A DNA stretch of 27,427 nucleotides from the NCBI GenBank assembly GCA_963792965.1, contig CAWBYW010000022.1:1-27427 (forward strand), given 5' to 3'. The notes below the pieces were generated by a model. The model did no database searches. It was not told the origin of the DNA and saw nothing but the letters and a program-made list of their open reading frames with translations. Below, piece by piece: positions 1 through 27,427 of the stretch (positions within the stretch are counted from its first letter, which is position 1; every line of letters begins with the position of its first letter). The stretch comes from an uncultured delta proteobacterium. Lineage in GTDB: Bacteria > Desulfobacterota > Zymogenia > Zymogenales > Zymogenaceae. The translations under genes were made by a program, and so were the position numbers.

Positions 1-578
1 GCGACCCGGCGCTCCTCACTGAGGCGGAAAGACCCAGGTCCGTGATCACAGACCCGAACCGGGCGGCGCACCCCTTCTCCGTGATGAACGAGTAGGAGAG
101 ACAGAACGTGCCAATCCCGGCGATATAGGCGTTGTGGCGCTCCAACCAGTTGCTGGTCGCCGGTAGCATGACGAACCGGTCGCTCCGGACGGGGGCGATG
201 GCCGCGTGCCCCGCGCGCGTGAGCTCCCCGACGACGTGATCCCTCACGGCGTTGTTGAACTCCTCGCCCCAGAAGCGCGAGGGTACCGCCTCCCTGGACG
301 GCATCCCGTCGGGCTTATTGCTGTCGGTTATCCCCTTTGAAAAGGGGAGAAAATAGTACGACGACGCTCTTTGCCCCGGCGAGCCACTCTGAAGGCAGGA
401 GGTGATGGGGGCCGATGATCCCTTCCTTCTTCAGATCCCGGTACATCGGATCATCGGCGGCCGTGAAGGCCACCAGCGGCTCCTCATAGATGGCGAGCCC
501 CGGGATCTCCGGGATGACGTTTCGCGCGTCGGTCGCCACAAAGCTCTCGATAATACCCCGTATCTCTTTTTCATCCAT
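1..578 (-). CDS. QueG (epoxyqueuosine reductase)-like Fe-S protein, copy B; frameshifted near 358; 3' end runs off the window
   Basis: ATG at 578 with a GGAGG RBS. MDEKEIRGIIESFVATDARN..YEEPLVAFTAADDP..GPHHLLPSEWLAGAKSVVV; after removing 1 base it reads YFLPFSKGITDSNKPDGMPS..SNWLERHNAYIAGIGTFCLSYSFITEKGCAARFGSVITD, collinear with the neighbouring copy at 724-1537. Confidence 0.75.
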
Positions 579-723
579 CGATGAGCCTCCTGTACGAAAT
601 TTCGTGTATCCGCCCCGAGAACGTCGCACTTCCGTCGCCTGTCTCTCGGAACAGCGTCTACCCCTTCCCCTCCGGCCCGCCTGAGCGGCCCACCGGCGGA
701 GTCCTATTATACCATGGTACGCC

Positions 724-1537
724 TTATTTCGTCTTCCTCGTCGGATTCGTTCGGGCGCACGGAACGGCGGTCTGGCACTTCCCGCAGCACAGGGAGCGTA
801 TGCCGCCGTATCTCTGTGGATATTCCGACACGACCCTCGTTACGAGAAAATCCTTGCACGCAAGATGATCCTTTTTCTCGGGCGCGATGGCCCCTACGGG
901 GCAGCGCGCAATGCAATCCCCGCAGCTTCCGTCGCCCTCAAAGAGGCAGTTTCCCTTCAAGGATGTCGCGGTGCGCGGCGTTGGATCGAGGGATAGGTCG
1001 GTGATCACGGAGCCGAATCTCCCCGCACACCCCCGCTCGGTGATGAACGAGTACGAGAGGGAAAACGTCCCCATGCCGGCGATATAAGCCGTGTGACGCT
1101 CCGACCAGTTACTTGTATCGGGCAGCATCACGAATCGCTCATCCCGCATCGGCGCGACGGCTGCGTGCCCCGCGCGCATGAGCACACCCGCGAGATGATC
1201 CCGCAGGGCGTTATTGAACGCCTCGCCCCAGTGGTAGGAAAGGTACCACTCCTTTGACGGCATGCCATCAGGTTTATTGCTGTCGGTGATCTCTCTCGTA
1301 AACGGCAGGAAGTATACGACGACGCTTCGTGCGCCCGGCAGCCATTCGTCGGGAGAGAGGTGGTGGGGGCCGATGATTCCCACCTCTTTCAACTGCCCGT
1401 AGATCGGGTCGCCCGCCGAGGCGATAGCGACGAGGGGCTCCTCGAAAGATGGTAAGGCCGGCGATCTCGGGGACGGCGTTTCGCGCGTCCGTCGCGACGA
1501 AATTTTTAATAAGGCCGGCTATCTCTTGTTCATCCAT
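724..1537 (-). CDS. QueG (epoxyqueuosine reductase)/reductive-dehalogenase-like 4Fe-4S dicluster protein, copy A; frameshift near 1446
   Basis: ORFs 1274-1546 and 724-1392 join by removing one T (ATC TTT CGA GGA becomes ATC TTC GAG GAG). Motifs SNWSERHTAYIAGMGTFSLS, GCAGRFGSVITD, C..CGDCIARCP and C..CCGKCQTAVPC. Confidence 0.8.
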
Positions 1538-1586
1538 GGCGGTCATCGGCTGTCTCGGTCATCGCGGTCGTTTCCGGCCCTTATAC

Positions 1587-2030
1587 CTATTCGCCCTTCT
1601 TGATGATCAGGTTTTCCAGGCCCATCTCCTTGAGGATCACGGGAAACATCCCGAAGGCCGGACGCACCACGGGCAGAAGCTTCATCATCGCCGTGATCTT
1701 TCCGCCCTGCTTCACCTTCCCCTTGGTCACCGCCGATATCGGGTTCTCGTGCCCGTGCCAGAAGCTGTGGGAGAAGTCGGCCGCCTGCTTTGACCAGACG
1801 TCTTCCTTGAGCTCGCACGGGCCGAGGTAGTAGTTACCGTGCATGCCGGGCTTTTTCGGCGGGTTCTTGAGGTCGATGGTAATCTCGGAATCAGGATCGG
1901 TGTAGATGAACCTGATAACGATGCCGGCCTTGCTCATCTTCGGCCCAATCTTCGGGTCGCTGAGGATCCGCTCCATGAAGTATCCGTAGATCTTATAGAG
2001 ATCATCGGCGTCTTTATAATACTTTCCCAT
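1587..2030 (-). CDS. SCP2 (sterol carrier protein-2) fold lipid-binding protein
   Basis: ATG at 2030 with an AAGGAGG RBS; 147 aa. Pattern IRFIYTDPDSEITID...AADFSHSFWHGHENPISAVTKGKVKQGGKITAMMKLLP is typical of stand-alone SCP2 domains. Confidence 0.75.
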   Translation of the reverse strand: MGKYYKDADDLYKIYGYFMERILSDPKIGPKMSKAGIVIRFIYTDPDSEITIDLKNPPKKPGMHGNYYLGPCELKEDVWSKQAADFSHSFWHGHENPISAVTKGKVKQGGKITAMMKLLPVVRPAFGMFPVILKEMGLENLIIKKGE

Positions 2031-2101
2031 AAGAGGCCTCCTTACACACGTCATACATTTTGAATAGCTGTCATTGCGAGCCGCTGTCTTTCTATCGGGG
2101 C

Positions 2102-2125
2102 CCCCACGAAGCGTGCTTCGTGGGG
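2102..2125. repeat. Perfect intergenic hairpin (REP-like or mRNA-stabilising element)
   Basis: CCCCACGAAG-CGTG-CTTCGTGGGG, a 10-bp stem just after the acyl-CoA dehydrogenase stop, with no U-tract in the direction of transcription. Confidence 0.5.
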
Positions 2126-2132
2126 TGATAGT

Positions 2133-3299
2133 TTACTTCCCTTTTCTCTGGTCAAATCTCCTGCCGAACAGCAGGCTCGCCATCGTGATCCTCAGCATCT
2201 GTACGGTGCCGCCTGCGACCCGCCAGGCCATCGCGTCGCGCGCCATTCTTTCCGCCGGGAACTCGGTGGAATAGCCGTAGCCGCCGAAGATCTGCATCGC
2301 GCTGGTCGTCACATCGACGACCATCTCGTTGGCGAAGCACTTGCCCATCGCGGCCTCATAGATCGACGGGAAGCCCCGCCCTGCCCCGCACGCCGCCCGA
2401 TAGACTAAGAGCCTGGCCGCGTCGAGCTTCATCGCCATGTCGACGATCTTGAACTGCACGTCCTGGAACTCCGCGATCGGTCGCCCGAAGGCATGGCGCT
2501 CCTGGGCGTACGCCTTGGCCGCCTCGATGGCCCCGCCCGCCGTGCCGAGGCACATGGCGGCGTTGCCGCAGCGCTCCACGTCGAACGTGGACATGAGGTT
2601 GGCAAACTCCCCCTCCTTGATGATCAGGTTCTCCTTGGGAATTTTTACGTCCTCGAAGATGAGGTCGCAGGACGGCATCCCGTGGAGCCCCATGAACTGC
2701 TCCTGCTTTCCGAAGCTGAACCCGGGGGAGCCGTTTTCGACCAGGAGCCCGCCGATCCCCTTGTAGCCGGAGATATCCCCGAGCCGGCAATAGACCATAT
2801 AGTGGCTCGCGTGGCCGCCGCCGGTGATGAAGGTCTTTCGGCCGTTGAGGATGTAGTGGTCGCCCTCGGCCACCGCCTTCGTGGTCAGAGACGTGAGGTC
2901 GGAGCCGGCCTCCGGCTCCGTCATGCAGACGGAGACAGACCCTTCACCCTTGCAGACCCGGGAGACGATCTCCTTCTTTTGCTTTTCGGATCCGTACTTG
3001 TCGATGACCCTGACCGGCCCGACGTTGCTTTCAAAGACCGGTGCGGCAATCATCGGAGAGAATTTCGCCAGCTCCTCCACGGCAAGGACGGCGTTGAGGA
3101 CGGGCTGACCGCCGCCGCCGTTCTCTTCCGAGAGGGTCATCCCCAAGAGCCCCATCTCGGCGTACTTCGGGATGAGGTGATACGGAAATTCGCCGGTTGC
3201 GTCGATCTTCTTGGCCAGCTCCTTGAAGTTCTCGCGCTCTCCCATGGTCCTGAGGGTATCGACGAGCATCTTCTGTTCGTCGGTGAGATTGAAATCCAT
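2133..3299 (-). CDS. Acyl-CoA dehydrogenase family protein
   Basis: 388 aa with MTEPEAGSD, LNGRKTFITGG, ERHAFGRPIAEFQ and QIFGGYGYSTEFPAERMARD. Confidence 0.95.
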   Translation of the reverse strand: MDFNLTDEQKMLVDTLRTMGERENFKELAKKIDATGEFPYHLIPKYAEMGLLGMTLSEENGGGGQPVLNAVLAVEELAKFSPMIAAPVFESNVGPVRVIDKYGSEKQKKEIVSRVCKGEGSVSVCMTEPEAGSDLTSLTTKAVAEGDHYILNGRKTFITGGGHASHYMVYCRLGDISGYKGIGGLLVENGSPGFSFGKQEQFMGLHGMPSCDLIFEDVKIPKENLIIKEGEFANLMSTFDVERCGNAAMCLGTAGGAIEAAKAYAQERHAFGRPIAEFQDVQFKIVDMAMKLDAARLLVYRAACGAGRGFPSIYEAAMGKCFANEMVVDVTTSAMQIFGGYGYSTEFPAERMARDAMAWRVAGGTVQMLRITMASLLFGRRFDQRKGK

Positions 3300-3318
3300 G
3301 ATTCGTCCTTTCTCTTTT

Positions 3319-4683
3319 TTAGATGAGTTTCGTTATCTCGGTCATGTCACTGACCGTTTCCAGCTTCAGGATTCGATCTATGAGAAGATCCACTTTCTTT
3401 TTATCGCGCGCGCCCGCGAATTGCCGCACCTTCTCTGCGACGTCCCGGGCCTCCATCGGATCGCGGGGGTCGCCCTTGGGGGTATCCACCTGTTTGGTGA
3501 GCTTTTGTCCGTCCTTGAGCGTGATCTGGACGCGGCTGGCGGTCTTGCCCGGGTAGAGCTTATTGAGCTCGTCGTCGTAGCTGATCGTCACTTTCTTCGT
3601 GAAGTCGATGAGGCTTTTGTCGGCAAGGCGTTTTTCCGTCAGCTGCGAGGGACCGAGCCGGCCGTCGGCAACGCATACCGACACGACGTACGGGATGGAA
3701 AATTGGGCGTTGACGAAGCTGTCGTTAAGCTTCACCTGTTTGCCGACGGCGATGACCGCGATCCCGTAGGTGAAGACCTCGACCTTTTCGACATCAGCGG
3801 GCTTGAATTTCTTTTCGGCAAGGAGGCCGAGCGTCGCCTGAGCCGAGCCGTGGGTGTGGCGGCAGGCAGTAAAGGGCTTGAAATAGATATCGAGGATCGT
3901 AAAATGCTCCCCGAGCTTGTCGGTTATCCGATCGAGGGCCGGGGGCTGGTCGGTCGTGATCTTACAGAATCCGCCGTTCAGCTGCGATCCCTCAAATACA
4001 TAGGGCATACCGGTGATGCCGCAAGCCGCGAGATACGCCGCCATGAGGCCGCTCTGGGCGGCCTTACCGCCCTGCACGACCTTGACGGTAAACCCGCCCA
4101 TGAGCTGTTCCGCCATGGAGAGAGGAAGCAGGTAGCCGGCATTGCCGAGGGCGCACAGCGTCTTCTCTTTGTCCAGGCCGATGAGCCGCGCGGCGGCGAT
4201 CGCCGCGCCGAACGTGCCGGTCGTGCCGGTGGGGAGAAAACCCGACAGGGTGTGCCGGGGATGGACCGCGGCGGCGGCGCGGTCTGCCGCCTCGTATCCC
4301 GCCGTGATCGCGGTGATGACGGCTTTGCCGTCCCTCTTGTTTTTCTCGGCAAGTCCCAGCGCCACCGGGATAACGGCCGTGCCGGGGTGGTTGCCGCCGA
4401 ACCGGAGGCCGTCCTGCGCCTCGATCGCCTCGGCGAGCACCCCGTTCATGAAGACGGCCTCGCTGATCGGCGCCGAAAAGCCGCAGCCGACGCACGTGAT
4501 GTCGCCCGGCCCGAGGGATTTGACCCAGTCGGCGACTTTCTTCACCGCGTCCAGCTCAAGCGACCCGTAGACGTTGGCGACGTAGTCCAGGACGCAGAGC
4601 TTGGCTTTCTCGACGACCTCGGCGGGAAGCCTGTCGTAGGTAAGGTCATGGCAGAAATCCGAAAGGAGCCTTGAGTATTCCAT
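3319..4683 (-). CDS. MmgE/PrpD family protein
   Basis: 454 aa with LPAEVVEKAKLCVLD, NGVLAEAIEAQDG..NHPG, AGYE, KPFTACRHTH, AQFSIPY and PKGDPRDP. Confidence 0.92.
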   Translation of the reverse strand: MEYSRLLSDFCHDLTYDRLPAEVVEKAKLCVLDYVANVYGSLELDAVKKVADWVKSLGPGDITCVGCGFSAPISEAVFMNGVLAEAIEAQDGLRFGGNHPGTAVIPVALGLAEKNKRDGKAVITAITAGYEAADRAAAAVHPRHTLSGFLPTGTTGTFGAAIAAARLIGLDKEKTLCALGNAGYLLPLSMAEQLMGGFTVKVVQGGKAAQSGLMAAYLAACGITGMPYVFEGSQLNGGFCKITTDQPPALDRITDKLGEHFTILDIYFKPFTACRHTHGSAQATLGLLAEKKFKPADVEKVEVFTYGIAVIAVGKQVKLNDSFVNAQFSIPYVVSVCVADGRLGPSQLTEKRLADKSLIDFTKKVTISYDDELNKLYPGKTASRVQITLKDGQKLTKQVDTPKGDPRDPMEARDVAEKVRQFAGARDKKKVDLLIDRILKLETVSDMTEITKLI

Positions 4684-4717
4684 GGGTTACTCCGCGATTA
4701 TATTAGTCAGGCTTTCT

Positions 4718-5518
4718 TTAAACATACCCCCTCTTCTCATAGATCTTGATCATCCGGTGCGGATCGAGAACCTCGCGCAACACCCTGATCTCCTCGGCAC
4801 GCGGGGGCTCGGTCTCGTGAATGTCCTTGGAGACCTTCAGGTCCCACGGGGTGTTGGCCTTTATTTCCTCAACCGTGCTGCCGGGATGATAGGAAAAGAG
4901 GTAGGCCACCTTGGTCTCTTCGTCAAAGCGCATGATCGCCTTGTTGGTGACGATCACGGAGGGGCCGGTGCCCTTTGGCAGTCCCCATTTCTCCCGCGCC
5001 CCCGGGCCGTCGATGTATCCGGGCGTCGTGATGAAGTCGACCTTTTCGGAGAGCCTGCGCTTGTCGTGCAGCGCGATGATGAGGACGTGCTTCACGAGCG
5101 CCCCGATCGGGTTTGCCCCGCCGCTGCCGGGCAGCCGGCTCTTTGGGGCATGGTAGTCGCCGATGACGGTGGTGTTGACGTTGCCGTATTTATCCACCTG
5201 GGAGCCGGCCAAAAATCCGACGTCGACCCACCCCTTCTGGAGAAACATCCCCATGATGTCGGTGAGGCCGCCGACGAAGGCCGCTCCCGGGTTGAGGCAC
5301 GGGTCGCCCACCGAAAGCGCCGGCCTCCGCGGTCGGGCATCGTAGACGCCGGACTCCTGCATCATCCTGGCCCCCGGCGCGTGGGTATGCTTGGCGATAT
5401 TGGCCGACATCGTTGGGAAACCGGTGCCGACGATGACCACGTCGCCGTCCTTTATCTCGCGCGCGCCGCAGCACGCCATCAGCTCGGGTTTGATATAATC
5501 GTCGGGATGGGTAGGCAT
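4718..5518 (-). CDS. Family I CoA-transferase beta subunit (glutaconate CoA-transferase GctB-like)
   Basis: AREIKDGDVVIVGTGFP, QESG (putative catalytic Glu), QVDKYGNVNTTVIGDY, RLPGSGGAN, VDFITTPG. Confidence 0.92.
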   Translation of the reverse strand: MPTHPDDYIKPELMACCGAREIKDGDVVIVGTGFPTMSANIAKHTHAPGARMMQESGVYDARPRRPALSVGDPCLNPGAAFVGGLTDIMGMFLQKGWVDVGFLAGSQVDKYGNVNTTVIGDYHAPKSRLPGSGGANPIGALVKHVLIIALHDKRRLSEKVDFITTPGYIDGPGAREKWGLPKGTGPSVIVTNKAIMRFDEETKVAYLFSYHPGSTVEEIKANTPWDLKVSKDIHETEPPRAEEIRVLREVLDPHRMIKIYEKRGYV

Positions 5519-5559
5519 TTGATGACTCCGAATAATAGAGGTACGTTATAAGAGGACAC

Positions 5560-5583
5560 GGGCGGCATATATGCCACCCCTAC
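5560..5583 (-). repeat. GTAG-family REP-like palindrome
   Basis: Minus strand reads GTAG-GGGTGGCAT-AT-ATGCCGCCC: a GTAG tetramer followed by an imperfect GC-rich palindrome, in the ~200-bp gap between the two CoA-transferase genes. Confidence 0.6.
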
Positions 5584-5723
5584 GGCTTTTAACCCATACG
5601 GCCGTGATACACCGCGCCCGTCTTTTGAACCTCTTCTCTTTATATACCCCGGTTCCGTATCAGTCTTTCGGGCCTCTATTGCACCGGGTTTGCTCCTGCG
5701 CGCCGCAGCGGTATCTTGGCTCA

Positions 5724-6659
5724 CTAATACTCGTAGCTGACAGGATAGCTGTAGCCGAACCGGGCCTGCAGGCGCCGAAACTGCGCCCATCCGAACTTCT
5801 TGATGTAGTGGTCGATATAGTCGGCCCGGTCCTTCGTGCCCAACACCCACTCGTCAACGAACTCCTTGAAGCCCTCCGGTGTGTCCGAGGCCTTCTGGTA
5901 GAGGGCCCCAAAGGCAAAATCGACGTCGTAGAAGCCCGGCGTATACCCCGGGTGCGACGCGAAGGGCTCCTCCACCACGGCGACCACCTTGAAGTCCGGC
6001 ACGATCGTCCGGGAAGGGTCAAGGCCGATCACCTCGCGGGAGACGATTCGCTCGGCGCTGACGATCACCTTTTTGCTCGCGTTTGCCCCCCATTTGCAGT
6101 CGCCGCCGATGCCCCAGATCTGGGCGTTCCCCTCTTCGTCGGCCTGCTGGACGTGGATGATCGCCACGTCGGGGACCAGCGCCGGCACCAGCAGCACCGG
6201 CGTCCCGTCAAAAGGGCTCTCGATCATCTTGTACTTGTTTTCCCCCATGAACGACTTGATGTTCAAGAGATCGGTGCCCACCATGTCCTTGACGGGGACA
6301 AAAGGCATCCCCATAGCGCCGGCCATGAGCATCATCGGCAGCGACAGGTTTGAGTATTCCTCCACCTCGATCTTGTGGGGGATCCCCTTCTCGATGGACC
6401 TGCGGTAGCAGCGCCCCAGCCCATAGATCCCGAGCGAGAGGAAAGTGGCGATGAATCGCTTGACACAGCCCGTCCCGATCAACATGTCAAAATCGTCGGC
6501 GGCGTTGCTCCGCGTGATCGTGAGGTCCTTCTTTCCCTGTCTGATGATCTCGTGCACGGCCGAGAAAGGGGTGCGGCAGATGTAGCCGCCGATAAAGAGA
6601 AAGTCGCCGTCCTTGACGTGCTGGGCGACGGCCTCCTTCATCGTGGTGAGCTTCGTCAT
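5724..6659 (-). CDS. Family I CoA-transferase alpha subunit (glutaconate CoA-transferase GctA-like)
   Basis: MKEAVAQHVKDGD, HEIIRQGKKDL, AGAMGMPFVP, PDVAIIHVQQADEEGNAQIWG, VIVSAERIV. Confidence 0.92.
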   Translation of the reverse strand: MTKLTTMKEAVAQHVKDGDFLFIGGYICRTPFSAVHEIIRQGKKDLTITRSNAADDFDMLIGTGCVKRFIATFLSLGIYGLGRCYRRSIEKGIPHKIEVEEYSNLSLPMMLMAGAMGMPFVPVKDMVGTDLLNIKSFMGENKYKMIESPFDGTPVLLVPALVPDVAIIHVQQADEEGNAQIWGIGGDCKWGANASKKVIVSAERIVSREVIGLDPSRTIVPDFKVVAVVEEPFASHPGYTPGFYDVDFAFGALYQKASDTPEGFKEFVDEWVLGTKDRADYIDHYIKKFGWAQFRRLQARFGYSYPVSYEY

Positions 6660-6725
6660 GGGTCAACCCGGTAAAAAATAGATCTGTCTTCTATTGTGCA
6701 GGCACACGTGAGGGTCGCCTGCACG

Positions 6726-9111
6726 CTAAATCTCGTACTCGGTGCGGCAGATGATCTCGTCCTGCGCAGTATCCGAAAGACCCGTGAAGAGGACGGAGTA
6801 GCCGCTGATTCTGACCACGAGGTCCTTGTATTTCTCCGGCTCCCTCTGGGCGGCGCGCAAGACGTCGGAATCGACCATGTTGAACTGGACCTGCATCCCC
6901 CCCTTGTCGAAGTAGGTCTTGATGAACGCGAGGAGGTTTTCCGGCCGGATCTTCTTGCCGGGGAACCGCAGGTTGAGGTTTGCGCCGTTGTGGAGGCGGA
7001 AAAGCGGAAGCTTGGTCACCGAGTTGATCACCGCGGTCGGGCCGGCTGTCGCGTTTCCGGTGGTCGGGGTCAGTCCGTTTCCCAGGATGTCGCCGGACGA
7101 CCGGCCGTCGGGTGTCGCGGCGGTGAAGGCGCCGATGGCGATGTGGAAGCCCACCGAGAAGATGCCCGGCCAGTAAGAGCCGCCCCGGTAGTTCTTATGT
7201 TTCGCAAGCTCGTCGCAGTAGTTGTCCACGACCCACCCGGCCATTTCGTCCACGTCGTCGATATCGTTTCCGTACTTGGGAACCCGAGTCAGGAAATAGG
7301 CGCGCTTGTCCTCGGCGTCCGTCCAATCGTCGGCAAGGTGCGCGGCAAGCTCGCCATGGTCATGACCTTCTCGTCGAAGACCGTCTTCTTGACGGCGTAG
7401 AGGCTGTCGGCGACATTGGCAAAGCCCATGAACTGTACGCCGGTGGAGTTATAGACCGCCCCGCCCTCGGTGGCGTCCATCCCTTTGTCGAGCAGCCGTC
7501 GATCATCGCCGAGGCAAAGGGCGACGGCGCAAGCTCGGCCACCGCCTGATCCATACAGGTCATGCCCCGCGCCATCTGCCCGATGAAGTGGGACAGCTGG
7601 GCGCTGTAGGCCTTCTTCACATCTTCGAATGTCGTGAATTTCTCGGGGTCGCCGGTCTCGGGGCCCGACTTGATAGCCGAAGGTGTTGTCGATGCCGTTT
7701 GACAGCGCAAGCTCCAGGCACTTGATCCCGTTGAACTGCACCGCGAAGGTGGAGCCGTAGGTCTTTCCCTGGGCGTTGGGCTCAAGACACCCGACCACCC
7801 CGTAGTTGCGGGCGTCGCTTATCGTGTGGCCGCCGGAAGTCAGGGCCTTGACGATCGCCTCATCGTTGAAGAAGTGCATCAGCACTCCCTCTTTGGCGTA
7901 CGTCACCGCCCGCATGAAGAAATCACGGGGGCTCTTTTCGCTGATCCTGACGCCGAAGTTGGGCTGGACCGTCCGAATGTCGGCATAGGCGTCGAGTCCG
8001 ATGTACTGACATCTCGGTGACGGCATCGTTTCCCTTCTCATCGATGCCGCCCACGACGACGTTCTGGGTGGTCTTGCCCTCCGTGCCCTCTCCGCCGGGG
8101 ATGAAGGCCTCCTCCAGCACGTTCCAGATCTCGCAGGTCTTGAGGAAGAGCAGCGAGAGGAGCTCCTTGGCCGCGTCATAGGTGATCGTGCCGGCCTTTT
8201 TGTCCGCCGCATAGTAGGGGTCGAGGATTTTGTCGATGCGCCCCAGCGAGATGGAGTTCCCCCCCGACTCGATCTGTGAGATCAGGTGGATGAAATAGAC
8301 GGACTGGACGGCCTCATGGTACGTGCGGGCGGGATGCTCCGGGACGTGGGAGCAGACCCGGGCGATATTGAGGAGCTCGGCCTTGCGTACGGCATCTTTT
8401 TCTTTTTCGGCCATCGTCTGGGCAACCCACGCGTAGCGGTTTGCAAAACGCACCGCCGCCTCAAGGCTTCTGATGACCGCCTCGTAGAAGAGGCCCTTCT
8501 TGCCCTGTCTTTATCCGACGCCGAGCAGCGCCGCAAGCTTGCCACGCGTTTCATCGATGATACCCCTGCAGCCCAACCCTGAGCACCCTGTCGTGATCCA
8601 TCGTGAAGTGCCCGACGCCGTAGGTGATCTCGAGCATCATCGTGAAGATATACTTATCCATGTCGTCGGACACGTCGGGGGGCAGAAGCTCCATCAACCT
8701 CTCCTCGACCGTCTTACCGTTCCAGAACGGGAGGATGTCCCGGGCGAGCTCTTCCTTCTCCGCCTCGGTGATGAGCGCCCGCTGGAGGACCCGCTCGTTG
8801 AAGCCTTCCAGGTCTCCCTCGATCCATTTGGACTTGTTTTCGGGGAAGAGCGGCGCCCCCTTCTTCTTCTCGGTCCTCGTGCCCACGATGAGCTCGCCCT
8901 CCCGGATGACGACGCTGATGCTGTCGAGGATATCCGACAGGGCCATGCTCATGCGCACGACGGCGGGCTTGTCCCAGTTTTGCTTCATCGACCGCGTGAG
9001 GAACCGTGCCCGCTCGATGCTCACTTCCTGGGGGGCGTCGATGATCGCTTCCCTCAATCTCCAGACACGCCTGCCGGCGTTTTTTTGTGCCTGCGCCTCT
9101 TGGGACAACAT
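6726..9111 (-). CDS. Glycyl radical enzyme (PFL2/glycerol dehydratase-like eliminase family), ~795 aa, interrupted by about 7 single-base indels
   Basis: ATG at 9111 with a GAGGAGG RBS. Collinear fragments: SIERARFLT..IREGELIVG; YGVGHF; PARTYHEAVQS..QIESGGNSISLGRID; QNVVVGG; VVGCLEP (Cys codon 7787-7789); NVADSLYAVKK; PKYGND; ATPDGR; QVQFN; LVVRISGYS (Gly codon 6801-6803). Frame changes near 8563, 8525, 8503, 8010, 7670, 7492 and 7353. Confidence 0.92.
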
Positions 9112-9174
9112 GGTCGTCCTCCTCTCTAAAAGCCTTCTCACTCGTCGGATAAATGCCGACAATACTTATATACT

Positions 9175-9203
9175 ATTATCCCACCTACAGAAACGGTTTT
9201 CAA
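9175..9203 (-). promoter_or_regulatory. Putative internal sigma70 promoter upstream of the GRE
   Basis: Minus strand TTGAAA (9203-9198), 17-nt spacer, GATAAT (9180-9175), in an AT-rich gap 63 bp before the GRE ATG. Confidence 0.55.
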
Positions 9204-9208
9204 GCGAT

Positions 9209-10039
9209 TTATACCCGTATCTTCATGTAGCTCTCGAGGATGAAATCCTTGACCCGCATCGGCAGGAAGCGGTTAAGCTTCAAAAGGAAGGCGTCCGCAA
9301 AGAGGATCTGGTTGAAGAACTTCGGATGCTCCTTTTCGACGATTTTCACGATCGTCTTGGCGGCCGCTTCAGGTGTCGGCGCGCTCTTGATGAGCTCATT
9401 GTCCCGATCGATGAAGCGCTTGACCCGGTCGCGGTAGGGTGATCCGTCGGGCGGCAGCTTGTGGATCTTGGCGGCAAAGGTCGTTGCCACCTGGGCGGGC
9501 TCGATGATCGCCACCCTGATCCCGAAGGGCTTTACCTCATACTTGAGCGACTCGACAAAACCGGAGATGGCAAACTTGGATGCGGTGTAAATGGACTCGA
9601 AGGGAAAGGGAACGCGGCCCACGAGCGACGACATGGCGATCAGTCTTCCCTTCTTCACCTTACGCATCGACGGGATGAAAGCCTGAAAGATTGCCATAGC
9701 GCCGATGACATTGATCTCGAGGCACTTGAGGGCCTTTTCGAGGTCGATCTCCTCAAACGGGCCGAAGAAGCCGATGCCCACGTTGGAAAGCACGATGTCG
9801 ACTGTGCCGTATTTTTTTAGGACATCGTCGCGGAATTTGAGTATACCTTTTCGGTCGGTAATGTCCATCGCGGTGAGGTGGTGATCACCACCGATTGTGG
9901 AGAGCTCTTTCTTGAGCGACTCGATGCCCGCCTTATTGACGTCGAAGCCCGCGATCGCGTAGCCTTTCTTGGCGAGGATCAGGGCAACTTCCCGGCCCAT
10001 CCCTTCGCCGAGGCCGGTAATGACGATGGTCTTTTTCAT
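9209..10039 (-). CDS. Classical short-chain dehydrogenase/reductase (SDR)
   Basis: TGLGEGMG (TGxxxGxG), acidic residue after beta2 (GFD, suggests NAD), SNVG, catalytic S and YTASK, IEPAQVAT. Confidence 0.92.
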   Translation of the reverse strand: MKKTIVITGLGEGMGREVALILAKKGYAIAGFDVNKAGIESLKKELSTIGGDHHLTAMDITDRKGILKFRDDVLKKYGTVDIVLSNVGIGFFGPFEEIDLEKALKCLEINVIGAMAIFQAFIPSMRKVKKGRLIAMSSLVGRVPFPFESIYTASKFAISGFVESLKYEVKPFGIRVAIIEPAQVATTFAAKIHKLPPDGSPYRDRVKRFIDRDNELIKSAPTPEAAAKTIVKIVEKEHPKFFNQILFADAFLLKLNRFLPMRVKDFILESYMKIRV

Positions 10040-10153
10040 AATGACTCCGTATGAAATGTTACTGATGAGAAAACTCTCTTATATCCGGATCGGTGACGGC
10101 ACAACACCCGATTCACCGACGCACAGCGGGTCCTTACATAGCCGGGGAGATCG

Positions 10154-11149
10154 TCATCGTATCTCCAGTTTCCCCTCCCGATAGAGTCTCCCGATCTCTT
10201 CCATCGATTTTGTGAAGTCGGGGTAAAGAAGGGTGAAGCCGGTTTTCTTGAGCTTCGCGTTATCCACCACATAATCGTCGTAGAGGTAGCGAACCGCGTC
10301 GTACTCGAGGTCAGGGATCTTCCCCCTCGATGCCGAGACCCATCCGTCAAGGCGGGCGGCAATCTTGACGAGCCACAGCGGGAGATGAAGCGAAGGCCGC
10401 TTACCGGTAAACGCGAGCGCCGCGAGGGTCAGCGCCTCCCCCACGGTGGGGTTTGAATCGTCGGCGATATTATAGGCCTCCCCACTGATCCCGTCGATCG
10501 TCGACAGGTGCGCTACCGCCCGGGCCACGTCCTCGGCCCTGATATTGGCAAGGAGCCGTTTTCCGTCGCCCGGGATCGCGGCGATCGAGGTCGGCCGGGA
10601 GAAGGCCTTTCCCGCTCCGTCGGTGCATCGCGGTCCGTAGACCGTACAGGGCCGCAACAATACGGCGTTGAGGCCCTTTTCGATCGCCTTTTTGAGCATG
10701 TCTTCCCCGTCCCGCTTGCTCCTCCCGTAGTTGTCCTGGGGTTCCCTCGGCGAGTCCTCGCGAAAGGGGGTGCCCCGATAGGGACCATAGACGCTCGTCG
10801 AGGTCACATGGACGAAGCGTTTAACCCCGGCCTTGAGCGCCTCGTCGGTGATCAGCTTTACGCCAAGGACGTTTGTGGGATAGAGTTTTTCGTAGGGCGT
10901 TGAGAAGTTACAGATTGCCCCCAGGTGAATAACCCGGTCGACCCCGCCGGAAAAGAGGGGTGGTACGGTCTCGGGCCTGGTCAGATCGGCGGCCTGGTAC
11001 TGGACTCCGAGGCGATCGAAAAATGACGTGTCCTTTCGGGGTCGGGCGGTGGCCCGGACGGTGACACCCGACTTCGCCAGGTGCTCGACCACGTGGCTCC
11101 CCATGAATCCCGCGGCCCCCGTTACGAGTGTTATCCCTGAAAACTTCAT
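10154..11149 (-). CDS. Extended SDR, NAD(P)-dependent epimerase/dehydratase or 3-beta-HSD-like
   Basis: TGAAGFMG, HLGA, TNVLG, TSTSVYG, YGRSK, LRPCTVYGP. Confidence 0.9.
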   Translation of the reverse strand: MKFSGITLVTGAAGFMGSHVVEHLAKSGVTVRATARPRKDTSFFDRLGVQYQAADLTRPETVPPLFSGGVDRVIHLGAICNFSTPYEKLYPTNVLGVKLITDEALKAGVKRFVHVTSTSVYGPYRGTPFREDSPREPQDNYGRSKRDGEDMLKKAIEKGLNAVLLRPCTVYGPRCTDGAGKAFSRPTSIAAIPGDGKRLLANIRAEDVARAVAHLSTIDGISGEAYNIADDSNPTVGEALTLAALAFTGKRPSLHLPLWLVKIAARLDGWVSASRGKIPDLEYDAVRYLYDDYVVDNAKLKKTGFTLLYPDFTKSMEEIGRLYREGKLEIR

Positions 11150-11195
11150 GGTTTACTCCCTCCTGAGATTCTATCGAGCGGGCGCTCGGCCCGTT

Positions 11196-11744
11196 TCAGA
11201 CGACCGTTTTCTTTCTTACCGCCGGGACTTCCGCCTCTATCTCCTGTTTCGCCTTGACAAGCCATTCGAGCATCCCCTCGTTGAGCGATATCCCAAGCTC
11301 TCTCATGAGCCGCGCGTAGACGGTTTCATTTTGGTTCACCTCGTAGCGCTCCTGCCTCTTCCTGAGCACCTGTCGATAGCTGTCGATCTGGGCTTCGATG
11401 ATCTCGAGCGCCTTCTCTTTATCGCCGAACGAGAAAAATATGAACTTCAGCAGGAAGGGGTCACGGATGAGCATATCACGCTCGGGTGCGGACTGGAGCC
11501 ACTCGGAAAAGGCTTCCCTCCCCTTGTCGGTGATGGAATAGAGCTTTCTGTCGGGCGCGTTCTTTTGGGCCACGTCTCTCTTCGTGACGAGTCCATCCTG
11601 TTCGAGCCTTTTTAGGGTCGGATAGATCTGGCCGAAGTTGATGGACCACATGAACCCGAAGTCATTTTCGATGATCTCCTTGAGGCGGTAGCCGTGCATG
11701 TCTTTATAGTGAAGCAGCCCCAGAATGGCGTATTTGACGGACAT
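11196..11744 (-). CDS. PadR/AphA family transcriptional regulator
   Basis: KYAILGLL..MHGYRLK..GQIYPTLKRLE..PDRKLYSITDKGR..EWL, plus a C-terminal RDPFLLK helical domain. Confidence 0.95.
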   Translation of the reverse strand: MSVKYAILGLLHYKDMHGYRLKEIIENDFGFMWSINFGQIYPTLKRLEQDGLVTKRDVAQKNAPDRKLYSITDKGREAFSEWLQSAPERDMLIRDPFLLKFIFFSFGDKEKALEIIEAQIDSYRQVLRKRQERYEVNQNETVYARLMRELGISLNEGMLEWLVKAKQEIEAEVPAVRKKTVV

Positions 11745-11856
11745 CGATAATTCCTCTCAGAGAATGTTTGTGGTGGCTCCGGCAGGTCTAAGCGTACGAA
11801 AACACTCGAAAAAGTGCGACGTGTTCTCACGACAGGAGCGCTTAGCCCTGTCGAAG

Positions 11857-11888
11857 TATATCGGAAGTATATATATCGAAATTATATA
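11857..11888. promoter_or_regulatory. Tandem palindromic operator, probably bound by PadR
   Basis: TATAT-CGGAAGT-ATATA (11857-11873) and TATAT-CGAAATT-ATATA (11872-11888) overlap the -10 box and the spacer of the promoter. Confidence 0.6.
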
Positions 11889-11894
11889 AGTCAA
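11866..11894 (-). promoter_or_regulatory. sigma70 promoter of the padR-GRE cluster
   Basis: Minus strand TTGACT (11894-11889), 17-nt spacer, TATACT (11871-11866); both hexamers are 5/6 matches to consensus. Confidence 0.75.
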
Positions 11895-12126
11895 GAAATT
11901 TTTGGCAAGAGGCATATGAAATCTATGGCGATGGCGGCGCCTGCCCGCGAGAACCAATGCGGTTTTCTCTTCCTCTTTCAGGGCCGTGCCCACGCCGCCG
12001 CAAGCCCCGGCAGGAAAAGCCACGTCGTGGATAGATTTATGTTGTAACGGCCGGACTTATCTGTTATAGATTATGCCGTCATCACGAGAAGCTGTGAAGC
12101 GTAGACTTTTTTCAGGGAGATTTCCA

Positions 12127-12744
12127 ATGCCACTGAAAGAAAAGATACCCAATCAGATGCTCCACATGGTCCTGTTAACCCTCGATGAGGTCATGGGAAC
12201 AAACGCGGTTAAGTCGATCCTCAACTTCGCGCATCTCCAAAAATTTATAGACAATTACCCGCCGAGTGATTTCAACGATGAGCATTACGTCCTGGACTTT
12301 ACCCGACTGATTGGAGGAATCATCGATCTCGTCGGTGAGCGCGGCGCGCGGGCTATCATGTTCCGCGGGGGCGTGAGGGGATTTGAAATCACGCTTGAGC
12401 AGTTCCCGTCGCTCGTGAATATTGAAGGCATTAAACCCGAGGAAAGAACCGACGAGAGGATGTTTGACGAGTTTCAGCGGATTTATGGGATTATAGTCCA
12501 GTCGGGGGTTTCCATCTTCGGAGACGTCTACAAGTATTACCCGTGCGAAGAAGGGGTTGCGCTGGAGATCTCGCCCTGCTACTTCTGCGTCGGTCTCAAG
12601 GCGCAGGACCCGATATGCAACGCTCAGCTCGGCTACCAGTTCGGAATCGGGCGCTGGATTCTCGGCAAAGAAATCAAGGTCGAGGAAACCCACTGTATTG
12701 CGAAGGGCGACCCGATGTGCCGATTCGTCATGCACCGGCCCTGA
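12127..12744 (+). CDS. Stand-alone V4R (4-vinyl reductase-like) domain protein
   Basis: ATG at 12127 after GGGAGA. SPCYFC..PICNAQLG..VEETHCIAKGDPMCRF is the V4R signature. Confidence 0.85.
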   Translation: MPLKEKIPNQMLHMVLLTLDEVMGTNAVKSILNFAHLQKFIDNYPPSDFNDEHYVLDFTRLIGGIIDLVGERGARAIMFRGGVRGFEITLEQFPSLVNIEGIKPEERTDERMFDEFQRIYGIIVQSGVSIFGDVYKYYPCEEGVALEISPCYFCVGLKAQDPICNAQLGYQFGIGRWILGKEIKVEETHCIAKGDPMCRFVMHRP

Positions 12745-12977
12745 TACGCGAGGAGCCCCGAAAAATCGATGCGCCGTCTTCACAACCGGCGCCCGTCGGG
12801 TACCGTTTTAGCCGCCCCTTTCGATTGATTCTTCCCGGAGTCCCCCACGGATATTCTTCTTACCCACACCGTCGGTATAAAAGAAGGGATCCAGAGACCC
12901 CGGCGACCACATGAACCAGGCCCGCCCCGAGATCCGAAACCGGACTGAGTCGAGGGAGGACGCTTAATACCGCCCCA

Positions 12978-13006
12978 TTGACAAGACAACCGATCAAGCA
13001 TATACT
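12978..13006 (+). promoter_or_regulatory. sigma70 promoter
   Basis: TTGACA (12978-12983), 17-nt spacer, TATACT (13001-13006). Confidence 0.75.
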
Positions 13007-13102
13007 ATTATTAAGAAGAGTATGCGTCTTTTCCGACGCAAATCAAAGAGTGGCGCTATTCATTGGATTTGAGGATAGGGAAAGGATAAAAGCGGAATAT
13101 CG

Positions 13103-13303
13103 ATGGGAATAATATTAGTGATACTCCTGGCCCTGATCGGCTGGGTCATTTATCGCTATCTGTCTCAGGGCAGGCTTGAGATCCTGAGATCCGAGATTCC
13201 CGGATCGAAGGAAACCCCCGAGGACATCCTGGACAGGAGACTCGCCGAGGGGAAGATCAACCAAGAGGAATACGGACACATCCGACGGACCCTCCACTCG
13301 TGA
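13103..13303 (+). CDS. Small membrane protein with SHOCT domain
   Basis: N-terminal TM helix, then PEDILDRRLAEGKINQEEY. Confidence 0.8.
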   Translation: MGIILVILLALIGWVIYRYLSQGRLEILRSEIPGSKETPEDILDRRLAEGKINQEEYGHIRRTLHS

Positions 13304-13350
13304 AATTGAGAGCGGAGGGCCGGTCGGCTCGCTGGTGATGGAGGAAGACG

Positions 13351-13659
13351 ATGTTTGAGACACTGATGCAATCGGCAACCTATTTCCTGCCGGCGCTGCG
13401 CTGGTGGGGGGGTGGCTACTACGGCGGCCCGGGATACGGCATGATGGGGTGGTATTCACCCTTCTGGATGATCCTCCACGGGCTGTTCTGGATTGTCGTG
13501 CTCGTCGTGATTATCTGGGCGATCGTGCGACTGACGAGAAGCAAGACAATGGCCCATACCGGGACGCCATTGGATATTCTCAAGCGGAGGCTCGCGTCGG
13601 GCGAGATATCTGCTGAGGAGTTTGCGAAGATCAAGAAGACCCTCGACGATAAGAAGTAA
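13351..13659 (+). CDS. Membrane protein with SHOCT domain and a Gly/Met-rich N-terminus
   Basis: GGAGG RBS; GPGYGMMGW, a TM helix, then PLDILKRRLASGEISAEEFAKIK. Confidence 0.85.
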   Translation: MFETLMQSATYFLPALRWWGGGYYGGPGYGMMGWYSPFWMILHGLFWIVVLVVIIWAIVRLTRSKTMAHTGTPLDILKRRLASGEISAEEFAKIKKTLDDKK

Positions 13660-13797
13660 CCGAGGGAATCTTTTTGGATTTTCACACATCCTGACGTGAA
13701 AGAAAGGATAACGCTGGATAATATACCCAGATCAGCCCTTTGACGGCAGTTGATTCTTGCTCAAGAATAACCATGAAACAAGAGAGAGGTGATAACC

Positions 13798-14193
13798 ATG
13801 AAGACAAGACTGACGTTTGCGGCCGTCCTGATGATGGCGGTTATCGCGTACGCGGCACTGCCCGCGCTGTCGGCCGAAACCCCGAAACCGTTCGTCGCCG
13901 ACCCCAAGGCAAAAGAAGTAACCATCGACATGAAGGCGTATAAGTATGCGTACGACCCCGGCGACATCACCGTGTACGAGGGACAGAAGATTACGCTCGT
14001 CATCACGGCCACCGACAGGGAGCACGGCTTCAAGCTCGACGCCTTTAACCTCAACACGAAGCTGCCGCAGGGAGTGCCCATCACGCTTACGTTTGTCGCC
14101 GACAAGGTCGGTGAGTTTCCCTTTAAGTGCACGGTCTTTTGCGGAATGGGCCACTTCAATATGAAGGGGACCCTCAAGGTCGTTAAACCATAA
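13798..14193 (+). CDS. Exported cupredoxin with a CuA-type copper site
   Basis: Signal peptide ending ALSA; DREHGF...FKCTVFCGMGHFNM (H..CxxxCxxxHxxM). Confidence 0.88.
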   Translation: MKTRLTFAAVLMMAVIAYAALPALSAETPKPFVADPKAKEVTIDMKAYKYAYDPGDITVYEGQKITLVITATDREHGFKLDAFNLNTKLPQGVPITLTFVADKVGEFPFKCTVFCGMGHFNMKGTLKVVKP

Positions 14194-14224
14194 AGCGACA
14201 AGATTTCAAGAAATACTCATTATC

Positions 14225-14260
14225 AAGGAGATTTCGACCTTTCGAAATCTCCTTTCTCTT
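14225..14260 (+). terminator. Intrinsic terminator
   Basis: AAGGAGATTTCGA-CCTT-TCGAAATCTCCTT, a 13-bp stem with a pyrimidine tail, after the cupredoxin gene. Confidence 0.7.
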
Positions 14261-14467
14261 ATCCAGGGTCATCCCGAACGACGTAGCGCAATCAAGAAAA
14301 CCGTGGTATAAATAGAAAGAAATACCGCGTGTCCAGTTGTCCGGCCGGACGAGCTTTTTGAAGCTGTCGGTTCATCGTGTTCTTCATTTTCTCCCTGAGA
14401 GTTCGGACGAGCGGTTTCCTTTACTTGTCTCGGCTCGATTCTATTACCCTGAGGAGGACCGTCATGA

Positions 14468-14950
14468 ATGCCAGGACGAAGATCGCGTCCACCATTGTTG
14501 CCCGTTGTTTTTTTGTGTATCGTCGCCCTCCTTGTTTCGCTGGTCCTTGCGCAATCGTGCGGGGCGCAGCACTATTCATCCAACGGAGAAAGAATCTATA
14601 CTACCGGCATTAACGACCAGGGCCAGCGTATTCCTTTCTACGGGGGCCCCATGTGGCTTTCCGCGCACGGCGGCAGCTGCGTGAACTGCCACGGTCCCGA
14701 GGGCCGCGGCGGCACGCCGGTCATGATGCTTCAGGTAATTCCCGCCGATATCCGTTACGATTCGCTGATCTCCGGGAAATATGACCCGAGCGGAGAGGCG
14801 GGGACCCCGTATACGGATGAACTGATCGTCCGGGCGATCCGAGAGGGGATCGACCCTGACGGTAAGCCTCTTTACCAGGGGATGCCGCGCTGGCAGATGA
14901 CCGATAAAGACGTCCATGACGTCATCGACTACTTGAAGCAGCTCAAGTAG
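14468..14950 (+). CDS. Monoheme c-type cytochrome, probable lipoprotein
   Basis: Hydrophobic signal with LAQSC; CVNCH; distal Met in GMPRW. GAGGAGG RBS at 14451-14457. An alternative start at 14464 would require an indel near 14500. Confidence 0.88.
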   Translation: MPGRRSRPPLLPVVFLCIVALLVSLVLAQSCGAQHYSSNGERIYTTGINDQGQRIPFYGGPMWLSAHGGSCVNCHGPEGRGGTPVMMLQVIPADIRYDSLISGKYDPSGEAGTPYTDELIVRAIREGIDPDGKPLYQGMPRWQMTDKDVHDVIDYLKQLK

Positions 14951-15026
14951 CGGGGAACACCGACCCGCGCGCGCGGGGGCGACACGCCCCCGCCATTTCC
15001 GCGAGCCGGGGATATGAGGCAGACTC

Positions 15027-15161
15027 ATGGGCGATGATCTGTTTCGGGCGGTCGCCGTCGTCGTCATTCTCTACGCCGTCTATCACGTCGCAACGCTCGT
15101 CCGAAACGTCATCCGCGAGTCCCGCAAACGGAGAAAGAACAAGCCGCCCCGTGATGCGTAG
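15027..15161 (+). CDS. 44-aa single-pass membrane protein (below the length cutoff of the ORF track)
   Basis: GAGG shortly before the ATG; MGDDLFRAVAVVVILYAVYHVATLVRNVIRESRKRRKNKPPRDA; third codon positions are mostly G/C as in neighbouring genes. Confidence 0.55.
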   Translation: MGDDLFRAVAVVVILYAVYHVATLVRNVIRESRKRRKNKPPRDA

Positions 15162-15491
15162 ACCGAGCACGCCGAGCATCGGCGTCGAGATGCGGCGACG
15201 GGTGCGGCGGTAGCGACGGGGGAACGCTCGCCCGGCCTCCGTGCGCGCTTGGCGTGACCTCATCGTCTCTCGTCCAGGGAGGAGACCGGGTCCGTCAATT
15301 CCCTTCTCTGTGCCGGCTCCACCCGTCCCGGTCGAATCGCGACAGCCGATTTCTATCCCACGGCCTTTACACGGCCGTTTTTTTGTGATACGGTTTCAAG
15401 GACTATCACGCAACGGCGCCTCAGAGCTGGCTCATCGGCGCCGTCTTCAGACAATACTCAACCACTCACATACTCGCGGAGGTAAAGCAAA

Positions 15492-16607
15492 GTGAAATCG
15501 CGAAAGATATGGACCTTCCTGTGTGTCTTCATCATCATTGCCTGCATGGGAAGCTATTCCTGCACGAAGAAAAAAGGAACGACCGGTAAGACATCGGAGG
15601 GGGCCGTGCCGGGAGAAACGCTCAAAAGCCCGGTCTTTGCCGTTGAGCCGAAGTTTGATGACTGCCTCCCCTTTTCCGAGGGGATGGCAGGGGTCTTCAT
15701 GGACGGTAGGTGGGGATTTGTCGACAAGACGGGAGCGACGATCGTGGCGCCCGCGTACAGCGAGGTGGCCTCGTTCAGTGACGGTATGGCCCCGGTGGAA
15801 GTCGAAAGCAAGTGGGGGTTCATCGACAAAACGGGAGCGGTCGTTATCCGGCCTCAATTCATCTATCCCTATCGGGCCGGCGGCCCTCCCTATATGTTTT
15901 CGGAGGGGCTGGCCGCGGTATATAAAACAGGGATGTGGGGATACATGGACAAGTCCGGGAACTTTGTCATCAAACCCCAGTTTGACGTCGCCGGACCTTT
16001 TATCGGGGGGCTCGCCCACGTGGAGACAGGAGATAAAACCCTTTTCATAGACAAGACGGGAAAGACCGTTATCTCCGTGAAATGCACGTGGGCGCTCCGC
16101 TTTTCGGAGGGACTTGCGGCGATCAACGTAAACGATAAGATCGGCTTCATCGACAAGACCGGGAAGGTGGTCATCGCCCCGACATACGACGCCAAATACG
16201 AGGACGTGGTCGTGCCGCCGGTCTTCTCCGAAGGGCTTGCCCCGGTGAAGGTGGAAAAGAAATTCGGGTATATAAACCCGAAGGCAAAACTTGTCATTGA
16301 AGCGAAGTATGATTTTGCCGGTCCCTTCTCGGAAGGCCTGGCCCCGGTAATGCCGGACAAGAACAAGCCGAGTATCGGGTTCATCGATAAGACCGGAAAG
16401 ATGGTCATCGAACCGGCGTTTACCGATGGCGGAACCTTCATGGAGGGGCTGGCCGCGGTAAAGACGAACGAGAAATGGGGATTCATCGACAAGACGGGCC
16501 GGACGGTCATCGAGCCTCAGTTCGACTGGGCCTGGAACTTCTCCGAGGGGCTGGCACAGGTAAAAGTGGACCGGAAGTGGGGCTATATCAAAAATCCACT
16601 GAAGTAG
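15492..16607 (+). CDS. WG-repeat (WG_beta_rep/KWG-type) lipoprotein
   Basis: GGAGG RBS, GTG start, lipobox-like SYSC; about 7-8 repeats of FSEGLAxV...WGFIDKTGxxVIxPxF. Confidence 0.92.
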   Translation: MKSRKIWTFLCVFIIIACMGSYSCTKKKGTTGKTSEGAVPGETLKSPVFAVEPKFDDCLPFSEGMAGVFMDGRWGFVDKTGATIVAPAYSEVASFSDGMAPVEVESKWGFIDKTGAVVIRPQFIYPYRAGGPPYMFSEGLAAVYKTGMWGYMDKSGNFVIKPQFDVAGPFIGGLAHVETGDKTLFIDKTGKTVISVKCTWALRFSEGLAAINVNDKIGFIDKTGKVVIAPTYDAKYEDVVVPPVFSEGLAPVKVEKKFGYINPKAKLVIEAKYDFAGPFSEGLAPVMPDKNKPSIGFIDKTGKMVIEPAFTDGGTFMEGLAAVKTNEKWGFIDKTGRTVIEPQFDWAWNFSEGLAQVKVDRKWGYIKNPLK

Positions 16608-16824
16608 CCCGGTGCGGAAGAGAAGAAGCAGTGCCCTCGATGATACGGGGCCGCCACCGGGTGGCCCGCTTCTTATGCGCCCTCCGGCCTCTCTCGCGCT
16701 CCAAGCACCGTGCGCCGCGTGAGCGGGCATCAGCGGGTTCTTACTTCTTGTCTCTTTTGACTTTTTTTCTACCCGATTTATGGTATCATTTATAGGTGCA
16801 TATCCATTGACAGGAGGAGTTGAC

Positions 16825-17829
16825 ATGAAAAAGGTCGCTATTAACGGACTCGGGAGGATCGGACGGCTCGTCCTGAGAAACTTCATCGAGACTCCACCGG
16901 ACAACATCGACATCGTCGCGGCAAACGACATGACGCCGATGGACGACCTGGCCTATCTATTGAAGTACGATTCGGTCCACGGTCGGGCCCGCTTCGACAT
17001 TAAATTCGGCGAGGGCTACCTTGAGCTCGACGGAAAGCGGATCGCCGTGACCCACGATAAAGAGCCGGCTAGGCTCCCCTGGAAGTCGCTCGGTATCGAC
17101 ATCGTCATGGAGTGCACCGGGGCTTTCCGGGGGCGAGCAGACGCGGGCAAGCACATCGACGCCGGGGCGTCCCGCGTTATCATCAGCGCCCCATCCGACG
17201 ACGTAGACGGCACCTTCGTCATGGGGGTAAACGAGAAGACCTACGACCCTTCTAAACACCACGTCATCTCCAACGCCTCCTGCACCACCAACTCGCTGGC
17301 GCCCGCCGCCAAGGTGCTCAATGACGTCTTCGGGGTGGACTACTTGATGGTCACGACCATCCACGCCTACACGTCGAGCCAGTCGCTCGTGGACAAAGCC
17401 GCTCGAAAGATGCGGCGGGGACGGGCCGCCGGCGTTTCCTTTATCCCCACCTCGACCGGTGCAGCAAAGGCCACGGCGCTCGTCCTTCCGGAGCTTGAAG
17501 GCAAGATGGACGCGATCGCGGTGCGTGCGCCGGTCCCGGACGGGGCCGTCACCGACATCGTCGCCCACCTGAAAAAAGACGTTACGGTTCAGTCCGTCAA
17601 CAAGGCCTTCAAGGACGCCGCCGAGGGCGCGCTCAAGGGGATCCTCGCCTATTCCGAGGATGAGCTGGTCTCCGCCGACATTATCGGCTGCCCCCACTCG
17701 GGGGTCGTAGACGCCATCTCCACCATGGTGATACTGGACCGCGTCGTCAAGGTTTTTGTCTGGTATGACAACGAATACGGATACTCACACCGGATGCTTG
17801 ATCTGGCGCAGTATATATCGAAAAAATAG
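16825..17829 (+). CDS. gap: Type I glyceraldehyde-3-phosphate dehydrogenase
   Basis: VAINGLGRIGR, KYDSVHG, SNASCTTN, TTIHAYT, IPTSTGAAKA, WYDNEYGYS; AGGAGG RBS. Confidence 0.97.
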   Translation: MKKVAINGLGRIGRLVLRNFIETPPDNIDIVAANDMTPMDDLAYLLKYDSVHGRARFDIKFGEGYLELDGKRIAVTHDKEPARLPWKSLGIDIVMECTGAFRGRADAGKHIDAGASRVIISAPSDDVDGTFVMGVNEKTYDPSKHHVISNASCTTNSLAPAAKVLNDVFGVDYLMVTTIHAYTSSQSLVDKAARKMRRGRAAGVSFIPTSTGAAKATALVLPELEGKMDAIAVRAPVPDGAVTDIVAHLKKDVTVQSVNKAFKDAAEGALKGILAYSEDELVSADIIGCPHSGVVDAISTMVILDRVVKVFVWYDNEYGYSHRMLDLAQYISKK

Positions 17830-17915
17830 GGCCTCTTACAGGCCGTTGTCCCGACGCGTGGGAGCGTTTCTTGAGAAATCGCGGGTTCTGTGCCCGTCCA
17901 ACAACGGAGGTTGCG

Positions 17916-19487
17916 ATGAAAAGATCCTCGGCGATCAAAGCCGCCGCGCTTGTCTCTCTCTTGTGCCTCGCCGCCCCGATGGCGTCACGCGCGGACCGGG
18001 GGATGTTCGTGATATCGGCCGACCCCGACATCACGCTCACGGAGGGCGCGCAGCGCGCCGTCATCGCGTTCAACGGCAACAGCGAGATCCTCATCCTCGG
18101 CACCGAGGCTTCCGCCACGGTGGAGGGAAAGGTCCTCGAGTTCCTGCCCCTCCCGTCGGCGCCCGTGATCGAGGAGGCGACAAGCGATATCTTCGAGCAC
18201 GTGATCTACCTCATCAACAGCCGCGCCCCCAAGAGCTCCGAGCCGGGCACGAGGGAAGGCAACCCGGCGCGGGGAGGACTCCCCGGCATCGAGGTAGTAT
18301 CGGAGGCCAGCATCGGCCCCCATGACGTCACGGTTGTCAAGATCGAGAGCGCCGACTATTTCCTTGAGTGGATCGGTGACTTCTACAAGAGGGCGGGAAT
18401 CGCCTCTGGGCCCGCGAAGGCCCACGCCATGAAAGACATCGTCGACCTCTACCTGAAGCGGGGCGTTCCCTATTTTGTCTTCGACGTGGTTACCGTCAAG
18501 AAAGAGAAAACCGGCATCGCCCCGCTCCTCTACCGTTTCGAGACCGGCTCCCTTTACTATCCCCTTGAAATATCGTCGAAAACGGCGGGCGACACCGAGA
18601 TCGACCTCTTCCTCGTGACCCCGGGGGCGCCGAAGGAGGGCTCTTTCCCCAAGGGGTTCTCCATCCCCAATTACGTCTTTCCGACCGACATCTTTGGAAG
18701 TGAAAAGACGTCCACCGGGGTCCCGATCTCCTTCCCGGTGAGCATGATCGAGCGTGTCGGGATCTTGCCCGCGTTCGCACGTCTGATCCCGGGATGGGAG
18801 ACGAAGACCTACTTCACCGCCGTAAGATACCGGGGGCCGCTGTCGGGGCTCTTCGGCGATTTTACGCTCGACAAATCGGATTTTAAGGATGCGGATTTCG
18901 ACGGGGTGAAAGATGCGATCGATCGGCGGGCAACGCTGTCCGACTCTGCGCCGCCGGGAACACGGGATCTGGTGACGATGTCGGGCGAGGGCGCCCCATC
19001 GCTCGCAACTTCGGCCAGCGGATCGGAGACCCATTACCTCGGCCGAGAGTTCTTTTCAGTGGAAAAGGTCACGTTTCCTGCCTCCTATACGTCCGACGCC
19101 GCCGTGGATGGAGATGCCTCCACCCCCTTCATCCTGAGGAGTAATGAATCATGGCAGGTCGACCTCGGGGCCGCGCGGGAGATCGATACGGTCGACATCC
19201 TGGCGGCAGTCCCCATCCCCGATAAAGACACCACCTACACCTATGGGATTCGTCTCCTTGCCTCCGACTCCGGAAGGTTTGCCGGTGAGCAGAAGATGGT
19301 GGGCAGCGCCCTCATCGAGAGCTATACCGAGATGGACAAGGGCGATGACCCCACGCACCATGAGACAATGCTGCGGCTGACCGAAAGGCCGATCAGGGCC
19401 CGTTACCTGAGGATCGAGTATATCCCCTACGGGGCGTACAACGATCTGTTGCTATTCGAGGTGATGCCCTGGGTGAAGGGGGAGTAG
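17916..19487 (+). CDS. Exported DUF2330-like protein with a C-terminal discoidin/F5-8-type domain
   Basis: GGAGG RBS, signal peptide ending ASRA. AQRAVIAFNGNSEILIL, FLPLPSAP, IGPHDVTVV, YYPLEISS; C-terminal AVDGD..WQVDLG..ARYLRI. Confidence 0.7.
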   Translation: MKRSSAIKAAALVSLLCLAAPMASRADRGMFVISADPDITLTEGAQRAVIAFNGNSEILILGTEASATVEGKVLEFLPLPSAPVIEEATSDIFEHVIYLINSRAPKSSEPGTREGNPARGGLPGIEVVSEASIGPHDVTVVKIESADYFLEWIGDFYKRAGIASGPAKAHAMKDIVDLYLKRGVPYFVFDVVTVKKEKTGIAPLLYRFETGSLYYPLEISSKTAGDTEIDLFLVTPGAPKEGSFPKGFSIPNYVFPTDIFGSEKTSTGVPISFPVSMIERVGILPAFARLIPGWETKTYFTAVRYRGPLSGLFGDFTLDKSDFKDADFDGVKDAIDRRATLSDSAPPGTRDLVTMSGEGAPSLATSASGSETHYLGREFFSVEKVTFPASYTSDAAVDGDASTPFILRSNESWQVDLGAAREIDTVDILAAVPIPDKDTTYTYGIRLLASDSGRFAGEQKMVGSALIESYTEMDKGDDPTHHETMLRLTERPIRARYLRIEYIPYGAYNDLLLFEVMPWVKGE

Positions 19488-19536
19488 GAGTCGGCTTCCC
19501 CGCCCGGCCGCGGAAGGCCGATGGACTCCGAAACAG

Positions 19537-19569
19537 AAACGGATACCTCACGAGGGTGTCCGTTTTTTT
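19537..19569 (+). terminator. Intrinsic terminator
   Basis: AAACGGATACC...GGTGTCCGTTT stem followed by a T-run. Confidence 0.7.
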
Positions 19570-19710
19570 CTCTATCGGTTTTCCCCCTTTCATCTTGATT
19601 TTTTTTACCGATCGGATATCATGGACGGGCGCCTGTCGGCAAAGATACCGCGGCCCGTGCGCCTCGGGTGAGTCTTTCATGCTTCCTCTATCCCTTGGCA
19701 GGAGACCTGC

Positions 19711-20400
19711 ATGTACTGGCACCTGATACCCGTCCCAATGGTCCTTCTGGCTATCTATCTCTACGTCGTCGCCCGCTCCAAGAACGACCTGAGGCGGGTG
19801 GCGGTCGTCCAGCCGCTGGCCACGATCCTCATCATCGTGGTCTGTGCGCTCTCCCTGTTGTCTTCCCGCGCGGTGCCCGGTTTTACCGTCTGGATCCTTG
19901 TGGGGCTCGTCCTTTCGCTGATCGGTGACTTCCTCAACGTCGACATGACCGATCAGAAGACGGTCATGGTGGGCCTTATCATCTTCGTGTTCGCCTACCT
20001 CGTCTACCCCATCGGCGTGACCGTCTATAACGGATTTCATACCGCGGATATCATCGTGACGATCTTCTTCCTGATCTATCTTGTAGTCTTCATTGCATAT
20101 CTCTGGCCGGGCCTGGGCTCGATGAAGGTCCCGGTGATCATATACGGCGCGGTCCTCTGCTTCATGGTGAGCCGGGCGGTCTCGACTTTTTTCGGCGGCG
20201 TCTTCTCCACGGCTCAGGCCGTGCTTTTGACCGCGGGCACCGGGATGATATTCGTGGGCGACTCCCTGTTTGCCCTCGAGACGTACAAGAAGCCCGCCCC
20301 GCCCCCTCTCGTCATGAGGCTCAAGGTGATCGGCCCCCTCCTCTATGCGGGGGGTCAGCTCCTCATCGGCCTTTCCCCTTCTTATTTCCCGGGGAATTAG
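19711..20400 (+). CDS. YhhN/lysoplasmalogenase family membrane protein
   Basis: About 8 TM helices; GLVLSLIGDFL, MKVPVIIYGAVL, GMIFVGDSL, LYAGGQLLI. Confidence 0.8.
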   Translation: MYWHLIPVPMVLLAIYLYVVARSKNDLRRVAVVQPLATILIIVVCALSLLSSRAVPGFTVWILVGLVLSLIGDFLNVDMTDQKTVMVGLIIFVFAYLVYPIGVTVYNGFHTADIIVTIFFLIYLVVFIAYLWPGLGSMKVPVIIYGAVLCFMVSRAVSTFFGGVFSTAQAVLLTAGTGMIFVGDSLFALETYKKPAPPPLVMRLKVIGPLLYAGGQLLIGLSPSYFPGN

Positions 20401-20481
20401 GCGGATGCGAAAGCCGCGCCGGCGGCGGGTTTGAGAATGCTCGTACTCGGTTGGATCTCTGGAACAGTGCGGAGGGACACA

Positions 20482-22000
20482 ATGACACAGACGGACGAAA
20501 AGGCCCATAAATCGATCGCCGTATTCGATGTCGGCAAGACCAACAAGAAGCTGATTGTCTTCAACCACCGCCTCGAGCTTATCGACGCGGTATACCACAC
20601 ATTCAATGAGTATGAAAAGGACGGGGTATACATCGAGGCCGTCGAGGAGGCCGCCGAGTGGCTGCGGGTATCGCTCAGGGAGATGGCCGCCCGCCACGAC
20701 ATCGGCGCTATCTCGATCTGCACCCACGGGGCGGCCTTTGCCTGCATTGACGCGGACGGCAGGCTCGCCGTTCCCCTCCTCTCCTACACCACCGATCCCG
20801 GTGAGCTGTTTAACAAGAGATTTGCGGCCGATTTCGGCGACCCGATAACGTTGCAGAGGGAGACGAAGACCCCCAATATGGTCGGCCTCGGCTGCATGGC
20901 CAAGGGGATCAGGTTCGCGCAGGAACGGTGGCCGGAGGCGTTCAAAAATACGGCCGCGATTCTGGCGCTGCCTCAATACTACGGATTTCTGCTGACCGGG
21001 AACAAAGCGATCGACCCGACCAACGTCGGGTGCCACACGGCCTTCTGGAACTTCGAGAAGAACGACTGGTCGCCTGTTATCACAAAAATGGGCATACGCT
21101 CCCTCTTCCCCCGGTCGATATCGGCGCCGTGGGATGTCCTGGGGACGATCACGCCCGACCTCGCGCAGAGGACAGGGCTTTCCGGGGACACGGTGGTCAC
21201 CGTCGGCATCCACGACTCCAACGCGTCGCTCCTTCCGTATCTCGTCAAGGAAACCGGCGCCTTCGTCGTCAACTCCACGGGGACCGTCTCGGTATCCCTC
21301 TGCCCGACGAAAGACACCGCCCTTACCGAAGAAGAGCTCGGCAAGATCGTCTACTATAACCTCTCCGCATTCAAGACGCCGGTAAAGACGGCGATCTTCC
21401 TGGGCGGGATGGAGTTCGACACCTACCTCGGGCTCCTCACGTCGGTCCACGGCGCACAAGGCGCACCCTGCGCTCGATCCCGCCCTCATCGAGGAGGTCC
21501 TGACCGAAAAGCGCTGCTTTGTCCTGCCGTCCTTTATCCCGTTTGGGATGTTCCCGGATTCCCCCGCCCGGATCATCGAGGGCGACACGGTGATACCGAT
21601 GGGCGAGCTCTTCGGCGGCACGCACCCCGACTTCTTCAAAGACTTCACAAAGGCCTACACGATCCTCGTGCTCTCGGCTGCCCTGCAGGCCGAGGTCGCG
21701 CTGAGGGCCGTGGGGCTGAAGGACGGGATGCAGCTATTCATCGAGGGGGGGTTTGCGAAAAACGAGATCTACACGAATCTTGTCGCCGCCCTCTTTCCGA
21801 AACTGGTGACGGCCACGACCGGATTTGAGGAGGCCACCGCATTCGGGACCGCGCTCCTCGGCAAAGCCGCGCTTGATAAGGTAAATCCGAAACAGCTCTC
21901 AAGCCTCTTTGAGATCGAGACCCGCCCGGTCCCCGCGCGAAAGTTCAAGGGGCTGGCGGCGTATCGGGACGAGTTCCTGAGGCTGGTGGGGGGGAAATAG
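20482..22000 (+). CDS. FGGY-family carbohydrate kinase; frameshift near 21455
   Basis: VFDVGKTNKK, CTHGA, VGCHT, GIHDSNASL, NSTGT; a +1 shift joins ORF 21548-22000 (EGGF, EATAFGTALLG). Confidence 0.88.
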
Positions 22001-22135
22001 GCGGGTGCATTCGGTCCCGTCTTGCGCGCGTGGGTCGGCAAGCCTCGTTTGTCGGTACCCTCCGCCGGTCCGGGCTGAGACGGTCGCGGCGCATTTCTCT
22101 CTAAAATGGGCAAGGGGTTTCCGTGGCGCGATCGA

Positions 22136-22679
22136 CTATTTCTTTTTCCCTCTCATCCCCTCCACTACCCACCGGTACTTCTCATGGATCAACCGGCGGT
22201 CAAACGCGATGAACTCGGCCGCCATCGCCTCGTCCTCCTTTTTCGTGAGGTAGCGCAAGCAGGCTCACGAAAAATTCCTTCTCCTCTTTTTCCATGTGCG
22301 GGGGATAAAAGGTGATGAACTCTGTAAGAAGAGCAAGGATCCTCCCCGCCCCGGCCTGATTCCCCGCTCGGTAGTCGGCGTTGAGCGACCTTAGCTCCGT
22401 TGCGTTTTTCCGCGCGCGGACATGGTCGTCGATGAGGCTTTGCATCACCTCCGTGTCGATGATCGTCATCGTCTTTTTGGCAAGCTCGCTAAAAACGATC
22501 CCTTCCTCCTTGCCGTGATGCGTGAGGTCGGCATAGGTCTCGATAAAATCCACAGTCGTCTCGATGAAGACGGGATCGATCTTCCTGGTCTTCCTGATGG
22601 CGACGATCTCACCCTTCACCGCGTCGATCATCCGCTCGATGAGACGATGTTCCTCCGTCAATAACTCGGTTGACTTCAT
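22136..22679 (-). CDS. Hemerythrin (HHE cation-binding) domain protein; frameshift near 22265
   Basis: GGAGG RBS; EEHRLI, HHGKEEGIVF, DDHVRAR, HMEKEEKEFF; the other frame continues LRYLTKKEDEAMAAEFIAFDRRLIHEKY to TAG at 22136. Confidence 0.85.
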
Positions 22680-23001
22680 GGCTACTCCTCCCTCTTCACC
22701 TTTCCGAAGGCCTATCATCGAAGCCGGCTCAGGTGGCATCCTCCCCGATTCAGTACCAACGATGTGGATTCATTATATCAGACGATGCGGCTACCGACAA
22801 CCTCTTCGGGGTCACTATTGCCCTCACGCGTCGCCGCTTTTTCTTGCCGACCGCGGCCCCGCCGGCTTGTCGTCCGTCCCGCCCGCCCCCGGCCTTCCCT
22901 TACCGTTCTTAAAGCCAACGCGCCCATACGCGGTTATAAAATAGGCGTTGAAGAGAACGCTGCTCTGTGATATGAATAGATAGTTTAACCACGGAGCGTC
23001 G

Positions 23002-23781
23002 ATGGCAGCGGCAGATGAAACGATAGTGCGGTTTGAGCTCCCCGATATCCTGTCGGCCGCACTTATTCCCGGCAAGAAGCGGCCCCTTCACGGGAAAATG
23101 GGAAGCGCCCGCTCCGGCGATGCCCTGCTCATTTCGGCGGCCGCCCCCCTGCTTGCCGTCGCCGACAGCCCGGAGCGAAATCCCGGCGCTTCGTCCTCGT
23201 TCCTTGCCAGGTTTCACGACGGGCTTGCCGCGTCCTTGATACTGACAGCGGAAGAGGGACCGATCGAGGAGACCTTTACTAAGATTGTCGACTATGTCAA
23301 CGGCCTCTTAAAGACGGTCAACTACCACGACAGCACGACGTTTTCCGCCCTGATACTGAGGCAATACCGAGCCGAGACGTACGGGATCATGCTTCATACC
23401 GGGGATTCGCTCTTGTTCCGCGCCGCGCGCATCGGAGAAAAGACCAGCGGGATGGAGCAGCTCACGCACACCAACCACTATCTCGTGGGACGCTCACCAA
23501 TCATCTCCCAGACGGAGATCCTCACGCTTCACAACACGGACCGGATCATCCTCTGTTCCGACGGCATCACCGATATCGCGCGGGCACAGGCCCTCGGCCC
23601 CGGTGAGTTCCTCGCCCGCTGTGCGCCCGATCCGACCCCCCCGGCCCTGCTGGAGGGGATCATTGCCTCAGCCGCCGAGAGTCTCATCAGGCTTGATGAT
23701 ATCGGCGTTATCTGCGCCTCGGTGGGCCCACTGATGGCGGCGGCGCACGGCGCGTGCGGCGAGCGGACCATCCTCACCTGA
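23002..23781 (+). CDS. Divergent PP2C/SpoIIE-type (PPM) phosphatase domain protein
   Basis: SGDA, LAVADS, STTFSA, HTGDS, LTHTNH, ILCSDGITD, DDIGVI. Confidence 0.75.
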   Translation: MAAADETIVRFELPDILSAALIPGKKRPLHGKMGSARSGDALLISAAAPLLAVADSPERNPGASSSFLARFHDGLAASLILTAEEGPIEETFTKIVDYVNGLLKTVNYHDSTTFSALILRQYRAETYGIMLHTGDSLLFRAARIGEKTSGMEQLTHTNHYLVGRSPIISQTEILTLHNTDRIILCSDGITDIARAQALGPGEFLARCAPDPTPPALLEGIIASAAESLIRLDDIGVICASVGPLMAAAHGACGERTILT

Positions 23782-23807
23782 TTTGAGCCCTCTTCCCAAG
23801 GCAAAGA

Positions 23808-24887
23808 TTACCGGGAGATATCGTCGGCCTTTGTACTCTCTTTGAGATAGACCTCACGGGTCGGGAAAGGTATCTCGATCCCCTCTTCCTTATAGCGGAC
23901 AAAGAGACGCTTGATGAACTCGTGGATGACCAGGTACTGGTCGGTATATTCCCGCACCTTGAGCACGGCGTTGAACCTGACGGCGAAATCGGAAAGCTCG
24001 GTAAAACGCACGACCGGCTCAAAGTCATCGATGCCGCCGGCGACATCTTTCATCACCGAGCGAGCCACGTCCACCGTGACGCGCTCGACCCGAGCCAGGT
24101 CGCTCGTATAGCTGACGCCCACCGGCACCACCACCGTGATCTCTCGGGACGGCTCGTACAGGTTTGTGACGATGGTCTGAGAGACCTTGTTGTTGGGGAC
24201 GATGACGACATTGTTGGAAAGCGTCCTGATGATCGTGTTTCTCCACGCTATGTCGGTAATATATCCCTCCGTCCCCGATTCGATCTTCACGTAGTCGCCG
24301 GGCTTGATCTTCTTGGAGGCGATGATCTGAATCCCCGCGAAAAGGTTTGAGAGGGTATCCTGCAGCGCGAGGGCCGCAGCCAGACCGCCGATGCCGAGGG
24401 CCGTCAGGATCGGGGTGATGGAGATATCAAGAGCCGAAAGCGCCACCAGTGTGCCGATGATGAGGATGATCAGGTAGCTGACGTTCGCAAAGAGGGTTGT
24501 GGAGGGATATTCCATTCGCTTGAAATAGAAGTTTATGAACCCGACCGATATCCGCGCCAGGACCACCGTGGCCGAGAGGATGACGAGGATGAGGAGGATC
24601 TTGTCGATCGGGACGGCATATTTCCGTTTCAGATGAAGCTCGTCCACGGCAAAGTGGATGCCGGCCAGCGTAAACCAGAGGATCCCCATCCGCTTGAACG
24701 CCCGGATGATAAAGTCGTCGAACTTGAACCGGGTCCCTTGGATGAGCCGGTTGAGCCGCCTGATGAGTATTTTCTCTAGCACGAAGCCGACGACCAGACC
24801 GCCGACGACGAAGACCGCGGGCATGAAGTACTTATACTCGACCAGATTATTGAAGAAGGCGGCGATATCATTAAAAAGGTGGTTCAT
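23808..24887 (-). CDS. mscS: MscS family small-conductance mechanosensitive channel
   Basis: LGIGGLAAALALQDTLSNLFAGIQI, IKPGDYVKI, DIAWRNT, VPNNK, GIEIPFP; AGGAGG RBS before the ATG at 24887. Confidence 0.9.
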   Translation of the reverse strand: MNHLFNDIAAFFNNLVEYKYFMPAVFVVGGLVVGFVLEKILIRRLNRLIQGTRFKFDDFIIRAFKRMGILWFTLAGIHFAVDELHLKRKYAVPIDKILLILVILSATVVLARISVGFINFYFKRMEYPSTTLFANVSYLIILIIGTLVALSALDISITPILTALGIGGLAAALALQDTLSNLFAGIQIIASKKIKPGDYVKIESGTEGYITDIAWRNTIIRTLSNNVVIVPNNKVSQTIVTNLYEPSREITVVVPVGVSYTSDLARVERVTVDVARSVMKDVAGGIDDFEPVVRFTELSDFAVRFNAVLKVREYTDQYLVIHEFIKRLFVRYKEEGIEIPFPTREVYLKESTKADDISR

Positions 24888-25128
24888 ATATCTCCTCCTG
24901 TGGCCCCGTTTCGGAAGGCAGCCGGGCACTTTGAGCAAGGTATCAGTTGTTAGGATTGCCTGAATATCTTAGAGTGTTTGACCGTTTCTGTCAAAAGGTT
25001 TTACCGTCCGGCCCCTCGGTGTCGCTACAGGCCGGAATATCCTTGCTTCACGGCTAAAAATGGTGCAAAATTATTAGTAACATGAGATGGGAATCCGTTT
25101 CTCTGGACTGACATGGTAAGGAGTTGAA

Positions 25129-25626
25129 ATGGACGACAAAATCAGGGACGCGATGCAGCAGGCCTATACCGGAGAGTCAAAGGCGCTCCTTCGTCTCCAG
25201 GTCTATGCCGAAAAGGCGGATGAGGATGGGTATCCCCAGATCGCGAAGCTCTTCCGGGTTATCGCCTTTTCCGAGTGGATCCACGGAAGCCGCGCGCTGC
25301 GCTATCTCCGCGAGATCAAGGGGACGGAGGAGAATCTGAAGCTCTCCTTCGAATCGGAGACCAAAGTGGCCGGCGTAGCTTACGATAAGTTCGTCAAAAC
25401 GGCCACGGATCTGGATGACGCGGCGGCGCTGAAAATATTTGCCAACTCGAAAGACGTGGAGGACGTGCACGCCAAGCTCTATAAGGAGGCGATGAACCAT
25501 CTCATGGAGGAAAAGGAGACGACTTACTGGGTGTGTATGGTCTGCGGCTACGTCTCCGACGGAGTGCTCCCCGAGGTATGCCCGGTCTGCCAGGCGAAGA
25601 AGGAGGAGTTCAGAGAGTTCAAATAG
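25129..25626 (+). CDS. rbr: Rubrerythrin
   Basis: GESKA..AEKADEDGYPQIAKLFRVIAFSEWIH..EDVH; C-terminal CMVCGY..CPVC rubredoxin-like domain. Confidence 0.92.
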   Translation: MDDKIRDAMQQAYTGESKALLRLQVYAEKADEDGYPQIAKLFRVIAFSEWIHGSRALRYLREIKGTEENLKLSFESETKVAGVAYDKFVKTATDLDDAAALKIFANSKDVEDVHAKLYKEAMNHLMEEKETTYWVCMVCGYVSDGVLPEVCPVCQAKKEEFREFK

Positions 25627-25667
25627 AAATACCCAGCATGCATCGAGCGCCGAAACGAGTCACACGG

Positions 25668-25705
25668 GGGAGGGAATGATCATCAAATTCCCTCCCTTGC
25701 ATTTT
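25668..25705. terminator. Probable terminator between convergent genes
   Basis: GGGAGGGAAT...ATTCCCTCCC 10-bp stem followed by TTGCATTTT. Confidence 0.6.
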
Positions 25706-25770
25706 ATATGAGGCGTGCGTGATCGGCCTCGCATATCCGGTGGCGAATCTGCGGACGTACACGGGAGGGC

Positions 25771-26637
25771 CTATCGTGTCGCCCTTACGGCGGCATTAAT
25801 AACGGAGAGATCCAAGACGTCCGATACACGGCAGCTCATGATGAATCCCGTGACCGCTATCTTCTTTGCCTTCTCGATCGGCGCGATCCCGGCAGGCGTG
25901 GCCTCCACCGTCAGGAAAAGGCGGGCGTGGGTGGGGGATTTCGTGTCGCCGGCCCCCTCGATGAAATAGCTCTTCTCGTTTTTCGTCAGCAATTGGTCTA
26001 AGAAGAGCGAAACCTCGCCAAAACGGGTCACCGTAAAATTCCCGGAAATATTCTTCCCGACGAGCTCGCCAGCAAAGGCGCGCATCTTGGCCTTCCTGTC
26101 GGGGTCTGGAAGCGCCGAAAACTCCGCGATCTTTTCGTCGACCTTTGTGATATCGATCGTCTCCGCCCCGATAAACCGCTCCCTCGGGATGATGACCATC
26201 GGCAGATCGGCGTCAAAGGCCGTCACCTCGAGAGGTTTCTCCGGCCTCATTGGCCCGGGGGAGCCGGTGGGCGGTTTTGCGGGCGTCAGGGGCGCCGTGG
26301 TGAACGGACTTGCCCCAAGCGACAGCCTTCCCGCGTAAAAGCAGAGGAACATTCCGAAGATCAGGCCGAAGGCGACAAAAACCGTCTTCACGGTATCCTG
26401 CTTACGCAAGGCCTTCCCCACGGATCCCGGCTTCCCGGGGGACTTCGGGTCGTCGATCTCCGGTGACGCGGGCGGGGTGTCGGCCCCGGCGCCCTCTTCG
26501 AACTCCATCACGGGAATATCGGGGGTCACGAAGAACTTCTTCTTGCACCTCGGGCAGTTAACCGCCCTCCCGGACTCGGGGATCAGCTCATCCTGGATCG
26601 ACCCGGCGAATCCGCAGTGTGGACAACTGATATCCAT
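25771..26637 (-). CDS. Zinc-ribbon (MJ0042-type finger) single-pass membrane protein
   Basis: CPHC..IPESGRAVNCPRCKKKF, a Pro-rich linker, one TM helix and a C-terminal domain I cannot assign. Confidence 0.8.
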   Translation of the reverse strand: MDISCPHCGFAGSIQDELIPESGRAVNCPRCKKKFFVTPDIPVMEFEEGAGADTPPASPEIDDPKSPGKPGSVGKALRKQDTVKTVFVAFGLIFGMFLCFYAGRLSLGASPFTTAPLTPAKPPTGSPGPMRPEKPLEVTAFDADLPMVIIPRERFIGAETIDITKVDEKIAEFSALPDPDRKAKMRAFAGELVGKNISGNFTVTRFGEVSLFLDQLLTKNEKSYFIEGAGDTKSPTHARLFLTVEATPAGIAPIEKAKKIAVTGFIMSCRVSDVLDLSVINAAVRATR

Positions 26638-26721
26638 TGCCGCTCTCCACAGGTTTTAATTGGATAAGAAATCGTATATCGCCGCGTACCGGCAAGAAAG
26701 AAGAAACAAATATTGTTGTTT

Positions 26722-26750
26722 ACTATAGCCGAAGATCCATCGGAAATCAA
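26722..26750 (-). promoter_or_regulatory. Putative sigma70 promoter of the zinc-ribbon gene
   Basis: Minus strand TTGATT, 17-nt spacer, TATAGT. Confidence 0.5.
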
Positions 26751-26856
26751 GAAGAGATGAACCGCCGACCGTCTTATTCGTCATCGCGACACCGAACGTA
26801 ACAGCCGGCGTACAGAGACACGCCTGCCCTCCGTGCGGTTCCATAGCTGTCCGTTT

Positions 26857-27427
26857 TCACTCCTTGGCGGCTTTCTCAAGGGCCCTCTTCGCCAGTGACG
26901 AGGAGTAGTTTTCCCAGTCATCCGTCTCCCCCGGCCTCTTTCGACGGATCTCGAAGGTGCAGATATCCGCGCCCGCCGGGATCGTTTTCGTCACCACGAC
27001 CTGGTAGTCGATAGTAGGGAACTTCTCTCGCACCGCGTCGATCATACCCTGCACCAGGTAACGCTGGACACGGCAGTCGAAGGCCCGGTAGCTCTCCTGG
27101 TGGGGGCACCAGAGGATATCGAAGGAGCAGTGATCCTCGCCGTCGATACGGGGAACTTCCGGAGAGGCGTAGATCTCGCGATTGATCCAGCTCGCGTAGG
27201 CGGACATGAACTCGATGGGCTGGATCCCCTTGGGCATGTCGACCCCCTCCAGTATCTGGCGGCCGATGTCTCTTCCCACCTCCTCGAGCACGCCGGTCAT
27301 GGCCGTCTGGCCCGCGCTGCCGAATGTTCGTTCGGCCGCCTGCAGCATCCGGAGCACCGACATTGCCAGCATGTTTCCCCAGCGGAAGAGCGATGTCGGA
27401 TCATAATCGTCGCGCGACAGCGCCTCG
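26857..27427 (-). CDS. ATC-hydrolase/V4R-like small-ligand-binding protein; 5' end probably outside the window
   Basis: The frame is open to the window edge (EALSRDDYDPTSLFRWGNML...). FDILWCPH..DCRVQ..TKTIPAGADICTF. Confidence 0.65.
   Translation of the reverse strand, partial: EALSRDDYDPTSLFRWGNMLAMSVLRMLQAAERTFGSAGQTAMTGVLEEVGRDIGRQILEGVDMPKGIQPIEFMSAYASWINREIYASPEVPRIDGEDHCSFDILWCPHQESYRAFDCRVQRYLVQGMIDAVREKFPTIDYQVVVTKTIPAGADICTFEIRRKRPGETDDWENYSSSLAKRALEKAAKE

What the first reader, a model, noticed from the sequence alone, without database searches (positions are those of the whole stretch)
1..11894. Candidate undescribed anaerobic pathway: PadR-controlled cluster built around a glycyl radical enzyme, with SCP2, CoA-transferase, MmgE/PrpD, ACAD, two SDRs and two QueG-like proteins
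Seen: 11 co-oriented minus-strand genes, gaps about 20-200 bp, downstream of a near-consensus promoter. Known: characterised GRE loci (PFL, CutC, glycerol and propanediol dehydratase, HypD, IslA, arylacetate decarboxylases, benzylsuccinate synthase) have other neighbours. I know of none combining an SCP2 lipid carrier, a glutaconate-type CoA transferase, MmgE/PrpD and QueG-like proteins. There are no microcompartment genes and no small GRE subunits. Inference: radical C-O or C-N elimination on a hydrophobic substrate (steroid side chain, ether lipid, sphingoid base or long-chain hydroxy acid), redox steps by the SDRs, then CoA activation, (de)hydration and (de)hydrogenation. The substrate is not determined by the sequence.
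Basis: partly seen in the sequence, partly recalled or inferred. Interest (0 to 1): 0.88.

Follow-up and report, generated by a model that had tools for sequence, protein, structure and literature searches.

The report
Widespread uncharacterised glycyl radical enzyme operon
This is a real, self-regulated gene cassette built around an unstudied oxygen-sensitive radical enzyme; it recurs almost unchanged in uncultured anaerobes of several phyla, so it probably encodes an unknown breakdown pathway, although in this particular assembly the key gene is interrupted by what are most likely sequencing errors.

Summary
There are 11 co-oriented minus-strand genes with gaps of 19-205 bp behind a TTGCCA-16-TATAAT promoter. 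The order is PadR, two SDRs, GRE, GctAB-like CoA-transferase, MmgE/PrpD, ACAD, an SCP2-like protein and two QueG-like genes.

The block from PadR to SCP2 is a conserved cassette. It is complete in 8 fetched same-family genomes. It recurs in MAGs labelled Spirochaetota, Syntrophales/Smithella, Bacteriovoracaceae, Syntrophomonadaceae and Desulfobacterales. The QueG-like genes are lineage-specific (5 of 32 loci).

The GRE is closest to B12-independent glycerol dehydratase but passes no NCBIfam model. It keeps the Cys-X-Glu loop and the leaving-group His. Five other pocket positions differ from glycerol dehydratase, mostly towards non-polar residues: four are invariant in 46 of 46 orthologs and one in 45 of 46. 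In other lineages a tungsten aldehyde oxidoreductase follows the SCP2 gene, in 17 of 35 loci, which points to an aldehyde product.

My literature searches and a June 2026 GRE review describe nothing like it.

One caveat applies. Here the GRE carries five single-base indels and both QueG-like genes are frameshifted. Near-identical contigs from other samples lack the indel at 4 of 5 sites, so assembly error is likelier than decay. The substrate is still unknown.

The parts
11866..11908 (-). Promoter-like sites (TTGCCA-16-TATAAT and an overlapping TTGACT-17-TATACT) inside an AT-rich TATATA repeat. This is the probable PadR operator.
   Evidence: (11 of 12 and 10 of 12 matches) and the sequence. 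A TTGAC..TATAWA pattern lies within 300 nt upstream of padR in 22 of 29 loci, against 31 of 3676 control windows. Palindromes of the ACTATATA..TATATAGT type are visible in other phyla.
11196..11744 (-). PadR-family regulator with a Vir_act_alpha_C C-terminal domain.
   Evidence: PF03551 scores 74.9 bits (cut-off 27) and PF10400 37.4 bits. PadR is present upstream in 30 of 35 loci.
10154..11149 (-). Extended SDR of the NAD-dependent epimerase/dehydratase family. The GxxGxxG and YxxxK motifs can be read in the translation.
   Evidence: PF01370 E 8e-35. There are also hits to the PF07993 fatty-acyl-reductase type and PF01073 3-beta-HSD. The best NCBIfam hit is HpnA at 103.7 bits against a cut-off of 367. 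Present in 32 of 35 loci.
9209..10039 (-). Classical short-chain dehydrogenase.
   Evidence: PF00106 E 7.6e-47. The best NCBIfam hits are PRK06179 at 184 bits (cut-off 310) and 3-ketodihydrosphingosine reductase at 169 bits (cut-off 400), both below cut-off. Present in 32 of 35 loci.
9175..9203 (-). Possible internal promoter just upstream of the GRE (TTGAAA-17-GATAAT with an upstream TG).
   Evidence: This is a consensus match only.
6726..9111 (-). Glycyl radical enzyme of the eliminase type, interrupted by five single-base indels at 8569, 8007, 7671, about 7493 and about 7356.
   Evidence: PFL-like and Gly_radical domains are found in five frame pieces. The frame map is and the indel map against 5 intact orthologs. 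The closest solved structure is glycerol dehydratase 1r8w, E 3.3e-169.
5724..6659 (-). CoA-transferase subunit A of the glutaconate CoA-transferase type.
   Evidence: PF01144 E 1.9e-32. GctA 1poi E 1e-52. Present in 27 of 32 loci.
4718..5518 (-). CoA-transferase subunit B with an invariant QESG motif (Glu55).
   Evidence: PF01144 E 5.3e-32. E55 is present in 33 of 33 sequences. Present in 27 of 32 loci.
3319..4683 (-). [quoted passage not shown]
   Evidence: PF03972 E 1.4e-52 and PF19305 E 1.9e-37. The prpD equivalog scores 27.7 bits against a cut-off of 458. The closest solved structures are IDS-epimerase and IRG1/CAD at E about 1e-27 to 1e-23. Two family His positions read Glu85 and Leu150 in 28 and 27 of 29 sequences.
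2133..3299 (-). Acyl-CoA dehydrogenase in which the usual YEGT glutamate is replaced (AGGT). An invariant Glu242 lies in FD(V/I)ERCG.
   Evidence: Three ACAD Pfam domains. Alignments to 4 solved ACADs. AGGT is present in 31 of 31 sequences and Glu242 in 32 of 32. Present in 28 of 32 loci.
1587..2030 (-). SCP2-like small protein of 146-147 aa, 65-93% identical across phyla.
   Evidence: No Pfam hit. PDB sequence hits to a putative SCP2, AF_1534, at E 0.35-0.41. The AF2 model has pLDDT 63 and pTM 0.62. The leading Foldseek hits are nearly all SCP2, UbiJ-SCP2 or putative SCP2 proteins, best E 3.5e-3 and TM 0.52/0.64. The nearest ESM Atlas clusters carry PF02036 in 20-40% of members. Present in 30 of 32 loci.
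727..1543 (-). QueG-like Fe-S protein, copy 1, with a frame change near 1442-1470.
   Evidence: TIGR00276 E 5.7e-11, 42 bits against a cut-off of 200. The intact 288-aa ortholog matches epoxyqueuosine reductase 5d08 at E 3.3e-7.
2..620 (-). QueG-like Fe-S protein, copy 2, with a frame change near 342-379. It is truncated by the contig end.
   Evidence: ortholog residues 1-93 lie in one frame and 81-206 in another.

Best explanation
The locus is a PadR-autoregulated catabolic operon that moves between strictly anaerobic bacteria as one cassette.

Its core is two SDRs, a glycyl radical enzyme and an SCP2-like protein. An optional block is inserted between the GRE and the SCP2 gene: a Gct-type CoA-transferase (A and B), an MmgE/PrpD member and an ACAD.

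Shown here:
- The cassette and its promoter/operator are conserved across phylum labels.
- The GRE forms its own tight clade.
- It keeps the glycyl motif, the thiyl Cys, the Cys-X-Glu glutamate and the His that protonates the leaving hydroxyl in glycerol dehydratase.
- Five other pocket positions differ from glycerol dehydratase, four invariantly and one in 45 of 46 orthologs. These are H281N, Y339T, D447F, Y640F and Q636W.

Inferred pathway:
1. The GRE is a new 1,2-eliminase, a C-O dehydratase or lyase. It acts on a vicinal diol or beta-hydroxy ether carried by an amphipathic or hydrophobic molecule.
2. The SCP2-like protein holds or delivers that molecule.
3. The product is an aldehyde. It is oxidised to an acid by the aldehyde:ferredoxin oxidoreductase or aldehyde dehydrogenase that accompanies the cassette in other lineages.
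4. The acid is activated by the CoA-transferase and then oxidised by the ACAD.
5. The PrpD-like protein acts as an isomerase or (de)hydratase on the free acid. This follows the characterised CoA-transferase / PrpD-family isomerase / ACAD trio for methylsuccinate.
6. The GRE is activated in trans by an activase encoded elsewhere in the genome.

In this assembly the breaks in the GRE and QueG-like genes are most likely consensus errors, about 70%, rather than gene decay.
For: Conservation:
- The full order from PadR to SCP2 is present in 8 fetched same-family genomes. A genome of another family has SDR-SDR-GRE-SCP2 only.
- 53 of 57 genome-contig loci carry an ortholog-level GRE. Neighbour counts are 27-32 of 32-35.

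GRE identity:
- In the GRE tree the orthologs form one clade (support 100). The Spirochaetota labels need at least 5 changes on the tree and the Syntrophales labels at least 2 (quick tree).
- The closest structure is glycerol dehydratase (568 bits), against BSS (261) and MasD (245.6).
- No NCBIfam model is passed.
- C440, E442, H168 and G769 are invariant in 46 of 46 orthologs. N284, T347, F454 and F650 are also 46 of 46, and W646 is 45 of 46.
- The roles of Cys433, Glu435 and His164 in glycerol dehydratase, and the CXE rule for eliminases, come from section 5.6 of PMC13450708.

Aldehyde product:
- An AOR gene directly follows the SCP2 gene in 17 of the 35 loci that have an SCP2-like ORF. An ALDH is present in 5 loci.

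SCP2 fold.

CoA-transferase: GctA E 1e-52. The QESG Glu is present in 33 of 33 sequences.

Analogy for the downstream trio: passages of PMC12290011.

Operator: 22 of 29 loci against 31 of 3676 control windows.

Activase in trans:
- The genome has one TIGR02494 gene, at C6:52850-53713.
- 9 of 10 family genomes have one. In the two genomes where I compared coordinates it lies about 33-45 kb from the cassette.

Indels as errors:
- Contigs from two other studies lack the indel at 4 of 5 sites. Some of these contigs are 98-99% identical to the window. The fifth site is uncovered.
- A further frame change lies in an unrelated gene at 13309.
- The long-read relatives G005 and G007 show frame breaks in other cassette genes.
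Against: - No substrate, product or expression evidence exists.
- All carriers are MAGs, so the taxon labels depend on binning.
- The SCP2-like protein has no Pfam hit and the model is of low confidence (pLDDT 63).
- An MFS transporter in 7 loci and a lactonase in 7 loci would suit a small soluble substrate at least as well as a lipid.
- All characterised MmgE/PrpD substrates are polar C4-dicarboxylates.
- The PrpD-like protein lacks two conserved His positions, so the methylsuccinate analogy may not hold.
- An adjacent activase is found in only 1 of 53 ortholog loci, against 4 of 4 outgroup loci.
- rpoB and rpoC of this genome are intact. The assembly is therefore not generally error-ridden. 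Seven of the eight frame changes seen in the window fall in the GRE and QueG-like genes, which also fits real, recent decay.
- The source reads were not available. The only holders had shares of 0.09 and 0.06.
Confidence: 0.55

Rival explanations
1. Real pseudogenisation. In this strain the oxygen-sensitive parts (the GRE and both QueG-like genes) are decaying while the other genes stay intact. The locus would then be a relic here.
For: Five frame-breaking indels lie in 2.4 kb of GRE, and one lies in each QueG-like gene. About 6.4 kb of the other eight cassette genes has none. rpoB and rpoC are intact. The indels are not in long homopolymers.
Against: Near-identical contigs from other samples carry the ortholog-like state at 4 of 5 sites. 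X2 pieces show 1-3 differences in about 150 nt. Another frame change lies in an unrelated gene at 13309. The pieces show the same identity to orthologs as the intact neighbours do. Long-read relatives show similar breaks in other genes.
Confidence: 0.25
2. The GRE is an ordinary glycerol or 1,2-propanediol dehydratase, and the neighbouring genes are unrelated housekeeping genes.
For: Its best solved relatives are glycerol dehydratase and propanediol dehydratase. It keeps the CXE motif and the His164 equivalent. The Zymogenia preprint notes fucose-to-lactaldehyde genes without a propanediol dehydratase (passages).
Against: Five pocket positions that are polar or aromatic-hydroxyl in glycerol dehydratase are replaced. 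Four are invariant in 46 of 46 orthologs and one in 45 of 46. The subfamily and equivalog models are not passed. The same neighbours keep the same order across phylum labels. There are no microcompartment genes.
Confidence: 0.07
3. A hydrocarbon-activating or substituted-succinate pathway. The GRE makes or handles an alkyl- or aryl-substituted succinate. The CoA-transferase, PrpD-type epimerase and ACAD then process it, as in benzylsuccinate or methylsuccinate oxidation. The SCP2-like protein binds the hydrocarbon tail.
For: The characterised trio of CoA-transferase, PrpD-family isomerase and ACAD acts on 2-substituted succinates, and all known PrpD-family substrates share a succinate backbone. 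Hosts include Smithella and Syntrophales labels. Two SDRs and an ACAD recall the bbs operon (recalled, not tested).
Against: The GRE scores 568 bits to glycerol dehydratase but 261 to BSS and 245.6 to MasD. It keeps the eliminase Cys-X-Glu motif. Clustering of flanking ORFs found no conserved small-subunit gene beyond the SCP2-like one. The short cassette variant lacks the trio entirely (6 loci).
Confidence: 0.1
4. A biosynthetic or lipid-remodelling function rather than catabolism. An example would be deoxygenation of a membrane polyol lipid.
For: The SCP2-like carrier. The best NCBIfam hit of the extended SDR is the hopanoid-associated HpnA, below cut-off. No substrate transporter is present in most loci.
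Against: PadR control, the AOR or ALDH, the CoA-transferase and ACAD, and the patchy horizontally mixed distribution are typical of accessory catabolic islands.
Confidence: 0.06

Closest known systems
B12-independent glycerol dehydratase (Clostridium butyricum, PDB 1r8w) and GRE propanediol dehydratase (5i2a)
   Same: It aligns over its full length (E 3.3e-169 and 2.3e-149). It keeps the glycyl radical motif, the Cys-X-Glu loop and the His164 equivalent. The expected chemistry is the same: H-abstraction next to a hydroxyl, then loss of the neighbouring leaving group to give an aldehyde (mechanism).
   Different: Five other pocket positions are replaced: H281N, Y339T, D447F, Y640F and Q636W, four invariantly and one in 45 of 46 orthologs. 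The substrate-contact roles of these residues are recalled, not taken from a call. There is no adjacent activase and no microcompartment. The gene neighbourhood is entirely different, and the model cut-offs are not reached.
Methylsuccinate utilisation genes of the pseudomonad/Cupriavidus itaconate cluster: itaconate CoA-transferase, MmgE/PrpD-family (S)-(R)-methylsuccinate isomerase and methylsuccinyl-CoA dehydrogenase (PMC12290011)
   Same: The same trio of protein families sits side by side: a CoA-transferase, a PrpD-family protein that acts on the free acid, and an ACAD (passages read).
   Different: Here the CoA-transferase is a two-subunit GctAB type. The PrpD member has Glu and Leu at two positions where the family has conserved His (the mapping to the paper's numbering is my inference). 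The ACAD carries its glutamate at a different place. The hosts are strict anaerobes, and the trio is embedded in a GRE cassette.
Benzylsuccinate/alkylsuccinate synthase systems (X-succinate synthases with bbs-type beta-oxidation genes)
   Same: A GRE sits beside a CoA-transferase, an ACAD and SDRs in anaerobes that include syntrophic Deltaproteobacteria-type lineages.
   Different: The GRE is only distantly related (261 and 245.6 bits, against 568 for glycerol dehydratase) and keeps the eliminase glutamate. There are no small subunits, no adjacent activase, and no hydratase or thiolase genes in the cassette.
SCP2 / UbiJ-UbiT type lipid-binding accessory proteins
   Same: The predicted fold matches SCP2 and UbiJ-SCP2 structures best. 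The size is similar. The idea that a small carrier presents a hydrophobic substrate to soluble enzymes is recalled for UbiJ/UbiT.
   Different: There is no Pfam SCP2 hit. Sequence conservation is unusually high, with 66 invariant columns among 26 sequences from several phyla. This suggests a more specific role than bulk lipid carriage.

Membership tests
Glycyl radical enzyme superfamily | PFL-like domain plus a C-terminal glycine-radical domain with the RVxG motif | tested here: met
   PF02901 and PF01228 are found on the frame pieces. VRISGYS can be read. The Gly is invariant in 46 of 46 orthologs.
Glycyl radical enzyme superfamily | One uninterrupted coding frame in this window | tested here: not met
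   There are five single-base indels relative to 5 intact orthologs. They are probably assembly errors.
Glycyl radical enzyme superfamily | A radical-SAM activating enzyme is available | tested here: met
   None lies in the window. One TIGR02494 match scores 328 bits at C6:52850-53713. 9 of 10 family genomes have one. Whether it activates this GRE is not testable here.
GRE 1,2-eliminases (C-O cleaving dehydratases) | Cys-X-Glu motif on the Cys loop | tested here: met
   The loop reads GCLEP. Cys and Glu are invariant in 46 of 46 orthologs. The motif definition is from section 5.6 of PMC13450708.
GRE 1,2-eliminases (C-O cleaving dehydratases) | His equivalent to glycerol dehydratase His164, the proton donor to the leaving hydroxyl | tested here: met
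   The GVGH His is aligned and invariant in 46 of 46 orthologs.
Glycerol dehydratase, propanediol dehydratase and other characterised eliminases | Score above the curated NCBIfam cut-off | tested here: not met
   Scores against cut-offs: TIGR01774 676.1 vs 678.2; HpfG 566.7 vs 1000; PRK09983 523 vs 1109; HypD 513.5 vs 1100; HpsG 469.7 vs 1000; CutC 460 vs 1050.
Glycerol dehydratase | Polar glycerol-contacting residues (His281, Tyr339, Asp447, Tyr640; roles recalled) | tested here: not met
   They are aligned to Asn, Thr, Phe and Phe. Each is invariant in 46 of 46 orthologs.
X-succinate synthases | Small beta/gamma subunits, and closest similarity to BssA or MasD | tested here: not met
   BSS scores 261 bits and MasD 245.6, against 568 for glycerol dehydratase. 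No further conserved small ORF is found in the cassette.
SCP2 (PF02036) | Match to the Pfam model | tested here: not met
   0 families even at E<=1.
SCP2 (PF02036) | SCP2 fold | tested here: inconclusive
   The model has pLDDT 63 and pTM 0.62. The leading Foldseek hits are nearly all SCP2, UbiJ-SCP2 or putative SCP2 proteins, but the best E is 3.5e-3 with TM 0.52/0.64. The ESM Atlas neighbours carry PF02036 in 20-40% of members.
Glutaconate CoA-transferase type (family I, two subunits) | PF01144 on both subunits and similarity to GctA | tested here: met
   1poi E 1e-52.
Glutaconate CoA-transferase type (family I, two subunits) | Catalytic glutamate of the B subunit in an E-S/N-G motif (role recalled) | tested here: met
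   The motif QESG has E55 in 33 of 33 sequences.
MmgE/PrpD | N- and C-terminal Pfam domains | tested here: met
   178.8 and 129.2 bits against a cut-off of 32.1.
MmgE/PrpD | The six conserved carboxylate-binding and catalytic residues named in PMC12290011 (3 His, Glu, 2 Lys) | tested here: inconclusive
   By motif position in the alignments to IDS-epimerase and CAD, 4 of 6 are kept (E88, H99, K201, K269). Two His positions read E85 and L150. The mapping to the paper's numbering is inferred.
2-methylcitrate dehydratase PrpD | Equivalog model score | tested here: not met
   TIGR02330 scores 27.7 vs 458, and NF006943 35.4 vs 575.
Acyl-CoA dehydrogenase | Three ACAD domains | tested here: met
   The best solved relative is 4l1f, E 4e-86.
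Acyl-CoA dehydrogenase | Catalytic glutamate in the C-terminal YEGT motif (short- and medium-chain type; role recalled) | tested here: not met
   This position reads AGGT where 4 solved ACADs have YEGT, in 31 of 31 orthologs. An invariant Glu242 lies at the place where isovaleryl- and long-chain ACADs carry their base (recalled), so activity may be retained.
Epoxyqueuosine reductase QueG | Equivalog model score | tested here: not met
   TIGR00276 scores 42 bits against a cut-off of 200. The relation to 5d08 is remote, E 3.3e-7. It is a distant relative, not QueG itself.
PadR regulators | PadR winged-helix domain | tested here: met
   74.9 bits against a cut-off of 27.

The most novel reading that the evidence does not exclude
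This would be the first glycyl radical enzyme system that works on a lipid-like substrate. Candidate substrates include a glycerol monoether, a long-chain 1,2-diol, an alcohol ethoxylate or a polyol lipid side chain. A dedicated SCP2-type chaperone would feed the hydrophobic molecule to the radical enzyme. The resulting aldehyde would be oxidised and passed to a new CoA-dependent branch built from a Gct-type transferase, an atypical PrpD-family enzyme and an atypical ACAD. The whole unit is a horizontally mobile, PadR-switched cassette that uncultured anaerobes in sediments and digesters share.
Probability: 0.3. Interest if true: 0.85.

Novelty: new variant of a known kind. Interest (0 to 1): 0.68.

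Why it matters
Every GRE 1,2-eliminase listed in a June 2026 review acts on a small polar molecule: glycerol, propanediol, hydroxyprolines, choline, isethionate or DHPS. The review also says that whole GRE clades still lack any experimental function.

This clade is large. At least 120 clusters (90% identity level) share 66% or more identity with the query, and all carry only generic names. It is confined to uncultured anaerobes. It also comes with unusually informative, conserved neighbours.

If its substrate is hydrophobic, it would open a new type of anaerobic C-O bond cleavage. That would bear on the fate of ether lipids, diols or surfactants in sediments, peat and digesters. It would also provide an oxygen-independent dehydratase for bulky diols.

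Even without the substrate, the cassette defines concrete targets for experiment:
- the intact 793-aa orthologs;
- the 146-aa partner protein;
- the conserved palindromic operator.

Tried and rejected
Complex prediction. Complex prediction with the GRE (alignment A2) and the SCP2-like protein (alignment A3) returned 'no answer': score 0.28 against a mark of 0.32. This is no evidence either way.

Sequencing runs. No RNA holder was listed, and only two DNA holders with small shares (0.09 and 0.06) were found. I therefore draw nothing on expression or habitat. Indel site 7671 and the stretch 8884-9200 had no cover.

Solved-structure searches. The search for the extended SDR gave only an unnamed 'putative oxidoreductase'.

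Literature. Five searches found no description of this cassette. One search listed nothing relevant among its 20 rows, out of 2,313 papers holding two or more terms. The Zymogenia preprint has 0 occurrences of 'glycyl'. These include Table S3 of that preprint and the supplements of PMC12290011, and they may bear on gene content and residue numbering.

Ideas considered without a test available: sphingoid-base deamination, hopanepolyol side-chain dehydration, itatartarate or paraconate lactones, sulfosuccinate, PEG or ethoxylate cleavage, and quorum-signal lactones. None is supported beyond weak family resemblances.

V4R-domain gene. The divergent gene at 12073-12744 is not a conserved neighbour (1 of 57 loci).

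Not attempted: a genome-wide estimate of the frameshift rate, and a dN/dS test for decay. The nearest relatives are about 80% identical at the DNA level, which is too distant to see recent relaxation.

Tree. The careful tree search did not finish, so the quick tree is reported.

This call is the same report with that field added.

Full report
WHAT IS THERE

The window is a whole 27,427-base contig (C22) of a 3.36-Mb MAG with 42 contigs, 88.85% complete. Eleven genes lie head to tail on the minus strand between 11744 and the contig start. The finding's coordinates fit.

Pfam and NCBIfam give these identities:
- A PadR regulator.
- An extended SDR of the epimerase/dehydratase family.
- A classical SDR.
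- A glycyl radical enzyme (PFL-like plus Gly_radical domains).
- Two CoA_trans subunits.
- An MmgE/PrpD protein.
- An acyl-CoA dehydrogenase.
- A small protein without any Pfam hit.
- Two copies of a distant QueG relative.

The gaps are 19-205 bp. A TTGCCA-16-TATAAT site (11 of 12 matches) lies at 11908-11881 and is overlapped by a second site. The scan found 3 sites where shuffles give 0.8. No minus-strand terminator-like site lies in an intergenic gap, and the number of such sites is not above the shuffled expectation: 15 against 10.6 +/- 3.5. The genome has no BMC-domain gene, and the window has no activase.

THE BREAKS

The GRE is not one frame. An intact 793-aa ortholog aligns to the window in five frame pieces. 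A DNA alignment with five intact orthologs pins down three one-base insertions (8569, 8007, 7671), two one-base deletions (about 7493 and about 7356) and an in-frame three-base insertion.

Both QueG-like genes also change frame. So does an unrelated gene at 13309.

I could not reach the source reads. The only public holders had shares of 0.09 and 0.06. Laying their contigs was still informative:
- At 7355 a base is put in (X1).
- At 7491 a base is put in (X1 and X2).
- At 8007 a base is left out (X1).
- At 8569 a base is left out (X2).
- Site 7671 has no cover.

So the ortholog-like state is present at 4 of 5 sites. The X2 pieces differ from the window by only 1-3 letters in about 150.

The relatives G005 and G007, which have few contigs, show frame breaks in other cassette genes: PrpD, ACAD, the extended SDR and PadR. 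On the other side, rpoB and rpoC of this genome are intact, and the eight other cassette genes have no break. I put assembly error at about 70% and real recent decay at about 25-30%.

CONSERVATION

All 9 same-family genomes hold an ortholog at 67-80% DNA identity. I fetched 8 of them, plus one genome of another family. The 8 have the full order PadR, SDR, SDR, GRE, CoA-transferase A, CoA-transferase B, PrpD, ACAD, SCP2. The other-family genome has SDR, SDR, GRE, SCP2. Every ortholog GRE is one open frame of 793-825 aa.

A scan of one genome per species returned 57 loci. Of these, 53 hold an ortholog-level GRE and 4 are 27-30% identical outgroups.
- Among 35 loci with at least 3.2 kb upstream, 32 have the classical SDR, 32 the extended SDR and 30 PadR.
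- Among 32 loci with at least 8 kb downstream, 27 have CoA-transferase A, 27 CoA-transferase B, 27 PrpD, 28 ACAD, 30 the SCP2-like gene and 5 a QueG-like gene.
- The exceptions are two Binatia-labelled loci and one 52%-identical locus, which have none of the neighbours. A short variant lacks the transferase/PrpD/ACAD block.

Record titles name Candidatus Zymogenaceae, Desulfomonilia, Spirochaetota/Leptospirales, Smithella/Syntrophales, Bacteriovoracaceae, Desulfobacterales/Desulfonema, Syntrophomonadaceae, Fibrobacteres and Binatia. All are MAGs.

In a quick maximum-likelihood tree of 50 rows the orthologs form one clade (support 100) on a very long branch. The Spirochaetota labels need at least 5 changes on the tree and the Syntrophales labels at least 2. 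The four Syntrophomonadaceae rows sit beside a Leptospiraceae row. The cassette has therefore moved between lineages, or the bins are mixed.

The protein database holds at least 120 clusters (90% identity level) at 66% identity or more. All carry generic names.

THE SWITCH

A TTGAC..TATAWA pattern lies within 300 nt upstream of padR in 22 of 29 loci, against 31 of 3676 control windows. Many loci show long palindromes built from ACTATATA and TATATAGT that overlap the promoter. The regulator, its likely operator and the promoter thus travel with the genes. That PadR binds there is inferred.

THE GRE

Its closest solved relatives are B12-independent glycerol dehydratase (E 3.3e-169), an unnamed 'glycyl radical protein' (9rco) and propanediol dehydratase. 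Benzylsuccinate synthase and MasD are far weaker. No NCBIfam equivalog is approached, and the PFL2/glycerol-dehydratase subfamily model is missed by 2 bits.

Section 5.6 of a June 2026 review (PMC13450708) states three things:
- All C-O eliminases keep a Cys-X-Glu motif.
- In glycerol dehydratase, Glu435 deprotonates the C1 hydroxyl.
- In the same enzyme, His164 protonates the leaving C2 hydroxyl.

In the alignment these three residues and Ser282 are kept. His281, Tyr339, Asp447, Tyr640 and Gln636 align with Asn, Thr, Phe, Phe and Trp. The catalytic residues and four of the five replacements are invariant in 46 of 46 full-length orthologs, and Trp is found in 45 of 46. That the replaced residues contact glycerol is my recollection of the 2004 structure paper, not a call result.

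The same review lists the known eliminases: glycerol, propanediol and DHPS dehydratases, three hydroxyproline enzymes, CutC, IslA/IseG and HpsG. All act on small polar substrates.

THE PARTNERS

The 146-aa protein.
- It is 65-93% identical across phyla, with 66 invariant columns in 26 sequences.
- It has weak sequence hits to a putative SCP2 (E 0.35-0.41).
- Its model is of low confidence (pLDDT 63).
- The leading Foldseek hits of that model are nearly all SCP2, UbiJ-SCP2 or putative SCP2 structures (best E 3.5e-3).
- Its ESM Atlas neighbours carry PF02036 in 20-40% of members.
- I accept 'SCP2-like fold' as probable. The strong conservation suggests a specific role.

The transferase resembles glutaconate CoA-transferase (E 1e-52). 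It keeps a QESG glutamate in 33 of 33 sequences.

The ACAD has AGGT where four solved relatives have YEGT, in 31 of 31 orthologs. It has an invariant Glu242 in FD(V/I)ERCG. As I recall, isovaleryl- and long-chain ACADs carry their base at that position, which would suit a branched or bulky acyl group.

The PrpD-family protein is nearest to IDS-epimerase and IRG1/CAD (E about 1e-27 to 1e-23). It has Glu and Leu at two positions where the aligned relatives have His.

A 2025 paper (PMC12290011, passages read) makes three relevant points:
- A CoA-transferase, a PrpD-family isomerase acting on the free acid, and an ACAD together degrade methylsuccinate.
- All known family substrates share a succinate backbone.
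- The isomerase gene always lies next to the ACAD gene.

This is the closest characterised parallel to the inserted block.

ACCESSORY GENES ELSEWHERE

I clustered the flanking ORFs and scanned one representative of each cluster with Pfam. The results:
- A tungsten-type aldehyde:ferredoxin oxidoreductase directly follows the SCP2-like gene in 17 of the 35 loci that have that gene.
- An aldehyde dehydrogenase is present in 5 loci.
- An MFS transporter is present in 7 loci.
- An arylesterase/SGL-type lactonase is present in 7 loci.
- A DUF362 protein is present in 4 loci.
- An activase is present in 1 of 53 ortholog loci, while all 4 outgroup loci have one next to their GRE.

The recurrent aldehyde-oxidising enzymes are the best hint that the GRE makes an aldehyde. 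In the Zymogenaceae, the QueG-like genes occupy the position that the oxidoreductase holds elsewhere.

ACTIVATION

The genome has five GRE loci but only one clear TIGR02494 activase, which sits beside another GRE on contig C6. Of 10 family genomes, 9 have such a gene. In the two genomes where I compared coordinates it lies about 33-45 kb from the cassette. Activation in trans is inferred.

VERDICT

The claim of an undescribed, conserved GRE pathway is supported. The hydrophobic-substrate idea is plausible but unproven, and the QueG-like genes are a lineage-specific add-on.

My best reading (about 0.55) is a mobile, PadR-switched catabolic cassette. Its GRE would be a new diol or beta-hydroxy-ether eliminase for an amphipathic substrate presented by the SCP2-like protein. 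The aldehyde product would be oxidised and the resulting acid handled by the transferase, PrpD-like and ACAD block.

It is a new variant of a known kind of enzyme system. The literature searches and the review found no description of it.

Noticed in passing
G000: C13:18270-20195, C9:175770-177605, C6:54173-55645, C13:158886-160857, and the window: The genome holds five GRE loci but only one clear GRE activase (C6:52850-53713), which sits next to the C6 GRE. The C13:158886-160857 copy is split over two frames.
   Followed up: partly
window 12073-12744 (+): A V4R-domain protein is transcribed divergently from padR (PF02830, E 8.5e-10). It recurs beside the cassette in only 1 of 57 loci, so it is probably not part of the system.
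   Followed up: partly
window 13118-13662 (-): A hypothetical gene shared with relatives changes frame at 13309. This is another single-base break, outside the cassette.
   Followed up: no
window 9175-9203 (-): A promoter-like site with an extended -10 (TTGAAA-17-GATAAT, TG upstream) lies in the gap just before the GRE start. It may be an internal promoter.
   Followed up: no
L063, L028, L056, L062 and other loci, 50-150 nt upstream of padR: Long AT-only palindromes built from ACTATATA / TATATAGT overlap a TTGACA box, in loci from different phylum labels. This is a candidate conserved PadR operator that travels with the cassette.
   Followed up: partly
window 14468-27426: The rest of the contig holds several genes, but no activase and no electron-transfer flavoprotein:
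- a cytochrome c;
- a GAPDH (16780-17829);
- an F5/8-type-C / DUF2330 protein;
- two long ORFs without Pfam hits (15447-16931 and 19393-21648);
- a hemerythrin;
- a SpoIIE-like phosphatase;
- an MscS channel;
- a rubrerythrin;
- a zinc-ribbon protein;
- an ATC-hydrolase-like fragment.
   Followed up: no
L070-L073 (outgroup loci): GREs only 27-30% identical were pulled in by the pattern scan. They come from a Mycobacterium isolate, an Actinomycetota MAG and two Bacteroidales MAGs. Each has an activase gene directly beside it, unlike the cassette GRE.
   Followed up: no
L009 (G007) and L011 (G005): These relatives, assembled in few contigs, show split hits in ACAD, PrpD, the extended SDR and PadR. 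Frame breaks are therefore common in this set of assemblies.
   Followed up: partly

Follow-up and report, generated by a model that had tools for sequence, protein, structure and literature searches.

The window (the whole stretch of 27,427 nucleotides analysed here) carries a gene for a glycyl radical enzyme (GRE) on the minus strand (6726..9111), comprising about 794 codons once its reading frames are corrected. The gene starts with ATG at 9111–9109, has a GGAGG ribosome-binding site (9118..9122, minus strand) 6 bases 5′ of the start codon and ends with a stop codon at 6728–6726. Pieces of its translation matched the PFL-like (PF02901) and C-terminal Gly_radical (PF01228) families of Pfam, and both the glycine loop RISGYS and the Cys-loop VVGCLEP are present. 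All seven motifs named in an earlier, sequence-only reading of this DNA (YGVGHF, QIESGGNSISLGRID, FIPGGEGTEGKTTQNVVVGG, VVGCLEP, GKTYGSTFAVQFN, PGIFSVGFH and RISGYS) were found in minus-strand translations of 6700–9200, spread over three different reading frames of the assembly as given. An intact orthologue (P0001), which bears only generic GRE names in the protein atlas, shares 82.6% identity with the GRE of the window after frame correction and has the same residue at 63 of 63 motif and pocket positions compared. We found no tRNA or Rfam family in the window.

The GRE gene belongs to a minus-strand operon that recurs across phyla: PadR, two dehydrogenases, GRE, a glutaconate-type CoA-transferase, a PrpD-like protein, a butyryl-CoA-type dehydrogenase and an SCP2-fold protein, after which a gene for an aldehyde oxidoreductase often comes. 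Upstream of the GRE lie intact genes for a PadR-family regulator at the operon head (11196..11744), an extended short-chain dehydrogenase/reductase (SDR) of the NAD-dependent epimerase/dehydratase family (10154..11149) and a classical SDR (9209..10039). Downstream, likewise intact, are genes for CoA-transferase subunit A of the glutaconate CoA-transferase type (5724..6659; 182.5 bits to 1poi), CoA-transferase subunit B (4718..5518), an MmgE/PrpD-family protein with IDS epimerase and cis-aconitate decarboxylase as its nearest solved structures (3319..4683) and an acyl-CoA dehydrogenase of the butyryl-CoA dehydrogenase type (ACAD; 2133..3299). They are followed by the gene for the SCP2-fold protein of 147 aa, the predicted GRE partner (1587..2030).

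We counted neighbouring genes at 80 loci of the GRE clade, many of which are ended early by contig ends. The classical SDR was found at 69 loci, CoA-transferase A at 66, the epimerase-family protein at 61, CoA-transferase B at 57, PadR at 53, and PrpD, ACAD and the SCP2-like protein at 51, 49 and 49, respectively. Genes for aldehyde:ferredoxin oxidoreductase (AOR) occur at 17 loci and for aldehyde dehydrogenase (ALDH) at 10, with either one at 24 of the 80; neither was seen among the window open reading frames scanned with Pfam. A canonical activase is encoded within 10 kb of the GRE at 3 of 80 loci. The host genome has one TIGR02494 activase above the cut-off, on contig C6 and adjoining another GRE, and related genomes have one or two activases each, all beside other GRE paralogues. 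We also considered a 274-aa downstream Fe–S protein as the activase and rejected it: it had no radical-SAM Pfam match, matched QueG weakly and was present at 5 of 80 loci.

Frameshifts in the assembled gene

In the assembly, the GRE coding frame is interrupted by five single-base indels and one TAA, a state that the sequence-only reading left out of account. Its pieces encode residues 1–183 (9111–8563), 179–367 (8576–8007), 368 to about 479 (from 8005), a short stretch (about 7670–7494), residues about 542–586 (to about 7357) and residues 585–793 (7355–6729). We called the indels on the minus strand against four intact 793-aa orthologues. At 8569 there is an extra base relative to all four orthologues; an environmental contig of 98% identity (X3 record 21) lacks it. 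An in-frame TAA (8511..8513) comes with three bases inserted in a variable loop. A second extra base (8007..8009) does not occur in a contig of 96.5% identity (X1 record 5), and a third, at 7671, falls outside the related contigs compared. The base missing at 7491..7493 is found both in X3 record 20, a contig of 99% identity, and in X1 record 4; X1 record 3 and X3 record 19 have the base missing at 7355..7356. Thus, related contigs cover four of the five indel sites and have the frame-restoring state at all of them; two of these contigs are 98–99% identical to the window.

The five frameshifts and the TAA are most probably consensus errors of the assembly, because frameshifts occur genome-wide, near-identical environmental contigs are intact and conserved residues are undisturbed. 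Elsewhere in the genome, frame changes (12 in 69 kb) split 10 of the 66 orthologue pairs compared, in genes of unrelated functions. Among gaps that are not a multiple of three in nine split genes, 9 of 11 add a single base (+1) at a site outside any homopolymer, and three of the five GRE indels are of this kind. The good GGAGG and ATG at the GRE gene were also counted towards assembly error. If the lesions are assembly errors, the organism probably has an intact GRE gene.

The alternative that this is a true and very recent pseudogene, with the GRE lost and the rest of the operon retained, is in our estimate unlikely. It draws on the density of the damage, with six disabling lesions in 2.39 kb and five GRE frameshifts against the 0.41 predicted from the genome-wide rate (P = 7e-5), and on the eight operon genes around it (7.1 kb), which are full length, in one frame and free of frameshifts. 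None of the GRE indels lies in a long homopolymer, and the 88.85%-complete assembly contains no second copy of the clade GRE. Neutral decay that had gathered five indels should, however, also have altered many conserved residues, given the ratio of indels to substitutions. The frame-corrected GRE instead mismatches 1 of 206 invariant columns, making it at least as conserved as intact orthologues, and 4 of 360 near-invariant columns, where the median for intact orthologues is 10 mismatches (range 1–25). The contigs 98–99% identical to the window are without indels at both sites they cover, and +1 insertions of this sort also split the 10 of 66 other genes. A search for the source reads found no sequencing run with more than 8% of sampled words, and no RNA data set was among the runs listed. 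The locus illustrates that a frameshift-riddled gene can stem from assembly and need not be a pseudogene.

Clade and active site

We compared the active site with that of Clostridium butyricum glycerol dehydratase (GD) using a HMMER alignment of P0001 with PDB chain 1r8w, numbering residues along the chain. The mapping of motifs onto GD that the sequence-only reading had made was correct. The core is kept, with GD H164, C433 and E435 corresponding to H168, C440 and E442, and GD S282 to S285. The eliminase-type core claimed earlier is complete, having a single Cys, CXE, the equivalent of GD His164 and the glycyl motif. The window reads G-C-L-E at the Cys loop, and this single Cys excludes a true PFL, as had been argued; two adjacent Cys on this loop mark PFL proper, according to the available part of PMC13450708.

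His281, Asp447, Tyr339 and Tyr640 of GD hold glycerol. Here, as the sequence-only reading had it, H281 is replaced by N284, D447 by F454 and Y640 by F650, and the Tyr339 loop is altered, Y339 aligning with T347 after a two-residue insertion (GGEGTEGKTTQN). This longer loop carries an invariant Glu and Lys, which the sequence-only reading proposed as possible ligands of a charged group. In addition, GD W445-H446-D447 becomes S452-T453-F454, N645 becomes H655 and N279 becomes Gly, such that GD segments 279–282, 336–341, 445–450 and 636–645 are swapped for a different, clade-invariant set of residues. The idea of a more hydrophobic pocket stands in part: the Phe substitutions are real, and the pocket segments hold invariant aromatics (F454, F650 and F654, with W646 nearly invariant), but the same segments have gained invariant polar residues (N284, K345, T346, T347, S452, T453, Q457 and H655). 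The AlphaFold model of the GRE has a mean pLDDT of 82.3, falling below 50 at residues 161–166, 332–347, 651–686 and 768–770, which are the pocket loops.

These residues do not vary within the clade. In an extended alignment of 128 rows (114 distinct; pairwise identity 62–95%, median 68%), H168, N284, S285, E340, K345, T346, T347, Q348, C440, E442, S452, T453, F454, A455, Q457, F650, V652, F654, H655, R766, G769 and Y770 are each present in 128/128. The N, F, F and K substitutions are thus conserved across the clade, and because they are invariant in all homologous rows they are not sequencing errors. In the 51-sequence alignment that was extended in this way (A1), every clade-specific pocket residue is among the 206 invariant columns.

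The pocket was also unlike that of every characterised GRE tested. P0001 passes the generic model TIGR01774 (PFL2/glycerol dehydratase subfamily) by a hair (678.7; cut-off 678.2) and scores far below all function-specific NCBIfam cut-offs: 567/1000 for HpfG, 511/1100 for HypD, 464/1050 for CutC, 483/1000 for HpsG, 383/1100 for IAD, 291/1150 for HPAD, 153/994 for PFL and 517/1109 for PRK09983. The best Foldseek match, and nearest solved structure, is GD (TM 0.92, 39% identity), with the 1,2-propanediol dehydratases (PD; 34–37%) coming next. Searches of the full-text literature for the clade or the operon found nothing; a limonene paper (PMC12583861) has, in its available part, a fumarate-adding enzyme as its subject.

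Relatives within the clade are encoded by at least 221 species-representative genomes. We conclude that the clade is a large, widespread, conserved and uncharacterised branch of these oxygen-sensitive radical enzymes. Judged from the aligned residues, its cutting machinery appears familiar and its substrate pocket does not. Clade members come from sediments, wetlands and digesters.

A predicted SCP2-fold partner

The SCP2-fold protein co-occurs strictly with the clade GRE. It was present at 32 of 34 loci having at least 6 kb upstream and at least 8 kb downstream; of 41 related genomes, the 11 that encode the clade GRE all have an orthologue of it, and 0 of the 30 others do. The assignment to SCP2 comes from the predicted fold: the model (pLDDT 80.5) has only SCP2 proteins as its top fold matches (E 4.5e-6 to 1e-4), among them the human SCP2/MFE-2 SCP2-like domain, UbiJ and the alkylsulfatase C-terminal domain. 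The sequence signal is faint, Pfam matching just 2 of the 33 members (E ≥ 0.22) and a PDB profile search giving E 0.22, and one Cys only is conserved.

The protein is predicted to dock on the GRE. Complex prediction gave an ipSAE of 0.64, compared with 0.00 for the best of three controls; 58 of 80 solved complexes attain that mark, as do 2 of 110 mismatched pairs, counts that hold only roughly here because our own alignments were used for the GRE/SCP2 runs. At least 83% of contacts agreed between runs, and the pLDDT of the partner was at least 85. The predicted contacts on the GRE comprise barrel-mouth loops and the glycyl radical domain (residues 778–780). Conservation of the interface added no support on the GRE side (mean 0.77, against 0.77 for the rest of the protein) and was slightly higher on the partner side (0.88 against 0.82). 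An N-terminal SCP2-like domain (67–68% identical) is fused to aldehyde dehydrogenase in three protein clusters; among longer proteins we found no GRE–SCP2 fusion. The N-terminal extension of about 200 aa in a 997-aa paralogous GRE, which looked SCP2-like by eye, was discarded after Pfam returned nothing and hhalign with the SCP2-like profile a probability of 0.09%.

Proposed function and relation to known systems

On the best reading of these data, the clade GRE is a new C–O-cleaving 1,2-eliminase that forms an aldehyde from a probably amphipathic alcohol. It has the features of such an enzyme, C440-L-E442 (CXE) and a general-acid H168 aligned to GD His164 and present in 128/128. The available part of PMC13450708 states that all C–O eliminases retain CXE, with Glu435 as the base and His164 as the acid in GD, and that GRE isomerases retain CXE too, so the motif alone is no proof of elimination. 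Operon context favours an aldehyde-forming enzyme of the 'lyase or dehydratase' kind proposed by the sequence-only reading, given the AOR or ALDH genes at 24 of 80 loci and the fusion of the SCP2-like domain to ALDH.

In the mechanism that we propose, an activase encoded elsewhere in the genome would install the glycyl radical, and the Cys440 thiyl radical would abstract the hydrogen atom of the carbinol carbon. Glu442 would deprotonate the hydroxyl while His168 protonated the neighbouring oxygen leaving group (hydroxyl or alkoxy), and return of hydrogen to the product radical would yield the aldehyde. The SCP2-fold protein at the barrel mouth may carry the poorly soluble substrate or the aldehyde, which AOR or ALDH would oxidize. 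The resulting acid would enter CoA-ester metabolism by way of the glutaconate-type CoA-transferase and the butyryl-CoA-type dehydrogenase. The substrate is a matter of guesswork, perhaps an amphipathic vicinal diol, hydroxy-ether or hydroxy-acid bigger than glycerol. Several observations count against this eliminase reading. The glutaconate-type CoA-transferase, PrpD-like protein and Bcd-type ACAD suggest short dicarboxylic or C3–C6 acids and therefore fit poorly with the lipid-like substrate that an SCP2 carrier implies; AOR or ALDH genes occur at only 24 of 80 loci; and CXE with the His is compatible with an isomerase.

Such an isomerase, resembling YbiW, PflD or HplG, would open a ring by C–O or C–N cleavage beside the carbinol without net elimination, which we consider distinctly improbable. 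The Glu of the retained CXE binds the substrate hydroxyl in these enzymes, according to the available part of PMC13450708, and an SMP-30/arylesterase (lactonase-like) gene at 7 of 80 loci hints at cyclic precursors. P0001 nevertheless matched PflD (8yjo), HplG and YbiW with fewer HMMER bits (440, 379 and 376) than GD (1r8w, 585) or PD (517–521), and the gene link to AOR or ALDH suits an aldehyde product better than a ketone. Drift of the pocket in an ordinary glycerol or 1,2-propanediol dehydratase would explain why no solved enzymes lie closer than GD and PD and why the catalytic Cys, Glu, His and Ser have been retained, but we give this little credence. All motifs that GD and both propanediol dehydratases have in common (ES[NS]GHS, G-W-H-D, the G-Y loop and [LI]-Y-P-[SV]-S-[IA]-N) have been replaced, the replacements are invariant in 128 rows from many phyla, and the usual 1,3-propanediol or propanol partners are absent from the operon; no microcompartment shell gene (PF00936) was found in the 88.85%-complete genome or among the conserved neighbours.

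GRE decarboxylases also carry Cys-x-Glu. A decarboxylase (HPAD, IAD or PhdB type) or an enzyme that adds fumarate, in either case with a hydrophobic substrate, would accord with the aromatics of the pocket segments and with clade organisms belonging to groups noted for degrading hydrocarbons and aromatic compounds. It is just as hard to credit as a drifted dehydratase, for the scores are far lower (IAD and HPAD as given above; BSS 278 and MASS 257 bits) and genes for HiPIP-like small subunits are absent from the conserved neighbours.

Weighing all of this, we think it probable, though well short of certain, that the locus encodes the catalytic subunit of an uncharacterised GRE clade, with an aldehyde-forming mechanism and an SCP2-fold carrier, and that its lesions stem from the assembly. 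A more far-reaching proposal is tentative and rather doubtful: a two-component eliminase whose remodelled pocket would take a substrate new to GREs (perhaps a lipid-like diol, a glyceryl ether or an amino alcohol), with a metal-free SCP2-fold subunit on clade-specific barrel-mouth loops handing a hydrophobic aldehyde to AOR, an activase borrowed from another GRE locus, and a nine-gene operon spread horizontally among anaerobes of at least six phyla. To our knowledge, every newly assigned GRE so far has opened up a widely important anaerobic pathway (for example, those for choline, hydroxyproline, isethionate and anhydro-sugars). The present clade, with its many species genomes and strictly invariant active-site signature, is a well-defined target, and its fixed operon names the likely downstream chemistry.

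The predicted partner resembles SCP2-domain carriers in fold, whereas its sequence similarity to them is marginal; the available part of PMC13450708 lists no SCP2 protein working with a GRE. A small separate protein on the catalytic subunit, here predicted, is shared with BSS, MASS and HPAD. In the same source, these three are the only GREs with accessory subunits, which are HiPIP-like or rubredoxin-like iron proteins, and BSS-β and MASS-β cover the substrate channel. The clade partner differs in having an SCP2 lipid-carrier fold, one conserved Cys and a binding mode that is predicted; if true, it would make the first GRE accessory subunit that is not an iron protein.

The 1,2-propanediol dehydratases (5i2a/5i2g; 9rco–9rcr, of which 9rco is so titled in Foldseek and has PMC12756279 as its literature match) share the core residues but retain the ESSGHS, G-W-H-D-A and G-Y motifs that the clade GRE lacks. 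GD (1r8w/1r9d) differs from the clade GRE in its pocket residues and its operon, and the clade GRE has an adjacent activase at just 3 of 80 loci and a predicted SCP2-fold partner. The two are nonetheless alike in end-to-end fold, glycyl loop, single Cys433, Glu435, His164 and Ser282, and the machinery of radical dehydration is therefore probably the same.

An interrupted gene for a glycyl radical enzyme

The glycyl radical enzyme (GRE) gene lies at 9111-6726 on the minus strand, where all seven motifs named by the sequence-only reading were found, and its fragments match the PFL-like and Gly_radical domains of Pfam. Its ATG start has a GGAGG six bases ahead. The reading frame is interrupted, with three frames required by an intact orthologue in a tblastn search. 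Four orthologues of the same bacterial family, each with an intact 793-codon frame, were aligned with the gene at the DNA level; against them it has +1 insertions at 8569, about 8009 and 7671, -1 deletions at about 7493 and about 7356, and three inserted bases that bring in an in-frame TAA at 8513-8511 (all minus strand). Intact orthologues have an open frame of 786-818 codons on the opposite strand, exceeding the gene's length (loci L021:7987-10347, minus strand, and L022:9832-12288, plus strand), and in the window that strand is open over 6696-7400 and 8500-9129 (plus strand); the long opposite frame probably arises from G+C-rich codon usage.

We considered whether the window GRE is a true pseudogene, as the clustering of the damage might imply: five frameshifts were observed against 0.41 expected from the genome-wide rate (P = 7e-5), and the eight operon genes beside the GRE gene (7.1 kb) carry no break. 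However, broken genes are common in the window's own genome (G000). When 124 proteins of one clean contig from a related genome were compared with it, 66 had orthologues; 10 of these 66, which have unrelated functions, were split, and there are 12 frame changes over 69 kb. Nine of the split genes have 11 non-triplet gaps, of which 9 are +1 insertions outside homopolymers, as in the GRE gene. Moreover, contigs from three public metagenome runs, two of them 98-99% identical to the window, carry the frame-restoring state at all four of the five GRE indel sites that they cover (7671 lies outside coverage). At the 206 invariant columns the corrected protein has one mismatch, and at the 360 near-invariant columns four, where the median of intact orthologues is 10. 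Decay lasting long enough for five indels would, as a general expectation, have altered many conserved residues; since these are nearly undisturbed, assembly error is favoured, and we consider it probable as the cause of the breaks. With about 15% of tested genes split, fragmented gene calls are to be expected throughout this assembly. Other split genes lie at C7:618855-620511, C7:688749-692212 and C13:164118-165111 of G000, and an FGGY-family sugar kinase gene in the window (about 20362-21997, plus strand) is broken by an extra base (+1) between about 21446 and 21558.

Core and pocket residues across the clade

We mapped the intact orthologue P0001, which shares 82.6% identity with the window protein after frame correction, onto Clostridium butyricum glycerol dehydratase (GD; PDB 1r8w) by HMMER alignment, numbering residues along the chain. 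Retained are His164 (H168 in P0001), Ser282 (S285), Cys433 (C440) and Glu435 (E442); His281, Asp447 and Tyr640 are replaced by N284, F454 and F650, and the loop at Tyr339 is two residues longer (G-G-E-G-T-E-G-K-T-T-Q-N). Because the mapping shows these same kept and changed residues, the comparison with GD made in the sequence-only reading was correct. It had not included the changes of W445-H446 to S452-T453, F450 to Q457, Q636 to W646, I644 to F654, N645 to H655 and N279 to G282. In GD, His281, Asp447, Tyr339 and Tyr640 hold the third hydroxyl of glycerol. The roles of Cys433, Glu435 and His164 in GD are stated in section 5.6.1 of a 2026 review (PMC13450708).

A protein search with the middle GRE fragment gave 718 protein hits. 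The top 120 share 68-83% identity and are mostly 793 aa long; all clade-specific pocket residues were invariant in an alignment of 51 of these. Adding 77 orthologues translated from genome loci gave 128 rows (114 distinct, pairwise identity 62-95%). Twenty positions are identical in 128/128 rows each, and the window has the same residue at every one: H168, N284, S285, E340, K345, T346, T347, Q348, C440, E442, S452, T453, F454, A455, Q457, F650, V652, F654, H655 and G769. The pocket substitutions are thus conserved across the clade and are not errors. As read from these residues, the kept Cys, Glu, His and Ser point to the eliminase-type core that had been proposed, and the invariant alternatives to GD residues to an unfamiliar pocket. 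The further proposal of a more hydrophobic pocket appears to hold in part: several polar groups are lost and aromatics gained, but the pocket segments also acquire an invariant Lys, His, Gln and Asn as well as several Ser/Thr, and 'more hydrophobic' is therefore an incomplete description.

When one genome per species was scanned, 221 genomes proved to encode a relative. The best 80 of the 221 are all metagenome-assembled and are labelled Thermodesulfobacteriota (Syntrophales, Smithella, Desulfobacterales and others), Spirochaetota, Chloroflexota, Actinomycetota and others.

A fixed operon and its small SCP2-fold protein

The window shares one gene order with 80 loci of other genomes, many of which end early at contig ends, affecting the counts: PadR regulator (53/80), extended SDR (61/80), classical SDR (69/80), GRE, CoA-transferase A (66/80) and B (57/80), PrpD-family protein (51/80), acyl-CoA dehydrogenase (49/80) and a 145-150-aa protein (49/80). 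An aldehyde:ferredoxin oxidoreductase (AOR) follows the operon in 17/80 loci and an aldehyde dehydrogenase (ALDH) is inserted in 10/80, with one or the other in 24/80; a lactonase-like gene occurs in 7/80. The CoA-transferase belongs to the glutaconate type (1poi, 182.5 bits), the PrpD-like protein is closest to IDS epimerase and cis-aconitate decarboxylase, and the acyl-CoA dehydrogenase is of the butyryl-CoA type. A search of the window's genome turned up no microcompartment shell genes.

The operon is highly similar across phyla in loci L030-L109 (GRE 64-71%), and in MAGs of Spirochaetota, Chloroflexota and Actinomycetota the CoA-transferase subunits share 74-83% identity with those of the window; such unusual similarity suggests horizontal transfer of the complete operon. 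Behind the operon, and only in the window's bacterial family (5/80 loci), lies a gene for a cysteine-rich Fe-S protein of ~274 aa that resembles QueG only weakly and matches no Pfam family. The window has two tandem copies (727-1543 and 2-584, minus strand), each with one frameshift (between 1442-1470 and between 342-379), the second extending past the contig end. Between the operon and a GAPDH gene, 12001-16000 encodes a V4R-domain protein and a cytochrome c; there G+C falls to 0.53-0.56, and GC and AT skew are positive.

Only 3/80 loci have a canonical activase within 10 kb. G000 (88.85% complete) has five GRE loci, on contigs C6, C9, C13 and C22, and one activase above cut-off, which adjoins a different GRE. 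Related genomes have 3-7 GRE C-terminal matches each; in five of them, activases were counted and number 1-2 per genome, all beside other GRE paralogues. Because GRE loci outnumber activases, one activase may serve several GREs. A paralogous 997-aa GRE (G000:C13:158280-161271; orthologue in genome G002 at L124:4328-7321) is also split by a +1 insertion in G000; its ~200-aa N-terminal extension has no Pfam match and, by profile comparison, does not resemble the SCP2-like protein.

The small predicted partner of the GRE (147 aa; 1587-2030, minus strand), product of a conserved operon gene, is up to 93% identical between genera and present in 32 of 34 loci with sufficient flanking DNA. Of 41 related genomes, the 11 with an orthologue are precisely the 11 that have the clade GRE; they represent at least two separate lineages and, being related, are not independent samples. 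Sequence methods scarcely recognise SCP2 in it; its language-model features and its predicted structure (pLDDT 80.5) resemble sterol carrier protein 2 folds, among them UbiJ and the alkylsulfatase lipid-binding domain. Complex prediction with the GRE gave an ipSAE of 0.64 (best control 0.00), a mark attained by 58/80 solved complexes and 2/110 mismatched pairs; these counts are an approximate guide, own alignments having been used here. Runs share at least 83% of contacts, with small-partner pLDDT of at least 85. Predicted GRE contacts lie at 333-340 and 656-672, within clade-specific loops (pLDDT <50 in the monomer model), and at 778-780 in the glycyl radical domain; conservation of the GRE-side interface is not above the protein average. 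As a prediction, the modelling supports binding of the small protein to the GRE. Among longer proteins, none was found that fuses its SCP2-like domain to a GRE; this domain (67-68% identity over residues 1-145) is fused N-terminally to ALDH in P0121-P0123 (3 clusters, 11 member sequences), and is therefore tied to an aldehyde step.

Proposed reaction and relation to known enzymes

The radical core is conserved, the alternative pocket invariant, the operon fixed and co-occurrence with the SCP2-fold protein strict. On this basis we lean towards a pathway of radical elimination giving an aldehyde, an SCP2-fold carrier, AOR or ALDH, and then CoA enzymes. The C440 thiyl radical would take hydrogen from the carbinol carbon, E442 would accept the hydroxyl proton and H168 would protonate a vicinal oxygen leaving group, making an aldehyde the product. 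A sparingly soluble substrate or product may be carried by the SCP2-fold protein; AOR or ALDH would convert the aldehyde to the acid, from which the CoA-transferase and dehydrogenase would continue. The short-chain character of the CoA enzymes and the lipid-carrier fold are clues to the substrate that agree poorly with each other.

P0001 falls, barely, within the generic NCBIfam subfamily TIGR01774 only (678.7 against a cut-off of 678.2) and far under each function-specific cut-off (HpfG, HpsG, HypD, CutC, IAD, HPAD and PFL), and full-text literature searches turned up no work on the clade or the operon. We therefore conclude that, within the literature and databases searched, the clade is uncharacterised. 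The window holds a member of a widespread uncharacterised GRE clade that combines an eliminase-type core with an unfamiliar but invariant pocket, sits in a fixed operon and has a predicted partner of SCP2 fold, making it a good target for enzyme discovery. The nearest solved structure is GD (585 bits, 39% identity, TM 0.92), followed by three propanediol dehydratase entries (34-37% identity). The clade has His164, Ser282, Cys433 and Glu435 in common with GD, but not His281, Asp447 and Tyr640. According to section 4.2 of the review (PMC13450708), known GRE accessory subunits are iron proteins and occur only in HPAD, BSS and MASS, whereas the putative small partner here has a predicted SCP2 fold.
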